Made by a program: the position numbers and the translations under genes. A DNA stretch of 64,000 nucleotides from Holophagaceae bacterium (GTDB lineage: Bacteria; Acidobacteriota; Holophagae; Holophagales; Holophagaceae). The notes beneath the pieces were generated by a model. That model worked only from the letters and a program-made list of their open reading frames with translations, was not told the origin of the DNA and made no database searches. Where the stretch lies: the NCBI GenBank assembly GCA_013334395.1, contig JAAXXS010000003.1, positions 10,965 through 74,964 of the forward strand, given 5' to 3'. Shown here piece after piece: positions 1 to 64,000 of the stretch. Within the stretch, counting starts at the first letter, position 1. The number at the start of each line of letters is the position of its first letter.

Positions 1-795
1 ACCTCCGCCCCGGAGAGCGCCCTCGCCACCGGTGAGAAGGTCATCAGTCCCCGGTTGCCCCTGGCCGCCCTGCCTGCCAGCCCCGCAGTCACTGCCACAC
101 CCATGCCCCACCTGGAGCGGCTGCTGCCTTACCAGGTGCGCGCCACCCCCCCGGCCAGCGGCCCCCTCGGCACCGCCGACCTGGATGCCCATCAGTCCCC
201 GGCCACGACCGCCCAACTGCTGGCCCGGCTGCAGCCCGTGATGCCGCCCATCACCGAGGCCGAGCTCAACGCCCTTCTGCCGACCTTCGCGCAGGCGGAC
301 CCGGAGCGCCTGGATCTCCTCTGGCCCGTGGAGACCCGAACCATCAGCTCGGCCTGGGGCCCCCGGATGCGCACCAAGACGGTCCGTGTGAAGGACCAGC
401 GGAAGAAGAAGGTGCGCTACAAGGGGCGCCACCGGGGCATCGACTTCAACGCGCCCACCGGCACCTCGGTCTTCGCCGCCCTCGACGGTCAGGTGGTGAC
501 GGCGGGACGCCATAAGCAGTACGGCAACTATGTCGTGGTGGAGCACGGCAACGGGGTCGTCACCCTCTATGCCCACCACAAGCTGAACCTGGTGCGGGAG
601 GGCGACATCGTCCGGCGCGGCCAGAAGATCGCCGAGGTCGGGCGCACCGGCAACGCCACTGGCCCCCACCTCCACTTCGAGCTCAAGGTGGACGGCATCC
701 AGCGCAACCCCCTGCCCGTTCTCAACGACGAGGAGGAGATCCCGGCGGAAGTGGCAGCCCACAACGCCCTCCTGGGAACCAGCACGGCGCACTGA
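1..795 (+). CDS. M23 family metallopeptidase (5' partial, frame open from window start)
   Basis: HRGIDF (HxxxD), YGNYVVVEH and HLHFE (HxH) zinc motifs; frame 1 has no stop from position 1. Confidence 0.9.
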   Translation, partial: TSAPESALATGEKVISPRLPLAALPASPAVTATPMPHLERLLPYQVRATPPASGPLGTADLDAHQSPATTAQLLARLQPVMPPITEAELNALLPTFAQADPERLDLLWPVETRTISSAWGPRMRTKTVRVKDQRKKKVRYKGRHRGIDFNAPTGTSVFAALDGQVVTAGRHKQYGNYVVVEHGNGVVTLYAHHKLNLVREGDIVRRGQKIAEVGRTGNATGPHLHFELKVDGIQRNPLPVLNDEEEIPAEVAAHNALLGTSTAH

Positions 796-904
796 ACTTC
801 CCCGCCCCCGGAAGCACTGGTAGGAAGCGTGCCCTCTGATCCTTGCGCGGGATCGCTTCAGATGGCCGTGATAGACTTGGTGTTTTCGCCGTTCCGAGGT
901 GGTC

Positions 905-2842
905 ATGCTGCTGTACCGAGCTTCCCTCCAGACCCTGGGGGCCATCGCGCTTCTGGCCCTGGCCTTGGCCTGCAATGGAGGTGGTGGCACTTCTGCCACC
1001 GCTGAAACAGTTGCGGTGATCTCGGGAACGGTCACCTATTCGCGGGTTCCTCTCGCCGTGGATGCCAGCGGCGTGCCCACGGGCCTGGCGGACTCGACTG
1101 TGGCGGCCAACCTCAAGAGCCTGCCTGCCCGAGGGGTTGTCCTCCGGATCTATCAGAAGGTCGAGCAGACCAAGCCGGATGGCACCAAGACACTTGTCTG
1201 GCAGCTCACCGGTAGCGGCTTCACGGACAGTTCCGGCAACTACTCCATGAGCGTCACCAAGGACCGGCCTACCCTGGTGGAGCTCCAGAGCTCCTTCGCG
1301 GGCGGTGGTAACAACCTCATCAACCTGATCGCAGAACCCGGCGGCTTCAGCAGCACCACCTTGAACTACAACCGCCTCCGTTACGGCATGCGCAAGGCCG
1401 CTGACGGGACCGCCTCGACCAGCACGAACAACGTACCCGCCTCGGTGCTCAGCGCCAACACCACGGTAAATTTCACTGTTGGCCTCGATGATCCCTGGTA
1501 TCTCGTGAATCCCGCCATCAGCCTCGGCACCTCCGAGGCCTCCGCGCTGCCCCTGGCTGTGCTCGAGACCACCATCTCCGGCCACACCCTGGGCACGGGC
1601 AGTCGCGTGCTCGGGATCGGGGATACCATCGCCACGTTCGTGGCCAACTACACCACTGCCACTCCCGGGGGCGCCCTGGATCTTCACTACTGGCGTGGCA
1701 ATGAGAGCCAGGGTTCCTTCATCGAATACGCCCGGGATCTGGTCCAGTTCCACGACCAGCTCTATGACCCTTCGAGCGGCTCCTATCACTTCCGGGGCGC
1801 GCTCAGGGCCGGCCCGAGCAATGACGATGCCTGGGATGAGGGGGTCATCATGCCCCTGCTGGCCCGGAACGCCCTCTATTCCGGCAACTTCGGCCGGACC
1901 TTCTCCACCCCCCTGAACCCGCTCTACCCCGCCGGTATCCCGCTCGACGACCTGAGCCCGGACATGGCAAGGATAGAAGGCCTGGCTGAGGCCATGGCCG
2001 CGAACCTCCTCAAGTCCCCTTACCTGGCGGACACCAAGGGCACCGTGCTCGCCTCCCCTGCCAAGGACATCCGCTCCTTCACAGTCCAGGGTCCCTATTC
2101 CGCGCCCGCCGTGCGCGCCCTCGCCTGGGGAGTGGTCCTCAAGGCCAACAACATCACCGCCCCCGGCCTGGCTGCCGACTGGGCCAACATGAACCCCCTG
2201 GCCGCAGTGCGCTTCTTCCAGTCACCGACCGCTTTGACAAATGGCGCCACCGACACCACGGCCCGGGACCTCGAGCCCCTGAACATCTACTCCCAGCTCA
2301 CCCGCCTCAAGGAGGCCAAGCTCTCCAGCGAGCCCGTCGACCTGGCGGCGATCTTCACGGATACTGTGCTGACCGCCCTCTCAGCCCCCGCTGGCCTCAC
2401 CTGGCCACGCGCCACCACCACTGCCGGCGCCCTCGCCACCCCCTTTGTCCTGAACTGGGGAACCGACCCCAATGTCACCACCACGGCCCTGTCCCCTGTG
2501 ACCCTCAGCATGGCCCAGGCGGTCCAGGCCGGCGCCACCTACCCCAACCTCAGCCAGGGAGAGGTCTTCTACGCAGGCTTCAGCCTTACCGTGGACAAGC
2601 GGTACAACCTCAGGGCCACCATCTCGCCCGCCCTGGGAACCGACGCCAGCCTGGACGTGGACCTGCCCATGCTGGGCCGCACCTTCAACTTCACCGGGTC
2701 GGGGCAGACCTTTGAGGCGGTGGTCATTCCCGTCTATACCACCGCACCCGTCTACCACCCTGTCCGGTTGCGGCTCAAGAGCGCCCTGTCGAAGCAGGCC
2801 GCGCCCGTGGCGGTGACAATCGCCTTCGTGCCTGCGCCCTGA
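905..2842 (+). CDS. Large Thr/Ala-rich lipoprotein of unknown function with a degenerate gluzincin-like region
   Basis: GAGG SD before ATG 905; hydrophobic signal ending in lipobox LALAC; DAWDEGVI...EGLAEAMA segment. Confidence 0.75.
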   Translation: MLLYRASLQTLGAIALLALALACNGGGGTSATAETVAVISGTVTYSRVPLAVDASGVPTGLADSTVAANLKSLPARGVVLRIYQKVEQTKPDGTKTLVWQLTGSGFTDSSGNYSMSVTKDRPTLVELQSSFAGGGNNLINLIAEPGGFSSTTLNYNRLRYGMRKAADGTASTSTNNVPASVLSANTTVNFTVGLDDPWYLVNPAISLGTSEASALPLAVLETTISGHTLGTGSRVLGIGDTIATFVANYTTATPGGALDLHYWRGNESQGSFIEYARDLVQFHDQLYDPSSGSYHFRGALRAGPSNDDAWDEGVIMPLLARNALYSGNFGRTFSTPLNPLYPAGIPLDDLSPDMARIEGLAEAMAANLLKSPYLADTKGTVLASPAKDIRSFTVQGPYSAPAVRALAWGVVLKANNITAPGLAADWANMNPLAAVRFFQSPTALTNGATDTTARDLEPLNIYSQLTRLKEAKLSSEPVDLAAIFTDTVLTALSAPAGLTWPRATTTAGALATPFVLNWGTDPNVTTTALSPVTLSMAQAVQAGATYPNLSQGEVFYAGFSLTVDKRYNLRATISPALGTDASLDVDLPMLGRTFNFTGSGQTFEAVVIPVYTTAPVYHPVRLRLKSALSKQAAPVAVTIAFVPAP

Positions 2843-2864
2843 TCCCCCGGCATCGGAGCCTCCC

Positions 2865-3680
2865 ATGACCGCCCTTGATGCGCTTCAGACCCTGAAAGTG
2901 CGAGCCCCTTTTGTGCCTGAGCTGGCCATCGTCCTGGGCTCCGGCCTTGGCGCCCTCGCCGACGGCCCTGAGGCGAAGGCCGGTCTCACCATTCCCTTCA
3001 CGGAGCTGCCGGGCTTCCCCGCCCCCACGGTGGCGGGTCATGGCGGGAAGCTGGTCTTCTGTGAGCTCGAAGGCCGCAAGGTGGTACTTCAGGCTGGCCG
3101 GTTTCACTTCTACGAGGGCCACCCCATGGACCTCGTGGTCACCCCCATGCGCCTCTATGGGCGGCTCGGCGTCAAGTCCGTGCTGCTGACTAACGCCGCC
3201 GGGGCCCTCAATACCGCCTTCGGCGTCGGGGAGCTCATGGCCCTCACGGACCACATCAACTTCTTCGGCACCAACCCGCTCATCGGACCCAACGTCGAGC
3301 CAGGGCCGCGCTTCCCGGACATGACCGCCATCTACGATCCGGCCTTCCGCAGCCTGCTACAGGACTGCGCCGGACAGCTCGGCCAGACTCTTCGCGAAGG
3401 CGTCTACCTGGGCCTCACCGGCCCCAGCTACGAGACACCGGCCGAGATCCGCGCCTTCCGTGTACTGGGCGCCGACGCCGTCGGCATGAGCACGGTGCCC
3501 GAGGCCATCGTGGCCCGCCAGGAGGGCATGCGAGTGGCCGGGATCTCGTGCCTCTGCAACATGGCCGCCGGCCTCCTGCCTCAGCCCCTGACCCACAAGG
3601 AAGTCCTCGAAGCCGGCGCCGGCGCCGCCGACCGCTTCGGCGCCCTGGTCCGAGCCTTCGTCAGCAGGCTGCCCAGGTAG
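2865..3680 (+). CDS. punA: Purine-nucleoside phosphorylase (PNP/MTAP family)
   Basis: IVLGSGLG, GRFHFYEG, LTNAAG, GPSYETPAE, VGMSTVPE and NMAAG motifs. Confidence 0.95.
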   Translation: MTALDALQTLKVRAPFVPELAIVLGSGLGALADGPEAKAGLTIPFTELPGFPAPTVAGHGGKLVFCELEGRKVVLQAGRFHFYEGHPMDLVVTPMRLYGRLGVKSVLLTNAAGALNTAFGVGELMALTDHINFFGTNPLIGPNVEPGPRFPDMTAIYDPAFRSLLQDCAGQLGQTLREGVYLGLTGPSYETPAEIRAFRVLGADAVGMSTVPEAIVARQEGMRVAGISCLCNMAAGLLPQPLTHKEVLEAGAGAADRFGALVRAFVSRLPR

Positions 3681-3703
3681 TTTTTTCGGCCCCTTGGGGC
3701 CGC

Positions 3704-3740
3704 ACAGCAAGAAGCCCGGCAACGCCGGGCTTCTTGCTGT
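3704..3740. terminator. Bidirectional intrinsic terminator-like hairpin between convergent punA and acs
   Basis: Perfect 17-bp inverted repeat acagcaagaagcccggc / aac / gccgggcttcttgctgt. Confidence 0.85.
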
Positions 3741-3760
3741 TGGACTAAAAAGAAAAAAGA

Positions 3761-5713
3761 TTATCCATTATTCTCTTGATGCTCCTCGATGAGCCGGTTG
3801 ACGACTTCCGGCTCGGCCAGGGTCGAGATGTCTCCCATGCCGTCGTATTCGGACGAGGCGATCTTGCGCAGGATGCGACGCATGATCTTGCCGCTGCGGG
3901 TCTTGGGCAGCCCCGAGGCGATGTGGATCACATCCGGGGCGGCGAAGGCGCCGATGACCTGGCGGACCTGCTCCTTGAGGGCGCCGATGAGCTGCTGGCT
4001 GCCGTTCTCCGCATAGCCATTGTTGAGCAGCACGTAGCAGTAGATGCCCTGGCCCTTGATGGGGTGCGGGTAGCCGACCACTGCCGCTTCGGCCACGGAT
4101 TCGTGCGCCACGAGGGCGCTCTCCACCTCGGCCGTGCCCAACCGGTGGCCGCTCACGTTGATCACGTCATCGATGCGGCCGGTGATCCAGTAGTAGCCGT
4201 CCTCATCCCGCCGCGCCCCGTCTCCGGTGAAGTAGTAGCCGGGATACTGGGTGAAGTAGGTCTCCCGGAACCGCTGGTGGTCCCCATGGACCGTGCGGGC
4301 CTGGCCGGGCCACGGGGCACCCAGGCAGAGGGCCCCGGAGACACCATTGCCCTCGAGGGGAACCCCGGTGGCCGCGTCCACGATCACCGGCTTGATGCCG
4401 AAGAAGGGCAGGGTGGCCGAGCCGGGCTTGGTGGGCGTGACGCCGGGCAGCGGGGTGATGAGGATGCCGCCCGTCTCCGTCTGCCACCAGGTGTCCACCA
4501 CGGTGCAGCGGCCGTCGCCGACCACGTCGTGATACCAGCGCCAGACTTCCGGGTTGATGGGCTCACCCACGGTGCCCAGCACCCGCAGGGAGGTCCGCTT
4601 GTACTTCTTGATCCAGTCGTCGCCGCACTGGGCCAGGGCCCGGAGCGCCGTGGGCGCGGTGTAGAAGATGTTCACGCCCAGGTCGTCGATGATCTGCCAG
4701 TAGCGACCGGCATCCGGATACAGCGGCGTGGACTCGAAGATCACCGAGGTGGCGCCGTTCGCCAGCGGCCCGTAGACGATGTAGCTGTGGCCGGTCACCC
4801 AGCCGATGTCGGCCGCGCAGAAGTAGATGTCGTCGGGATGGTAGTCGAAGACCAGCTTGTGGGTGTAGGCCGCGTAGGTCAGGTAGCCGCCGGTGGTGTG
4901 CAGCAGGCCCTTGGGCTTCCCGGTGCTGCCAGACGTGTAGAGGATGAAGAGCGGGTCCTCCGCGCCCATCCACTCGTTGGTGCAGGTGGAGCGCTGCTTG
5001 GCGGTCTCATCATCCAGCCACAGGTCGCGACCGGGCTGCATGGGGACGTCACTGTCGGTCCGCCGGGCCACCAGCACCGTCTCCACCAGGGACATGCCCT
5101 CGATGGCCCGATCCACGGTGCGCTTGAGGGGCACCTTCTTCCCGCCGCGGAGACCCTCGTTGGCGGTGACCACCACCTTGCACTTGGCGTCCACGATGCG
5201 GTCGCGCAGGGACTCGGCCGAGAATCCGCCGAACACCACCGAGTGCACGGCACCGATGCGGGCGCAGGCCAGCATGGTGTAGACCAGCTCGGGGATCATG
5301 GTCAGGTAGAGGCAGACGCGGTCACCCTTCTTGACCCCGTTGTGCAAAAGGACATTGGCCACCCGGGCCACGTGGTGCTTGAGGTCCCGGTAGCTGATGT
5401 GGGTGTACTGGCCGGGCTCGTCCTGGGCCCAGATGATCGCGGTCTTGTCCCCCAGGTGGGGCAGATGCCGGTCGACGCAGTTGAAGCAGGCGTTGACGCG
5501 CCCGCCCAGGAACCAGGAGAAGTCCACCTCCTTGTAGTCGGCGTCAAAGACTGACTGCCAGGGGTGGAACCAGGTCAGGGTCTTGGCCTGCTCACCCCAG
5601 AACCACTCGGGGTTGTCCAGGGAGAGGCGATAGAGCCTCTGGTATTCCTCCATGGTCTTGATGTGGGCCCGCTCCCGGATGTGCGGCTTCACGGGAAAGA
5701 GGTCTTGGGACAT
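3761..5713 (-). CDS. acs: Acetyl-CoA synthetase (acetate--CoA ligase)
   Basis: [21 protein letters not shown] and [12 protein letters not shown] (acetylatable Lys) motifs; GGAG SD. Confidence 0.97.
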
Positions 5714-5928
5714 GGTTCAGCTCCGTGCCAGGGTTGATGCGGGGAATGAGAGGTTGGAAGGCACCGCGCCTGTCGGGCCAGGGCCGTGGTTCCACGCGTT
5801 TCCGGGATGGGTGGGGAAGGATGGGGGGCTGGGGTGGCGATCATTGTCCAGCCCGGGGTATGCCCTTGTCCAGTGCGCGGCGCGGGAGTCAGGTTCCACC
5901 CGTCTGCCAAGGTGTCGCCCCGGGAAGT

Positions 5929-6001
5929 GGGAGAGCCGGGCGATGGATTCCTCCGATCACCCGGCTCCCCATCAGGCCTTCAGCGTCAGGGACGCCGAAG
6001 G
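5929..6001 (-). other. Two tandem GC-rich hairpins between the MFS gene and acs
   Basis: Imperfect inverted repeats at 5929-5970 and 5977-6001; no clear U-tract. Confidence 0.5.
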
Positions 6002-6007
6002 GTCAAG

Positions 6008-7669
6008 TCAGTGCTGGTAGGTGCTGATGTCCCGGTCCTTGGTTTCCTTCAGGAACAGGGCGCCGATGACCACGGTGATGAGCGCCACGATGATCGGATA
6101 CCAGAGGCCGTAGTAGATGTTGCCCTTCAGGGCCACGATTGCCGTCGCGATGAGGGGCAGCATGCCGCCGAACCAGCCGTTGCCGATGTGGTAGGGCAGC
6201 GACATGGAGGTGTAGCGGATGTTGGTGGGGAAGAGCTCCACCAGGAAGGCCGCGATGGGCCCGTAGACCATGGTCACGTAGATGAGCATGATGAACAGGA
6301 TCAGCAGGGTCATGGGGTAGTTGACCTTGGACTTGTCGGCTTCCTTGGGATAGCCCAGGTCGGCCAGCGCCTTCTTGAGGGAGGCTTCCGAGGCGGCGCT
6401 CCAGCCCTCGACCGTGGTGGTGGTGACCTGGCCGGTGGTGGGGTTCTTGCCCTGGAGGGTCGCAACGACCTTCTTGCCCGGAATGGGAGCGACCTTGTTG
6501 AAGTTGAGGCCCTGCTTGCCGAAGAAGTCGTTCACGCGGTCCAGCTCGGAAAACTTGCTCCAGGGGCCCACGAATAGGTTGAAGGTCTCGTCGGCAGGGT
6601 TCCCGGCCACGGTGATGACGGTGGTGTTCTGGAACGTCTCGAGGGCGGGGTTCACGTAGTGGGTGAGGGCCTTGAAGAGCGGGAAGAAGGTGAGGGCGGC
6701 AATGAGGCAGCCGGCGAGGATGATCTTTAAGCGGCCGATCTTGTCCGACAGCCAGCCGAAGAAGATGAAGAAGGGCGTGCCCAGGAGCAGCGACGTGCCG
6801 ATCAGGATGTAGGTGGTGGCGAAGTCCAGCTTCAGGGTGATCTGGATGAAGAACAGCGCGTAGAACTGGCCGGTATACCAGACCACACCCTGGCCAGCGG
6901 TGGCGCCCAGGAGGGCGAGGAGGGCGTACTTGTTGTTGGGGTACTTGAGGAAGCTGTCGGAGAGGGGGGCCTTGGAGGTCTTGCCCTCGGCCTTCATCTT
7001 GGTGAAGACAGGAGACTCATGCAGCTTGAGGCGGATCCAGACGGAGACGCCGAGCAGGAAGATGGACATCCAGAAGGGAATGCGCCAGCCCCAGGTTGCG
7101 AAGGCTTCCTTGGTCATGGTGGAGCGGCAGGTCAGGATGATGCCAAGGCAGAGGAAGAAGCCCACGGTGGCCGTGGTCTGGATCCAGCTGGTGTTGTAGC
7201 CGCGGCGGTCATGGGCGGAGTGCTCGGCCACGTAGGTGGCTGCACCGCCGTACTCACCGCCCAGGGCCAGGCCCTGGAACAGGCGCAGGGTGACCATGAT
7301 GATGGGGGCCCACCAGCCGATGGAGGAGAAGGTCGGCAGGAGGCCGACACCGAAGGTGGAGAGGCCCATGACCACGATGGTCACGAGGAAGGTGTATTTC
7401 CGGCCGATCAGATCGCCGATGCGACCGAACACCAGGGCGCCGAAGGGCCGGACCAGGAACCCGGCAGCGTAGGCAGCGAAGGCAGAGAGCAGGGCCGCCG
7501 TCTCGTTCCCCTTGGGGAAGAAGAGGGTGGCGAAGAAGGGCGCCAGGGTGGCGTAGAGGTAGAAGTCGTACCACTCGAACACCGTCCCCACGGAGGAGGC
7601 GATGATCACCATCCGTTCTTCCTTGGTAAGGGGGGTCCTTTCGGCGACTTTTTCAGTTGCGATGGCCAT
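6008..7669 (-). CDS. MFS transporter, metabolite:H+ symporter (MHS)-like, 553 aa
   Basis: GTVFEWYDF, RPFGALVFGRIGDLIGRK, RLFQGLALGGEYGGA and ELFPTNIRY motifs; AAGGAGG SD before ATG 7669, so the track's 7981 start is over-extended. Confidence 0.93.
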   Translation of the reverse strand: MAIATEKVAERTPLTKEERMVIIASSVGTVFEWYDFYLYATLAPFFATLFFPKGNETAALLSAFAAYAAGFLVRPFGALVFGRIGDLIGRKYTFLVTIVVMGLSTFGVGLLPTFSSIGWWAPIIMVTLRLFQGLALGGEYGGAATYVAEHSAHDRRGYNTSWIQTTATVGFFLCLGIILTCRSTMTKEAFATWGWRIPFWMSIFLLGVSVWIRLKLHESPVFTKMKAEGKTSKAPLSDSFLKYPNNKYALLALLGATAGQGVVWYTGQFYALFFIQITLKLDFATTYILIGTSLLLGTPFFIFFGWLSDKIGRLKIILAGCLIAALTFFPLFKALTHYVNPALETFQNTTVITVAGNPADETFNLFVGPWSKFSELDRVNDFFGKQGLNFNKVAPIPGKKVVATLQGKNPTTGQVTTTTVEGWSAASEASLKKALADLGYPKEADKSKVNYPMTLLILFIMLIYVTMVYGPIAAFLVELFPTNIRYTSMSLPYHIGNGWFGGMLPLIATAIVALKGNIYYGLWYPIIVALITVVIGALFLKETKDRDISTYQH

Positions 7670-8236
7670 GTTGTCTTGCCTCCTTGGGGTGAAGATGGGG
7701 TTGGATCTTGACTGCGAACGGTCGTGAAGTCGGATTGGGCCGGCCTTGGCTCCAGATGTCATTCCTCCTTCAAAATCCCCCTTCTGGGTGCCGACTCGGC
7801 CAGGGTCGACAGCGTTCCTGCCATCTGTCCAGATCACTCCGGAACAGGAGACAACGAAATCTAAAGCGTTATAAGAACCACGACGGACTGGCCATCGTAT
7901 GGATCGAGTTGGTTGGGTAGGCTGTCCCCTAGGTAACGCCTTCCTCCGGGTAAGGTCAAGAGAGATTCCACCCGTTTGCATTAAATTTTTTAGGATGCGA
8001 ACAAAATCACAAAACTTGATTTAAAAGGATGTTCAGATCGTCTACGGCTTGGTTGTCCAAATATTTTTCCATCCTTTTCCCAATCAAATCCAAACATCGG
8101 CTTGTAATTTATCGTCGTCCAAATATCAGGGCATCAAAGCTTTTTGCCCCCAGGCTTGGCGAAACCCGGTTGTCCAGGGTGCCGGATCCCTCCGACCCCC
8201 TATCATGTTCAGAACCCCCCATCCCCAGGACACCCC

Positions 8237-8977
8237 ATGCGCATTGCCCTCATGGCCGACCTCCACGCCAACCGGCGCGCGCTGGAAGCCTGCCTGGACC
8301 ATGCCCAGAGGCACGCGGTGGATCGATTGGTCTTTCTGGGAGACTACGTCGGCTACGGCCCCGAGCCCAGCGAGACCCTGGCGCGGGTCATGGCCGAGAC
8401 CGCGAAGGGCGCCATCGCCGTCGCCGGGAACCATGACCAGGCCGTTGGGCAGGAACGCGAGACCATGACCTCCGATGCGGAATTCGCCATGGCCTGGACC
8501 CGCGGCCAGCTGGACACCGAGGCGCGGGAGTTCCTGGCCAGCCTGCCCCTGCGCTTCGAGGACGACACTCGCCTCTACGTACATGCCAGCCCCCAGACCT
8601 ATCCTGCCTGGATCTACGTGAACGACGGTCCCGCCGCCAAACGGGCCCTGGAGGCCAGCCGGGCCCAGACGGTCTTCTGCGGGCACACGCATGTCGCCGC
8701 GCTGCATGGCATCACGGCCACTGGACAGCTGGTGTCCTTTCAGCCCGTGCCCTCGGTCGCGATTCCCCTGCCCCGGCACCGCCGCTGGCTGACGGTCGTC
8801 GGCGCCGTGGGCCAGGCCCGCGACGGGGACCCGGCGGCCGCCTACGCGCTGCTCGATACCAACCGGTCCGAGATCACGCACTTCCGGGTTCCCTACGATG
8901 TGGAGGCCGCGGCGGTGGCCATCCTGCGCGCCGGGCTGCCCGCCTCCCTCGCCGCACGACTCCGGAAGGGATCCTGA
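8237..8977 (+). CDS. Metallophosphoesterase (calcineurin-like/YfcE-type, putative protein phosphatase)
   Basis: DLHAN, GDYVGYG, GNHD, GHTH and GAVGQARDG motifs; AGGA SD before ATG 8237. Confidence 0.9.
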   Translation: MRIALMADLHANRRALEACLDHAQRHAVDRLVFLGDYVGYGPEPSETLARVMAETAKGAIAVAGNHDQAVGQERETMTSDAEFAMAWTRGQLDTEAREFLASLPLRFEDDTRLYVHASPQTYPAWIYVNDGPAAKRALEASRAQTVFCGHTHVAALHGITATGQLVSFQPVPSVAIPLPRHRRWLTVVGAVGQARDGDPAAAYALLDTNRSEITHFRVPYDVEAAAVAILRAGLPASLAARLRKGS

Positions 8978-8980
8978 GCC

Positions 8981-10435
8981 ATGACGGGACCGCACATCGA
9001 GACCGGAGGCACGCTGGACGGCTTCCTGATCGGGGAGAGGATCCACCGCGGTGGCATGGCCTCCATCTGGTCCGTGACCCACCCGGACCACAGCTTCCCG
9101 CTCCTGATGAAGGTGCCGGTCATGTCCGAGGGCGTCGATCCCGCCGCCATCGTCGGGTTCGAGATGGAGCAGATGATCCTGCCGCGCCTCTCGGGCCCCC
9201 ATGTCCCCCGCTTCGCCGCCCAGGGCGACTTCGATGTCCAGCCCTACCTGGTCATGGAGCGCATCCCCGGCCCCTCCCTGCTGCCCCTTCTGACGGAGCT
9301 CCCCCTGCCCTGGCAGGCCGTGGCCAAGCTGGGCACGCGGATCGCCCTCGCCCTGGATGACCTGCACCGCCAGCACGTGGTGCATCTTGACGTGAAGCCC
9401 TCCAACCTGCTCTCGCGGCCCACGGGCGAGATCGTGCTCGTGGACTACGGCCTCTCCCACCACGATGAGCTTCCGGACCTGATGGGCGAGGAGTTCCGGC
9501 TGCCTTACGGCACCGCACCCTACATGGCTCCGGAGCAGGTCCTGGGCCAGCGCCGCGATCCCCGCAGCGACCAGTTCGCCCTGGGGGTCCTGCTGTACTT
9601 CTTCCTCACCGGCGTGCGGCCCTTCGGCGATCCCCAGCGTCTGGCGGGCCTGAAGCGGCGCCTCTGGCGCGACCCCGTCCCGCCCCGGAAGCTGCGCCCG
9701 GACTGCCCTCCCTGGCTGCAGGAGGTGATCCTCCGCTGTCTGGAGGTGCATCCGGCCTGGCGTTACCCCACCGCCGCCCACCTGGCCATGGCCCTGCAGC
9801 ATCCGGACCAGGTCAAGCTGACGGCTCGCTCCGAGCGGCTCAAGCAGGATCCCTTCACCACGGTCCTGCGCCGCCGCTTCCGGGAACAGCCCCAGGTCTC
9901 GGCCATGGCCAAGGCGCCCGCCCGGCACGACGGGGATGCGCCGATCCTGGCCGTCGCCATTGACCTCTCACCCGCCGCCGCTCCCATCGCCGAGACCCTG
10001 CGCACCATGGTCGCAAGGATGCTCACCACGCTGCCAGGCGCCCGGGTTGCCTGCCTGAACGTCCTGAAGCAGGGGCGCATCACCCTGGACCAGACCCTGG
10101 ACGCCCAGGGGCGAAACATCCACCACCAGCGCCTGGTGGAGCTGCGGAACTGGGCCATTCCCCTCGACCTAGACGAGGGCCGCATCAGCTTCCACGTCCT
10201 CGAGTCGACAGATCCCGCCTCGGCGATTCTCCAGTACACCAGCTCGAACCAGGTCGATCACCTGGTCCTGGGCGCCCGGGCCAGCTCCCTGCGGCGTACG
10301 CTGCTGGGCAGCGTGTCCAGTCAGGTGGCCGCCCAGGCGCCCTGCACGGTGACCGTGGTGCGCTCACGCCGGATGCGCACCGCAGTCATCACCGTAAGCC
10401 ACGAGGAGGATTCCGATTCCTGGACGGTGGGCTGA
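8981..10435 (+). CDS. Ser/Thr protein kinase with C-terminal universal stress protein (USP) domain
   Basis: RGGMA G-loop, HLDVKPSN, DYG, YMAPE; C-terminal ILAVAID...DHLVLGAR...LLGSVS USP pattern. Confidence 0.9.
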   Translation: MTGPHIETGGTLDGFLIGERIHRGGMASIWSVTHPDHSFPLLMKVPVMSEGVDPAAIVGFEMEQMILPRLSGPHVPRFAAQGDFDVQPYLVMERIPGPSLLPLLTELPLPWQAVAKLGTRIALALDDLHRQHVVHLDVKPSNLLSRPTGEIVLVDYGLSHHDELPDLMGEEFRLPYGTAPYMAPEQVLGQRRDPRSDQFALGVLLYFFLTGVRPFGDPQRLAGLKRRLWRDPVPPRKLRPDCPPWLQEVILRCLEVHPAWRYPTAAHLAMALQHPDQVKLTARSERLKQDPFTTVLRRRFREQPQVSAMAKAPARHDGDAPILAVAIDLSPAAAPIAETLRTMVARMLTTLPGARVACLNVLKQGRITLDQTLDAQGRNIHHQRLVELRNWAIPLDLDEGRISFHVLESTDPASAILQYTSSNQVDHLVLGARASSLRRTLLGSVSSQVAAQAPCTVTVVRSRRMRTAVITVSHEEDSDSWTVG

Positions 10436-10440
10436 AAGCA

Positions 10441-10466
10441 AAACGCCCCGGTGAACCGGGGCGTTT
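10441..10466. terminator. Bidirectional terminator between the kinase gene and rplQ (end of the r-protein superoperon)
   Basis: aaacgccccgg-tgaa-ccggggcgttt, 11-bp stem. Confidence 0.85.
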
Positions 10467-10485
10467 CAGGTTTGGTGGTGACAGC

Positions 10486-10878
10486 CTACTCGGCGTCCTC
10501 GGCCTTGGGCTCGGGGAGGGTGTAGTCCACGAACTCGATGAGGGCCATGTCGGCCGCGTCGCCGAGGCGATGGCCCATCTTGAGGATGCGGGTGTAGCCG
10601 CCGGGACGGCTCTCGAAGCGCTTGCGGAAGTCGGCGTCGAAGATCTTCTGGACGGCGACCTTGCTGCCGAGACGGGCCATCGCCAGGCGGCGGTTGGCGA
10701 TCGTGTCGGACTTCGCGAGGGTGATGAAGGGTTCCACGAAGCTGCGAAGCTCCTTGGCCTTCACCAGGGTGGTCTCAATGCGCTCGCTCTCGATGAGGGC
10801 GGTCGCGAGGTTCTTCATGAGGGCCTTGCGCTGGTTCGTGGTGCGGCCCAGGCGCTTGCCGGAAACGTTGTGACGCAT
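10486..10878 (-). CDS. rplQ: 50S ribosomal protein L17
   Basis: [12 protein letters not shown]...[10 protein letters not shown]. Confidence 0.98.
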
Positions 10879-10887
10879 GGGGGCTCC

Positions 10888-11859
10888 TTACACTTCCTGC
10901 TCGAGCCGCATGCCGAGGGAGAGGCCGATACGAGCGAGCTCGTCCTTGATCTCCTGGAGCGACTTCTTGCCGAAGTTCTTGGTTTTCATCAGCTCAGCCT
11001 CGGTCCGCTGGACCAGCTCGCCGATGGTGGTGATGTTGGCGTTGCGGAGGCAGTTGTTGGCCCGCACGGAAAGTTCGAGCTCTTCGACGGACTTGCCGAG
11101 CCAGGTGTTCGCGGCCTCGACGCCAAGCGTGGCGGTGCCCATCTCCATCTCGGTGAAGTCCTCGTCCTGACGGGCGAACACCAGGAAGTGGTCGCGCAGG
11201 ATGAGGGCCGCGTCAGAGACGGCTTCCTTGGGATTGACGGCGCCGTTGGTCCAGACCTGGAGGGTGAGCTTTTCGTAATCGGTGCTCTGGCCCACCCGGG
11301 CGGGTTCGACGATGTAGTTCACGCGGACGATGGGGCTGTGGTTGGCATCCATGGGGATGAAGCCGAGACCAAGGGTCTCGTCATGGTTGCGGTCGGCAGT
11401 CATGAAGCCGCGGCCGAGCTGCACGCGCATCTCGATCTCGAGCTCGCCCTCTTCGCCCAGGGTCGCGATGTGGATGTTGGGATCCACTACCTCGACGTTC
11501 TGGTTGCAGCGGATGGCGGCGGAGGTCACGGCGCCCTCACCCTTGGCGGAGATGGTCACCGTCTGGGGCTCGTTGCTGTGCAGCTTGAAGGGTACTTCCT
11601 TTAGGTTCAAGAGGACGTGGGTGATGTCCTCCCAGACTCCGGGAAGGGTCGTGAACTCGTGCATGACGCCCTTGATGCGGACGTTGGTGACAGCGGCGCC
11701 CTGGATGCTGCTGAGCAGCACCCGGCGGACACTGTGCCCGACGGTCGTGGCGAAGCCACGCTCGAAGGGATAGGCCACGAACTCCCCGTAGGTGTCCGTG
11801 AGGGACCCGGGGGTCACCTCCGCGAATCGCGGCCTCTGGAAATCGCTGAGGTTCAGCAT
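10888..11859 (-). CDS. rpoA: RNA polymerase alpha subunit
   Basis: [22 protein letters not shown]; C-terminal [11 protein letters not shown]...KNFGKKSL. Confidence 0.98.
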
Positions 11860-11868
11860 CCTGCCCCC

Positions 11869-12501
11869 TTACTTCGAATACAGTTCAACGATCAGCTGCT
11901 CGTTGATATCAAGGGTGATGTCCTCGCGGGTCGGGGTGGCAAGCACCTGGCCCTTGAAGGCGGCGGCATCGAGTGTCAGCCACTTGGGAATGCCACGGCC
12001 AGCGGAGGTCTCAACGGAGGTCTTGATCCCGTCATTCTCCTTGGCGCGCTTGCCCAGCTCGACGACCATCCCAGGCTTGACCTGGAAGGAGGGGATGTCC
12101 ACGCGCTTGCCGTTGATCTGCACATGGCCGTGCATAACCATCTGGCGCGCGGCGGACCGGCTGGACGCGAAGCCCAGGCGGAAGATCACGTTGTCCAGGC
12201 GGCTCTCGAGGAAGCCCAGCAGGTTGTGGCCGGTAACGCCCTTCTTGGCGTCAGCCTTCTCGAAGTAGTGGCGGAACTGCTTCTCAAGCACACCGTAGAT
12301 GCGCTTCACCTTCTGCTTCTCGCGGAGCTGCAGGGCGTAGCCAGTGGGCTTCTTGATCTTCCCCGCGCCATGCTGGCCGGGGATCTTGCCTTTGCGGGTC
12401 TCGAAGGAACACTTTTCCTTGAAGCAGCGTTCGCCCTTCAAGTAGAGCTTCATGCCCTCGCGGCGGCAGAGGCGGCAAACGGCGTCTGTGTAACGTGCCA
12501 T
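11869..12501 (-). CDS. rpsD: 30S ribosomal protein S4
   Basis: MARYT..CRLCRREG; LESRLDNV. Confidence 0.98.
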   Translation of the reverse strand: MARYTDAVCRLCRREGMKLYLKGERCFKEKCSFETRKGKIPGQHGAGKIKKPTGYALQLREKQKVKRIYGVLEKQFRHYFEKADAKKGVTGHNLLGFLESRLDNVIFRLGFASSRSAARQMVMHGHVQINGKRVDIPSFQVKPGMVVELGKRAKENDGIKTSVETSAGRGIPKWLTLDAAAFKGQVLATPTREDITLDINEQLIVELYSK

Positions 12502-12516
12502 GTCTCTCCTCCTCTC

Positions 12517-12924
12517 TTAAACCCGGCGCCGCTTGGGCGGCCGGCAGCCGTTGTGGGGAATGGGCGTGACGTCGCGGATGCTGGTCACCTGGATGCCCGC
12601 TGCGTTCAGGGCACGGATGGCGCTCTCGCGGCCAGCTCCGGGTCCCTTGACGCGAACGTCCACCGAACGGACACCCTGCTCCTTGGCGGCCTCGGCAGCG
12701 ATGCCGGCGGCGACCTGGGCTGCGAAGGGCGTGCCCTTGCGGGTGCCGCGGAAGTTCTGGTTGCCGCTGGAAGCCCAGCAGAGCATGTTCCCCATCGGAT
12801 CTGAGATGGAGATGATGGTGTTGTTGAAGGACGCCTGGACGTGAGCCACGCCGTGGGGAACGTTCTTCTTTTCCTTCTTCTTGACCACCTTCTTGCCGGC
12901 GGTCCGGGTCTGGGTCTTTGCCAT
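12517..12924 (-). CDS. rpsK: 30S ribosomal protein S11
   Basis: SFNNTII; [18 protein letters not shown]. Confidence 0.98.
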
Positions 12925-12936
12925 GTGCTCCTCGCC

Positions 12937-13305
12937 TTACTTCTTCTTGCCGGCTACGGTGCGCCGCTTGCCCTTGCGGGTGCGGGCGTTGGTGTGCGTG
13001 CGCTGGCCACGGACGGGGAGGCCCTTCCGATGACGCAGGCCGCGGTAGCAGCCGATGTCCATGAGCCGCTTGATGTCCAGGGAGATGTTCTTGCGGAGAT
13101 CCCCCTCCACGGTCTCTTCGGCGGTAATGACGCGGCGGATGCGACCAACCTCGTCTTCGGTCAGATCCCGGACCTTGGTGCCGAAGTCGACCTTCGCCCG
13201 AGTCAGGATGCTGTGCGCCTTGGAGCGCCCGATGCCGTAAATGTAGGTGAGCGCGATCTCGATGCGCTTGCCGATGGGCAGATCAATACCTGAGATGCGT
13301 GCCAT
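12937..13305 (-). CDS. rpsM: 30S ribosomal protein S13
   Basis: [10 protein letters not shown]; [18 protein letters not shown]. Confidence 0.98.
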
Positions 13306-13314
13306 CGTGTCTCC

Positions 13315-13431
13315 TTAACCCTGACGCTGCTTGTGCTTGGGGTTTTTCTTGCAAATGATCCGGTTGATTCCTTCGCGGCGGACCACTTTGCAGTGCTCGC
13401 ACAGCTTCTTGATGGAGGGCCGTACTTTCAT
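13315..13431 (-). CDS. rpmJ: 50S ribosomal protein L36 (Zn-binding type), missing from the ORF track
   Basis: Manual translation: [38 protein letters not shown]. Confidence 0.97.
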
Positions 13432-13444
13432 GGTGTCCTCTCGT

Positions 13445-13663
13445 TCACTTGAATCGGTAGATGATGCGGCCACGGGTCAGGTCGTAAGGGGTCACCTCGA
13501 CGAGTACCCGGTCACCAGGGAGGATGCGGATGAAGTTCTTGCGCATCTTTCCGGAGATATGTGCCAGCACTTGATGTTTGTTTTCCAGTTCGACCCGGAA
13601 CACGGCATTCGGCAAAGCCTCGACCACTGTGGCTTCGAGCTCAATGGCTTCTTCTTTGCTCAA
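13445..13663 (-). CDS. infA: Translation initiation factor IF-1
   Basis: [28 protein letters not shown]; TTG start. Confidence 0.97.
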
Positions 13664-14319
13664 GCGTGTTCTCCGAAGACGTGACGCAGCGTGTCAAACA
13701 CCAGCTCAGGGGCGCGGTTGCCATCCACGCTCTTGAAGTTCGGCCGGTGCTTGTAGAAGCCCAGGAGGGGTTGGAAGGTCGAGTTGAACTCGCCCATCCG
13801 GCTCTTGAAGGCTTCAGAGGTGTCATCAGAGCGGTGCTTCAGTGGACTTCCGCACAGCTCGCAGACACCGGCCTGCTTGGGAGGCTTGGATTCCAGATGG
13901 TAGATGGCGCCGCAGGCATTGTTGCTGCAGACGCGTCGGCCCACCACACGGGCTTCCAGCACTTCCTGGGGGACATCGACCAGTACCACGTGCCCAACCT
14001 TCATGCCTTTGGAGGAGAGGAAGTCTTCCAGGGCTTGAGCTTGCTGAAGGGTGCGAGGGTAGCCGTCGAACAGCACATCAGAGGTCTCGTCCAGCAGCCG
14101 CGCAAAGACAAGCCCGTTGACGGTGTCGTCGTCCACCAGTTTTCCCTCGGCCATAATGGCTTTCGCCCTAAGGCCGATCTCCGTTCCTTTCGAAACGGCA
14201 TCTCTCAGAATGTCACCGGTTGACAGGTGAGTCAAAGAGAATGTTTCCACCAGACGCTTGGCCTGGGTGCCCTTCCCGGAGCCGGGGGCCCCGAGGAGGA
14301 TGTTGGCGATGAGGCTCAT
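13660..14319 (-). CDS. adk: Adenylate kinase
   Basis: [18 protein letters not shown] and DGYPRT motifs; Cys-containing LID. Confidence 0.97.
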
Positions 14320-15671
14320 GCTGCACCCCCGCGAGTGGAGCGGCCGCGGATGCGGCCCTTCTCAAGGAAACCGTCATACCGGCGCATGACCAGCAGGCTT
14401 TCCAACTGGGCCGCGCTGTCCATGGCCACACCCACCACGATCAGCAGGCTGGTGCCACCAAAGTAGAAGTTCAGCCCCTGGATGTTGTTGGTGATCAGGA
14501 GCGGAACCAGGGAGACTAGGGCCAGGTAGATGGCGCCCACGAAGGTCAGCTTGGACAGGATGCTGTCCATGAAGATGCTGGTCTCCTTGCCGGGCCGGAT
14601 GCCAGGAATGTAGCCGCCGGAGCGCTTCATGTTCTCGGCGGTCTCATCGGGGTTGAAGACGATGCTGGTGTAGAAGAAGGCGAAGAAGATCACCACGCCC
14701 ACGAAGACAGGGGTGTAGATCCAGAAGTGGGTCTGCGGGCTGAGGTAAGAAGCCGCCTTGGCGAGCCACTCCCAGCGGGTGAACTGGGCGATGGTGGCCG
14801 GGAAGAAGATCACGGAGCTGGCGAAGATGACGGGCATCACGCCGGCGGTGTTCACCTTGAGGGGCATGTAGCTGCTGCGCTGGCTGGACATGCCGGCTGA
14901 GTCGGCCCGGCGGGCGTAGTGGATGGGGATGCGCCGGTAGGCGTTCTCGACCAGCACCACGGCCAGCAGCACCACGGTCATCGCGGCGAGCAACAGGATG
15001 AAGATGCCCGGAGGCGGCACGTTGGGCGCGTTCTTCAGGGACTGGGTGATCATGATTGTCAGGGTGGTCATCGCCTGGGGCAAGCCCGCGACGATGCCGG
15101 CGAAGATCAGCAGCGAGATGCCGTTGCCGATGCCCCGCTCGGTGATCTGCTCGCCGATCCACATGACGAAGATGGTGCCTACTGACAGGGTGAATGCCGC
15201 CAGGAACCGGAAGGCGGTCGGACTGAGAGCGGTGGTCACCACCTCGAGGCCCGGGGCGTTCTGGCTCTGGGCGAGCGAGGCGATGCCCATGCCCTGCACA
15301 AAGGCCAGGCCCACGGTGAGGTAGCGGGTCCACTGGTTGATCTTCTGGCGTCCAGCCTCGCCTTCCTTCTTCTGGAGGTTCTCCAGGTAGGGCACCACGG
15401 CTCCCATCAGCTGCAGCACGATGCTGGCGGTGATGTAGGGGGCGATACCCAGGGCAAAGACGGAGAACTTCTTGAAGGCGCCACCGGAGAAGAGATCAAC
15501 GACGTCGAAGAGCCCGCCGGCCCCGCGGCTGAGCGCGGCCTGCAGGTTCTCGGCGTTCACCCCGGGCACGCTGACGTGCACGCCCAGGCGGTAGATCGCC
15601 AAGAGCACCAAGGTGAACAGGAGCCGCTTGCGCAGCTCCGGGTTTGCGAAGAGGTCTTTCAGGCGGTTCAT
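14316..15671 (-). CDS. secY: Preprotein translocase subunit SecY
   Basis: [24 protein letters not shown] and [11 protein letters not shown] motifs. Confidence 0.98.
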
Positions 15672-15677
15672 CGGCCG

Positions 15678-16139
15678 CTACTCGGCGGACTTCGCGCAGG
15701 GCTCCTGGATGGTGCCGCCCTTGGCCAGGATGGCTTCCCGGGCACCCTTGGTGATGCGGTCCGCGACCACGTTCACCTTGGAGGTGAGCTCACCGCTGGC
15801 CAGCACGACGATCTTCTCGACGCGGCTGTTGACGAGCTTCTTCTCGCGGAGCGCCTCGAGGCAGACCGTGTCGCCATCCTTGAAGTGGATGGAGATCAGG
15901 CTGAGCGGGACTTCCTTCGTCTCGGGAGCAAAGATGTTGGTGAAACCGCGCTTGGGCAGGCGGCGGACCAGAGGCATCTGGCCGCCTTCAAAGCCGCGCT
16001 TGCTGCGGTAGCCGCTGCGGGACTTCTGGCCCTTCTCACCGCGGCCGGAGGTCTTGCCCAGGCCGGAGCCCTTGCCGCGACCGACGCGCTTGCGGTTCTG
16101 TGTGGCGCCCTCTGCGGGCCTGAGTTCGTTGAGTTTCAT
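15678..16139 (-). CDS. rplO: 50S ribosomal protein L15
   Basis: GRGKGSGLGKTSGRG; FEGGQMPL..RLPKRGF. Confidence 0.98.
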   Translation of the reverse strand: MKLNELRPAEGATQNRKRVGRGKGSGLGKTSGRGEKGQKSRSGYRSKRGFEGGQMPLVRRLPKRGFTNIFAPETKEVPLSLISIHFKDGDTVCLEALREKKLVNSRVEKIVVLASGELTSKVNVVADRITKGAREAILAKGGTIQEPCAKSAE

Positions 16140-16142
16140 GGC

Positions 16143-16340
16143 CTACCCCTTCACCTTGACGTCGAGGAGATGCGGGACAAGCTTGACCATCCCGTGGACG
16201 TTGGGGGTGTATTCGCATTCGCGGGTGTCACCGGGACGCTTGAGGCAGAGGGTCTGCATGAAGGCACGGTGCTTGGGAGTGGTGCAGATGATGGAACGCT
16301 TGAGCGTAATCACCACCTGTTTGCCGAGGAATTGCGACAT
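16143..16340 (-). CDS. rpmD: 50S ribosomal protein L30
   Basis: VITLKRSII...GMVKLVPHLLDV; located between rpsE and rplO. Confidence 0.92.
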   Translation of the reverse strand: MSQFLGKQVVITLKRSIICTTPKHRAFMQTLCLKRPGDTRECEYTPNVHGMVKLVPHLLDVKVKG

Positions 16341-16341
16341 G

Positions 16342-16872
16342 TCAAGCCTCCGCCTGGTCAAGACCGCGGTTGGTCAGGACCGTGTAGGGATCCATGAGTT
16401 CCTTCAGCCCCTCGAACGTGGCGCGAACCACATTGTGGGGGTTGGAAGAGCCCAGGCTCTTGGTCATCACGTTGTGGACGCCGGCGGCTTCCATGATGGC
16501 GCGGACCGCGGCGCCGGCGATGATGCCGGTGCCCTCGGGGGCGGGCTTCAGCAGTACGCTGCCGGAGCCGAAGTTGCCCAACACCGGGTGCGGCACACTG
16601 CCGGTCGGGGTGAGGGGAACCCTGATCATGTTGCGCTTGGCGCTCTCAATGCCCTTCTTGATCGCGGAGGGCACTTCGAGGGCCTTGCCGAGGCCGAAGC
16701 CAACCTTGCCATTGCCGTCGCCCACGACCACCAGCGCGGAGAAGGAGAAGTTCTTGCCCCCCTTCACAACCTTGGTGACGCGGCCCACGTAGATGACCTG
16801 GTCCTTAAATTCCCCGCCTTCAGATCCGCGGGAGTCCTTGTTCTCTTTCAGCTCTGCAGTCGCCATGGTCAT
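16342..16872 (-). CDS. rpsE: 30S ribosomal protein S5 (start 16872 or 16866)
   Basis: RVTKVVKGG; [11 protein letters not shown]; GSSNPHNVV. Confidence 0.98.
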
Positions 16873-16875
16873 CCC

Positions 16876-17238
16876 CTAGAACTGGAGCCCGGCTTCGCGG
16901 GCGCTGTCAGCCAGCGCCTTGACGCGGCCGTGATAGACGTAGCCGTTCCGGTCGAACACCACCGAAGTGATGCCCTTTTCCTTCAGGCGAGCGGCGATGC
17001 TGGCACCGACAGCCTTGGCGGCTTCGATGTTGGCGCCGTTCTTCAGAGAGGCGCGCAGGTCCTTTTCCAGGCTGCTGGCGGTGGCAAGGGTGATGCCCTT
17101 GGTGTCGTCCACGGCCTGGACATAGATGCGCTTGAGGCTCTTGTAGATGGTGAGACGGGGCCGCTCGGGCGTGCCGCTCACGCGGCCGCGGATGCGGGCC
17201 TTGGTCTTGTCGCGTCGAATGTTGATTGAGTTCGCCAT
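16876..17238 (-). CDS. rplR: 50S ribosomal protein L18
   Basis: RPRLTIYKS; [18 protein letters not shown]. Confidence 0.98.
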
Positions 17239-17247
17239 GGTTTCCCC

Positions 17248-17784
17248 TTACTTCCCGGTCTTGCCGGCCTTGCGGCGGATGACTTCGCCGGTATACATGA
17301 CACCCTTGCCCTTGTAAGGCTCAGGCTTGCGGTATTTCCGGATATCGGCGGCGACCTGGCCCACGAGCTGCCGGTCGGTACCGGTCACCACGATGTGGGT
17401 GGTCTTCTCGACGGCCATCGTGATGCCAGCGGGGGCTTCGTAGTTGATGGGGTGGCTGTAGCCGAGTTCCAGGTGGAGCTTGGCGCCATCCATGGAGGCC
17501 TTGTAGCCGACGCCGACGATGTCCAGTTCCTTCTTCCAGCCCTCGGTCACACCGACGACGGCGTTGTTGAGGAGGGCGCGGGTCAGGCCGTGGTAGGCAC
17601 GGGTCTGGGCTTCTTCGTTGGCGCGGAGCAGGGTGACGGAGTCGGCCTGGATGTCGAGCGTGATCCCACCAAGGATCGGGCAAACGAGCTTGCCTTTGAC
17701 GCCTTCGACGACGGCCTCGGACCCGGTGACGGTGACGGTCACGCCCTTGGGCAGCGTCACGGGCTTCTTTCCGATTCGAGACAT
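17248..17784 (-). CDS. rplF: 50S ribosomal protein L6
   Basis: MSRIGKKP; RKPEPYKGKG. Confidence 0.98.
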   Translation of the reverse strand: MSRIGKKPVTLPKGVTVTVTGSEAVVEGVKGKLVCPILGGITLDIQADSVTLLRANEEAQTRAYHGLTRALLNNAVVGVTEGWKKELDIVGVGYKASMDGAKLHLELGYSHPINYEAPAGITMAVEKTTHIVVTGTDRQLVGQVAADIRKYRKPEPYKGKGVMYTGEVIRRKAGKTGK

Positions 17785-17832
17785 GGTTTATTCCTTAGAT
17801 GAGGGCGGGGTCGCCGCCCTTTTCAGGATGGG

Positions 17833-18228
17833 TTACCAGACGTGGGCGAGGACTTCGCCGCCAACGTTCTGCTTCTTGGCGTCCTTGCCCGTCAGGAGAC
17901 CCTTCGGGGTGGACAGGATGGCGATGCCGAGGCCGCCGTGCACATCAGAGATATCCTGGGCGCCCGTGTAGATGCGAAGGCCGGGACGGGACACGCGGCG
18001 GAGGCCGTGGATCACGTTCTGCTTATCCTTCACGTACTTCAGGTTGAGGATGATGTAGGCGCGACCCTCGTGCTCCACTTCCTTGTAGGAGTGGATGTAC
18101 CCTTCCTGCTTCAGGATGCCGCAGAGCTGGGTCTTGATCTTGGAGGAAGGCACAACCACAGCATCGTGACCGGCCATGATGCCGTTGCGGATGCGGGTGA
18201 GGTAGTCAGCGATGGGATCGGTGTTCAT
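17833..18228 (-). CDS. rpsH: 30S ribosomal protein S8
   Basis: DPIADYLTRIRNG; SRPGLRIY; STPKG. Confidence 0.98.
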   Translation of the reverse strand: MNTDPIADYLTRIRNGIMAGHDAVVVPSSKIKTQLCGILKQEGYIHSYKEVEHEGRAYIILNLKYVKDKQNVIHGLRRVSRPGLRIYTGAQDISDVHGGLGIAILSTPKGLLTGKDAKKQNVGGEVLAHVW

Positions 18229-18240
18229 GGTCCCCTCTCC

Positions 18241-18426
18241 TTACCAACTTGACTTCTGGACGCCGGGCAGTTCGCCGTTGAGGGCGAGCTTCCGGAAGCA
18301 CAGACGGCAGAGTTCAAACTTGCGCAGATAGCCTCGGGGCCGACCACACACCTTGCAGCGATTGCGGTGCTGAGTCGAGAACTTCGGCTTGCGCTGATCC
18401 TTGACGATTTTGGAAATCTTGGCCAT
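18241..18426 (-). CDS. rpsN: 30S ribosomal protein S14, type Z (Zn-binding)
   Basis: RCKVCGR...LCRLCFR; 61 aa. Confidence 0.97.
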
Positions 18427-18443
18427 CGGTATGATCTCCTTGG

Positions 18444-19007
18444 CTACTTGCGGAAGGGCATACCGAGGTGACCCAGCAGGGCCCGCGCTTCGGCGTCATT
18501 CTTGGCGGTGGTCACAAAGGTGATATTCATCCCCTTCATCTTGTCCACCTTGGAATAGTCAATTTCCTGGAAGATCAGCTGATCCTTCAGGCCCAGGGTG
18601 TAGTTGCCACGGCCGTCGAAGGACTTGGTGGGCACGCCACGGAAGTCACGGACGCGGGGCAGGGACAGGGTCACCAGGCGGTCGAAGAACTCCCACATGC
18701 GGGGCCCGCGCAGGGTCACCATGCAGGCGATGGGCATGCCGGCGCGCAGCTTGAACTGGGCGACGCTCTTCTTGGCCTTGCGAACGATGGCCTTCTGGCC
18801 AACGATGGCGCTGAGCTCGTCAACGGCGACGTCCAGCACCTTGATGTTCTGGATGGCATCACCAACACCCATGTTGATGACGATCTTCTGCAGGCGGGGG
18901 ACCTGCATGGCGGAGGTAAAGGCAAATTCCTCCGTGAGCTTCGAGACCACCTCCTGGTGGTAGCGAGCCTTGACGCGGGGCTCCGCGTGGCCTTGCGTGG
19001 CAGTCAT
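18444..19007 (-). CDS. rplE: 50S ribosomal protein L5
   Basis: KIVINMGVG; RVRDFRG; GGAGG SD before ATG 19007. Confidence 0.98.
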
Positions 19008-19390
19008 GGATTCCTCCATTTCCGAGAGGCGGCGATGCCCCAGGGGTTCGGGAGAGCGGGGGGGCTTGGGACGGCTGTCCGGCCCGTTTCCCCCCAACCT
19101 CAGTTGTCATGGCGCAGGATGCGCCGTGGATCTCCACCCCGCGCACGGGGCAGAACGACTATCTTCCCACAGGAGATGCCCGGAAGGAAGCGAAAAGGTC
19201 CGAGTGTACACAAAGCAGGAGCAATCGGAGAACGATAAGCGAGAGGCGGGCTCAGCCCGGCACTCGCATGGGGGTCAGGGCTGTTGAAGCGCGCGGACCA
19301 CCGGAGAGCTACAAGCTTGGAGCGGGCTTTGCCCGATCCAAGCGCGGGGGCCCGGGGGTGTGCGCGCAGCGCGGAACCCCCGGACAACCA

Positions 19391-19663
19391 CTAGGCCCGC
19401 TTGCGCGTGCCCTTGCCGGTCTTGGCGTCAAGGAGCATGACGTTGGAGGCGTGAATCGGGGCCTCCTTCTCCAGGATCCCGCCACCCTCACCGGTCTGGG
19501 GGTTGGGCTTGGTGGCCTTCTTGATCAGGTTGAGGCCGGTGACCACCACGCGGTTGTTGGAGGGGCTGACCTTGGCGATGGTCCCGGTCTTGCCCTTTTC
19601 CTTGCCGGCGATGATGACGACCTGGTCGCCCTTCTTCAGCTTCATCTTGGTCGTGGTTTCCAT
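19391..19663 (-). CDS. rplX: 50S ribosomal protein L24
   Basis: [18 protein letters not shown]; EAPIHASNV; ATGA overlap with rplN. Confidence 0.97.
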
Positions 19664-20031
19664 CAAAGCACCTCAGGGGCCAGGGAGACGATCTTCATGT
19701 ACTTCCGCTCGCGCAGTTCGCGGGCCACGGGGCCGAACACGCGGGTGCCGACGGGCTCGCCATCCTTCTTGATGATGACGGCGGCGTTCTCGTCGAAGCG
19801 GATGTACGAACCGTCCTTGCGACGGAAGGCCTTGCGCTGGCGGACGATGACGGCCTGGACAACGGCCTTCTTCTTCACGGTGCCGCCAGGAATCGCTTCC
19901 TTGACAGAGGCCGTGATGACGTCGCCGAGCTGGGCGATCCTGCCAACACCGCCGCCCAGGGGCAGGATGCAGCAGATCTTCTTGGCGCCGGAGTTATCGG
20001 CGACGGTGAGCATGGTTCCCATCTGGATCAT
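19663..20031 (-). CDS. rplN: 50S ribosomal protein L14
   Basis: VADNSGAK; [13 protein letters not shown]; SLAPEVL. Confidence 0.98.
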
Positions 20032-20040
20032 GTGAGCTCC

Positions 20041-20298
20041 TTACTCGCCGGCCTTCTGGACGATCTCGAGGACCATCCAGCGCTTGCGCTTGGAAAGGGG
20101 GCGGGTCTCTACGATCTTGACCACGTCGCCGATGGAGCAGGCGTTGGTCTCGTCGTGAGCCATAAACTTGGCGGTCTGCTTGACGGTGCGGTGGTAGAGC
20201 GGGTGCTGGAACTTGCGCTCCACCTTCACCACCACGGTCTTGTCGGCCTTGTTGGAGACCACCACGCCGTTACGAGTCATCTTGGTTTCGAGGCTCAT
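20041..20298 (-). CDS. rpsQ: 30S ribosomal protein S17
   Basis: [11 protein letters not shown]; [11 protein letters not shown]. Confidence 0.98.
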
Positions 20299-20306
20299 GG
20301 GTTCTC

Positions 20307-20507
20307 CTAGGCCAGCTTGGTGGCCAAGGCCGTCTTGACGCGGGCGAGCTCACGACGGGTCTTGCGGACCTCGGCAGTGTTCTCGACCTGGCCCACGGCG
20401 TGCTGGAAGCGGAGGGTAAAGCGCTTGGCGGCCAGTTCGGCCTCCAGCTGCGCCAGTTCCTCCACACTCTTGCCGGTCAACTCGGAAAAGGGATTCTTCT
20501 TGGACAT
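20307..20507 (-). CDS. rpmC: 50S ribosomal protein L29
   Basis: [25 protein letters not shown]; synteny. Confidence 0.95.
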
Positions 20508-20512
20508 GGCTC

Positions 20513-20932
20513 TCACTCCTCCGGCGGCGTGCGGGTGATGAACTCAGACGCCACAGACAGCTTCATCTGGGCCAGGCGCAGCGCCTCGCGTGCGGTTTCC
20601 TCGGTCACACCTTCCATCTCGAAGAGGATGCGCCCGGGACGAATCACCGCCACCCAGCCGTCCGGAGCCCCCTTGCCAGAGCCCATGCGGGTTTCCGCTG
20701 GCTTGGAGGTGGTGGGACGATCGGGGAAGATGCGGATCCAGATCTTGCCGCCGCGCTTGATGTGGCGGGTCATGGCGATACGGGCGGCTTCGATCTCACG
20801 GTTGGTGAGCCAGCAGTGCTCCATCGCCTTGAGGCCGAAATCGCCGAAGGCGAGCTCGTTGCCGCGGGTGGCGACGCCGCGGGTGCGGCCCTTCATGGTT
20901 TTGCGGTTCTTGACCTTCTTGGGCATCAGCAT
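20513..20932 (-). CDS. rplP: 50S ribosomal protein L16
   Basis: IWIRIFPD; RMGSGKG. Confidence 0.98.
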
Positions 20933-20941
20933 GGATTCACC

Positions 20942-21589
20942 TCAGCGCTTCACGGTCTCGGCAACCTGGTCGCCCAGATTCACCCAGACCTTGATGCCGA
21001 TGATCCCGTAGGTCGTGCGGGCCTCGGCGAAACCGTAGTCAACACCCGCGCGAATGGTCTGCAGGGGCATCTGGCCGGAGAGGTAGTCCTCGGTCCGGGC
21101 GATCTCGGCGCCGTTCAGGCGGCCAGAGACCTTGATCTTGAAACCCTTGGCACCGAAGCGGATTGCAGCTTCTTCAGCCTTGCGCATGGCGCGGCGGAAG
21201 GCGATGCGACGCTCGAGCTGCTGGGCAACGCCCTCGGCCACGAGCTGGGCGTCCACTTCAGGCTTCTTGATCTCCTGGATGTCGACAGACACGGGGCGGT
21301 TCAGGCGCTTCTGGAGGTCTTCGCGGAGCTTGTCGATCTCAGCACCCTTGCGGCCGATGACGATGCCGGGGCGGGCGGTGTAGATGCGCACGGTGACCTT
21401 GTCGGCGGCGCGCTCGATATCGATCTTCGAGACCATCGCGTTCAGGCTGTGCAGCTGCTTCTTCAGTTCGCGGCGGAGCTTGATGTCCTCGTGGAGCAGC
21501 AGCGCGTAGTCGCGCTTCGAGAACCACTTGCTGTGCCAGTTCTTCTGGTAGACAAGGCGGAACCCGTACGGGTGAACTTTCTGACCCAT
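20942..21589 (-). CDS. rpsC: 30S ribosomal protein S3
   Basis: [12 protein letters not shown]; [11 protein letters not shown]. Confidence 0.98.
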
Positions 21590-21591
21590 GA

Positions 21592-21948
21592 CTACTCCTC
21601 CCCGGCCGCTGACGCGAGCTGGATGGTGATGTGGCAGGTGCGCTTCTGAACCCGGTAGGCCCGGCCCATGGGTGCAGGGCGGACGCGCTTCATGCGGAAG
21701 CCCTCGTCCACGAATGCGGTCTTCACCAGCAGCTCATCGGGATTGACGGAGGGATTCTTGTCGATGGCGTTGGCCACGGCGGAATCCAGCAGTTTGCGGA
21801 TGGGGGCGGCGGCGTACTTCTTGGCCTGCGTGAGGACCCACTGGGCCTCGCCGACATGCTTGCCGCGGATGAGGTCCACCACGAGGCGGGCCTTCTGGGC
21901 CGAGCCGCGCAGGTGGCGAACGGTGGCGGTAGAAACGATCTGTGCCAT
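21592..21948 (-). CDS. rplV: 50S ribosomal protein L22
   Basis: [14 protein letters not shown]; PAPMGRA...KRTCHITI. Confidence 0.98.
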
Positions 21949-21950
21949 CG

Positions 21951-22235
21951 CTATTTCCCCTTCGCCTTGGTGTCTGCCTTGCCGGCATGACCCTTGAACG
22001 TGCGGGTCATAGAGAACTCGCCCAGCTTGTGGCCGATCATGTTCTCAGTGACATAGACAGGAATGAACTTGTTGCCGTTGTGGACGGCGAGGGTAAGACC
22101 GATCATCTGCGGAACGACGGTGGAGCGGCGGGACCAGGTCTTGATCACGCGCTTGTCGTTCGCCGCCTGGGCGACTTCCACCTTCTTCTGGAGGTGGGCG
22201 TCAATGAACGGGCCTTTTTTCAGGGAACGTGCCAT
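21951..22235 (-). CDS. rpsS: 30S ribosomal protein S19
   Basis: RSLKKGPF; TWSRRS; GHKLGEF. Confidence 0.98.
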
Positions 22236-22246
22236 TGTCGGGCCTC

Positions 22247-23068
22247 CTAGTTGATCCGCTTGACGATGAACTTATCCGTGCGACGGTTGCCACGGGTCTT
22301 GTAGCCGCGGGTCGGCTGGCCCCAGGGCGTCACAGGGTGACGACCACCGGAAGTCCGGCCCTCGCCGCCACCATGGGGGTGGTCGACGGGGTTCATGACC
22401 ACGCCGCGGACGGTGGGACGAACCCCCATCCAACGGGTGCGGCCGGCCTTGCCGATCTGGATGTTCTCGTGCTGCAGGTTGCCGACCGTGCCGATCGTCG
22501 CGTAGCAGTCCAGGTGGATCTTGCGGATCTCACCGGAGGGCATGCGGAGCTGGGCGTAGTCGTCTTCCTTCGCCACGAGCTGGGCGAAGGTGCCGGCGGC
22601 GCGGGCGATCTGGCCACCCTTGCCGGGCTTCATCTCGATGTTGTGCACCGTGTTGCCCACCGGGATGTTCCGGAGGGGAAGCGCGTTGCCCACCAGGATG
22701 TCGGCGGTCTTGCCTGCCACCACGACGCGGCCCACTTCCAGGCCGTCGGGGGCCAGGATGTAGCGCTTCTCGCCGTCGGAGTAGACCAGCAGGGCGATGC
22801 GGGCGGTGCGGTTGGGGTCGTACTCGATCGTGGCCACCTTGGCGGGCACTTCGAGCTTGTTGCGCTTGAAGTCGATGATCCGGTACTGGCGCTTGTGGCC
22901 ACCGCCGATGTGGCGGGTGGTGATCCGGCCGGTGTTGGAGCGGCCTCCAGTGCGGTTTCGCTTGGAAATCAGGGAACGCTCAGGCGTGTCCGTGGTGATT
23001 TCCTCGAAGCCGAACTTGGACATGCCACGCTGACCGGGGGTCGTTGGCTTGAGCTGTTTGATGCTCAT
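22247..23068 (-). CDS. rplB: 50S ribosomal protein L2
   Basis: IEYDPNRTA; [13 protein letters not shown]. Confidence 0.98.
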
Positions 23069-23142
23069 GGTTGTCCTCTTGCCTCAGGGTTGAAAGGGGC
23101 GGGCGATAATGGGCAAAGCTTGTCCGTCCGCCATGGAATCGC

Positions 23143-23418
23143 CTACTCGGACGCGGGTGCGCCCTCGGCGAGCTCGACATAGGCCTTCTTGCGGGGGCTG
23201 GAAGTCCCCACGAAACGGCCCAGCCGCTTGGTCCGGCTCGGAATCCGCACGGTGCGGATGTTCTTCACCTTGGACTGGAGAAGCAGTTCGACTGCTTCCC
23301 GGATCTGGTGCTTGGTGGCCCAAGTGGCCACCTCGAACACCTGGATGTTCTTCTCCCGAAGGAGCTGGCCCTTCTCCGTGAGGAGGGGCTTGCGGATCAC
23401 GTCAAAGATCTTGGTCAT
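23143..23418 (-). CDS. rplW: 50S ribosomal protein L23
   Basis: PLLTEK; ATKHQIREAVE; KKAYVEL. Confidence 0.97.
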   Translation of the reverse strand: MTKIFDVIRKPLLTEKGQLLREKNIQVFEVATWATKHQIREAVELLLQSKVKNIRTVRIPSRTKRLGRFVGTSSPRKKAYVELAEGAPASE

Positions 23419-24050
23419 GGCTTCACAACCTCCTGGAGGGCCAGGACGGCTTCCTTGGAGAAGATCACCTGGTCGTACTTGAGGAGCTCATAGACGTTCA
23501 CGCCCAGGCTCTCGACGGTCTGCAGCTTCGGGTTGTTGCCGGCGGCCATGGTGAGCTTCTCGCTGGCTTCGGTGCCGACCAGGAGGGCCGAACCGGTGAC
23601 GCCGAGCTTGCCGAGGGTCTGGACCAGGGTCTTGGTCTTGTGGGACGCGACGTCCCAGTTCTCGACCACCATGATCTGGCCGCTCGCCAGCTTGGCGGAC
23701 AGCGCGTTGCGCAGTGCGGCGCGACGGGCCTTCTTGGGGAAGGCGTAATCGTAGGAACGGGGGTGCGGACCGTGAGTGGTGCCGCCGCCCTTCCAGAGCG
23801 GGCTGCGGATGGAGCCCACACGGGCGCGGCCGGTGCCCTTCTGCTTCCAGAGCTTCTTGCCGGAGCCGCTGACTTCCCACTTGTCCTTGGTCTTCGCGGT
23901 GCCTGCGCGCCGCTTGGCCAGGAAGTGGCGGACCGCTTCCCAGATCAGGTGCTGGTTCACGTCTTCGAGCTTGAAGACTTCAGGCAGGAGCTCGACGGTG
24001 TCGACCTGCTTGTTCTCGAGACTGAGTACGGGGTGCTGGAAGGCTGCCAT
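23415..24050 (-). CDS. rplD: 50S ribosomal protein L4
   Basis: QKGTGRARVGSIRSPLWKGGG; ATG at 24050. Confidence 0.98.
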   Translation of the reverse strand: MAAFQHPVLSLENKQVDTVELLPEVFKLEDVNQHLIWEAVRHFLAKRRAGTAKTKDKWEVSGSGKKLWKQKGTGRARVGSIRSPLWKGGGTTHGPHPRSYDYAFPKKARRAALRNALSAKLASGQIMVVENWDVASHKTKTLVQTLGKLGVTGSALLVGTEASEKLTMAAGNNPKLQTVESLGVNVYELLKYDQVIFSKEAVLALQEVVKP

Positions 24051-24051
24051 C

Positions 24052-24678
24052 TTAGGCCTCCTGCTTGATGACGATGTACCCACCCTTGGGGCCGGGGACG
24101 GCACCCTTGATGAGGAGCAGGTTGTTCTCGACGTCCACCTTGGCGATCTCCAGGTTGCGAACGGTCACCTGGGCGTCGCCCATGTGGCCGGGCATCCGGA
24201 CGCCAGGAAAGACGCGGCTGGGATAGCTGGACTGGCCGATGGAGCCGGGAGCACGGTGGAACATGGAGCCGTGGGTCGCGCGGCCGCCGGAGAAGTGGTG
24301 CCGCTTGATGACGCCGGCGAACCCCTTGCCCTTGCTGATGCCGGTGACGTTCACCTTGGTCTTCGCCTCGAAGGCACTGGCCAGGACACTGTCGCCGGGC
24401 TTGGATTCGTCCGTGGCATCCACCTTGATCTCACGCAGCACGCGGACCGGAGCAACGCCCTGCTTCTCGCAGTGGCCCTTCTCAGCCTTCGTGGCGCGCT
24501 TGCCGCCGTTGGGATCCACGAAGCCGATCTGCACCGCCTCGTAGCCGTCCTTGGCGGAGGTCTTGCGCATCACGACGACACAGGGGCCTGCCTGGATGAC
24601 AGTCACGGGGACAACCTGTCCCTGCTCATTGAAGATCTGGGTCATGCCCAGCTTCTTGCCGATGATTCCTTTTGACAT
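24052..24678 (-). CDS. rplC: 50S ribosomal protein L3
   Basis: GKKLGMTQ; [13 protein letters not shown]; GAVPG. Confidence 0.98.
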
Positions 24679-24692
24679 GATCTCTCCCCCCT

Positions 24693-25019
24693 CTACCGGT
24701 TGCCCTGGCGACTGAAGACCTTGATCTCCACGTCGACGCCAGCAGGCAGGTCGAGACGCATCAGCGTGTCCACGGTGTTCTGAGTGGGATTCAGGATGTC
24801 CAGCAGGCGCTTGTGCGTGCGGATCTCAAACTGGTCCCGGCTCTTCTTGTCCACGTGGGGGCTGCGGTTGACGGTGTACTTGTTCGTACGAGTGGGGAGG
24901 GGGATGGGCCCTGCCACCTGGGCGCCCGTGCGCTTGGCGGTGTCCACGATCTCACGGGTGCTCTGGTCGAGCAGACGGTGGTCGAAGGCACGCAGGCGGA
25001 TGCGGATGTTGTCTTTCAT
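24693..25019 (-). CDS. rpsJ: 30S ribosomal protein S10
   Basis: [10 protein letters not shown]; GPIPLPT; [14 protein letters not shown]; GGAG SD before ATG 25019. Confidence 0.98.
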
Positions 25020-25108
25020 GTTCACTCCATTGGGACGGGGACCGTCCATAGACGTGGGGCGCTGACCGCCCATGTGGATCCGTCCCGGAAACAGGGACAG
25101 GGCTGATC

Positions 25109-25136
25109 AGCATAGCAAAAGCCGCTGGAAATTCAA
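25109..25136 (-). promoter_or_regulatory. Putative sigma70 promoter for the S10 operon
   Basis: Minus strand TTGAAT-N16-TATGCT with a TG extended -10. Confidence 0.65.
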
Positions 25137-25144
25137 CGGCTTTT
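25117..25144 (-). terminator. Putative intrinsic terminator after fusA, overlapping the S10 promoter
   Basis: mRNA aaaagccguug-aauuuc-cagcggcuuuu (11 bp with one G.U). Confidence 0.6.
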
Positions 25145-25306
25145 TTGGAAGAACGCACGACCTCCCGTGGGAGGAAGCGGTGGATCAAGAGGCCCGGCAA
25201 CCTTGCGGTTCGGGAAACGGCCTCACCCCGAGAGGGGCTGGAACAGCAGACTACGGGTCTTGCCTTGCTCTAAAACGGGCATTGTCCGTTGTAGAGATAT
25301 AAATAA

Positions 25307-27415
<2,109 letters not shown>

Positions 27416-27520
27416 TGCGGCCTCCTGAAAGGATCAAATCGGAATCGGATTCGGGGGTGCTTCAAAGACCTTCGCGGAAGGAGCCGCCAAGCCGGCGGCT
27501 CCTTCCGGTCTTGGGTGCTG

Positions 27521-27994
<474 letters not shown>

Positions 27995-28003
27995 TCACCT
28001 CAC

Positions 28004-28402
28004 CTACTTCTTCTTGGCCGGAGCGGCACCGGCCTTGGGCCGCTTCGCACCGTACTTGGAACGGGACTGGTTGCGGCCTGCGACGCCAGTGGCGTCCAGG
28101 GTGCCGCGCACCACGTGATAGCGAACGCCCGGCAGATCCTTCACGCGGCCGCCGCGGATGAGCACGATGCTGTGCTCCTGCAGGTTGTGGCCAACGCCAG
28201 GGATGTAGGTCGTGCACTCGATGCCGTTGGTGAGACGCACACGGGCCACCTTGCGGAGGGCCGAGTTCGGCTTCTTCGGTGTGGTGGTGAACACGCGGGT
28301 GCACACGCCGCGCTTCTGCGGGCAGGCGTCGAGCGCGGGGCTCTTCGTCTTGTTCTGGAATGTTTTCCGCCCAACGCGGATCAGCTGATTGATGGTAGGC
28401 AC
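28004..28402 (-). CDS. rpsL: 30S ribosomal protein S12
   Basis: GTG start giving MPTINQL; [11 protein letters not shown]; [10 protein letters not shown]. Confidence 0.98.
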
Positions 28403-28513
28403 ACCATCCTCCATGGAAGGCACCGGTGAATCCGGGCCTGGGCCCGAGAGGTTCCGCGGAGGGAACATCGGACGGATGAAAACCTGCGCCGACCCACGGG
28501 GCCGGAACCATCT

Positions 28514-28541
28514 AGGCTATCGGAATAAGCCCAGAAGTCAA
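28514..28541 (-). promoter_or_regulatory. Putative sigma70 promoter of the str operon
   Basis: Minus strand TTGACT-N16-TAGCCT upstream of rpsL. Confidence 0.6.
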
Positions 28542-28567
28542 TGCAACAACAATGAAAGTGCCAGACG

Positions 28568-28849
28568 TCACCCAGCCAGGGGGCAGCCGCAGCCGCCTGC
28601 AGCACAGCCATGGCCGCTCTTGGGGGCCTCCGCAGCCGCAGGCGATGGCGAGGCTGAGGCTGCAGGCTCCGAGGCCGCGCCCTTGTACCAGCCCCCGCCG
28701 GACAGCGAGAACGCGGCGACGGACAGCTGCCGCTTCATGCCCTCCGCCGCCCCGCAAGCTCCGCAGGCGTGGACGACAGGCGCAGACAGGCTCTCCAGCC
28801 TTTCTTCCGGCTGGCCGCAAGCTTCGCAACGGTATTCGTAGAGGGGCAT
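28568..28849 (-). CDS. FmdB-family zinc-ribbon protein
   Basis: [12 protein letters not shown]...CGACG...FSLSGGGWY; C-terminal CAAGGCGC. Confidence 0.88.
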
Positions 28850-28905
28850 GGCAGACTTCTCCTGGGAATGGTCCCCGAACCGATGATCTTACTTCCGAAC
28901 CTACG

Positions 28906-29394
28906 ATGCCGTCACCGACCCTTTTCTTCCAGACCCCTGAAGCCTTCCTCGCGGCCATCCCCCGCCCAAGGACCCTCTGCTTCACCAACGGCTGCTTCGA
29001 CCTGATCCACCCTGGCCATGTGAAGTATCTGGCGGATGCGCGTGCCCAGGGCGACTTCCTGGTGGTGGGATTGAACAGCGATGCCTCCGTGGCGCGCCTG
29101 AAGGGGCCCGGACGCCCCCTGCAGGACGAGGCCGCCCGGGCCGCCGTGCTGCTGGGCCTGCGCAGCGTGGATGCCGTGGTGCGCTTTGACGAGGACACGC
29201 CGCTGGAGCTGATCCAGGCCCTTCGACCCAATGTCCTGGTGAAGGGCGGGGACTACACCCCGGAGACCGTGGTGGGCCGGGACTTTGTCGAAGCCCAGGG
29301 CGGGCGCCTCATCCTCATCCCGTTCCTGCCGGGACACAGCACCTCCAAGATCGAAGCGAGGATTCTCAGCGGGCGCGGCGTCACGCTGGAATAG
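28906..29394 (+). CDS. rfaE2: ADP-heptose synthase adenylyltransferase domain (RfaE domain II / HldC-like)
   Basis: [25 protein letters not shown] and KGGDY motifs. Confidence 0.92.
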
Positions 29395-29506
29395 GGTGTG
29401 TCCGGTCGGAGGTGACACTCGGTAGTCCCTTCGGTTGACGCGAGGCCGCGCAGGTCTCGCTAGGCTGGGGCTACCCCTCAAGGGGTATCTCAACCCAGGA
29501 GTCTCC

Positions 29507-30097
29507 ATGCGCAAAACCCTCTTCCTTGCCTGCCTTTTCACGGGCGCAGCCCTGTCGGCCCAGAGCATCACCGGCGGCATCTACACGGGCCTCTCCCTGC
29601 CCGTGGGCGACCTCAAGGACAAGTCGGACCTGGGCACCAACCAGTTCTTCGGGTCCCATGTCGGCGGCCACCTCGACTTCCAGGTCGCCCCCCGCCATGA
29701 GGTCCGGGCCCACCTGACCTTCCAGAGCTTCCCGGGGTCGGGCTGGGGGGGCTTCGCCGCCTCCAAGAACGACTACAAGGCCTTCCAGGCCGGTGCCGAC
29801 TGGGTCTACCGCTTCGAGGGCTTGAACCGCGGCTGGTACAGCGTGGCCGGGGCGAGCCTGAACCAGATCAAGAACGACTGGGAGTTCGTCAACGGGGCTG
29901 GCCGCTGGACCAGCGGCAGCGCCTCCCAGAGCGGCAAGCTCGGCGTGCGGGGCGGGGCCGGCTACATCTTCAACCGCACCTTCGCCCTGGAAGGCACCCT
30001 CAACCAGATCTTCGTCGACAAGAGTGGCGCCGACGGCCTCGGCTACGACACGGCCACCTGGCTCCAGGTCAGCGCGGTCTTCCGGTTCGGGAAGTAG
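29507..30097 (+). CDS. Small outer-membrane beta-barrel (OmpA/OmpW-like)
   Basis: Signal peptide, alternating amphipathic strands, C-terminal AVFRFGK; AGGAG SD. Confidence 0.75.
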   Translation: MRKTLFLACLFTGAALSAQSITGGIYTGLSLPVGDLKDKSDLGTNQFFGSHVGGHLDFQVAPRHEVRAHLTFQSFPGSGWGGFAASKNDYKAFQAGADWVYRFEGLNRGWYSVAGASLNQIKNDWEFVNGAGRWTSGSASQSGKLGVRGGAGYIFNRTFALEGTLNQIFVDKSGADGLGYDTATWLQVSAVFRFGK

Positions 30098-30110
30098 CCT
30101 CCCAACTCCG

Positions 30111-30142
30111 TGAAAACGGGCCGCGTTCGCGGCCCGTTTTCA
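30111..30142. terminator. Bidirectional terminator
   Basis: tgaaaacgggccgc-gttc-gcggcccgttttca, 14-bp stem between convergent genes. Confidence 0.88.
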
Positions 30143-30158
30143 TGGAGAGCAGAGAACC

Positions 30159-32318
30159 CTAGACCAGCGGAGAGAGCAGCTGCCAGTACTTGGGCAGGGG
30201 CCAGAGATCCGCGTCGCAGGCTTCTTCCAGCTGGTCGAGGACCTCGCGGAGGGCGTGCTTGGACTGGTTGACCGAGTTCCCGAAGGCCTCGGTGCGGGCA
30301 TGGAGGTCCTCGATGGCCTCAGCCGCGTTCAGGGCGGCCTTCATGGCGCTGAGGCGGGCCTGGGCCTCGCCGGCGAGGGTGGTCTGGGCCTGCAGGGCCT
30401 GCTTCAGAGTCTCGGGGACGCTGATGCCGACCACAGCCAGCTTCGCGAGGCTCTCGGCACGGGCGCCGAGGTCTGCCGAGATGGAGGGCAGGATCTGAGT
30501 CTCGGCCATTTCCTTCAGGACCTGGGTCTCGATGGCGATGGCCTTCTGGTACTGCTCGTGCCGGATGTGGAGGCGGGACTCGAGCTCGCCCTCGGACAGG
30601 ATGCCCGGCTTCGAGAAGACGGCCTTTACCGCAGGCTCCTCCCAGATGTGCAGGGCGGCCACGGTGTCCTTGGCGTGGGGCAGACCCCGGCGCTCGGCTT
30701 CGACCTTCCACTCGTCCGAGTAGCCATTGCCCTCGAAGCGGATGGCCTTGGTCTCGATGATGGCCTGGCGCACCACGGTCAGAACAGCCGCCTTGTGCTC
30801 CTTGCCGGCCTTGAGCTCGGCCGCCAGCTTGGTGTTGAGGTCCTCGAGGGCCTCCGCCACGGCGGCGTTGATGACCGTCAGGGGCAGGGCGATGGGCTGG
30901 CTGGAGCCCACGGCGCGGAACTCGAACTTGTTGCCCGTGAAGGCGAAGGGGCTGGTGCGATTGCGGTCCGTGGCGTCCTTCTCGATGCGCGGCAGGTTGC
31001 CAATGCCCAGGTCGATGATGCCCTGGGTGGAGACATTGGCCACGTCGCCCTTCTCGATGGAATCCAGGATGTGGTTCAGCTGGGCGCCCAGGAAGGCGGA
31101 CATGATGGCCGGGGGTGCCTCGTTGGCGCCGAGGCGGTGGTCGTTTCCGGCGCTGGCGATGGCCGCGCGGAGCAGGCCGCCGTGGGTGTGGATGGCCTTC
31201 AGGGTGGCGCTGAGGAAGTAGAGGAACTGCAGGTTCTCCTCGGGCGTGTGGCCGGGCTCCATCAGGTTCTGGCCCTCGTCCGTGGCGATGCTCCAGTTCA
31301 CGTGCTTGCCGCTGCCGTTGACACCGGCGAAGGGCTTCTCGTGGAGCAGGATGGCCAGGCCGCGGCGCTCACCAATGGACTTCAGGAGCTCCATCAGCAG
31401 CTGGTTGTGATCGCTGGCGAGGTTGGCAGCTTCATAGATGGGGGCGATCTCAAACTGGTTGGGGGCCACCTCGTTATGGCGGGTCTTGGCGGGGATGCCC
31501 AGCTTGAAGCACTCCAGCTCGACCTCCTGCATGAAGCCCAGCACGCGCTCCTTGATGCTGCCGAAGTAGTGGTCCTCAAGCTCCTGGCCCTTGGGGGGCT
31601 TGGCGCCCTGGAGGGTGCGGTTGGCGAACATCAGGTCGGGCCGCTGCTGGGCCAGCTCCAGGTCCACCGCGAAGTATTCCTGCTCCGGGCCGCACTGGGC
31701 CACCACCGTCTCCGCGTTCACGCCGAAGAACTTGAGCGCGGCCTTGGCCTGCTCGGAGACGACAGCCATGGAGCGGAGGAGGGGCACCTTGTGATCCAGC
31801 GCCTCGCCGTGGTAGCCGATGAAGGCCGTGGGGATGCAGAGGGTCTTGCCGAGGGGCCCTTCCATGAGGAAGGCCGGGCTGGCGGGATCCCAGGCGGTGT
31901 AGCCCCGGGCCTCGAAGGTGGCGCGGAGACCGCCGCTCGGGAAGGAGCTGGCGTCCGGCTCGCCCTGGGTGAGCATGCCGCCGCTGAAGCGCTCGGTGAC
32001 CTGGCCGGGCTCGTCCCACATGATGAAGGCGTCATGCTTTTCGGCAGTGGCGCCGGTCATGGGCAGGAACCAGTGGGTGAAGTGCGTGCAGCCCAGCTCG
32101 ATGGCCCACTCCTTCATGGCCAGAGCCACGCTCTTGGCCACCTCGGGGGACAGGGGCTCGCTGCGCTTCAGCGACTGGCGGTAGGACTTGTAGACGTCCT
32201 TCTGCAGCCGCTCGCGCATGGTGCGCTCGCTGAAGGTGTTGCAGCCGAAGTACTGGCTGACCTTGACCTGATCCAACCGTGAGATGCTGGACGAGTCCGG
32301 AGCCTGGGTCTTAGACAT
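30159..32318 (-). CDS. Glutamine synthetase type III
   Basis: THWFLP.TG.TAEKHD, QGEPDASSFPSGGLRATFEARGYTAWD, HEKPFAGVNGSGKH and DRNRTSPFAFTGNKFEFRA; ATG at 32318. Confidence 0.96.
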   Translation of the reverse strand: MSKTQAPDSSSISRLDQVKVSQYFGCNTFSERTMRERLQKDVYKSYRQSLKRSEPLSPEVAKSVALAMKEWAIELGCTHFTHWFLPMTGATAEKHDAFIMWDEPGQVTERFSGGMLTQGEPDASSFPSGGLRATFEARGYTAWDPASPAFLMEGPLGKTLCIPTAFIGYHGEALDHKVPLLRSMAVVSEQAKAALKFFGVNAETVVAQCGPEQEYFAVDLELAQQRPDLMFANRTLQGAKPPKGQELEDHYFGSIKERVLGFMQEVELECFKLGIPAKTRHNEVAPNQFEIAPIYEAANLASDHNQLLMELLKSIGERRGLAILLHEKPFAGVNGSGKHVNWSIATDEGQNLMEPGHTPEENLQFLYFLSATLKAIHTHGGLLRAAIASAGNDHRLGANEAPPAIMSAFLGAQLNHILDSIEKGDVANVSTQGIIDLGIGNLPRIEKDATDRNRTSPFAFTGNKFEFRAVGSSQPIALPLTVINAAVAEALEDLNTKLAAELKAGKEHKAAVLTVVRQAIIETKAIRFEGNGYSDEWKVEAERRGLPHAKDTVAALHIWEEPAVKAVFSKPGILSEGELESRLHIRHEQYQKAIAIETQVLKEMAETQILPSISADLGARAESLAKLAVVGISVPETLKQALQAQTTLAGEAQARLSAMKAALNAAEAIEDLHARTEAFGNSVNQSKHALREVLDQLEEACDADLWPLPKYWQLLSPLV

Positions 32319-32687
32319 GTTTCCCCCTTGGATGAATATGCATGAATACAACTAGACGTGGACCGATAGCCGCCCCCGGGGGGCATGCATCGGATTCCCA
32401 CATCCACTTGGACCCTGTGATCCTCGACCAGGGTAGCACAGACCCGCGTGTGGCAACAGCCTTTTTGGCCTGCGACCGGGCCTTGGCCCTGCTTGGGGAC
32501 CTTGGTCGGAACCAGGCCGGATTGCCACGTCCTGCGGCCCTGGCCTGGGAAAGAGCCGCCTTCTCCGAGGTCTTCGACCACCCGGAGCCCAGCCGGCGCA
32601 TCCGAAGTTTCCTGGCGAAGGGTTGACAACCTGTCGGGGGAAGAACCCAGGCCTCCCGCCCGGCCGCCAGCCCCCTAGAATGAATCC

Positions 32688-33656
32688 ATGGACCTGACCG
32701 CCCCCTACCTCCCCGACCTCGAGAGCATCCCCGCCGGCCTGGATCTGCCCGCCGAGATCCGGCGCCTCAAGGCCGAGCGCAAGGCCGTCATCCTGGGCCA
32801 CTACTACCAGGAGCCCGAGATCCAGGACCTGGCCGACTTTGTGGGCGACAGCCTGCAGCTCAGCCAGCAGGCCGCCAAGACCGACGCCGACATCATCGCC
32901 TTCTGCGGCGTCCACTTCATGGCCGAGACCGCCAAGATCCTCAACCCCACCAAGACTGTCGTCATCCCGGACATGGACGCCGGCTGCAGCCTGGCGGACC
33001 GCTGCCCTGCTGACCACTTCGCCGAGTGGCTGAAGCAGTACCCGGACCATGACGTCGTCAGCTACATCAACTGCTCCGCGGGCGTGAAGGCCCTCAGCAC
33101 CGTCATCTGCACCAGCAGCAACGCCGAGCGCGTGGTGAACAGCCTGCCAAGAGACCGCAAGCTGGTCTTCGCCCCGGACCGCCACCTGGGCAAGTGGGTG
33201 ATGAAGCAGACGGGTCGGGACATGGTGCTGTTCCCGGGCTTCTGCATCGTGCATGAGCAGTTCACCGCCAAGCGGCTGGCCGCCCTCAAGGCCCAGCACC
33301 CCGAGGCCAAGTTGATCGCCCATCCCGAGTGCGACGCCACGGTCAGCCAGCTGGCGGACTTCGTGGGCTCCACCGCGGCCCTGCTGAACTACGTTGAAAG
33401 GAACTCCGCCAAGGCCTTCATCGTCGCCACCGAGGCGGGCATCCTCCACCAGATGCGTCTGCGGCGGCCGGAGGCAGAGCTGATCCCCGCCCCCGCCGAC
33501 AGTGGCTGCAACTGCAGCCTCTGCCCCTACATGAAGCTCAACAGCCTGGAGAAGCTCTACCTCTGCCTCCGGGACCTCAAGCCCGAGATCCGCCTGGAGG
33601 AGTCCCTCCGGGTGCAGGCCTTGAAGCCCCTCGAGCGGATGCTGGCCCTCGGGTGA
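32688..33656 (+). CDS. nadA: Quinolinate synthase
   Basis: GHYYQ, GDSL.L, FCGVHFMAETAK, GCSLA, HPEC and CPYMK motifs. Confidence 0.96.
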   Translation: MDLTAPYLPDLESIPAGLDLPAEIRRLKAERKAVILGHYYQEPEIQDLADFVGDSLQLSQQAAKTDADIIAFCGVHFMAETAKILNPTKTVVIPDMDAGCSLADRCPADHFAEWLKQYPDHDVVSYINCSAGVKALSTVICTSSNAERVVNSLPRDRKLVFAPDRHLGKWVMKQTGRDMVLFPGFCIVHEQFTAKRLAALKAQHPEAKLIAHPECDATVSQLADFVGSTAALLNYVERNSAKAFIVATEAGILHQMRLRRPEAELIPAPADSGCNCSLCPYMKLNSLEKLYLCLRDLKPEIRLEESLRVQALKPLERMLALG

Positions 33657-34999
33657 GCGACCTTCCCATCCCTGCACCCTGGAATCCCCACAGCTGGCAG
33701 CGCTGCCCGGCCGCGCAGCAGCCTGCCTACGACCAGCCTTCCGAGGTCGAGGCCGTGCTGGCGCGCCTGCGCAGGCTGCCGCCCCTGGTGGTGCCGGGCG
33801 AGATCACGCGCCTGCGCGGGCTGCTGGCCGAGGCCGCCGCCGGCCGGCGCTTCCTTCTCCAAGGCGGCGACTGCGCCGAGCGCTTCCAGGACTGCACCCC
33901 GGAGGCCATCGAAGGCAAGCTGCGGGTGCTGCTGCAGATGTCCGTGGCCCTCACCCACGGCGGCCGCAAGCCCGTGGTGCGCGTGGGGCGCATCGCCGGC
34001 CAGTTCGCCAAGCCCCGCAGCAAGCCCACCGAGCTGGTCCAGGGCCAGGAGCTGCCCAGCTACCGGGGCGACCTGATCAACGGCCTGGAGCCCGATCCCG
34101 CGAGCCGCCGGCCTGATCCCGGCCGCATGCTGGAGGCCTACTACCACTCCGCCGCCACCCTCAACCACCTGCGAGCCCTCACCGCCAGCGGCTTCGCAGA
34201 CCTGCACCACCCGGAGCGCTGGGAGCTTCCGGGCGGCTCCGGCGAGGTGCCCGCCTACCGGCGCACCCTGGATCAGGTGCGGGAGTCCCTGGACTTCCTG
34301 GAGGCCCTGGGCGGCATCCAGCGCGACGTCCTGGAGCGCATCGACTTCTTCACCAGCCACGAGGCCCTGCTGCTGCCCTACGAAGAGGCGCTGACCCGCT
34401 GGAGCGGCGAGGAAGGTGGCACCTACAACCTCGGGGCCCACACCCTCTGGGTGGGGGAGCGCACCCGCCAGCTGGACGGCGCCCACCTCGAATACCTCCG
34501 CGGCCTCCGGAACCCCCTGGGCGTGAAGGTGGGCCCCAGCGCCACCCCGAACCACCTGATCGCCCTGCTCGACCTGCTGGACCCCGACCGCGAGCCCGGC
34601 CGCATCACGCTGATCTCCCGCTTCGGCGCCACGCACATCCAGGCGGCCCTGCCCCCCCTGGTGGCGGCCGTCCGGGCCACGGACCACCCGGTGCTCTGGA
34701 GCTGTGACCCCATGCACGGGAACGGGGTCGAGAGCGCCTCCGGGCTCAAGACCCGGGACTTCGCCGCCATCCTCGCGGAGCTCCGCCTGGCCTTCGAGCT
34801 CCACCGGGCCCAGGGCTCCCACCTGGGCGGCGTCCACATTGAGCTCACGGGCGAGGCCGTCACCGAGTGCACGGGCGGCACCGAGCGCCTGTCCGAGGCC
34901 GACCTCAGCAAGGCCTACGAGACCGGCTGCGATCCCCGGCTGAACGACACCCAGAGCCTTGAGATGGCCTTCCTCATCGCCGAGATGATCCGGGGCTGA
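33653..34999 (+). CDS. Class II DAHP synthase (3-deoxy-7-phosphoheptulonate synthase)
   Basis: LQGGDCAE, GRIAGQFAKPRS, SHEALLL.YE, WVGERTRQ, CDPMHGN and CDPRLN motifs. Confidence 0.95.
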   Translation: MSDLPIPAPWNPHSWQRCPAAQQPAYDQPSEVEAVLARLRRLPPLVVPGEITRLRGLLAEAAAGRRFLLQGGDCAERFQDCTPEAIEGKLRVLLQMSVALTHGGRKPVVRVGRIAGQFAKPRSKPTELVQGQELPSYRGDLINGLEPDPASRRPDPGRMLEAYYHSAATLNHLRALTASGFADLHHPERWELPGGSGEVPAYRRTLDQVRESLDFLEALGGIQRDVLERIDFFTSHEALLLPYEEALTRWSGEEGGTYNLGAHTLWVGERTRQLDGAHLEYLRGLRNPLGVKVGPSATPNHLIALLDLLDPDREPGRITLISRFGATHIQAALPPLVAAVRATDHPVLWSCDPMHGNGVESASGLKTRDFAAILAELRLAFELHRAQGSHLGGVHIELTGEAVTECTGGTERLSEADLSKAYETGCDPRLNDTQSLEMAFLIAEMIRG

Positions 35000-35002
35000 G
35001 CC

Positions 35003-35752
35003 TCACTGCACCGTGGGATGGACGCCCTCGGGGCCCAGGCGCAGGACGAGCTGCTCGAAGCCGGCGCCGAGGCAGACCTCCGCGCCGGCTACCAGGCCAT
35101 GCAGCGGCTTCAGCTTCGGGGGCGGGAGGAGCAGCACCTCCCCGGCCCGCAGCGGGGGCAGGTCCAGGCCCTCCCAGGCCTTGAGGGGCGCGCTCCGCCG
35201 GAGGCCCCCCGACCGCAGCTCCAGGCTGCCCGCGGGCCAGGTCTCCGTCAGCCAGGCCCCCAGGATCAGGCTGCCGGCCTCCTCCAGGGCGAGACAGAAG
35301 CCCCCGATGGCACCGCCGGCCAGCCCCACGGCGGCCATAGAGGGCTGGGGCGGGGCCGTGAGCTCCGCACCCGGCCCCTGGACACCGAAGCGGTCCAAGT
35401 GGGAGCCCTCCATCCGGCGCAGCGCCGCGGGCCGGGGCAGGCAGGGGCCCAGGGCCACCGCCGAGGCCATCGGCGCCAGGAACTCGGGCAGGGTCCCCCG
35501 CCGGTCCCACTTCTCGGCATAGGCCACGGTCTGGCGCACCCGGGCCAGAGCCCGGGGCCCCCCGTCCAGCAGGCGGCGCAGGCTCGCGGGCACCAGCACC
35601 TCGGCCAGCCGGTCGGGGTCCCCCTCGCCCAGCTTCCGCAGGCGGAGGGCCTCGATGCGGCTCAGGTCCGCCAGGCGACCGGAGTCCAGCCGGGCCACCA
35701 GGGCCCGCCGGACCGCCGGACCCTCGTCCCAGGTGGCGGTGCCCAGCAGCAT
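35003..35752 (-). CDS. Hypothetical protein (249 aa)
   Basis: ATGA overlap with the upstream thioesterase; fills the gap up to the convergent DAHP synthase stop. Confidence 0.65.
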   Translation of the reverse strand: MLLGTATWDEGPAVRRALVARLDSGRLADLSRIEALRLRKLGEGDPDRLAEVLVPASLRRLLDGGPRALARVRQTVAYAEKWDRRGTLPEFLAPMASAVALGPCLPRPAALRRMEGSHLDRFGVQGPGAELTAPPQPSMAAVGLAGGAIGGFCLALEEAGSLILGAWLTETWPAGSLELRSGGLRRSAPLKAWEGLDLPPLRAGEVLLLPPPKLKPLHGLVAGAEVCLGAGFEQLVLRLGPEGVHPTVQ

Positions 35753-36147
35753 CAGGCTTGGGCTTCAACCCACTCCCGCGTGGTGGCGGAGAGGGCCTTG
35801 GGGCGGTTGGTGGCGAAGTCCAGCATCACCTGGACCGACTTGCCCTCGGCGAAGAGCTCGCCGACAAGGCCCTTGGTGATGCGGTAGGTGAGCTCGAAGG
35901 AGCTGTTGCCCACCCGGCTGCAGTGCAACTCCACGCGGACGTCGTCCCCCAGCAGGATGGGCATGCGGTAGTCCACCTCCACCCGGGCCAGCAGGAATCC
36001 TTCTTCCTGGAACTTGCGGCCCCCAAGGTAGCTCCGCCACCACTGGAACCGCGCCTGCTCCATGTAGGTCACGATCATGGCATTGTTCACATGGCCCATG
36101 GCGTCCAGATCGCCGAACCTGACCTCGATGGGATGGGAGAATGGCAT
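35752..36147 (-). CDS. Acyl-CoA thioesterase (4HBT/YbgC-like hotdog fold)
   Basis: VRFGDLDAMGHVNN..Y.EQAR; GGAGG SD. Confidence 0.93.
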   Translation of the reverse strand: MPFSHPIEVRFGDLDAMGHVNNAMIVTYMEQARFQWWRSYLGGRKFQEEGFLLARVEVDYRMPILLGDDVRVELHCSRVGNSSFELTYRITKGLVGELFAEGKSVQVMLDFATNRPKALSATTREWVEAQA

Positions 36148-36192
36148 GGTGCCTCCGATGCAACTACCTTAACGCCAACCCTGGAATCGACG

Positions 36193-36558
36193 ATGCCCGC
36201 GCCCCTGCTCCTCGCCTATGACCCCGCCTGCACCCTCTGTTGCCGCATGGCCCTCTGGCTGGCCCGGCGAGACCGGAAAGGGCTGCTCCTGGTGGTCTCC
36301 CTGCGCGACCCGGAGCTGCTGCGCCTGGGCCCGGAGCTGGCCGGGAAGCCGCTCGAACGGGAGATCCACGGCCTCGACCTGACCACCCGGGAGGTGCGCG
36401 CCGGGGCCGACCTGCTGCGCCCCATCGCCCGCCGGCTGCCGGGCTGGCGGTGGCTGGCCCCCCTGCTGGCCCTGCCCGGCTGCCCCGGACTGGTCAACCG
36501 CATCTACCTCCGCTGGTCCGTCTGGCGATTCCGACGCACGGGCCGGCAGCCGTTCTAG
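36193..36558 (+). CDS. DCC1-like thiol-disulfide oxidoreductase (DUF393)
   Basis: N-terminal YDPACTLC (DxxCxxC) motif. Confidence 0.82.
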   Translation: MPAPLLLAYDPACTLCCRMALWLARRDRKGLLLVVSLRDPELLRLGPELAGKPLEREIHGLDLTTREVRAGADLLRPIARRLPGWRWLAPLLALPGCPGLVNRIYLRWSVWRFRRTGRQPF

Positions 36559-36596
36559 GAATCCCCGTCCCTGCCGCTCTCGCGTAGCCTGGAGCC

Positions 36597-37931
36597 ATGT
36601 CCGCTCCTTCTCGCCAGTCCTGGCACCCCGACCGCCGCTGGGCCGATTCCCTCATCGCCCTGCTGGCCCTGTTGGCCCTGCTGGTGGCGGGGCTGACCCT
36701 CTCGGCCCGCCAGCGCAGCGCCCGGCGCCCCTCGGAACGGGCCAGCCTGCAGGGCCGCCTCATGGAAGTGGCCCTGGGAGGGCCGGCCCTGCTGCTGCAC
36801 CAGGACGGGCCTTCGCGGGACTGGACCCGGGCCGAGCGCCAGGCCCGAGAGCCCTGGGACCGGGCGCTGCTGGCCGTCCTGAGGGCAGAGCTTGGTGAGC
36901 AGAAGGAGCCAACCGGACACTGGCTGGACGGAATCACCCCGGCCGGGGCGGGGGGGCCAGGCTTTCGGCGCGTCTGCCTTGCCGCCTATGCCGGGGCGCC
37001 CCTCCCGAGCAGCGCTGACCGAACCGAAATCCATCGCCGCCTCGGGAACGGCTATGCCGCCGACCTGCTGGAAGCCCGCCTCCGGGACCGAGAGTCTGGA
37101 GGCGAGGCGCTCCGCGCCCAGGCCCGCCGGACCCTGACCACCCGCCTCGCTGGACTCGCGGCCATGGGCTTGCTGGTCGTGGGTGCTGCGGTGGGCGGCC
37201 TGGTCCTGCTCATCTACCTGCTGGCGACCCGGCCCCTGCCCCAGCCGCTGCCCGCTTGGTCCCTGTCCGGCCGGGCCGCAGCCCTGGTCCTCCTGACCTG
37301 GTTCCTGGGCTTCTTCCTGGCCAGCAACCTCGCGGGGCTGCTGCTCGCGCCCTGGCCCGGGCTTCGGTGGCTCGCCATCCCCCTGGGCTACACCCTCCAT
37401 GCGGCGCTAGGCGTCCGCCTGCTCTGCTGGGCCGAGGGGCTCAGCCTGCGGGAGCTCTGGCAGCGGGTGGCGCCGGGCCGCCCGGGTCGGGACCTCGCGT
37501 GGGGCGGCGCCTTCCTGGGCCTGGCGGTGCTGCTGGTGCTGGCCGTGGCCCTGGTGGCGGGACCGCTGCTGAGCCCCGACCAGAGTCCCCAGCGGGACCT
37601 GCAGGAGCTGCTGCGCAGCCTGCGCGGCTGGCTCCCGAACCTGGCCCTGTTCCTGACGGTCACCCTGCTGGCCCCCTGCTTCGAGGAGCTGCTCTTCCGC
37701 GGCTTCCTCCTGCCCGTCCTGGCCCGGAAGCAGCGGCTCGCGCTGGCGCTGGCGCTGTCCGCCCTGCTCTTCGGGGCCATCCACCTCCAGCCCGCGGGGC
37801 TGCCCACCCTCAGCACCCTCGGCCTGGTCATGGGGCTGGCCCTGCGCCACACCGGCAGCCTCCGCACCCCCATCCTCATCCATGCCTGCTGGAATGGCAG
37901 CCAGTTCCTGCTGCTGCGGGCCTTCGCCTGA
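36597..37931 (+). CDS. CPBP (Abi/CAAX) intramembrane glutamic endopeptidase with a large N-terminal domain
   Basis: EELLFRG, LFGAIH and HACWN motifs in the C-terminal multi-TM part. Confidence 0.88.
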   Translation: MSAPSRQSWHPDRRWADSLIALLALLALLVAGLTLSARQRSARRPSERASLQGRLMEVALGGPALLLHQDGPSRDWTRAERQAREPWDRALLAVLRAELGEQKEPTGHWLDGITPAGAGGPGFRRVCLAAYAGAPLPSSADRTEIHRRLGNGYAADLLEARLRDRESGGEALRAQARRTLTTRLAGLAAMGLLVVGAAVGGLVLLIYLLATRPLPQPLPAWSLSGRAAALVLLTWFLGFFLASNLAGLLLAPWPGLRWLAIPLGYTLHAALGVRLLCWAEGLSLRELWQRVAPGRPGRDLAWGGAFLGLAVLLVLAVALVAGPLLSPDQSPQRDLQELLRSLRGWLPNLALFLTVTLLAPCFEELLFRGFLLPVLARKQRLALALALSALLFGAIHLQPAGLPTLSTLGLVMGLALRHTGSLRTPILIHACWNGSQFLLLRAFA

Positions 37932-39152
37932 TCAGGACTTGAGCCTGAACCGGGAGATCGCGGGCGCCAGCCACCAGAAGAGCTGGAGGACCACGAAGAT
38001 GAAGACCGCCCACTTGAGGATCCGGACCCAGTCGATCTGGCCCGGACTGGACCCCGCCGGGGCCTTTCGGGACGCCAGGTAGCTCTCGACGGGGTCCTCC
38101 GCAAGGTCGATCTTCAGCGCCCGTCCCGACCGGGACCGGGTGACCGTGGGGGCCGGACCGCTCTCCTCCAGACCCAGCTCCGCGATGCGGAACCGGGCGG
38201 TGGATACGCTGCTGCCATCCTCCTCCTGGCCCAGGGCCGCGAAGAGCCGGGCCCGCATGCTGGCCGGACCGGGCAGGGCATCGATGAGCTCCTCCATGAA
38301 CTCCGGCAGGGTGGTGTAGCGGTCATCGGGATCGACGGCGAGGGCCCGGTTGAACACCGCCGCCAGCCTCGGAGGGAGGTCCGGCGGCAGGGTCACCGGC
38401 TCCCGCAGGATGTGGACGATGATCTCCGTGATGCCGCTGCCGGGGTGGGGCAGCTGGCCCGTCAGCAGCTCGAAGGCGGTGGCGGCAAAGCTGTAGCGGT
38501 CCGAGGCGGGCGTGCCCTCTCCTCCCCGCAGGACCTCCGGCGGAGCGTAGGCGGGCGACCCGAGGAAGTCCCCAACCCGGGTCAGCCGAAGGGCGATGGT
38601 CAGGGCAGGGTTTTCGGCGCCATCGGGCCCTGGCAGCGCCGGGTCCAGGAGCGGCTCGGCGTCCACGCTTGGGTGGCCCATGCTCCGGGCGATGCCGAAG
38701 TCCATGAGCTTGGCCCGGCCCTCCTCGCTGAGCAGGATGTTCTCCGGCTTCACGTCCCGGTGGAGGATGGCCTGCCGGTGAGCCGCCCGCAGGGCCCGCA
38801 TGGCCTGGATCAGCACCCTCGCGGCGGTCTCCTGGTCGAGGCTCTTCTCCTTGATGTGCTTGTCGAGGCTCTTGCCTTCGACGTATTCCATGGCCAGGAA
38901 GGGACCCAGCTCCTCCTCCACGCCCACGTCATAGATGGTCACCAGGTTGGGGTGGTTCAGCTGGGCGCTGATCTCGGCCTCGCGGCGGAATCGCAGCGCG
39001 GCCTGGTGCCGGGCGGCCCCGGTGACCCGGACCACCTTGATGGCCACCCGCCGCTTGAGCAGAGGATCCTCGGCCAGGTAGACCGTCCCCATGCCCCCCT
39101 GGCCAATGGGGCGCAGAACCTGGTACCTGCCGATGGTCTTGGGGTCCGCCAT
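37932..39152 (-). CDS. Hanks-type Ser/Thr protein kinase with a C-terminal TM anchor
   Basis: GQGGMGTVY, VAIK, HRDVKPEN and DFG motifs; hydrophobic C-terminus. Confidence 0.92.
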   Translation of the reverse strand: MADPKTIGRYQVLRPIGQGGMGTVYLAEDPLLKRRVAIKVVRVTGAARHQAALRFRREAEISAQLNHPNLVTIYDVGVEEELGPFLAMEYVEGKSLDKHIKEKSLDQETAARVLIQAMRALRAAHRQAILHRDVKPENILLSEEGRAKLMDFGIARSMGHPSVDAEPLLDPALPGPDGAENPALTIALRLTRVGDFLGSPAYAPPEVLRGGEGTPASDRYSFAATAFELLTGQLPHPGSGITEIIVHILREPVTLPPDLPPRLAAVFNRALAVDPDDRYTTLPEFMEELIDALPGPASMRARLFAALGQEEDGSSVSTARFRIAELGLEESGPAPTVTRSRSGRALKIDLAEDPVESYLASRKAPAGSSPGQIDWVRILKWAVFIFVVLQLFWWLAPAISRFRLKS

Positions 39153-39227
39153 GGAACTGAGATTCTAACCGCGAGACCCCCTCCCGGAGTCGGGGTAGAA
39201 TGGAGGATTCGACCCACTGGAGTCCCC

Positions 39228-39803
39228 ATGGCCGCCCTGCTCGAAGCCATCGAGATCAAGCGCAAGATGTTCTTCCAACTCGAGGACACCCCCTATCACT
39301 GCCTGGACGTGGAGATCTCGACCCCCACGGCCCGGGGCGGGCAGACCCTGGTCCGGATCAAGATGCGGAACCTGCTGACTCGGGCGGTCTTCGACAAGAC
39401 CTTCAAGGCCGGCGACAAGTTCAAGGAGCCGGACCTGGTCCTCCAGGAGTCCAGCTACCTCTACAGCGATGGCGAGGGCTCCCACTTCATGGATCAGGAG
39501 ACCTACGAGACCCACACCCTCGGCCCGGACCTGCTCGGCGATGCCCTGGACTACCTCACCGAGGGCCTCATGGTGCAGATCCAGAAGTTCAACGGCAACC
39601 CAATCGGCCTGCAGATGCCAAGTCAGGTGGAGCTCACCGTCACCTACACTGAGCCCGGCGCCCGCGGCGACACGGCCAGCGGCAACGTCACCAAGCCCGC
39701 CAAGCTGGAGACCGGCATCGAGATCAAGGTGCCCCTCTTCATTAAGGAGGGCGAGAAGGTGAAGGTCAGCACCGAAACGGGCGAGTTCGCGGGCCGGGCC
39801 TGA
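39228..39803 (+). CDS. Elongation factor P family protein with an EfpL/YeiP-type Arg loop
   Basis: PTARGG loop; PGARGDTA, KPAKLETG and VPLFI motifs; GGAG SD before ATG 39228. Confidence 0.92.
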   Translation: MAALLEAIEIKRKMFFQLEDTPYHCLDVEISTPTARGGQTLVRIKMRNLLTRAVFDKTFKAGDKFKEPDLVLQESSYLYSDGEGSHFMDQETYETHTLGPDLLGDALDYLTEGLMVQIQKFNGNPIGLQMPSQVELTVTYTEPGARGDTASGNVTKPAKLETGIEIKVPLFIKEGEKVKVSTETGEFAGRA

Positions 39804-39819
39804 TGTTCCTGGCCGCCTG

Positions 39820-40938
39820 ATGTCCCGCAAGTTCCGCCTGGGCCAGAGCCGGGAGGCTCAGGATCTGGACCACCGGGAGGTCTACTCCAGCGAGCGGGCC
39901 ACGGACAGCAAGCGGCGCCAGCGTCGGGCCGAGCGCCTGGAGACCGGCATCGAGGCCCACGACGCCCAGTCCCTGCTGCGCCTGCCGGATCCGACTCCCT
40001 GGCTGCACCTGCCCGAGGCCACGCTGATCCAGCGCCACAGCCAGTGGGTGGACCTGGAGCTCGCCGATCACTCGATCCTCTGCGCCACCCTGGGGGGCAA
40101 GCTCAAGGGGGTCCACCTGGTCTGCGGGGACCGAGTGCGCTATGCCCCCATGCCCGTGGAGGCCACCGACGCCAAGCGGCCCCAGGGCCAGGTCGTGGCC
40201 GTGATGCCCCGGAAGTCCCTGCTCAAGCGGGGCGGCAGCGATGACCGCGAGCCCTGGCAGCTCATCTGCGCCAACGCCGACGAGCTCTGGATCTGCGCCG
40301 CCGTGGTGGACCCCCCCCTGCGGCCCGGCCTGCTGGAGCGGGCCCAGCTGCTGGCCCTGGATGCCGGGCTCACCTTCCGCGTCCTGATCACCAAGCGGGA
40401 CCGGGCTTCCAAGAAGGACACCCTGCCCGAGCTGGATCCCCTGCGGGAGCAGGGTGTCGCCATCCATGAGACCTCGGCCCTGAACGGCGAGGGCATCGAG
40501 CCCCTGCGCGCCCTTCTGCGGGACCGCGTGGTCGTGCTGCTGGGCCACAGCGGGGTCGGCAAGAGCACCCTGGTGAACGCCCTGCGGCCCGACTCGGTCC
40601 TGAAGACCGGCACCCTGACCAAGTTCGGCACCGGGAAACAGACCACCACTGCGGCCCGCTGGCTGCCCCTGGCCCAGGAAGCTGGCCCCGGTGGCGGCAT
40701 CCTCGTGGACACACCGGGCATCCGCACCCTCAGCGTGCGGGGCTTCGACCGGGCCCTGCTGGCCCGGGTCTTCCCGGAGTTCCCCGCCGAGGTGCTGGAA
40801 GAGCCCTGCGCCTTCGATCCCGAGGACGATGAGACCCTGGACCGCCTGGACCTGGCCTACCCGGAGCGATTGCAGAGCCTTCAGCGGCTCTGGCTGGAGA
40901 TGGACACCCGCAATCCCAACCAGAACGTGTGGCGCTGA
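39820..40938 (+). CDS. rsgA: Ribosome small subunit-dependent GTPase A (circularly permuted GTPase)
   Basis: G4 TKRD, then G1 GHSGVGKST, G2 TTT and G3 DTPG; N-terminal OB-like region. Confidence 0.88.
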   Translation: MSRKFRLGQSREAQDLDHREVYSSERATDSKRRQRRAERLETGIEAHDAQSLLRLPDPTPWLHLPEATLIQRHSQWVDLELADHSILCATLGGKLKGVHLVCGDRVRYAPMPVEATDAKRPQGQVVAVMPRKSLLKRGGSDDREPWQLICANADELWICAAVVDPPLRPGLLERAQLLALDAGLTFRVLITKRDRASKKDTLPELDPLREQGVAIHETSALNGEGIEPLRALLRDRVVVLLGHSGVGKSTLVNALRPDSVLKTGTLTKFGTGKQTTTAARWLPLAQEAGPGGGILVDTPGIRTLSVRGFDRALLARVFPEFPAEVLEEPCAFDPEDDETLDRLDLAYPERLQSLQRLWLEMDTRNPNQNVWR

Positions 40939-41885
40939 TGCAGGACCGCATGCAGTCCGAGTCCAAGGTCCTGGGGCTGCTCTACCAGGCGGTCTTCGGC
41001 TCCCTGTTCCCCCTCTTCCACGTCGCGGCCCGCACCTTCGCCCGCCGGGAGCGCGCCCACGACGTTGCCGACCAGATCGCCAATGCGTTCCTGACCCTGC
41101 GACCCAAGTATCTGGACGCCATCCTGGGCAACACCGCCCGGGTGCTGGGGCGGCCTCCCAGCCATCCGGAGGTGGGCCGGGTTTCCCGGGAGATGGTTCG
41201 CCAGCATGCCCGGGCCTGGGTGGACTTCTTCTACTTCGGCCAGCGGCCCATCGAGGAAGCCCTGGCCCAGTTCGCCAGCATCGAGGGAGAGGATCGCCTG
41301 GACGCGGCCGTTGCCCAGGGGCGGGGTGTCATCCTGCTCACGGCCCACGCCGGCAACTACGAGCTGGGGGGCCTCCTGCTCCGGGCCCGGAACCTGAAGG
41401 TCCACGCCGTCTACAAGCCCGACCGCTTCGAGGCCGTGGAGCGGCTGCGGGAGCAGCTGCGCTCCCAGGGCGGGGTGGTGGGGGTTCCCGTGGACGGCGT
41501 GGGCTTCTCCACGCTGCCTCTGGTGAAGCTGCTGCGGGAGGGCGCCATGGTGGGCATGCAGGGGGACCGGGACTTCAGCCTGAACGGCCTGCCCATGCCC
41601 TTCTTCGGGCGGGAGGTGCACTTCCCCCGGGGCCCCTGGGAGCTGTCCGCCATGACGGGGGCCCCCATCGTCACCACCTTCTTCTTCACGGACGAGGAAC
41701 GCCAGTTCCACGCCAGCTTCGGGGAGCCCCTCACCATTCGAGGCGCCCGGGGCGAGCGCATGGCCGCCATCGAAGCCGGCATGCGGACCTACGTGGCCGA
41801 CCTGGAGGCCCTGCTCCGGCGGCACCCCAGCCAGTGGTACTGTTTCTATCCCTTCTGGGATGATCCGGCCCGAAGCGGAACTTGA
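40938..41885 (+). CDS. Lipid A/lysophospholipid acyltransferase (LpxL/HtrB-like family)
   Basis: GRGVILLTAHAGNYE, GDRD, FFGR and QWYCFYPFW motifs; TGATG coupling to rsgA. Confidence 0.85.
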   Translation: MQDRMQSESKVLGLLYQAVFGSLFPLFHVAARTFARRERAHDVADQIANAFLTLRPKYLDAILGNTARVLGRPPSHPEVGRVSREMVRQHARAWVDFFYFGQRPIEEALAQFASIEGEDRLDAAVAQGRGVILLTAHAGNYELGGLLLRARNLKVHAVYKPDRFEAVERLREQLRSQGGVVGVPVDGVGFSTLPLVKLLREGAMVGMQGDRDFSLNGLPMPFFGREVHFPRGPWELSAMTGAPIVTTFFFTDEERQFHASFGEPLTIRGARGERMAAIEAGMRTYVADLEALLRRHPSQWYCFYPFWDDPARSGT

Positions 41886-41991
41886 TCACGCCTGCCCCCC
41901 TGGCCCCTGCGCCTTTCACTTCCGATGTGGGATGATTGACCAAGCTCAGGGCTGACCGACCTGTCCCCTGTTCCTTCTAGGAGTTCGACCC

Positions 41992-42768
41992 ATGCGCGTT
42001 TTCGTTCCAGTCCTGCTTGCGGCGGCAGCCATCCTCGGCCTCCAGTCGTGCAAATCCAAGGGATCCGATGCCGTCGTGGCCGCCCCCACCCAGCCCGGCA
42101 CCGGGGCCCCTGCTGCCCCCGCAGGCGCCGAGACCATCTCCGGCACGGTGCTCGAGCGCATCGATGCCGCCCCCTACTGCTACCTGCGCCTCAAGACCGC
42201 CAAGGGCGAAGTCTGGGCCGCGGTACCCGAGGCCAAGATCGAGAAGGGCGCCGAGATCACCCTTGCCTCCCCCATGCTCATGAACAACTTCGAGTCCAAG
42301 ACCCTGAAGCGCACCTTCCCTGAGATCTACTTCGGCAACGTGGCCCCGGCCGGTGGCGCGCCTGCGACCCCGGCGGCGACCCCCGCCCCCGGCGCCAACC
42401 CCCACGCCCAGGTGGGCAACACGACCGCGACCATCGAGGTCGGCAAGGTCGACAAGGCCAGCGGCTCCGATGCCCGCACCGTGGCCGAGATCTGGGCCCA
42501 GAAGGGCAGCCTCAAGGGCAAGACCGTCACCGTGCGTGGCAAGGTCGTGCGCTACAGCGCTGGCGTCATGGGCAAGAACTGGATGCACCTCCAGGACGGC
42601 AGCGGCGATGCCGGCAAGGGCACCAACGACATCACGGTGACCAGCCAGGACGGGGCCGCCAAGGGCGATGTCGTGACCGCCAAGGGCACCGTGGCCACGG
42701 ACAAGGACTTCGGCGCGGGATATACCTACGCGATGATCATCGAGGAAGCCAAGGTCCAGAAGAAGTAG
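41992..42768 (+). CDS. Exported lipoprotein with OB-fold-like domains
   Basis: Lipobox-like LQSC; TVTVRGKVV...NWMHLQDG...GDVVTAKGTV pattern; AGGAG SD. Confidence 0.75.
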   Translation: MRVFVPVLLAAAAILGLQSCKSKGSDAVVAAPTQPGTGAPAAPAGAETISGTVLERIDAAPYCYLRLKTAKGEVWAAVPEAKIEKGAEITLASPMLMNNFESKTLKRTFPEIYFGNVAPAGGAPATPAATPAPGANPHAQVGNTTATIEVGKVDKASGSDARTVAEIWAQKGSLKGKTVTVRGKVVRYSAGVMGKNWMHLQDGSGDAGKGTNDITVTSQDGAAKGDVVTAKGTVATDKDFGAGYTYAMIIEEAKVQKK

Positions 42769-42787
42769 CCCTAAACCGCCGTTCCAG

Positions 42788-42824
42788 CATGAAAAACGGG
42801 CGCCTCTGGCGCCCGTTTTTCATG
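42788..42824. terminator. Bidirectional terminator
   Basis: catgaaaaacgggcgcc-tct-ggcgcccgtttttcatg, 17-bp stem. Confidence 0.88.
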
Positions 42825-42836
42825 AGTGATTCTGGG

Positions 42837-44285
42837 CTAGGCCAGGGCGGGAACCGCCGCGAGTTCCTTCACCCAGGCAGGCACGGTGCGGACGCCCTTG
42901 GGGGGCTGCAGGGCCTTCTGGTAGCGGCGCAGCTCGCCGTCATGGTTGACGATGAAGTCGCTCTCCTCGGCGTGGTTGGTGATGGGCAGCCAGGCCGTGG
43001 CCTGGTGGCCGAGCTCCGAAGGCGCCACTTCCAGGGCCAGACTGAACGGCGCGGCCTGGAGGATCTGGCCCAGCAGCGCGGTCTCGGCAGGACTGGTGAA
43101 GGCGGCGTCGTGCAGCAGCACCACGGCCTTGACCTCCCCTTGCTGCACCTTGCCCAGCAGCTCTTCAAGGGCGCGGAAGCGGAAGCCCCGCTCCGTGAAG
43201 CCGCGGCGATTCAGGATGCCGTCTGCGCTGGTCTGGAACCGGGGCAGCAGCACTGGGAGGGTCCGGTCGCCGCTGCCATAACGCAGGGCGGGCGCGGAGG
43301 CCAGCTCACCCAGGCGCTGGGCGGTGTCGCAGCCGAAGGTGCCCTGGCCGATCACCGCCACGGGGCCCGCAGCCTGCAGCGCCTCCCGGATGGCCTCGGC
43401 CGAGGCCGGGGCACCCTTCAGCCGGGGGGCCGGGGCAGCTCCCGAGCGGTTGAGGTGCTCGTAGGCATAGCGCTCCGCATCTGTGATGAAGAGGGTCGTC
43501 TCCTTGCCCTCGGTGGGGCGGGGGCGAAGGCGGTAGGCCTTGTTGCCCTCGTGGTCGATCCAGATGGGGTTGCCCAGGGCCGAACAGCGGCTGATGGACG
43601 GGGCACTCTTGAGATACCAGACCCGCTTGCGGAACCGGAAGTCCCGGCTGGTGAGGGCGCCCACGGGGCAGAGGTCCACCACGTTCCCTGCGAAGGGGTT
43701 CTGGTCCAGGGACAGTCCGGAGAAGGTGGTGACCTCCAGCCGGGAGCCCCGGTTGGCCACGGTCAGCTCGCCGCCACCGCTGATCTCGCGGGTAAAACGG
43801 ACGCAGCGGGTGCAGTGGATGCAGCGGTTCTTGTCGATGACAATCTTGGCGCCCAGGTCCTCATAGCGGTAGCGGCGCTTGGCCTCGACCATGCGGGAGT
43901 CGCCACTGCCGTAGTTGTAGGAGTAGTCCTGCAGCTTGCACTCGCCGGCCTGATCGCAGATGGGGCAGTCGAGCGGGTGGTTGATGAGCAGGAACTCCAT
44001 CACGCCGGCCCGGGCATCGGCCACGGCGGGCGTGTTGGTGAAGACCTCCATCACCACTGCGTCCGGGTTGTCTCGCGGCGCGGGCGGCACCGTGGTGGTG
44101 CAGCTGGTGGCAAGCTTCGGCTGGCCCTTGATGTCCACCAGGCACATGCGGCAGGTGGCCACCGGCGTGAGGGCGGGGTGGTAGCAGTAGTGGGGAATGT
44201 CGATGCCCACCTGTCGGCAAGCGTCCAGCACCAGCGTGCCGGGGTTCACGCTCAGTGCAACGTCGTTGATCTTGATCGTCGGCAT
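42837..44285 (-). CDS. NuoG-like iron-sulfur protein (short, stand-alone)
   Basis: [2Fe-2S] CYH...CRMC...SC; HPLDCPICDQAGEC; CIHCTRC...CPVGAL. Confidence 0.88.
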   Translation of the reverse strand: MPTIKINDVALSVNPGTLVLDACRQVGIDIPHYCYHPALTPVATCRMCLVDIKGQPKLATSCTTTVPPAPRDNPDAVVMEVFTNTPAVADARAGVMEFLLINHPLDCPICDQAGECKLQDYSYNYGSGDSRMVEAKRRYRYEDLGAKIVIDKNRCIHCTRCVRFTREISGGGELTVANRGSRLEVTTFSGLSLDQNPFAGNVVDLCPVGALTSRDFRFRKRVWYLKSAPSISRCSALGNPIWIDHEGNKAYRLRPRPTEGKETTLFITDAERYAYEHLNRSGAAPAPRLKGAPASAEAIREALQAAGPVAVIGQGTFGCDTAQRLGELASAPALRYGSGDRTLPVLLPRFQTSADGILNRRGFTERGFRFRALEELLGKVQQGEVKAVVLLHDAAFTSPAETALLGQILQAAPFSLALEVAPSELGHQATAWLPITNHAEESDFIVNHDGELRRYQKALQPPKGVRTVPAWVKELAAVPALA

Positions 44286-44344
44286 GGGCCCACTCCAGGG
44301 CTTTCAGGATGGGGCTTGATGCCTCGCAGGTAAAGATCGGTTCC

Positions 44345-44683
44345 TCAGCCCCTTCCGACGGCGCCCACCATGCACTGCCGGCAGAAGTCCAGGAAATCCT
44401 CCAGATCCGGGATATCCAGGTTCACTGTGGCAGGAGTCACATTCGGGATGACCACCCGCTTGCGCAGTTCACCGGTGGCCTCCAGGGAGAAGATGAACCA
44501 GGCCGAGCGGTCCTTCTCGGAGGACAGCGTGAGGCTCACCAGCCTGGTCTCGAAGAACAGGTCCGGGGCCCCGCCATCCTCCGGGGTCTTCCAGTCGGGG
44601 ATGTGGCCCCTCTTGACGAATTCAGCCTTCAGTTGCTCCAGCGTGTGCTGGACCGTGAACTGAACCTCGACCTGGACATCCAT
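44345..44683 (-). CDS. Hypothetical protein (about 112 aa)
   Basis: GGGAGG SD before ATG 44683; co-oriented upstream of the NuoG-like gene. Confidence 0.6.
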   Translation of the reverse strand: MDVQVEVQFTVQHTLEQLKAEFVKRGHIPDWKTPEDGGAPDLFFETRLVSLTLSSEKDRSAWFIFSLEATGELRKRVVIPNVTPATVNLDIPDLEDFLDFCRQCMVGAVGRG

Positions 44684-44798
44684 CGGCCCCTCCCATTCCT
44701 TCTCTATTCGGTCAATTCCCCCCGAACCCAAGCCTGGACATCCCGCTCTATCCAGAAGCACTGAAAGCATGGAAAAATAAAGGGTTCAGGGGGCAGCC

Positions 44799-46343
44799 AT
44801 GCCAACGGCATTGATCTCGGTCTACGACAAGACGGGGCTTCTTCCCCTGGCCGAGGGCCTGCTGGCCCAGGGCTGGCGGATCCTGGCCACGGGCGGCACC
44901 CTGCGCACCCTCCAGGAAGCCCGGCTCGAAGCCATTGAGGTGGCCAGCTACACCGGTGCGCCCGAGTGCTTTGATGGCCGCGTGAAGACGCTGCATCCCC
45001 GCATCCACGGCGGCCTGCTCTTCCGGCGCGACCTGGCCGACCACGTGGCCGACGCCAAGGCCCAGGGCATCGAACCTATCGACCTGGTGATCATCAACCT
45101 CTATCCCTTCGAGGCCACCATCGCCCGGGAGGGCGTCACCGCCGCCGAAGCCATCGAGCAGATCGACATTGGCGGCCCCAGCATGATCCGCAGCGCCTCC
45201 AAGAACCATGCCTCGGTGACGGTGCTGACCGATCCGGACCAGTACGGCCCCTTCCTGGAGAAGCTCCAGGCCGGCACCTGGAGCCTGGAGGATCGCCGCC
45301 GCTGCGCCCTGGAGGCCTTCCGCAGGACCGCCGCCTACGATGCCGCCATCTCCGGCTGGATGGAGCGGGAGCAGAGGGCCGGGAAAGCCTCGGAGCTGCC
45401 CCACCACCTCGCCCTGAACCTGGTCCAGAAACAGGGTCTGCGCTACGGCGAGAACCCCCACCAGCCCGCGGCCTTCTACGTGGAGCCCGGCTGCAAGGTC
45501 GAGGGCATGGCCGCCTGCCTGCAGCACCAGGGCAAGGAGCTCAGCTTCAACAACCTGCTCGACGCCGACGCCTGCGCCCGTCTGGTGTGGCAGTTCCTGG
45601 CCCCGGCCTGCGTCATCGTCAAGCACAACAACCCCTGCGGCGTGGGCCAGGGTCCCCACGCGCTGGAGGCCTTCATGCGCGCCCAGGCCGGCGACCCCGT
45701 CAGCGCCTTCGGCGGAATCGTGGCCTTCAACCGCCCCGTGGGCGCCGAAGTGGCCCGCATCATGGCCCAGAACTTCTGGGAGGTGATCCTGGCCCCCGCC
45801 TTCACCGGCGAGGCCCTGGAGGTGTTCGCCGCCAAGAAGCAGCTCCGCATCCTCCAGACCCCGGACCAATGGCCCCAGAGCGCCAAGGGCCTGGACATCC
45901 GGTCCATCGGCGGCGGTTTCCTGGCCCAGCGCGCGGACGACGCCTTCGTGCCCTTCGAGGACTGGGAGATGAAGGCCAGCGGCCCGGGCGCGAAGCCCCG
46001 GACCGAGGACCTCGTGCTGGCCCAGCGCGTGGCCAAGGCCGTGAAGTCCAACGCCATCGTGCTGGTGAAGGACGGTGCCACCGTGGGCATTGGCGCGGGC
46101 CAGATGAGCCGCGTGGACTCCGTCGAGATCGCCTGCCGCAAGGCCGGTGACCGGGCCCGGGGCGCGGTGCTGGGCAGCGACGCGTTCTTCCCCTTCCCCG
46201 ACGGTGTCGAGCTGGCTGCCAGCCATGGCGTCACCGCCGTGGTGGAACCCGGCGGCAGCCTGCGCGACAACGAGGTCATCGCCGCGGCCCAGAAGCTCGG
46301 CGTGTGGCTCTTTTTCACGGGGATGCGGCACTTCCGTCACTAA
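44799..46343 (+). CDS. purH: Bifunctional AICAR transformylase/IMP cyclohydrolase
   Basis: SVYDKTG, GRVKTLHP, IDIGGPSM, RYGENPHQ, KHNNPCG and SDAFFPF motifs. Confidence 0.97.
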   Translation: MPTALISVYDKTGLLPLAEGLLAQGWRILATGGTLRTLQEARLEAIEVASYTGAPECFDGRVKTLHPRIHGGLLFRRDLADHVADAKAQGIEPIDLVIINLYPFEATIAREGVTAAEAIEQIDIGGPSMIRSASKNHASVTVLTDPDQYGPFLEKLQAGTWSLEDRRRCALEAFRRTAAYDAAISGWMEREQRAGKASELPHHLALNLVQKQGLRYGENPHQPAAFYVEPGCKVEGMAACLQHQGKELSFNNLLDADACARLVWQFLAPACVIVKHNNPCGVGQGPHALEAFMRAQAGDPVSAFGGIVAFNRPVGAEVARIMAQNFWEVILAPAFTGEALEVFAAKKQLRILQTPDQWPQSAKGLDIRSIGGGFLAQRADDAFVPFEDWEMKASGPGAKPRTEDLVLAQRVAKAVKSNAIVLVKDGATVGIGAGQMSRVDSVEIACRKAGDRARGAVLGSDAFFPFPDGVELAASHGVTAVVEPGGSLRDNEVIAAAQKLGVWLFFTGMRHFRH

Positions 46344-46529
46344 GTTCTCTCTGGGGGTTCCGTGCTGCGCACCTCCATGTCACGCAACGCAGTGCGTTGC
46401 TCCCACTCGCCCGCTGGGCTCGTGGACATGGAGCCTCCCCCCGGACCCCCTCACCCGGTCCAGGCAGAGCCAGGTCGGCGCATTTTCAAGCAGTCCCACG
46501 TTTGATCCTTTTGCTTCCCTGGAAACACC

Positions 46530-49151
46530 ATGAAAACCTCTGAGATCCGGCAGCGCTTCCTCCAGTACTTTGAGCACCAGGGCCACCGGCGCGTGGCCTC
46601 CAGCGCGGTCATCGGGCCTGCGGACGACCCCACCGTGATGTGGACGAACTCCGGCATGATCCAGTTCAAGGACGTGTTCCTCGGCAAGGAGAACCGCGAC
46701 TACAACCGTGCCACCAGCAGCCAGAAGTGCCTGCGGGCCGGCGGCAAGCACAACGACCTCGACATGGTGGGCTTCACCGCCCGGCACCACACTTTCTTCG
46801 AGATGCTGGGCAACTTCAGCTTCGGCGACTACTTCAAGGCCGAGGCCATCCGCTTCGCCTGGGAGTTCGTGACCGGGCCGGTCAGCGAGGGCAACCTGGG
46901 CATGGATGCCAGCAAGCTCTGGATCACCGTGTTCGAGGGGGCCGATGGCGTCCCCGCAGATGTCGAGGCCGAGGAGCTCTGGAAGGCGGCCGGCGTGCCT
47001 GCGGAGCGCATCATGCGCTGCGGCAAGAAGGACAACTTCTGGCAGATGGGCGATACCGGCCCCTGCGGACCCTGCTCCGAGATGCACTACGACCGGGGCG
47101 CCCATGTCCCGGGCGACGCCGTCCCCAACGGGGAGGGCGACCGGGTCATGGAGATCTGGAACCTGGTCTTCATGCAGTACGAGCGCGACCCGAAGGGCGT
47201 CCTGACCCCCCTGCCCAAGCCCAGCATCGACACGGGCATGGGCCTTGAGCGCACCGCCAGCATCCTCCAGGGCGTGGACTCGAACTACGAGATCGACCTC
47301 TTCGCACCCATCTTCGAGGCCATCTGGAAGGCCGCCAAGGTGCGGCCGGAAGACCGGCACGAGCTGGCCAACCGCACGGCCTCCCAGGTCATCGCGGACC
47401 ACATCCGGGCCGCCACCTTCATGTGCTACGACGGTGTGGTGCCCGGCAACGAGGGGCGCGGCTACGTGCTGCGCAAGATCGTGCGCCGCGCCCTGCGCTT
47501 CGGCCGGAAACTCGGCATCGAGGGGCTCTTCTTCTCGGATCTGGCCCCCGCTGTCTTCCAGGCCATGGGGGATCAGTATCCGGAGCTGCTCCCGGAGCTG
47601 GGCCGCATCCAGAAGGCACTCCACCGCGAGGAGCGGCAGTTCAGCCAGACCCTCTCCACCGGCCTGAAGATCCTCGAGGCCAGCGCGGTCACCGCCGGGA
47701 CCCTCGCGGGCTCGGACATCTTCAAGCTCTACGACACCTATGGCTTCCCCGTGGATCTGGTGGAGGACTGGTGCCGGGAGCGGCAGATCACCGCCGACCT
47801 GGCCGGCTTCCAGCTTGAGCTCAATGCCCAGCGCACCCGCGCCCGGGCGGCCATGAAGTCCCACGACCTGCGGCTGGCAGGCGATCTCGCCATCCTGGCC
47901 GATCTCCCCCCGACCCGCTTCACCGGCTACGACCAGCTCGAGAGCCAGGCGCACGTGGTGGCCCTCTTCGACGCCGGGCACCGCCGGGTGAAGCAGCTCA
48001 CGGGCGACGGCTACGCCCTGCTCGACCGCACGCCCTTCTATGCCCTGTCCGGCGGTCAGGTGGGGGACACCGGCCAGCTCCGCTTCGAAGGCGGCCACGC
48101 CGAAGTCCTGGACACCACGGCCCCGGCCCACCGGCGCCATCTGCACAAGGTCCAGGTCACCGGTTCCTTGGTGGAGAACACCACGGTCAACGCCCATGTC
48201 CACCCCATCCGCCGCCGCCGGATCCGCGCACACCACACGGCGACCCACCTGCTCCACGCCGCCCTGCGGGAGGTGCTTGGCACCCACGTGAAGCAGGCCG
48301 GCAGCGTGGTGGACGCCGCCCGGCTGCGCTTCGACTTCACCCACTTCGCCCCGCTGGAGCCCACGCAGATCGTCGAGATCGAGCGGCTGGCCTCCCGGCA
48401 GGCCCTGCGGTCCATCGACACGAACGTGCGGGAGATGGACATCGAGGAGGCCCTCACATCCGGGGCCATGGCCCTCTTCGGCGAGAAATACGGCGATGTG
48501 GTGCGGGTGGTGCAGGTCCCTGGCTTCTCCACGGAGCTCTGCGGCGGCACCCATGTGCCCAACACTGGCGAGATCGGCGTGGTGAAGATCATCTCCGAGG
48601 GCGCCGTGAGCGCCGGTGTCCGGCGCATCGAGGCCGTCGCCGGAGAGATGGCGCTGGAACTCCTCCAGGCCGACGAGGCCATGATCCACCAGCTGTCCCG
48701 CCAGGCCAACACCGGCCGGGAGGCCCTGCCTGAGCTGCTCACAACCCGGGACCACCGCATCGCCCAGCTTGAGCGGGACCTGAAGGAAGCCAAGCTGAAG
48801 GCCGCCAGCGGTGGCAGCGGCGCGGAACAGGTCGAGCAGGTCAACGGCACCACCCTCGTGATCGCCCAGGTGGAGGGTCTCGAGGGCAACGCCCTGCGCG
48901 AGCTCATGGACCAGGTCCGCACCCGTCACCACAGCGCCGTCATCGTGCTCGCTTCGACGGTGGCCGCGGACAAGGTGGCGGCCCTGGTGTCCGTCTCTCC
49001 AGACCTCACCTATGACGCGGGCGCCCTCTTCCGCGCCATGCTGCCCGCCCTCAGCGGCCGCGGCGGCGGCAAGAAGGACCTGGCCCAGGGCGGCGGCAGC
49101 AACCCCGCCGGCCTCCCGGAAGCCCTGGCAGCCGTAAAGGCCGCGCTTTAG
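46530..49151 (+). CDS. alaS: Alanine--tRNA ligase
   Basis: RHHTFFEMLGNFSFGDYFK, DTGMGLER, HTATHLLH, ELCGGTH and GGG...AQGG motifs. Confidence 0.98.
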   Translation: MKTSEIRQRFLQYFEHQGHRRVASSAVIGPADDPTVMWTNSGMIQFKDVFLGKENRDYNRATSSQKCLRAGGKHNDLDMVGFTARHHTFFEMLGNFSFGDYFKAEAIRFAWEFVTGPVSEGNLGMDASKLWITVFEGADGVPADVEAEELWKAAGVPAERIMRCGKKDNFWQMGDTGPCGPCSEMHYDRGAHVPGDAVPNGEGDRVMEIWNLVFMQYERDPKGVLTPLPKPSIDTGMGLERTASILQGVDSNYEIDLFAPIFEAIWKAAKVRPEDRHELANRTASQVIADHIRAATFMCYDGVVPGNEGRGYVLRKIVRRALRFGRKLGIEGLFFSDLAPAVFQAMGDQYPELLPELGRIQKALHREERQFSQTLSTGLKILEASAVTAGTLAGSDIFKLYDTYGFPVDLVEDWCRERQITADLAGFQLELNAQRTRARAAMKSHDLRLAGDLAILADLPPTRFTGYDQLESQAHVVALFDAGHRRVKQLTGDGYALLDRTPFYALSGGQVGDTGQLRFEGGHAEVLDTTAPAHRRHLHKVQVTGSLVENTTVNAHVHPIRRRRIRAHHTATHLLHAALREVLGTHVKQAGSVVDAARLRFDFTHFAPLEPTQIVEIERLASRQALRSIDTNVREMDIEEALTSGAMALFGEKYGDVVRVVQVPGFSTELCGGTHVPNTGEIGVVKIISEGAVSAGVRRIEAVAGEMALELLQADEAMIHQLSRQANTGREALPELLTTRDHRIAQLERDLKEAKLKAASGGSGAEQVEQVNGTTLVIAQVEGLEGNALRELMDQVRTRHHSAVIVLASTVAADKVAALVSVSPDLTYDAGALFRAMLPALSGRGGGKKDLAQGGGSNPAGLPEALAAVKAAL

Positions 49152-49171
49152 GTTTCCAGCATTGCCGCATA

Positions 49172-49198
49172 CTCGGTATCGGCTGCGCCGATACCGAG
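49172..49198. terminator. Hairpin between convergent alaS and the cytochrome cluster
   Basis: ctcggtatcggc-tgc-gccgataccgag, 12-bp stem; no U-tract. Confidence 0.55.
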
Positions 49199-49236
49199 AT
49201 ACACAAGGACTGATCGTGAAGTAGGCTGGTTACGAC

Positions 49237-50202
49237 TTACTTGTTTCCGCCTTTTTCGTGGCAGCCCAGGCAAGTGATGAGCTTGGGGTCGGGGCTGCGC
49301 CAGTAGACGCTATCCTGGCCCGCCACCTCCTTGCGGAGGTTCTCGGGCACCCGGGCCCAGTAGAAGATGAAGGCCGTGCTCCCGTCCGCCTTGGTCTCCT
49401 TCATGTAGAGCGGGCCGGGCTCCGTGCCCGGTTTGCCCTTCTCATCTGTGTAGGTGGCCATCACCGCATAGGCACCTGGGCGCAGCGGCTTGCCAGCCTG
49501 GTAGTCATCGATGCCCGAGGCGGTGACCCAGATCCTGCGCCACCGGTCGCCATGGGCCTTGCTTCGAGAGGGTGCCACTTCTGCTGGCTCAAGGCTGGCG
49601 TAGTCCAGGGCCCGGATCGGGAGATCGGCCTCCTGGTCGTTCCGCTTGGCGGCATCCGCCTCGGCGGCGGCCTTGTTGGTGGCCTCATTGCCGAACACCA
49701 TGATGCCCCCCAGCTTGCCGCTGAAGCCCCAGGTACCCAGCCAGAGGAGTCCCACCAGGAGAGCCGGCACGCCAGCACCCCGCTCGAAGAACCGCCGTCC
49801 CCCGTGGCGGCGGTCCGCGGGTCCAGCCTCCAGGTTCCGCCACGCGCGCCAGAGGAGGAAAACGCAGAGGCCGCCGATGACAAAGCCCGCAGCTGCCGCG
49901 AAGATGTGCAGTTGCAGCATCTTCTGGAGGACCTGTTTTTCGGAGGCAATCACCGGGAGGAACCCGGAAGGTGGAATCAGGTTGATCTGCCGCCCCCACA
50001 CCAGCCCGCTGAAGAGGGCCGCGGTGCTGCCGACCCAGGCCACCAGGGCCAGGAAGAAGGCGGTGCCCGTCGTCACCTTGCTGTGCTTCGGGAAGAAGGA
50101 GGCGAGCACCGCCAGAGGCAGGGCTGCCACCAGGCCCAGGGGCAGGTGCACAAAGGCCGGGTGCTCCCGGGCGATGAACTCGAGAAGAGGAGAGGCGATC
50201 AT
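49237..50202 (-). CDS. Membrane protein (DUF2231-like N-terminus) fused to a C-terminal single-heme c domain
   Basis: HPAFVHLPLG and four hydrophobic segments; C-terminal CLGCH at 49258-49272. Confidence 0.8.
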   Translation of the reverse strand: MIASPLLEFIAREHPAFVHLPLGLVAALPLAVLASFFPKHSKVTTGTAFFLALVAWVGSTAALFSGLVWGRQINLIPPSGFLPVIASEKQVLQKMLQLHIFAAAAGFVIGGLCVFLLWRAWRNLEAGPADRRHGGRRFFERGAGVPALLVGLLWLGTWGFSGKLGGIMVFGNEATNKAAAEADAAKRNDQEADLPIRALDYASLEPAEVAPSRSKAHGDRWRRIWVTASGIDDYQAGKPLRPGAYAVMATYTDEKGKPGTEPGPLYMKETKADGSTAFIFYWARVPENLRKEVAGQDSVYWRSPDPKLITCLGCHEKGGNK

Positions 50203-50214
50203 GAGACTCCTGGC

Positions 50215-51084
50215 TTAGAACACGCGTGCGACGTTGAAGCCGAAGGCCCACTGCGACGAGAGCCGGGGGCCGCCGCCGTAGTCGCCGCTGAGCACCTGGT
50301 TGGCGGTGGTGCCGCTTGCGTTGGTGCCAAACATCGTGAAGCGGTGCTTGAAGGTCTTGTAGGAGAAGCCTGCGGCGAACCCGTTCTGGTAGGTGGTGCC
50401 ATCGGTGATGCCGCCCGGGGCTGCCTTGGCGAACTTCGACGGCCGGGGGTAGTACTCGGTCGCGAAGGAGAACTTGTCCGTGAAGCCGACGCGCAGGCCC
50501 AGGCCCACGTTGAAGACCCCGCCCTTGTTCGGCGTGGTGTTCGGCGTCTTGCCCGGGGGCACCGGCAGGATGGTATCGGTGGTGGTGGTCTTGGTGATGT
50601 AGGTCGGGACCACCGAGAAGATGATGTCGTCCGTGAGGAAGATCTCGGTGGGCAGCTGAGCCGTCAGGCCGGAGATGCCCACCTTGCCCAGAGGCGTGAC
50701 GGTCTCCTTCACCACCTCATCGAACCGCTCCACACGAATGGCCATGCGGACCCGGTCCCCGTTCATTACCTGCTGCTGGAGGCCCACGTTGAAGGTCTTG
50801 TTGTCCGCCGTGCGGTAGATGAAGGCGTTCAGGCCCTTGATGGGCTTGATGCCGAAGGTGAAGCCCACCCCGGCGTAGGCATAGCCATCCAGACCGTAGA
50901 CGTCTTTGCCGTGGTCCTTCATGGGCTGGATGAACCGGTGCGTGAACACCACCCCCAGGTCCCAGTACTGCATCCGTTCCGCCGAGGGGAGGTTGATCAC
51001 CAGCGGGTAGTCGGAGGACTCGGCGCGGAGGGTGCCCCCGGCCAGGAGGGCACAGAGCAGCAGAGGGGTGTGCTTCAGTGTCAT
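50215..51084 (-). CDS. Outer-membrane beta-barrel protein (DUF5777-like)
   Basis: Signal peptide; INLPS...FTHRF start; alternating strands; terminal FGFNVARVF. Confidence 0.75.
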   Translation of the reverse strand: MTLKHTPLLLCALLAGGTLRAESSDYPLVINLPSAERMQYWDLGVVFTHRFIQPMKDHGKDVYGLDGYAYAGVGFTFGIKPIKGLNAFIYRTADNKTFNVGLQQQVMNGDRVRMAIRVERFDEVVKETVTPLGKVGISGLTAQLPTEIFLTDDIIFSVVPTYITKTTTTDTILPVPPGKTPNTTPNKGGVFNVGLGLRVGFTDKFSFATEYYPRPSKFAKAAPGGITDGTTYQNGFAAGFSYKTFKHRFTMFGTNASGTTANQVLSGDYGGGPRLSSQWAFGFNVARVF

Positions 51085-51101
51085 CGGAGCTCCAGGAGAA
51101 G

Positions 51102-51452
51102 TCACTTGGCGGCGAACTTGCGCATGATCCCAATCATGGCCTTAGCATCAGCCTCGGACATCTTGTCCTTAAAGGCTGGCATCTTCTCCTTGCCCTGCAG
51201 GGTGACCTTGACCCAGTCGCTGTCCTTCTTCTTGTTGGCCTTCCGGCTGTCCGTGAAGTCGAAGCCGGAATCCGGCAGCGGCTTGCCGCTGTTGTCGCGG
51301 CCATTGCCGTTGAAGCCATGGCAGCGGGCGCAGGCATCATTCCAATACTTGTTGAGGTCGCCTCCCTGGAACTTGGGCAGATCCTTGGCGGGATCACCCG
51401 CCAGCAGGGTTGCGCCGGCGAGGAGCAGGGCAGAGAGGATGGTGAGCCGCAT
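51102..51452 (-). CDS. Monoheme cytochrome c (class I)
   Basis: Signal peptide, CARCH, distal KMPAF methionine. Confidence 0.9.
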   Translation of the reverse strand: MRLTILSALLLAGATLLAGDPAKDLPKFQGGDLNKYWNDACARCHGFNGNGRDNSGKPLPDSGFDFTDSRKANKKKDSDWVKVTLQGKEKMPAFKDKMSEADAKAMIGIMRKFAAK

Positions 51453-51491
51453 GAAGGGCCTCCTAATAGGTCGGGGGGGGTGGGCTGAAAA

Positions 51492-53894
51492 CTAGTTCCA
51501 GAGGTTGCCGGTGGTGGTGTGGGTCTCCCCGTGGCAGGCGAGGGCGCATCCGCCCCTGCCCTGGGTGGCATTCACCGTGTAGGTCAGGGCCCCGGTGGCC
51601 GGCGTGACGCCGCCCCCGAACTTGATGGTGTCACTGGAGAGCTGGTCCGTGGCGTTGCGGACGGCCGTGGTGCCCAGATACTTGAAGTGGTTGACCACCC
51701 CGGTTCGGTTGTTGGTGGTGGCAGACATGTCGTGGCAGTGATCGCAAGTCTGGTTATGGTCCCCGGGGTTGTTGTGGCGGCCGGTGGCGTCGTTGTACTG
51801 GGTCGCGGTGGACGTGATCTTGTGGCAGGAAAGACAGTAGGTCGTGGCATTGAAGGTGAGCTTCCCGCTCTGCCACCCGGGGGTGGTCTGGCCGCCGTGG
51901 CAACTCACGGCGTTGCAAGTAAACGCCGTCAGGCTGGCCGTGGTGCCAAGTGTTCCGGTCTGGGCCTTGAAGGTGGCACTGATGGTCACCGGGGCAGGTC
52001 CGGTCCCAGTCGGAGTTCCATTCGGGCCACGGTTGGCGCCGTTGTAGTGCGGTTGGCTCGAGCCGCCCTCACCCGGCTGCGAGCCTGCATGGCAGGTCGC
52101 GCAGGTGAGCGTCGTGGGCAGGCCCATGTGCTTGCCGTGGGCGCCGGCAATGTTGGGGAAGGTCGTCCCAGCAGGCCCGAGGGTCTTGAAGCTGGGATCC
52201 GAATGGCAGGAGAGGCAGGTGCCCGCGCCCTTGCCAGCCGCCAGCGGCGAGGCACTGACGTGGCACTTGGTGCAGCTGGGACCGACCTTGCCGGCACCTA
52301 GCCCGGCCTCATCGTGGCAATTGATGCACTCCCCATTGAACATGGCGAGCGTCGCGGTCTGGTGGGTATTGCCTGTCCCGGAGCTGGTCGTCATCCCGGT
52401 GAGGAAGGGGGCCGGGTGTGCCGCGGCGCCCGGACCATTCACGTGACAGCTGTTCGCGTTGAAGGAGGCGCTGAAGCAGCCGGGTGCGGCGACGACGGGA
52501 GACACTGCACCGACAGTCACGCCATGGCACAGGCCACAGACGGCGGCGCGCTGGGTCGTATTGACGGCGGCGGCAGCGTTCCGGTGGGAAGCGGTATAGC
52601 TGCCACTGGCAATGCTGCCGGGCGATTTATACCAGCTGTCTGGATGCGCCTTGGCCTGGAGGTGGCAACTTGAGCAGGTGGTCGTGGTGGTCCCGCCATC
52701 GAACTTGTTGGTGCCGGGAACCCCATGGCAGGTCTGGCAGGATAGGAGGTCGGCCTTGGCCACCACCCCATGGAATGTGGCATCCGTGGCCCCAGTCGTC
52801 TTGGGATCCGTCCAGGTGGCCCCGATAGGATGGGGGGCCACGCCGGGTCCATTGGCGTGGCAGCTGACGGCGGCATGCTCAGAGTTGCCGAAGCTGGCGC
52901 TGTAGCAGCCGGGAGCGGCCGTCAGGGCAGAGGTGCTGGTCTTGGTGACGGCGTGGCAGATCACACAGGAGCCGTTCGCCTTCAGCGGATCCGTGGCATT
53001 CCGGTGGGAAGGCACATAGCCCGGGAAGGTCCCGACGGAGGCCATGTTCCAGGTCGTCGGGTGGGCACCAGCCCCCGTCGTCTTGGAATGGCAGGAGGAG
53101 CAGGCCGTGGCGGCGGAGCCCCCGTCGAACTTGGTGGTGCCTGGCGTGCCGTGGCAGCTCTGGCAGTACTTCAGATCCTTCTTGGCCTCGATGCCGTGGT
53201 AAGCGGTGCTCGTCGGATCCTTCCAGATGGCGCCGAGCGCGTGCGGCGCGCCGACGTCGGCATGGCACAGCGTGGCGTTGTAGCAGCCGGGCTGCGTCCC
53301 GGCTGGCGCCGGGGTGGCCGGGTGCCCGGCTGGATTATTGGCTGATCCCGGGAAGTGGCAGGTCGCGCAGACCGCCGCATTGGAGGTATCCGTCGAGGTG
53401 TGACTCCAGAGGGTGCCACCGGAGGTGCGCCAAGGCTTCGGGGGATGCGGCGCATTCACGCCGTGGCAGGTAGAGCAGGTCTTCGCCGAGGCGCCACCAG
53501 CAAAGTCATTGCCGTGGCAGATCTTGCAGGACACCAGACTCCCCCCGGTGAGGGCGTCCACGGCCACCTTGGCCCTTGCCCCGTGGACATCGGAGTTGGC
53601 CCACCCAGGAACGGTCTGGTGGTGACAGCCCGTGGTCATGCAGGTCGGGATGCCGCTGCCCACCTTGAGCACAGAGATCTCATGGCAGCGGGTGCAGTTG
53701 TCGATGCCGGCGATGGCGCTGCCAGGGTGCGTGTCGATCCAGCCCGCCGCGTGGTAGTTACCGTAGTAGTTGGCGACCCCGCCAGCTGCAGGCTTGGTGC
53801 CGCCACAGCCCATGAGGCCGACCAGGCAAGCGAGAAGGCATCCGAAGAGTCCCTGTAGGCCTGCTCGTTGGTCCCGGTTCTGATTCCTGCTCAT
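51492..53894 (-). CDS. Multiheme c-type cytochrome lipoprotein (up to 22 heme sites)
   Basis: Lipobox LMGC; 16 CxxCH plus CX3CH, two CX4CH, CX5CH, CX9CH and CX14CH, counted by hand. Confidence 0.93.
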   Translation of the reverse strand: MSRNQNRDQRAGLQGLFGCLLACLVGLMGCGGTKPAAGGVANYYGNYHAAGWIDTHPGSAIAGIDNCTRCHEISVLKVGSGIPTCMTTGCHHQTVPGWANSDVHGARAKVAVDALTGGSLVSCKICHGNDFAGGASAKTCSTCHGVNAPHPPKPWRTSGGTLWSHTSTDTSNAAVCATCHFPGSANNPAGHPATPAPAGTQPGCYNATLCHADVGAPHALGAIWKDPTSTAYHGIEAKKDLKYCQSCHGTPGTTKFDGGSAATACSSCHSKTTGAGAHPTTWNMASVGTFPGYVPSHRNATDPLKANGSCVICHAVTKTSTSALTAAPGCYSASFGNSEHAAVSCHANGPGVAPHPIGATWTDPKTTGATDATFHGVVAKADLLSCQTCHGVPGTNKFDGGTTTTTCSSCHLQAKAHPDSWYKSPGSIASGSYTASHRNAAAAVNTTQRAAVCGLCHGVTVGAVSPVVAAPGCFSASFNANSCHVNGPGAAAHPAPFLTGMTTSSGTGNTHQTATLAMFNGECINCHDEAGLGAGKVGPSCTKCHVSASPLAAGKGAGTCLSCHSDPSFKTLGPAGTTFPNIAGAHGKHMGLPTTLTCATCHAGSQPGEGGSSQPHYNGANRGPNGTPTGTGPAPVTISATFKAQTGTLGTTASLTAFTCNAVSCHGGQTTPGWQSGKLTFNATTYCLSCHKITSTATQYNDATGRHNNPGDHNQTCDHCHDMSATTNNRTGVVNHFKYLGTTAVRNATDQLSSDTIKFGGGVTPATGALTYTVNATQGRGGCALACHGETHTTTGNLWN

Positions 53895-54212
53895 GTGGAC
53901 ACCCAAGAATGGCTGGCGGCTCGTGAAGGAGGGACGCTGGCGGAGGGAGAATAAATCAGGCTTGTGGATGGCTCAGAGACCCATCGTCACGGCATTGCAA
54001 CAGCATGAGGATTACTTGAGGTCGATCTTACGAAGCGCCCCGGGTTTATTCCTGAGGGAAAATGTAGACAAGAAGTGCTGCTGCATGACTAGTCCACTAT
54101 CGCGTGAGATTTCCATTGATCCTATATCCCGATTGGTTGCCCATTCCTAGACCATAGGGTCTAGGCCTTCACCATTGATCCTACTCGGGTTATGGCATAA
54201 TCTTCAGCTTCC

Positions 54213-57179
54213 ATGGCCGCACGGTTTGCAGGAAACCGATATCCCGACTCAGGCGCTCTCCGGCGCCTCGCCTTCCTGCTGCTCTGGCTGTGTGCCTCGG
54301 CTTTTGCACTCGATCCGGACCGGCCCCTGGCCACCCACGCGCATCGCTCCTGGCGGAGCGAGGATGGCTTGCTTCAGGACACTGCTGTGGCACTTCTTGA
54401 GAGCCGGGGCGGTTTCCTCTGGGTCGGCACCGAGGCAGGTCTGGTCCGCTTCGACGGCGCCAGCTTTGAGCACCGCTCCCGGGTGGAAGTCCCCGCCTTT
54501 GTTCACAACCGGATCCAAGCCCTGGCCGAGGGCGACCGCGGAGCCATCTGGGTCGCCACCTCGGAACCGGGGCTCTACCTGTTTGATCAGGGCGCCATGC
54601 GCGCTCTGGGTTCGGAAGCTGGATTGCCAGACAACCCCATCCGGCGCCTGCTGAGAGACCGGGCAGGAACGCTCTGGGCCGCGCCCACCGAAGGACCCCT
54701 GCTCCGCTACGACGGGAAGCGCTTCCAGACGGTGCCCTCGGATGCCGCCCATCTGCGCATCCGGGCGCTGGCGGAGGATCCGGAGGGCGGGCTCTGGGTG
54801 GGCACCTCGGGTTCCGGCCTCTGGCGCCTGCGGGAGGGGCGCCTCGTGGTGGCGGCGCTGACTGCGGCGGAGATCACCACCCTGGAAATCGGCACCGATG
54901 GAGATGTCTGGGTCGGGACCCGAGCCCAGGGTCTCTTCACGCTGGCAGATGGCCAGCTGTGGGCACCACCCTGGGTCCGTGGGCTGCCGGCGCAAGGCAT
55001 CAGCGCGCTCCGCCTGGATCGCGAGGGCAGCTTGTGGATCGGCCTGGAGCAGGCCGGACTCTTCCGGCGGACCCCGGCCGGACGCCTGGAGGCGGCGCCA
55101 AGCCTAGGCAATGCCCGCAGCACCCCCCTCGCCCTGCTGGAGGACCGCTCCGGCGCCCTGTGGGCGGGCACCGAACACCACGGCCTGCATGTCCTCTACC
55201 CAGTTCCCTTCCGGGGCCTCCCCCTGGTCGGTGCTCCCCCCGAGGAGCCCCTCAGAATGGTCTGCCAGGACTCCGGGGGCTCGGTCTGGTGCGTGACGGT
55301 GGACCACGCCCTGGGCATGGTCCGTCCTGGGCAGGTGGAGCGGGCCCCCCGGGGCAGCCAACCCAACGCCCCGATCACGGCCCTCTGGCCGCGCCTGGCC
55401 GGGGGCCTCTGGCTGGGCACCCGGAAGGGTGAACTCTATACGCTGGATCAGGGCCACCTCCAGCGAGCCGACGTGGCCCAGGGGCCCCGTTCAGACGCCA
55501 TCCTCACGATCTTCGAGGATGGCCAGCGGGTGCTGTGGGTCGCCACGGCGCGGCAGGGCCTGTTCCGGATTCCGCCCAGCGGTTCTCCCCTGCTCTTTCC
55601 GACGGTCCAAGGTGTCCTGGCCATGGCTGGCGGCGGCACGCAGCCCCTGTATCTCGCCAGCCCCACCCAGGGCCTGGGCATCGTGGATGCCGGCCAGGTG
55701 CGCTGGCTGGGCCGGGCCGAAGGGCTGGGCTCCGCCGGAGCCCAGTCGCTCCACCTGAGCGAGGATGGGAACCTCTGGGTCGGCACCGGGGAGGGCCTCC
55801 GGCGCTTCCGGGACGGTCGGTTCCAGCCCCTCCCCGATCACGCCGCGCCCCTCCTCCTGGCCATTCACGCGATCCTCGAGGACCGCACCGGGCGGCTGTG
55901 GCTGAGCACGACCCAGGGTGTGTTCCGGATCCCCCGGGAGGCCCTCCTGCGGAGTCACCGGGAGCCTGGCACCTTGCCCATGATGGTCTTCGACCAGCAC
56001 GACGGCATGCCCTCCCGCGAGACGCTGGGAGGCCCCCAGCCCGCCGCCTGGCTCACCCGCGAAGGAGCCCTCTACTTTCCCACCAGCCGCGGACTGTCCC
56101 GGATGGACGGCAACGCCTCCGCGCCGAAAGGCCCCCCGCTCACCCTCCTCCTGCTGAGGGCCGAAGCCGACGAGACAACCCTCCCGGAAACCCATCCCAT
56201 CCAGGTTCCCCCGGGAACCCACCGCTTCGAGATCTACTACACGGCAGCCTCGCTGACCCGGGCCGACAAGGTCCGCTTCCGCTACCGGCTGGAAGGGTGG
56301 GAGCAGGCCTGGAATGAGGTGGGGAGCCGCCGCTTCTCCGCCTACTCAAACCTGCCCCCGGGTTCCTACCGGTTCGTGGTCCAGTCCTGGCGACTGGACG
56401 TTGAGGGCCGGCCCGAGGAATGCGCGGTGGACGTCCGGGTGCAGCCCTTCCTGTACCAGCGGCCGACCTTCTGGGTGGTCTGCGGACTCGCTGCTGCAGC
56501 CTTCGGCTGGTGGCTGCTGCGCCTCCGCCTCCAGCAGATGGAGGCCCGCTCCGCCGTCCTTGCCGAGCGGAACCGCATCGCCCGGGAGATCCACGACCAC
56601 CTCGCCCAAGGCTTCACGGGCGTCCTGCTGCAGCTGGAGGCGGCCGAGGCCAAGCTCACCCGCATGGAGGGCGATCCGGCCCCGGTCCTCACACGCATCG
56701 AGCACGCCCGGAACCTGGCCGCGGACAGTCTGCAGGAAGCCCGCCGCTCGGTCATGACACTCAGCCCCCGGAAGCCCGAAGGCAAGGACCTCCTGGGCTC
56801 TCTGCGGATCCTGGCCGACCGCCTGCTGGCGGGGACGGAGATCCAGGTGGAGTTGGCCCTCACCGGAGAGCCCCGGCCGCTCCGCAACCAGCTGGAGGAG
56901 GATCTCCTCCGCATGGCCCAGGAGCTTCTGACCAATGCCCTGCGGCACGGCAAGGCAAGGTGGGTGCGCATCGTGCTGCAGTTCGAGGGGCGGCTGGTGC
57001 ACCTCAGCATCGAGGATGACGGGTGCGGCTTCGACCCCTCCGCCAGCGCCGCCGGCTATGGCATGCGCAGCATCCGTGAGAGCCTCAAGACGCTGCGGGG
57101 GCACCTCGACATCGACAGCACTCCGGGTTTCGGTTCTCGCATCACCCTCACAGTGCCCATCCGAAGGTGGCCCTTATGA
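54213..57179 (+). CDS. Sensor histidine kinase with periplasmic beta-propeller (Reg_prop) and Y_Y_Y domains, HisKA_3 type
   Basis: Repeated GxLWxGT blades; FRYRLEG...YSNLPPGSYRF; TM; ERNRIAREIHD; NALRH, DDG.GF and GYGM boxes. Confidence 0.93.
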   Translation: MAARFAGNRYPDSGALRRLAFLLLWLCASAFALDPDRPLATHAHRSWRSEDGLLQDTAVALLESRGGFLWVGTEAGLVRFDGASFEHRSRVEVPAFVHNRIQALAEGDRGAIWVATSEPGLYLFDQGAMRALGSEAGLPDNPIRRLLRDRAGTLWAAPTEGPLLRYDGKRFQTVPSDAAHLRIRALAEDPEGGLWVGTSGSGLWRLREGRLVVAALTAAEITTLEIGTDGDVWVGTRAQGLFTLADGQLWAPPWVRGLPAQGISALRLDREGSLWIGLEQAGLFRRTPAGRLEAAPSLGNARSTPLALLEDRSGALWAGTEHHGLHVLYPVPFRGLPLVGAPPEEPLRMVCQDSGGSVWCVTVDHALGMVRPGQVERAPRGSQPNAPITALWPRLAGGLWLGTRKGELYTLDQGHLQRADVAQGPRSDAILTIFEDGQRVLWVATARQGLFRIPPSGSPLLFPTVQGVLAMAGGGTQPLYLASPTQGLGIVDAGQVRWLGRAEGLGSAGAQSLHLSEDGNLWVGTGEGLRRFRDGRFQPLPDHAAPLLLAIHAILEDRTGRLWLSTTQGVFRIPREALLRSHREPGTLPMMVFDQHDGMPSRETLGGPQPAAWLTREGALYFPTSRGLSRMDGNASAPKGPPLTLLLLRAEADETTLPETHPIQVPPGTHRFEIYYTAASLTRADKVRFRYRLEGWEQAWNEVGSRRFSAYSNLPPGSYRFVVQSWRLDVEGRPEECAVDVRVQPFLYQRPTFWVVCGLAAAAFGWWLLRLRLQQMEARSAVLAERNRIAREIHDHLAQGFTGVLLQLEAAEAKLTRMEGDPAPVLTRIEHARNLAADSLQEARRSVMTLSPRKPEGKDLLGSLRILADRLLAGTEIQVELALTGEPRPLRNQLEEDLLRMAQELLTNALRHGKARWVRIVLQFEGRLVHLSIEDDGCGFDPSASAAGYGMRSIRESLKTLRGHLDIDSTPGFGSRITLTVPIRRWPL

Positions 57180-57817
57180 CCTCAGACTCGACCGAACGCA
57201 TCCGCCTCCTCATCGTGGATGACCACCCGATCGTGCGTGACGGGCTGGTTGCCATCCTTCACGAAGGTGAGCCCGACCTGGAGGTCGTGGGCGAAGCCGG
57301 CGATGGCAAGGAAGCCGTGGTGGCCTGGCGGAACCTGCGCCCCACGGTGACCATCATGGACCTCCAGCTGCCGGGACAGACCGGCGTCGAGGCCATCAAG
57401 GCCATCCGCCGGGAGGACCCCGAGGCCCGGGTGCTGGTGCTCACGACCTTCGACGGCGACGCGGACATCCAGCGCGCCCTCGAGGCCGGCGCCCGCGGCT
57501 ACCTGCTCAAGAACGTGCGCAGAGCCGCCCTGATCGAAGCCGTCCGGGCGGTGGCGGCAGGACAGCGCTACCTGCCGCCGGCCACGGCGGCCCGCTTGGT
57601 GGAGGCCATGGAGTCCGAGCGCCTCACCGCCCGTGAGCTCGACGTGCTGCGTCTGCTCGCCCTGGGCGAGCGCAACCGCGAGATCGCCAAGACCCTTGGT
57701 CTGGCTGAGCCCACGGTGAAGATCCACGTGAACAACCTGCTGCGGAAGCTCGAGGCCAAGGACCGGACGGAGGCGACCGTGATCGCCCTCCGGCGCGGCC
57801 TCATCCACCTCTCGTGA
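57176..57817 (+). CDS. NarL/LuxR-family response regulator
   Basis: IVDDHPIVR, IMDLQLP, LTTFD; HTH LTARELDVL...TVKIHVNN; ATGA overlap with the kinase. Confidence 0.95.
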   Translation: MTSDSTERIRLLIVDDHPIVRDGLVAILHEGEPDLEVVGEAGDGKEAVVAWRNLRPTVTIMDLQLPGQTGVEAIKAIRREDPEARVLVLTTFDGDADIQRALEAGARGYLLKNVRRAALIEAVRAVAAGQRYLPPATAARLVEAMESERLTARELDVLRLLALGERNREIAKTLGLAEPTVKIHVNNLLRKLEAKDRTEATVIALRRGLIHLS

Positions 57818-57845
57818 AGAAGGCGGCGAGTCCGGACCTGAGGCC

Positions 57846-59465
57846 CTAGCGTGCGATTTCGACGGCCCTCAGCTCCCGCATGACGGTGACCTTGATCTGG
57901 CCGGGATACTGCATCTCGGACTCGATCCGGCGGGAGACGTCCTTGGCGATCCAGTAGGCCTGGTCGTCGTTCACAGAACCCGCATCCACCAGGATGCGGA
58001 TCTCGCGACCCGCCTGCATGGCGAAGCTCTTCTGCACGCCCTTGTAGCTGTTGGCGATGCCCTCGAGCTGCTCGAGGCGCTTCACGTAGGTCTCCAGCAT
58101 CTCGCGGCGGGCCCCGGGCCGGGCGGCGCTGAGCGCGTCCGCGGCGGTGATCAGCATGGCCTCCACGGTGCGGGGCTCGAAGTCCCCGTGGTGGCAGCTC
58201 ATGGCGTGGATGACCTCCTCTTTCTCCCCGTAGCGCTGCAGCAGCTGCATGCCGATCTCGATGTGGGTGCCTTCCACCTCCCGGTCGATGGCCTTGCCGA
58301 TGTCGTGGAAGAGCCCCGCGCGCCGCGCCAGCCGGGCATCCGAACCCATCTCGCCAGCCATGTATTCGGCGATGCGGGCCACCTCCTTGGTGTGCTCCAG
58401 CACGTTCTGGCCGTAGGAGGTCCGGTAGTTCAGGCGGCCCACCAGCTTGTGCAGCTTGGCGTGCACGTCGGGAAAGCCCATCTCGATGCAGGCCGCCTCG
58501 CCGATCTCCTTGAGGTGCTGGTCCATGTCCACCTTGACCTTCTCCACCACCTCCTCGATGCGGGCGGGGTGGATGCGGCCATCGGCCAGCAGCTTGAGGA
58601 TGGCCTGGCGGGCCACCTCGCGGCGGATGGGATCAAAGCTCGACACCACGATGCTCTCGGGCGTGTCGTCCACGATCAGGTCGCAGCCCGTGGCCTTTTC
58701 CAGTGCCCGGATGTTGCGACCCTCGCGGCCGATGATGCGGCCCTTCAGGTCATCGCTGGGGAGCTGGACGGAGCTCACGGCCTGCTCGGCCACCACGTCC
58801 GAGGCCACCCGCTGGATGGCGGCGCCGATGGTCCAGCGGGCCTTCTTGGCGGCCTCTTCCTGGGCCTCCTCCTCGATGCGGCGCACCAGCTTGGCGGCGT
58901 CCATCTTGGCGGAATACTCCAGCTGGGATATGAGCTCCTTCTTGGCGTCCTCGCGGGTGAGCCCCGCCACCTCCTCCAGGCGCTTGGCCTGGGCCTCCAC
59001 CAGCTGTCGGGCTTCCAACTGCTGCGCCTCGAGGCGCTCCAGCTCGGCCTTGCGCTTCTCGGAGAGGGTCTCGACGTCCTTGGTCTTCTGGTCCACCTGC
59101 TGGTGCTTCTTGTCCAGGCCCTCTTCCTTGGACTGTAGCCGCTGCTCCTGCTTCTCCAGGTTCTTCTGGCGCTCGGTAAGCAGCTTCTCGGCCTCGGTCC
59201 GAGCCTGCAGGGCCTGCTCCTTGGCCTTCAACTCAGATTCCTTGCGGATGGTCTCGGCCTCCTGCTCGCCCCGCTGGCGCAGCCGCTGGGCCTCCCGCTG
59301 GGCCTCCTCCAGCAGCTTCTCCCGCTGGGTCTTGATGTCCGCCTCGGCCTTCGCCTGGGCCTGGGAACCGTCCAGGGCGGCCTTCTGCGCCCGCACCGAC
59401 ATGAGGTAGGCGACCGCTCCGGCCGCCAGGGCCAGGGCCAAAAAGATCCAACTCGTCAAATTCAT
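57846..59465 (-). CDS. rny: Ribonuclease Y
   Basis: N-terminal TM and coiled coil, [31 protein letters not shown]. Confidence 0.97.
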
Positions 59466-59516
59466 GGGCGACTCCAAGGAAGAGGATCCAAAGAGCCACC
59501 AGCACCCGAATTGAAA

Positions 59517-59684
59517 ATCCCCGCTCAGTCGTGGAGGCTTGCCGAGTTCCCTAGCTTGTAGGGGGGAGACCAGAATCCCTGGCTAAGGCGCGCCGTCGCG
59601 CGGAACGCACAGGTCAGGGGGAAGGTTTCCCGTGTCGACTTACGGAACAAGCGCTTGGCCATAAGCACGGGCCTCGCAGGGAGA
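59517..59684 (-). ncRNA. ssrS: 6S RNA (approximate ends)
   Basis: Lies between zapA and rny (known ssrS synteny); 5' UCUCCCUGCGAGGC-CCG can pair with 3' CGG..GCCUC...GCGGGGAU to give a rod; boundaries not model-verified. Confidence 0.7.
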
Positions 59685-60044
59685 TCAGTCACCGTCCTCG
59701 TCCAGCAGGGGCACAGGGGCGGAAGGTTCGTCCGGAACATCGTTCAGAAGCTTGGACAGAGTCTGTTCCAGGTTGTGGGTTTGCTGGTTGGCTTCCTGCT
59801 CGAGGCGCGCCACACGGTGCGCCAGGTTCAGGGCGCCCAACAGGTACCAGGACGGAGTGTCCAGGCCCTTCGGGACGCAACCCCATCTTAGCTGGCATTC
59901 AGAGTCCATGTCCTGAAAGGTCTCCTCCAGAATCCGGACAGCCGCCGCGAGGGTCTCGGGCTGGTCCGTCTGGACCTGGAGCGCCCGGGCCTGGACTGTC
60001 ACCGTGACCGGGTGGGTGCCCGGCAGGGGGAGAGGGAGGGTCAT
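59685..60044 (-). CDS. zapA: ZapA-like cell division protein (divergent)
   Basis: VTVTVQARALQV..E.L..A; LGALNLAH followed by coiled coil; synteny pheT-zapB-zapA-ssrS-rny. Confidence 0.7.
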   Translation of the reverse strand: MTLPLPLPGTHPVTVTVQARALQVQTDQPETLAAAVRILEETFQDMDSECQLRWGCVPKGLDTPSWYLLGALNLAHRVARLEQEANQQTHNLEQTLSKLLNDVPDEPSAPVPLLDEDGD

Positions 60045-60277
60045 CCCAGGGCCTCCAGCGCACGCAGGATCGCCGCCACCTGCTCCCGGGTGGCCTCGCG
60101 GTCCTTCTCCAGGGCGGTCCGGGCGGACACGGCCTCCTCGAGGCGGGCCCGCAGGGACTGCAGCTCCTGGTCCCCGGCGGCGCCGGCCGACTTCAGCGCA
60201 TCCAGCTCTTCCTTCAGCTGGTTGCGCTGCTGGAGCAGGGCCTGCATCTTAGCTTCAAGCTGTTTCAGTAGGTCCAT
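60041..60277 (-). CDS. ZapB-like coiled-coil protein
   Basis: All-helical heptad pattern LKQLEAKMQALL..; position between pheT and zapA. Confidence 0.7.
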   Translation of the reverse strand: MDLLKQLEAKMQALLQQRNQLKEELDALKSAGAAGDQELQSLRARLEEAVSARTALEKDREATREQVAAILRALEALG

Positions 60278-60301
60278 GGGAGCTGCCTCAAAGGCCTCAT
60301 T

Positions 60302-62224
60302 CTACGCCCGGAGCCTCGCCCCCAGGGACTCGGCTGCAACCAGCGCCGCCGCCACCCAGCCATCGACCTCGTCACCGACCAGGGTCCGGTCCGCCTGGAA
60401 GCGCATGCGGAGGAGCCAGGCCTGCTGGCCTTCCGGCAGGCTCTTGTGCCGGAACACATCCACACAGCGGAGCTCCAGCAGGCTGCCGGCGGGCAGGGCC
60501 GCCGACATGGCCTGATGCAGGGCCGCGTAGGACTGGCCCAGGTCCACCAGGAGGGACAGGTCCCGCTCCACCGAGGGGAACCGGCTGAAGGGCCGGAAGA
60601 CCGGGATGATCCGGTCCTGGGGCCGAGGCAGGGCCTCCAACTCAATCTCGAAGCCGAAGAGCCCATCGGCCAGCCGGTGGATGGTGGGGAGGCCCGGGAG
60701 CTCCAGGTCGCGGGCCAGCCCGGCGAGGTCGGCCTCCAGCACCGCCCGGGCGGGGCTGAGGTAGTCTTCGCCGCCCAGGACGCCGCCCCACACCGCCGCC
60801 AGGGCCACCTGCTCCAGGGGACCCGCAGGGGTGCTGCGGTAGGCCGGTGCGAGCTCGAAGAGCTGGACCAGCCTGGAGCCCTGGCGCAGGTTCTGCTCCG
60901 CCGTGGTCTTGAGGCTGGGCAGGAGGGAGGCCCGCAGGACGGAATACTCGTAGCCCAGGGGGTTGGCCAGGGTGCGCCCGGCCGCCGGATTGTCCGCACT
61001 GGCGAAGAGGGCGTCGGCCTCGGGGCTGATGAATCCATAGGTCACGGTCTGGTGGAAGCCCAGCTGGGCCAGCCGACGCGCCACCCGCTGCCGCAGGAGG
61101 TAGGCGGGTGCGAGGTGCTCGGGTGGCCCCTCCATGGGCGGGAGCACCGAGGGGAGGTGCTCGTAGCCCCGCAGGCGCAGGACTTCCTCGGCGAGGTCCT
61201 CGGCGATGGCCAGGTCATGCCGCCAGGTGGGGGACACGACGCGGAGTCGATCGCCCGCAGCTGTCACGGCGCAGCCCAGCCGGGTCAGCGCCTCCTGGGC
61301 AGCCTCGAGGGTGACGATCTCGCCCGCCACGCGGGCAAGCAGGGCCATCTCCAGCTCCACTGGCGCCGCGGGTACAGGCACTGCCCCTGCGGTCCAGGCG
61401 CCGATCAGCTTCGCCTGGCACCAGGCCTGGAGGCGCGCCACCAGCAGGTCGCGGGCAACCCGGGCCATGGCGGGATCCGCGCCGCGGCCGAAGCGGTGCG
61501 AGGCGTCCGTGTGCAGGCTGTGGCGGCGGGCCGTGGCCCGCACCACCTTCGGCTCGAACCAGGCGCTCTCCAGTAGCACGCGGCGCGTGGCCTCGGTCAC
61601 CTTGGTGCGGTCGCCACCCATGACACCCGCGAGGGCGATGGGACCGGCCTCGTCGGCGATGAGGAGGTCGCGCTCCATGAGGGTCCGGGTGACTCCGTCC
61701 AGGGTCACCAGGGTCTCCCCGGCCTTCGCCCAGCGCACCGCGACGGCACCGCGGATGGCGTCCGCATCGAAGGCGTGCGTGGGATGGCCGTAGCGGAGCA
61801 GGAGCTCATTGGACGCATCAACCGCCGGCAGGCGCTTCGGGCTGGCCTCCAGAGCCCGCAGGAAGGACTGGGCGACCTCGGGGGTGACCCCCTCGCCAAG
61901 CGCCAGCACGGCCGTGGCATAGATGGGACAGGCCTCAGCCTCAAGCCGCACCGGGACCAGCGCCGCACCTTCGGAGACCAAGCCAGTGGCGATGGGCGCG
62001 AGGGGCTGCTGCAGCTTTGCTGCGAGCTCGCGGGCGATGCCCCGATGGGACATGGCGTCCCCGCGGTTGGCGGTGATGTCCACATCCAGCGCCTCGGTGC
62101 CCTCAAGGGTGGCCACCCCATCCACGGGGAAGCCGAGGGCGGCCAGGACCTCACAGAGCTGGCGCGTGTCGAGCTCTGCGGAAGCCGGAATCTCCTGGGC
62201 CAGGACCTTGCGTTCGATCCACAT
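60302..62224 (-). CDS. pheT: Phenylalanine--tRNA ligase beta subunit (short, 640 aa)
   Basis: ITANRGD..S.RGIARE, LESAWF, RFGRG, DLAEEV.R..GY and FPSVERDLS; ATGA overlap with pheS. Confidence 0.95.
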   Translation of the reverse strand: MWIERKVLAQEIPASAELDTRQLCEVLAALGFPVDGVATLEGTEALDVDITANRGDAMSHRGIARELAAKLQQPLAPIATGLVSEGAALVPVRLEAEACPIYATAVLALGEGVTPEVAQSFLRALEASPKRLPAVDASNELLLRYGHPTHAFDADAIRGAVAVRWAKAGETLVTLDGVTRTLMERDLLIADEAGPIALAGVMGGDRTKVTEATRRVLLESAWFEPKVVRATARRHSLHTDASHRFGRGADPAMARVARDLLVARLQAWCQAKLIGAWTAGAVPVPAAPVELEMALLARVAGEIVTLEAAQEALTRLGCAVTAAGDRLRVVSPTWRHDLAIAEDLAEEVLRLRGYEHLPSVLPPMEGPPEHLAPAYLLRQRVARRLAQLGFHQTVTYGFISPEADALFASADNPAAGRTLANPLGYEYSVLRASLLPSLKTTAEQNLRQGSRLVQLFELAPAYRSTPAGPLEQVALAAVWGGVLGGEDYLSPARAVLEADLAGLARDLELPGLPTIHRLADGLFGFEIELEALPRPQDRIIPVFRPFSRFPSVERDLSLLVDLGQSYAALHQAMSAALPAGSLLELRCVDVFRHKSLPEGQQAWLLRMRFQADRTLVGDEVDGWVAAALVAAESLGARLRA

Positions 62225-63294
62225 CAGTCGAGCCCTCCCATGGCCTTGAGGAAGCGCTGGTCGTTCTCGAAGAACAGGCGCAGATCCGGTGTCTGGCTGA
62301 GCATCATGGCCATGCGCTCGACGCCCATGCCGAAGGCCCAGCCGGACCACTCCTTGGGATCAATGCCCGCATAGGCCAGCACGTTCGGATGGATGAGGCC
62401 GGCGCCAAGGATCTCGACCCAGCCCGAGCCCTTGCACACCCGGCAGCCCCGGGCGCCGCAGAGCGGGCAGCTCACGTCCACTTCGCAACCGGGCTCCACG
62501 AAGGGGAAGTAGGAGGGCCGCAGGCGGATCTCCGTGTCCGGTCCGAACAGGGCGCGCAGCGCGTACTCCAGTGTCCCCTTCAGGTGCTGCATGCCGATGC
62601 CGTGGCCCACGAGCATGCCCTCCACCTGGTGGAACATGGGGCTGTGGGTGGGATCGATCTCATCCTTGCGGTAGACGCGGCCCGGCGCGAGGAAGCGGAT
62701 GCCGCCGCGCGCGGCGAGGTCCGGTGCCACCCGCAGCAGGGTTCGGACCTGCACAGGGCTGGTGTGCGTGCGCAGCAGCAGCTCGGGATGCGCCGCGAGG
62801 TAGAACGTGTCGGAGCTGGCCTTGGCGGGGTGGTCCTCGGGGATGTTCAGGCCGTCGAAGTTGTGGGCTTCGGTCTCGACTTCGGGACCTTCCTCGACGT
62901 GGAAGCCCATGGGCCGGAAGACCTCCACCAATCGGTCCATGAGGCGGTTCAGGGGATGCAGCGCACCACGCGGCGGCTGGGGCGGCGGCAGGGCGGGATC
63001 CCAGGTGGCCGCGAGGGCCCCGAGCTTCCGTTTGGCAGCCTCAAGCTCCGCCTGGCGGGCCTTGAGACCTTCCTCCCACTGCTGCTTGAGGCCGTTGATG
63101 GCCGCGCCCAGCTCTCGCTTCTGTTCCTTTGGCGCCGTCTTGAGCAGCTCCATGAGGCGGGTCGCGTGGCTGGCCTCGCGGCCCACGAAGGCGCCCTTCA
63201 GGCGCAGCAGGGCATCCAGGTCGCCGCAGGCGGCCAGCGCGGCGGGGAAGGTTTGGCCCGCCTCGACGATTTCAGGCGGCAGCAGCTGATCCAT
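62224..63294 (-). CDS. pheS: Phenylalanine--tRNA ligase alpha subunit
   Basis: LLRTHTSPVQ, THSPMFHQVEG, RPSYFPFVEP and FGMGVER motifs. Confidence 0.97.
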   Translation of the reverse strand: MDQLLPPEIVEAGQTFPAALAACGDLDALLRLKGAFVGREASHATRLMELLKTAPKEQKRELGAAINGLKQQWEEGLKARQAELEAAKRKLGALAATWDPALPPPQPPRGALHPLNRLMDRLVEVFRPMGFHVEEGPEVETEAHNFDGLNIPEDHPAKASSDTFYLAAHPELLLRTHTSPVQVRTLLRVAPDLAARGGIRFLAPGRVYRKDEIDPTHSPMFHQVEGMLVGHGIGMQHLKGTLEYALRALFGPDTEIRLRPSYFPFVEPGCEVDVSCPLCGARGCRVCKGSGWVEILGAGLIHPNVLAYAGIDPKEWSGWAFGMGVERMAMMLSQTPDLRLFFENDQRFLKAMGGLD

Positions 63295-63374
63295 GGAGCC
63301 CTCGACTGGTGGTTCAGAACAGAGAAAGGCCGCTCACGCGGCCTTTCGGGTGTCTGCGACGTGCTGCTTCGCGT

Positions 63375-63722
63375 TCAGCCCTTGGCCACGGCCACGAGCT
63401 TGGTAAACGCCTCGGGATTGCGAACGGCGAGATCCGCAAGGATCTTGCGGTCCAGGTCCACGGACGCCTTCTTCAGGCCGCCCATGAACTTCGAGTAGCT
63501 GGTGCCGTTCTGGCCGCAGGCGGCGCTGATGCGGACCACCCACAGGCGACGGAAGTCGCGCTTCTTGACCTTGCGGTCACGGTAGCCGTAGCCGAGCGCC
63601 TTCTCGACCGCTTCCTTGGCGGAGCGGTACAGGCGGGACTTGGCGCCGTAGAAGCCCTTCGCGAACTTCATCATGCGCTTGCGGCGCTGGGCACGTTTAA
63701 AACCGCGTTTTACGCGAGTCAT
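63375..63722 (-). CDS. rplT: 50S ribosomal protein L20
   Basis: MTRVKRG; [17 protein letters not shown]; [10 protein letters not shown]. Confidence 0.98.
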
Positions 63723-63901
63723 GTTGGATCCTTTCCTCGAGGCAGCGCGTCCGGAAATGGGCGGGCTTTAGGGGCCTCATCGGGGGTGGCAGCAGCCACC
63801 GGGTTGAACCGTCGGCGTGAGCGCCGAAGGCGAAAAAGGTAAAACCACGCGCAAGCTGCGCTTGCGCGGTTACGGGGTTCCCGAGGGAACCCCGCGGGAA
63901 A

Positions 63902-64000
63902 TCACGCGTAGGGCAGCATCGCCATCACGGCCTTCTGATCGGCCTTGGAGACCATGCGGCCCATGTCGAGCTGGCGCTTCCGCTTGGCGGTCTTCTTGGT
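63902..64000 (-). CDS. rpmI: 50S ribosomal protein L35 (5' partial, C-terminal part only)
   Basis: Manual translation ...TKKTAKRKRQL...MLPYA*; lies upstream of rplT. Confidence 0.92.
   Translation of the reverse strand, partial: TKKTAKRKRQLDMGRMVSKADQKAVMAMLPYA

Follow-up and report, generated by a model that had tools for sequence, protein, structure and literature searches.

A four-gene operon of Holophagaceae as a plausible module for envelope electron transfer with a Cyc2-like outer-membrane end

In a Holophagaceae bacterium we find an operon of four genes, here A, B, C and D in the order of transcription, which represents a plausible envelope electron-transfer module whose outer-membrane end appears to be Cyc2-like rather than Mtr-like. 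More precisely, we see the chances as about even that the operon specifies such a module, with an outer-membrane end that corresponds to a fused, Cyc2-like cytochrome-barrel protein divided between two genes. The argument is carried by the gene order and its conservation, the identities of the domains, the fusion of B and C in relatives, the 12-strand barrel and the P460-like fold of D. The locus lies on contig JAAXXS010000003.1 of GCA_013334395.1, and all coordinates below are those of the window, i.e., the whole stretch of 64,000 nucleotides analyzed (contig positions 10,965 to 74,964). A sequence-only reading of this DNA had proposed a self-contained chain from the inner membrane through the periplasm and outer membrane to the cell surface, and is partly supported: the predicted compartments agree with it (D in the inner membrane, B in the periplasm, C in the outer membrane and A lipid-anchored), whereas the passage of a haem chain across the barrel is not supported, given 12 strands and a sole periplasmic partner with one haem.

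The four genes are co-oriented on the minus strand (49237-53894) and as tightly packed as had been claimed, with gaps of 39 nt (A-B), 17 nt (B-C) and 12 nt (C-D). A scan of 48900-54400 likewise bore out the absence of terminator-like sites from these three gaps; its 3 matches all fall within the coding sequence of D and are no excess over the 3.5 ± 2.1 expected from shuffles. The order A-B-C-D is colinear in 50 loci from species-level Holophagaceae genomes of the Geothrix type, and in ~18 of these the cluster is flanked by neither alaS nor the sensor kinase described below, the order being kept despite differing neighbors. This co-conservation is far beyond chance. The proposed check of gene order was thus positive within Holophagaceae, but the four-gene set turned up in this family alone, and not among the other metal reducers to which that check referred. 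Among 13 genomes sampled from the same genus, 2 lack DUF5777, the barrel domain of C; hence, not every member of the genus carries the module.

The key to the outer-membrane end lies in B and C. Gene B (51102..51452, minus strand) encodes a secreted class-I cytochrome c of 116 aa, recognized by both PF13442 (39.7 bits) and PF00034 (30.6 bits), with a Cys-free signal peptide and one CxxCH motif (CARCH), in line with its earlier description as a monohaem protein. Since B has a single His, this residue type is excluded as the distal ligand and bis-His ligation is impossible; the Met of a KMPAF motif is the likely ligand. Gene C (50215..51084, minus strand), which starts at an ATG with GGAG just upstream, encodes an outer-membrane beta-barrel of 289 aa with 12 predicted strands and a C-terminus reading ARVF; this length is common to all but a few of the 120 listed homologs. 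It matches PF19089 (DUF5777) at 78.3 bits against a cut-off of 23, over positions 6-247 of 247, and the Pfam search returned no match to PF11854 or any other large-porin or MtrB/PioB family, which upholds the view of it as a barrel not of the MtrB type. None of the papers that we found mentions DUF5777. An N-terminal NLP(T/S) segment, which might plug the lumen, is conserved in the barrel, as are many charged residues; the latter would also suit a barrel that is closed and serves purely as an anchor. The same genus also has a lone DUF5777 paralog with no cytochrome neighbor.

In many other Acidobacteriota, spread over many families, PF19089 and a cytochrome c domain (PF13442/PF00034) belong to one polypeptide, with the cytochrome N-terminal and the barrel C-terminal. 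Profile comparisons with hhalign link B to the cytochrome domain of these fusions (probability 94.5%, E 7e-8) and C to their barrel part (99.3%, E 2e-20, residues 29-289); therefore, B and C can be understood as a split cytochrome-barrel unit. The AF2 model of a fused protein (pLDDT 92.9, pTM 0.82) displays a cytochrome domain and 12 strands, 12/12 of which map onto C, and Foldseek finds its nearest solved folds among 12-stranded channels. We take the DUF5777 barrel to be of the size class of the NanC, FapF and COG4313 channels, and on this model it is predicted to be too narrow for haem threading as in MtrB. Elsewhere, DUF5777 is fused to cupredoxin/COX2-like domains (P0308, P0310) or to PSCyt1-like haem domains, or such haem lipoproteins are encoded before the barrel. 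Taken together, these fusions indicate that the barrel recurrently partners with a single-center redox domain.

A close parallel is Cyc2, the Fe(II) oxidase in which Acidithiobacillus, Mariprofundus and Gallionellaceae have a monohaem cytochrome fused to a porin. It likewise combines one c-haem and a small outer-membrane barrel, and the fused relatives of B and C share its arrangement, with the cytochrome N-terminal to the barrel. In both cases, a small barrel cannot house a haem chain, and the substrate would therefore have to come to the haem. The differences are nonetheless considerable. Cyc2 is characterized by PxFAR[Q/K][T/Y] before the CxxCH and PxL after it (PMC8406198), both lacking in the B-C unit; B has a full class-I cytochrome c domain (PF13442), whereas that of Cyc2 is short; C has 12 strands against 16; and here the unit is divided between two genes, which share their operon with those for a 22-haem lipoprotein and a P460-like membrane protein. 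These points bear on the possibility that B and C work as a Cyc2-like oxidase, whose electrons, drawn from Fe(II), Mn(II) or reduced humics, would pass inward via A to D. A class-I cytochrome incapable of bis-His ligation would suit this, and so would the relatives of C fused to cupredoxin/COX2-like domains, high-potential carriers of a type common in Fe(II)-oxidation chains (e.g., Cyc2, rusticyanin and Cyc1), and the wide occurrence of fused forms across Acidobacteriota families. However, we regard electron uptake as unlikely: beyond the missing signature and the different strand number, known Cyc2 systems do not feature a very large multihaem protein, and Geothrix cultures have been described as reducing Fe(III) (PMC8100337).

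The structural neighbors of the barrel raise a further alternative, namely that C mainly serves for anchoring or export, placing or holding A at the outer membrane, with B an ordinary soluble carrier. FapF, a 12-stranded polypeptide transporter, is among the top neighbors, and the fusions are arranged as domain, linker and C-terminal 12-strand barrel, which is the order of autotransporters. Yet, in Geothrix the cytochrome is a secreted protein separate from the barrel and so cannot be a covalently attached passenger, and outside Holophagaceae a large multihaem lipoprotein that could be placed in this way is missing from most DUF5777 loci, making this role for C very improbable.

Gene A (51492..53894, minus strand) encodes that lipoprotein, a multihaem c-type cytochrome of 800 aa from its ATG (the longest ORF begins at a TTG at 53906, adding 4 residues). 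Its signal peptide (residues 1-30; 53805..53894) ends in LVGLMG-C30, and the L-x-G/A-C pattern of the LMGC lipobox is kept there in homologs from >40 loci. The haem motifs comprise 16 CxxCH, 1 CxxxCH, 2 CxxxxCH and three longer-spaced C-Xn-CH pairs. As all 44 Cys of the mature protein fall within these 22 pairs, the earlier count of up to 22 haem sites is exact; the description of A as a Thr/Gly/Ala-rich lipoprotein also proved apt (39% Thr+Gly+Ala). We found no sequence relative of A in the PDB, and its Pfam matches are only local: Cytochrome_C7, Cytochrom_CIII and PF22113, which models domain II/IV of MtrC/MtrF (32 bits, the cut-off being 30; 51/176 positions covered). The Geobacter CxxxxCH/CxxCH domain TIGR01904 remains sub-threshold (23.7 bits against 27). 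Internally, A holds two copies of a 4-haem module, at residues 224-360 (52815..53225) and 361-505 (52380..52814), which align with a Smith-Waterman score of 333 against 53 ± 8 for shuffled sequences. Its homologs range over 481-1674 aa and 10-37 CxxCH motifs with the lipobox retained, the haem motif total varies from 14 to 55 between species, and CxxCH/total counts climb by ~3 CxxCH plus 1 variant motif (13/18, 16/22, 22/30); A enlarges by 4-haem modules between species. It is also the fastest-evolving member (36-87% identity between loci, against 50-96% for B, C and D), which, with its variable haem number, fits an exposed wire free of length constraint.

A wire of this kind invites comparison with the MtrCAB, MtoAB and PioAB systems, whose operons follow the same logic in combining a multihaem cytochrome lipoprotein with a periplasmic cytochrome and a barrel in the outer membrane, and with the Geobacter OmaB-OmbB-OmcB (Pcc) and Ext clusters, where a lipoprotein multihaem cytochrome likewise stands beside a barrel and a periplasmic cytochrome. 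A conduit of either style would have haems bridging the outer membrane inside C, with electrons running from D via B and C to A at the surface and on to insoluble Fe(III) or electrodes. The predicted compartments agree with it, A resembles surface cytochromes in being a fast-evolving lipoprotein of variable length, and the Holophagaceae clade carrying the operon contains known Fe(III) and humics reducers. Nevertheless, the architecture speaks against it. As generally described, the Geobacter clusters have an octahaem periplasmic partner and a much larger porin; low-potential bis-His chains are usual in reductive conduits, whereas B cannot be bis-His ligated, and its one haem is too few to span the membrane. 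Moreover, the 26-stranded MtrB encloses the decahaem MtrA (PMC8406198), whereas C has 12 strands and 289 aa and lacks any large-porin match, and A resembles MtrC/MtrF only locally. Thus, even though putative PCC gene clusters, described as non-homologous, have been reported from Geothrix MAGs (He et al. 2019, PMC6344600), we give little credence to such a conduit here.

Gene D (49237..50202, minus strand) encodes a membrane protein of 321 aa, with a four-helix DUF2231-like N-terminal half (residues 1-172; 49687..50202) and a C-terminal c-haem domain (residues 200-321; 49237..49605) bearing CLGCH at 311-315. It thereby conforms, as a prediction, to the proposed inner-membrane protein with a periplasmic haem-c domain. 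PF09990 scores 22.4 bits on D, under the cut-off of 26.4, and a precomputed match is present in many homologs; the AF2 model (pLDDT 82) has four hydrophobic helices. H14, H19, H99, H217, C311, C314 and H315 are invariant, including His at the ends of TM1 (EHPAFVH) and TM3, which would face the periplasm by the positive-inside rule and the necessarily periplasmic position of the CxxCH domain. For the haem domain, Foldseek returns a sole coherent family, cytochrome c'-beta (7s5o) and P460 (8gar, 6e0z, 2je2). D shares with these (PF16694) a beta-rich fold and a CxxCH near the C-terminus, and differs in tethering the domain to the 4-TM module and in a direct Pfam match below cut-off (14 bits, E 0.056). 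However, standalone relatives retrieved by the D profile exceed the P460 cut-off, linking D to the family via intermediate sequences, and the homolog P0146 is named 'Cytochrome P460 domain-containing' in UniRef. We accordingly place the domain, on model and profile evidence, in the P460/c'-beta superfamily. No known quinol dehydrogenase or quinol-oxidase family match was recognized for D.

Haems carried by the P460/c'-beta fold are known to bind ligands or to be catalytic, and are not known as electron relays; characterized members bind or convert NO and NH2OH, and P460 proper is defined by a Lys-haem cross-link. The operon could then serve periplasmic redox chemistry or detoxification of a small nitrogen or oxygen species (NO, NH2OH or peroxide) rather than extracellular electron transfer, with the haem of D, in whose subfamily His217 is invariant, as the active site, A and B as electron supply and C as a solute channel. 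We deem this distinctly unlikely: family-profile and motif searches of A returned neither an HAO or nitrite-reductase match nor a CxxCK motif, and the phylum-wide fusion of the barrel to cytochromes or cupredoxins would be left unexplained.

Upstream of A lies a divergent intergenic region of 318 bp (53895..54212), likely the promoter and regulatory region; no sigma-70 consensus was found in it, and this assignment is therefore an inference. Beyond it, on the plus strand, are a sensor histidine kinase with a Reg_prop beta-propeller, Y_Y_Y, HisKA_3 and HATPase_c domains (54213..57179) and, overlapping its gene, a LuxR/NarL-type response regulator with Response_reg and GerE domains (57167..57817). 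The kinase adjoins the operon in 32 Holophagaceae loci, as well as in L001, and copies of the regulator, 83-89% identical, lie beside it in relatives. This pair probably controls expression of the operon.

Returning to the envelope module with a Cyc2-like outer-membrane end, we advance the following mechanism. B, as a His/Met-type class-I monohaem cytochrome, would dock on the narrow 12-stranded C, presumably at its periplasmic face. As the barrel would be unable to hold a haem chain, electrons would most likely cross by the Cyc2-like principle: a small diffusible redox species, such as a Fe2+/Fe3+ chelate, Mn, a quinone-type shuttle or a humic fragment, may reach the cytochrome through or at the barrel. 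Lipid-anchored, modular and of very variable length, A would act as a multihaem wire that collects or distributes electrons at a presumed envelope location, and D, with its four TM helices, conserved membrane His and P460/c'-beta-like c-haem, would form the inner-membrane end; the direction of flow and any quinone link are presumptive. Against the module reading stand the many conserved charged residues that would suit a closed barrel, the lone DUF5777 paralog, the P460-type fold, the lack of a quinol dehydrogenase family for D and the 2/13 genomes without DUF5777.

In a broader perspective, DUF5777 barrels of Acidobacteriota are predicted to be 12-stranded and habitually occur together with a one-haem protein or as a fusion with one, and the Holophagaceae operon adds to this a giant multihaem lipoprotein and a DUF2231-P460 protein. 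Given that separate OmbB-type homologs have been reported from Geothrix MAGs (He et al. 2019, PMC6344600), the present cluster would be an additional system. We hence propose the operon as an undescribed candidate route for electrons across the cell envelope.

The candidate operon lies on the minus strand and comprises, in order, gene A (51492-53894), an ORF for a multihaem lipoprotein of 800 aa; gene B (51102-51452), an ORF for a monohaem cytochrome c of 116 aa; gene C (50215-51084), coding for a DUF5777 barrel of 289 aa; and gene D (49237-50202), an ORF for a 321-aa membrane protein with a C-terminal c-haem domain. The tight packing described in the sequence-only reading was borne out by intergenic gaps of 39, 17 and 12 nt, and the gaps are indeed free of terminators: the three terminator-like matches in the scanned region all fall within D, and their count is in line with the shuffle expectation. 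As the 289-aa length of C is common to nearly all its homologues, the ATG at 51084, with a GGAG upstream, was taken as its start. The operon is flanked on one side by purH and the housekeeping gene alaS (46530-49151, plus strand) and on the other by a divergently transcribed two-component pair followed by RNase Y; the pair consists of a sensor kinase (54213-57179), whose domains are a Reg_prop propeller, Y_Y_Y and HisKA_3, and its LuxR-type partner regulator (57167-57817). The assembly (343 contigs, 3.16 Mb) is 96% complete; the G+C of the window is ~66%, and the closest sequences of its proteins are those of Geothrix and Holophagaceae, the nearest named records for D being uncultured Holophagaceae MAGs with 96% identity. 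An ordinary ribosomal-protein/secY/fusA cluster occupies the minus strand at 10486-28468.

When the D alignment was used to scan one genome per species by pattern, 56 loci were recovered, all from Holophagaceae or Holophagales, of which 50 carry A-B-C-D on one strand. Thus, the four-gene order holds as a conserved unit, within the bounds of this group. The remaining loci are two cut by contig ends (L080, L098), one with only a partial D match (L125) and three distant relatives of the DUF2231 part only (L126-L128). The order is kept in ~18 loci with neither alaS nor the kinase nearby, and the kinase adjoins the cluster in 32. Compared with the window proteins, D is 52-96% identical, C 50-94% and B 63-94%, but A no more than 36-87%. 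Geothrix limicola, G. terrae, G. campi, G. paludis, G. oryzisoli and G. rubra are among the cultured species that carry the cluster; two of the 13 sampled genomes of the genus lack DUF5777. At five loci (L001, from Geothrix sp. CP126625, and L055, L056, L058 and L059), a hybrid dCache sensor kinase-receiver gene of ~770-800 aa, absent from the window, sits between D and alaS.

The identification of C as an outer-membrane barrel stood up to profile searches: it matches PF19089 (DUF5777; cut-off 23.1) with 78.3 bits over model positions 6-247 of 247, and Pfam returns nothing else apart from a sub-threshold OMP_b-brl match. A whole-genome scan found this to be the one DUF5777 gene of the assembly. 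B, likewise, is a monohaem cytochrome c, with a single CxxCH and the features of the secreted class-I type (PF13442, PF00034). The whole protein contains one His, so bis-His ligation of its haem is impossible; the sixth ligand is expected from the sequence to be the Met of KMPAF, and for this His/Met haem we predict a potential above +150 mV. B and C are encoded separately, each with its own signal peptide. In many of the Acidobacteriota genomes with DUF5777, however, a monohaem cytochrome c of class I forms the N-terminal part of the barrel protein itself (loci L005-L011, L014, L016, L019, L021, L030), and a database search with one fusion as query yielded ~60 proteins combining PF19089, PF13442 and PF00034. 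Profile-profile comparison with hhalign aligned B with the cytochrome part of the fusion (94.5%, E 7e-8) and C with its barrel part (99.3%, E 2e-20). Hence, based on these fused relatives, we predict that B and C form one functional unit.

Of 301 Acidobacteriota genomes sampled, 83 have DUF5777, with a range of partners. In P0308, P0310 and the product of locus L048 (G050:C19), the barrel is joined to an N-terminal cupredoxin/COX2-like domain (PF13473, PF00116); by their domain composition, these fusions of Pyrinomonadaceae-type Acidobacteriota are a copper counterpart of the cytochrome fusion. Some barrels are instead continuous with a PSCyt1-like haem domain, and others are preceded by PSCyt1-type haem lipoproteins. 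Within 16-kb contexts in other Acidobacteriota, the neighbours that are conserved are either a haem lipoprotein of the IPT/PSCyt1 type, a two-component pair of the NtrC type or a membrane protein with a zinc ribbon. A phmmer search of 30 such loci with A, B and D found them to have the barrel only in common with the operon, and D was thereby rejected as a DUF5777 neighbour outside Holophagaceae. Taken together, the domain architectures and gene neighborhoods show that the DUF5777 barrel is a recurrent, though not invariable, partner of single-centre redox domains.

Several further DUF5777 contexts were observed. At L034, L035, L039 and L041, the gene immediately before the cytochrome-barrel fusion, on the same strand, codes for a conserved ~465-aa protein that has Ig-like repeats and ends in a PSCyt1-like domain bearing an unusual CALAGCH (CxxxxCH) motif. 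In another Acidobacteriota lineage (L037, L042, L043, L036), an unfused barrel is followed by a conserved ~337-aa protein with two TM helices and double zinc-ribbon motifs (CPECH…CxxC), where CPECH probably provides a Cys pair of the zinc ribbon and not a haem site. At L071 (G242:C7), a more divergent DUF5777 gene, with 37% identity to C, precedes a B-like monohaem cytochrome (36% identical), that is, in the reversed order C-B, with neither A nor D. A second, weaker tblastn match of C downstream of D at L118 and L120 might represent an extra DUF5777 copy. Finally, eight Geothrix-type loci (L057, L060, L062, L063, L064, L066, L069, L072) carry a second paralogue of ~265 aa, 40-46% identical to C, lodged alone between AmpG-like permease and acyl-CoA-synthetase-like genes; as it has no cytochrome neighbour, an adjacent redox partner is not a rule for these barrels.

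For the structure of the unit, a natural cytochrome c-DUF5777 fusion from another acidobacterium, P0241, was folded as a stand-in for B and C. The AF2 model, built on a 62-sequence alignment (pLDDT 92.9, pTM 0.82), shows the helices of the cytochrome c domain, a well-ordered connecting segment of 28 residues and 12 beta strands by DSSP. Its top Foldseek matches are 12- to 14-stranded outer-membrane barrels: the nearest 12-stranded folds are the COG4313 protein 4rl8, FapF 5o68, NanC 2wjr, the KdgM-type porin 8xua and the designed barrel 9fdg (TMt up to 0.74), and the 14-stranded OmpG is also among the matches. The strand number of C is taken from its full-length profile alignment to this folded relative, in which the whole barrel is covered and 12 of 12 strands are mapped; its C-terminus reads …ARVF, with a terminal Phe. 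From the loop lengths of the model and a periplasmic C-terminus, strand 1 would begin on the periplasmic side, and the simplest topology would place the cytochrome at the periplasmic face of the barrel, an arrangement in keeping with B being, in Geothrix, a soluble protein of its own.

This geometry bears on the central claim of the sequence-only reading, namely a self-contained electron conduit from the inner membrane to the cell surface with a non-MtrAB architecture. MtrB, with 26 strands, encloses a haem chain (PMC8406198); a barrel with the modelled 12 strands could not hold one in that way. An MtrB-like identity for C was rejected on the Pfam result and its size, with 289 aa, 12 strands and DUF5777 membership set against the ~26-stranded barrels of MtrB/PioB. 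Moreover, MtrAB and PioAB place a periplasmic decahaem cytochrome of the MtrA/DmsE type in the barrel, whereas B, the only non-lipoprotein cytochrome of the operon, has one CxxCH. The set as a whole does look like an envelope redox chain, but a haem chain running inside the barrel is not supported, given the 12 strands and the single haem of B, and we consider a literal conduit with haems passing through C improbable. That C is instead an anchor or an export device seems to us more improbable still.

The closest known system in its working is Cyc2, yet every Cyc2 feature tested fails, be it fusion in this genome, the PxFAR motif or the 16 strands. To elaborate, Cyc2 joins a cytochrome, at the N-terminus, to a porin, at the C-terminus, in one chain of at least 365 aa, while B and C are separate genes; its porin has 16 strands, against 12 for the DUF5777 fold according to DSSP on the model of the fused relative and its structural neighbours. 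The Cyc2 signature consists of AxPxFAR[Q/K][T/Y], placed 5 aa before CxxCH, and PxL, placed 4 aa after it (PMC8406198). Around the haem site B reads ...LNKYWNDACARCHGFNGNG and the fused relatives read ...ELYESVECSACHGSDAQG, neither Cyc2 motif being present in either. Membership of B and C in Cyc2 was hence rejected on signature motif and strand number.

A, described earlier as a Thr/Gly/Ala-rich lipoprotein with up to 22 haem sites, has exactly 22 C-Xn-CH pairs, which use all 44 Cys of the mature part: 16 CxxCH, one CxxxCH, two CxxxxCH, and three more widely spaced pairs, in which 5, 9 and 14 residues intervene. Thr, Gly and Ala make up 39% of the protein, and a lipoprotein signal (…LVGLMG-C30) is found at its start. 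Against Pfam, it gives only local matches to generic multihaem models, and one to PF22113 (MtrC/MtrF domain II/IV) that scores 32 bits over a cut-off of 30 and covers only positions 118-168 of 176 (51). There is a sub-threshold match to TIGR01904, the Geobacter CxxxxCH/CxxCH domain; the NCBIfam scan gave no MtrC/OmcA match, and a PDB sequence search with A found no relative. A 4-haem module is duplicated within it (residues 224-360 and 361-505), as detected by direct Smith-Waterman alignment (score 333; shuffles 53 +/- 8), no repeat being listed by blastp of A against itself. Across Holophagaceae, the orthologues keep the lipobox and vary from 481 to 1674 mature residues, from 10 to 37 CxxCH and, counting variants, from 14 to 55 haem motifs; the stepwise counts fit gain and loss of the 4-haem module. 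Such extreme length variation argues against a role in spanning a fixed periplasmic distance and, as far as sequence goes, favours an outward-facing wire.

That D is a membrane protein with a haem-c domain is upheld by its AF2 model, in which four TM helices lead through a long connecting helix to a C-terminal domain rich in beta structure; the strands of this domain lie within residues 204-302 and are followed by a helix carrying C311-H315 (CLGCH 311-315). The family invariants are H14 and H19 (both in EHPAFVH, where TM1 starts), H99 (where TM3 starts), H217, C311, C314 and H315. The positive-inside rule, with the need for the CxxCH domain to be periplasmic, suggests that both termini are periplasmic; this would put the three membrane His near the periplasmic face, where they could form a putative b-haem or metal site. 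D scores 22.4 bits on PF09990 (DUF2231; cut-off 26.4), with precomputed matches to that model in ~30 of its 120 closest homologues. Its C-terminal domain scores 14.3 bits on the P460 model PF16694 (cut-off 27, E 0.056), and the Pfam P460 scan of the whole genome gave no match at E <= 1. Nevertheless, the only coherent family that Foldseek recovers for the domain, at modest scores (E 0.02-0.5, TMt 0.39-0.46), comprises cytochrome c'-beta 7s5o and P460 8gar, 6e0z and 2je2. Further, the D profile finds (E 1e-8 to 1e-16) standalone proteins of ~200 aa that score 30-40 bits on PF16694, above its cut-off, and share the invariant His217. Through these intermediates and the predicted fold, we place the domain as a probable P460-like member of the cytochrome P460/c'-beta superfamily, too divergent for the P460 Pfam model. 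D aligns too weakly with the solved P460s for any residue to be matched to the haem-linked Lys that, along with a five-coordinate catalytic haem, marks P460 proper. The D family is very small, with only 72 matching clusters among 1.84 billion representatives, and a PDB search with its profile returned no sequence relative. A small-molecule enzyme system centred on D appears to us a rather unlikely reading of the operon.

In terms of operon logic, A-B-C-D has much in common with MtrCAB and the Geobacter Pcc (OmaB-OmbB-OmcB), but differs from both in barrel family, barrel size and periplasmic multihaem partner, with Pcc being likened and set apart by description. Our literature search found no paper mentioning "DUF5777" and one for "DUF2231", an unrelated database paper. 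The cluster is undescribed in the literature we found on extracellular electron transfer (EET) in Geothrix; in surveys of humic lakes, Geothrix MAGs are said to have "putative novel PCC" clusters and EET genes that are "uncharacterized", not described further. The distinctive point of the Holophagaceae set is that it combines a class-I cytochrome that is soluble with a giant multihaem lipoprotein of modular build and a DUF2231-like, P460-like protein.

We propose, at about even chances, that A-B-C-D is an envelope electron-transfer module with a Cyc2-like outer-membrane end. Briefly, D would be the inner-membrane end of an envelope redox chain and B on C the outer-membrane end; a small redox species would reach the haem of B through or at the narrow barrel, and A would act as a lipid-anchored multihaem wire or store. 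A classical reductive conduit would suit the size of A and an organism group of known Fe(III) and humics reducers, but it is at odds with a cytochrome that cannot be bis-His ligated, with the fusion of relatives of C to cupredoxin and with the P460-like haem domain of D. An electron-uptake or oxidase version of the same module we regard as unlikely.

Geothrix and related Holophagaceae are abundant respirers of Fe(III) and humics in humic lakes, paddy soils, aquifers and wastewater plants, with no defined molecular route of EET; for these, A-B-C-D is a concrete, conserved and testable candidate. More tentatively, we suggest that DUF5777 barrels to which a single-centre redox domain is docked or fused, be it class-I cytochrome c, PSCyt1-type or cupredoxin, might make up a third class of redox gateway in the outer membrane, widespread and undescribed, beside the large porin-cytochrome complexes and Cyc2, and the operon a hitherto unidentified EET route of Geothrix-type bacteria with a modular surface wire of 14 to 55 haems. 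This raises the question of how electrons or redox substrates cross the outer membrane via a barrel too small for haems, one shared with Cyc2 and still open there. FeGenie-type searches would miss the DUF5777-cytochrome unit; if it is true that the unit acts on soluble shuttles or metal chelates, the marker genes for electroactive bacteria in metagenomes would change.

Follow-up and report, generated by a model that had tools for sequence, protein, structure and literature searches.

Variable-length C-Xn-CH pairs as probable fourth heme sites in the tetraheme modules of a Holophagaceae multiheme cytochrome

Does the multiheme cytochrome c encoded in the window, the whole 64,000-nucleotide stretch of DNA from a Geothrix-like member of the Holophagaceae analyzed here, carry 16 hemes or 22? 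CxxCH-only heme counts have been used for Geothrix MAGs (PMC8100337). The translated reading frame contains 16 CxxCH motifs and six longer C-Xn-CH pairs, 22 sites in all, which bears out the count of 22 against 16 put forward in the first-pass annotation. Our main reading, to which we assign a probability of about three in four on sequence grounds, is an exported, lipid-anchored 22-heme modular cytochrome in which the Xn pairs would serve as fourth sites and a single ResB/CcsA pair would carry out maturation. Its parts would be a diheme head at the N-terminus, three tetraheme modules in tandem and an octaheme tail of the TIGR01904-like type. In every tetraheme module, the PGC[YF]-Xn-CH pair (n = 5, 14 and 9) would bind the fourth heme covalently, with both Cys making thioethers to the heme vinyls and the next His acting as the proximal ligand, and the residues between the Cys would protrude in a structured loop like the one at the CX14CH heme of OmcZ. 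The resulting 22 mostly bis-His hemes would make up an electron-transfer chain.

The likely start of the gene is the ATG at 53894, where a 99%-identical database protein (P0002) begins. Read from the TTG at 53906 (translation 51492-53906, minus strand), the product has 804 aa; residue numbers are counted from this TTG, and 4 must be subtracted for ATG-based numbering. An export signal of the lipoprotein type is present, and the N-termini of homologues keep L-x-G/A-C-G-G. Pfam matches over the cut-off were c7, c3 and MtrC domain II/IV. No unpaired Cys occurs outside the signal peptide; all lie within C-Xn-CH pairs, the six longer of which follow one another with n = 4, 5, 14, 9, 4 and 3. The coordinates of the modules, their sites and the neighboring genes are collected in Table 1.

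Table 1. Features of the cytochrome gene and its neighborhood (window positions; residue numbers from TTG 53906)
Feature	Position	Strand	Basis
Multiheme cytochrome c lipoprotein gene, 800 aa	51492..53894	-	ORF and motif map
Signal peptide, lipobox L-M-G-C, lipidated Cys34 at 53805-53807	53805..53894	-	read from sequence
N-terminal diheme unit: CxxCH 53682-53696, CX4CH 53622-53642 (aa 89)	53622..53804	-	
Tetraheme module R1, aa 96-215	53262..53621	-	motif map and repeat alignment
R1 site IV, QPGC-YNATL-CH, CX5CH (C208-H215)	53262..53285	-	
Tetraheme module R2, aa 216-350	52857..53261	-	motif map and repeat alignment
R2 site IV, CX14CH (C334-H350); spacer His344 at 52875-52877	52857..52907	-	
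Tetraheme module R3, aa 351-488	52443..52856	-	motif map and repeat alignment
R3 site IV, CX9CH (C477-H488)	52443..52478	-	
C-terminal octaheme module, site pattern 2 2 2 2 4 2 2 3: longer pairs CX4CH 51897-51917 (aa 664), CX3CH 51531-51548 (aa 787)	51495..52442	-	motif map
Monoheme class I cytochrome c, downstream	51102..51452	-	Pfam Cytochrome_CBB3/Cytochrom_C
DUF5777 outer-membrane beta-barrel, syntenic partner	50215..51105	-	Pfam PF19089, E 7e-22
DUF2231-type membrane protein with C-terminal CxxCH domain, syntenic partner	49237..50202	-	PF09990 weak, below cut-off
Divergently oriented Reg_prop/Y_Y_Y HisKA_3 sensor kinase, conserved neighbor	54213..57179	+	Pfam and synteny

Modules R1, R2 and R3 stand in tandem with pairwise identities of 31%, 36% and 53%, and each closes with PGC[YF]-Xn-CH. 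The three-copy unit described earlier is present as stated, and on translation its spacers of 5, 14 and 9 residues matched their reported positions exactly. Distal His residues were assigned at 96, 108, 154 and 169 in R1, at 222, 237, 282 and 301 in R2, and at 359, 379, 421 and 441 in R3. The candidates in the diheme unit are His52 and His60, both invariant in the homologue alignment. Relatives carry up to eight repeats of the C-terminal octaheme module.

Site IV has a broad range of lengths across the family, which comprises about 1500 protein clusters. Among 442 full-length module matches, n was 5 in 303, 9 in 70 and 14 in 54, with n = 2, 4, 6, 10 or 16 seen seldom; at every length a P-x-C context precedes the site. 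Some relatives have a canonical CxxCH or a c3-type CX4CH there, for example GPAC-TT-CH and NPTC-FNSA-CH. The spacer of site II varies as well (n = 2-12), and one of the 54 CX14 copies has lost a canonical site. Spacer length would be a heritable trait of module subtypes, with one clade for CX5 and another for CX9/CX14. Among orthologues, the CX5, CX14 and CX9 spacers are 93%, 84% and 59% identical, respectively, and the mature protein is 76% identical overall. The earlier statement that long CXnCH sites are rare needs qualifying: this large family has sites of variable length as a rule, and a CX14CH site has already been solved in OmcZ.

The conservation pattern carries the argument for heme attachment. 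The 221 distinct modules taken from 120 relatives share exactly eight Cys and eight His that are invariant or nearly so, the His consisting of four motif His and four distal His. The four non-motif His were kept in 221/221, 221/221, 221/221 and 219/221 modules. Selection of these modules demanded the site IV pair, and the invariance of that pair in them is thus partly by construction; the invariance of the distal His was not forced by the selection, and the protein-level architectures of 120 homologues and 80 loci are free of the site IV criterion. In these homologues and loci, which span several phyla, all Cys after the lipobox are likewise paired, and the paired Cys and the His at site IV were retained in every relative examined. 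Across 145 remote members of the family, just 133 of the 6763 Cys fall outside C-Xn-CH pairs (98% paired), which, together with the complete pairing in the mature protein here, argues that the pairs do not arise by chance. Eight His per module fit four bis-His hemes, and the whole cytochrome has 21-22 conserved distal His for its 22 sites. Aligning the repeats and their homologues, as the first-pass annotation had proposed, therefore strongly supports, on the level of sequence, its suggestion, made from positional homology, that these are real heme sites missed by a CxxCH scan. The PGC[YF]-Xn-CH pairs are probably genuine heme c sites, which would give the cytochrome 22 hemes, covalently attached and with bis-His ligation.

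The CX14 spacer of R2 contains His344, which had been noted as a potential axial ligand. The residue is there as described, and the proposed role found no support. Of 51 distinct CX14 loops, 29 have a His at spacer position 10, inside a conserved N-[SA]-E-H-A; this His is invariant in the 11 closest orthologues, as might be expected if it ligated its own or a neighboring heme or acted as a switchable ligand. However, Gly takes that position in 18 of the 51 loops (N-x-D-G type), and the CX14 modules of G012 and G036 lack any loop His. Since CX14 modules keep all four regular distal His without exception, no heme is short of a ligand and no vacancy calls for the spacer His. Judged from the aligned loops, the spacer His occurs in a single CX14 loop subtype only, and we consider a ligand role for His344 unlikely.

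How such sites would be matured was addressed from gene content. The genome of origin encodes one ResB and one CcsA, which corresponds to System II, and CcmE was not found in it. Most relatives in which CX9CH or CX14CH occurs encode one CcsA. The closed genomes G027 and G034 (CX5 and CX9) each have a single PF01578 gene, as do five CX14 genomes (G000, G012, G036, a Geothrix campi isolate and Ca. G. odensensis). Genomes with two PF01578 copies mostly lack the module, and four two-copy genomes of the same genus lack this cytochrome. On these genome counts, the dedicated CcsA-type synthase hinted at in the first-pass annotation was rejected, and heme attachment would most likely proceed through the housekeeping System II with no dedicated isoenzyme.

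A broader proposal, which we advance only tentatively and regard as rather doubtful, is that a single housekeeping ResB/CcsA handles spacers from n = 2 to 14-16 and that the space between the Cys is a freely evolvable insertion point for loops. If true, this would run against the textbook account, in which long-spacer motifs depend on dedicated lyases, and the rule that each unusual motif has a lyase of its own would need revision. Structured surface loops would be grafted directly onto heme, where a loop with a conserved His could serve in tuning the potential, docking partners or binding minerals, and the loops would be candidate engineering points in multiheme wires.

Conversely, the CX9 and CX14 pairs might be real heme sites that need a dedicated factor, either an unassembled second CcsBA-type synthase or a protein unlike CcsA. 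Dedicated synthases are required for CXXCK and CX15CH according to a review (PMC10663686), and the native CX14CH OmcZ could not be expressed in Shewanella (bioRxiv 10.64898/2026.07.18.739370). A second PF01578 protein of roughly 741 aa does occur in some Geothrix genomes. With 343 contigs at 96% completeness, the assembly of the genome of origin is fragmented, and the contig that carries its CcsA is 1.5 kb long; a second synthase could therefore have escaped assembly. Against this stand the single PF01578 match in the two closed genomes and the five CX14 genomes, and the absence of the cytochrome from the four two-copy genomes of the same genus. A hidden copy of the ~741-aa paralogue was sought in the assembly by tblastn, which returned only the housekeeping CcsA and ResB. 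Pfam analysis of the neighbors and synteny revealed no candidate heme-maturation factor in the conserved cytochrome operon. A dedicated factor is quite improbable on this evidence.

Structure prediction was of limited use for the loops. An AlphaFold2 model of the whole cytochrome from a 24-sequence alignment reached a pLDDT of 32.6 and was unusable; a single-module model reached 67.8, with the CX14 loop below 50, and gave no PDB match in Foldseek. Sequence and profile searches of the PDB found no solved relative. Weak matches were to HAO-like proteins, MtrC, GSU1996 and NrfA/B over the first three motifs, and nothing aligned at site IV. Exported proteins can form disulfides across long C-Xn-C loops and the predicted loop geometry is not confident, yet it is very unlikely that the PGC...CH pairs are structural disulfides stapling a loop, with their His serving only as the distal ligand of a nearby heme in a 16-heme protein: a three-heme module requires six His where eight are kept, relatives have CxxCH or CX4CH at the same site, site II likewise swaps CxxCH with CX3-12CH, and every copy keeps a His directly behind the second Cys, for which a disulfide would have no need.

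The monoheme class I cytochrome adjoins the multiheme cytochrome gene across Holophagaceae loci. We infer that the 22-heme protein resides in the cell envelope, where the syntenic monoheme cytochrome, the DUF5777 barrel and the DUF2231-heme protein would be its partners in electron transfer, either extracellular or periplasmic. Members of the Holophagaceae, Geothrix among them, reduce Fe(III) and are common in sediments and wastewater sludge, which makes it plausible that the cytochrome is part of their electron-export machinery.

If the pairs bind heme as proposed, roughly one heme in four is missed by CxxCH-only counting in this widespread family, and such an undercount would leave predicted heme chains broken at each module junction. 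The occurrence of n = 2, 4, 5, 6, 9, 10, 14 and 16 at one homologous site also offers a natural series for studying substrate recognition by the synthase, and the same series could probe the loop size that a heme site tolerates.

Long inter-Cys spacers have precedents. CX3CH, CX4CH, CX11CH, CX15CH and CX17CH are published motifs (PMC11492766); a literature search for CX5CH, CX6CH, CX8CH, CX9CH, CX10CH and CX12CH found no relevant paper. The spacer length of 14 recurs in OmcZ of Geobacter sulfurreducens, an extracellular octaheme nanowire cytochrome in which a solved structure has heme bound by CX14CH; removal of 12 loop residues restores CXXCH and leaves the protein functional (PMC13748539; bioRxiv 10.64898/2026.07.18.739370), so the loop there is dispensable in principle. 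OmcZ has a single long site (heme II), whereas here the site recurs at the end of each module with family-wide lengths of 2-16. No OmcZ chain appeared among the PDB profile matches at E up to 10, and spacer length alone is common to the two. Derivation of the CX14 module from OmcZ was rejected, as no homology was detected.

MccA of Wolinella succinogenes (CX15CH, with a dedicated CcsA1) likewise combines a long inter-Cys loop with System II maturation, and the CX11CH and CX17CH sites are related to such MccA-type sites. MccA is an enzyme with its special heme at the active site, in contrast to the sites proposed here, which would recur as elements of a wire and have their distal His complete; no dedicated CcsA paralogue co-occurs with this cytochrome, and no MccA chain was among the PDB matches of the sequence and profile queries. 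The C-terminal module resembles the Geobacter-type TIGR01904/PF09698 in its CX4CH (aa 664) followed by CxxCH (aa 691), at a TIGR01904 score of 23.7 bits, under the cut-off of 27. NCBI and JGI label homologues as "CxxxxCH/CxxCH domain-containing protein", but the TIGR01904 model spans the C-terminal octaheme part only and leaves the tetraheme modules and their CX5/9/14CH sites outside it.

The tetraheme modules resemble class III cytochrome c3 (PF02085), with four probable bis-His hemes per ~110-135 residues. PF02085 matched four stretches with a score of 30.8 bits against a gathering threshold of 22.9, in an uncertain alignment register; the best stretch sets the third motif at the profile end, and HmcA, a multi-domain relative of c3, gave a weak match. 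Extended spacers fall at the even sites (II and IV), as does the CX4CH of c3, and some family members have the exact 2-4-2-4 pattern. The distal His are placed differently from those of c3, and the spacers reach 14-16 residues compared with 4. The cytochrome is an unstudied variant on a known theme and not a new kind of system.

The cytochrome gene occupies a single open frame at window 51492-53906 (-). Its closest database protein, P0002, is 99% identical and 800 aa long, with its start ATG at 53894; residues are numbered here from the TTG at 53906, and ATG-start numbering is lower by 4. A lipoprotein signal at the N-terminus ends in L-M-G-C, and the box L-x-[GA]-C-G-G is kept in homologues. 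The protein contains 16 CxxCH motifs and six extra Cys pairs with a His immediately after the second Cys (see table). Three signal-peptide Cys aside, the motif map of the translation contains no unpaired Cys. The first-pass annotation had reported the CX5CH, CX14CH and CX9CH motifs; its coordinates and motif lengths proved exact, and the observation is correct and non-random.

Cys pairs with spacers other than two residues in the cytochrome, from the motif map of the translation
Motif	Residue	Window position	Strand
CX4CH	89		(-)
CX5CH	208	53262-53285	(-)
CX14CH	334	52857-52907	(-)
CX9CH	477	52443-52478	(-)
CX4CH	664		(-)
CX3CH	787		(-)

A tetraheme unit occurs three times in tandem (residues 96-215, 216-350 and 351-488), with pairwise identities of 31%, 36% and 53%. 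Aligning the copies reproduced the repeat pattern described in the first-pass annotation, all three ending P-G-C-[YF]-Xn-C-H at the fourth site (site IV). A diheme unit (CxxCH, CX4CH) precedes the repeats, and they are followed by an octaheme module whose sites run 2 2 2 2 4 2 2 3. This octaheme module is the part matched by TIGR01904 ('CxxxxCH/CxxCH domain') at 23.7 bits, just under the 27-bit cut-off, while the Pfam c7, c3 and MtrC domain II/IV models exceed their thresholds on the cytochrome. AlphaFold2 gave an unusable model of the whole protein (pLDDT 32.6) and a single-module model (pLDDT 67.8) with the CX14 loop unresolved, to which Foldseek found no PDB match. PDB searches by sequence and profile found no solved relative.

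The proposal that the long pairs are real heme sites is well supported by three independent sequence arguments, namely His count, positional series and loop conservation, and the protein would then carry 22 hemes. Across 221 distinct modules, the (near-)invariant Cys and His columns comprise only four Cys-Cys-His sets and four extra His, although the site IV pair was a selection criterion, so that its constancy among them is in part built in. The four distal (non-motif) His, occupied in 221, 221, 221 and 219 of these modules, lie outside that selection, as do the whole-protein architectures of 120 homologues and 80 genomic loci. Eight His are therefore kept per module, against six expected for a three-heme module, and the whole cytochrome has 22 motif His versus 21-22 conserved non-motif His.

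In 442 full-length module matches, site IV has n = 5 in 303 copies, 9 in 70 and 14 in 54 (one of the 54 without one canonical site), with 2, 4, 6, 10 and 16 as rare lengths. A P-x-C context precedes it at every length (GPAC-TT-CH, NPTC-FNSA-CH, VPSC-YGSD-CH, one n = 16 loop). In the same matches, site II alternates between CxxCH and CX3, 4, 5, 6, 7, 9 and 12CH. Accepted canonical and c3-type CX4CH sites thus share their position with long sites. Spacer identity among the 11 closest orthologues is 93% for CX5, 84% for CX14 and 59% for CX9, compared with 76% for the mature protein, and every length class shows a distinct consensus, such as C-[FY]-N-x-T-[LM]-CH. In the CX5 spacer (window 53265-53282 and counterparts), Asn occupies position 2 in 26/28 distinct versions and Thr position 4 in 24/28, placing an N-x-T pattern inside a heme motif. 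In a tree of 97 modules, all CX5 modules form one clade; CX9 and CX14 modules are interleaved in the other (support 1.0), so spacer length changed more than once.

All ten same-architecture proteins among the 120 homologues keep spacers 5, 14 and 9 exactly; others use the same building blocks in different numbers and combinations. Cys outside C-Xn-CH pairs are almost absent from these homologues and likewise from the 80 loci, which include the isolates Geothrix campi, G. paludis, G. rubra, G. terrae and G. limicola and MAGs labelled Deltaproteobacteria, Deferrimicrobiaceae, Nitrospirota and Desantisbacteria. A profile built from 97 diverse modules, searched against 1.84 billion representatives, matched 1515 clusters (50% identity) with E <= 0.001 and 669 with E <= 1e-10; in 145 new proteins among the matches listed, 133/6763 Cys (2%) were unpaired. 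Giant relatives occur, including a 2739-aa open frame with one tetraheme and eight octaheme modules and 70 C-Xn-CH sites (L053:5758-13974 (+)), P0131 (1832 aa) and L084:820-8835; 68 such sites were counted in another representative. This genome has a second cytochrome gene beyond the window (G000:C72:514-1707 (-)), with site pattern 2 2 2 2 2 5 twice. Both halves of its product end in TAPGC[YF]NAT[ML]CH, the same CX5CH element; the CX5 module therefore serves in more than one protein.

The extra His in the CX14 spacer, His344, had been suggested as an axial ligand. The data do not support this: His344 might act as a ligand, but no finding demands it. Of 51 distinct CX14 loops, 29 have His at position 10 (N-[SA]-E-H-A type) and 18 have Gly there (N-x-D-G type), two other genera have CX14 modules with a loop without any His, and CX14 modules retain all four regular distal His. 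The spacer His therefore marks a subtype, and the site does not need it.

A search for extra ccsA genes, prompted by the dedicated CcsA-type synthase of MccA, gave no support for such a synthase here. According to a review, a dedicated synthase is the rule for CX15CH (PMC10663686). This genome, 96% complete in 343 contigs, encodes a single ResB and has a single PF01578 (CcsA-type) gene but lacks CcmE, a set that indicates System II. The two genes lie on different contigs, CcsA on one of 1.5 kb (G000:C77:709-1317 (+), G000:C131:601-810 (-)); their separation may come from an assembly break. Two PF01578 genes were counted in four same-genus genomes that lack the cytochrome; two of these genomes are assembled into one or two contigs. 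The second gene encodes a ~741-aa form, apparently of fused ResB/CcsA type, with no copy in this assembly; one example (L009:10-2235 (+) in G003) is 32% identical to the housekeeping CcsA. A single PF01578 gene is present in 9/13 sampled family genomes with the module, including closed G027 and G034 (CX5 + CX9) and G012 and G036 (two CX14 each). One copy was likewise counted in the isolate G. campi (CX14) and in Ca. G. odensensis, which shares the 5/14/9 architecture, and two copies each in G. paludis, G. rubra and G. terrae. Second copies thus do not track the cytochrome. Since the genomes are related, hence not independent, and some assemblies incomplete, these counts make a dedicated synthase less likely without eliminating it.

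The names of homologues and related loci point to a Geothrix-like source organism within the Holophagaceae (Acidobacteriota). Across Holophagaceae loci, the gene order is kept as divergent sensor kinase, cytochrome, monoheme cytochrome c, DUF5777 beta-barrel and DUF2231 membrane protein with a C-terminal CxxCH (window 49237-57179; loci L033-L091, e.g. L045:5791-10093 and L058:5929-11821). The cytochrome in this slot varies in modules: here it combines 5/14/9 with one octaheme module, whereas four Geothrix isolates have 5/14 with one and G. limicola has 5 with three. Modules thus seem to be gained and lost rapidly at a fixed locus. For this Fe(III)-reducing lineage, the context suggests electron transfer along a chain in the envelope.

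CX3CH, CX4CH, CX11CH, CX15CH and CX17CH are among the published heme c motifs (PMC11492766); our literature search found no publication naming CX5CH or CX9CH. In some surveys, generic CXnCH motifs are already part of the count (bioRxiv 10.64898/2026.05.27.727921), and a Ca. Geothrix MAG paper counted CXXCH only (PMC8100337). A tentative likeness of the tetraheme module to cytochrome c3 is seen in Pfam scores and site pattern. MccA co-occurs with CcsA1, whereas the present cytochrome has no comparable CcsA-type co-occurrence among the genomes sampled. Variable-length C-Xn-CH at homologous positions of this large, modular family, for which no solved structure was found, varies an already known theme. 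OmcZ binds heme by CX14CH (PMC13748539), the spacer length of site IV in the second module, and remains functional when 12 loop residues are removed to leave CXXCH (bioRxiv 10.64898/2026.07.18.739370).
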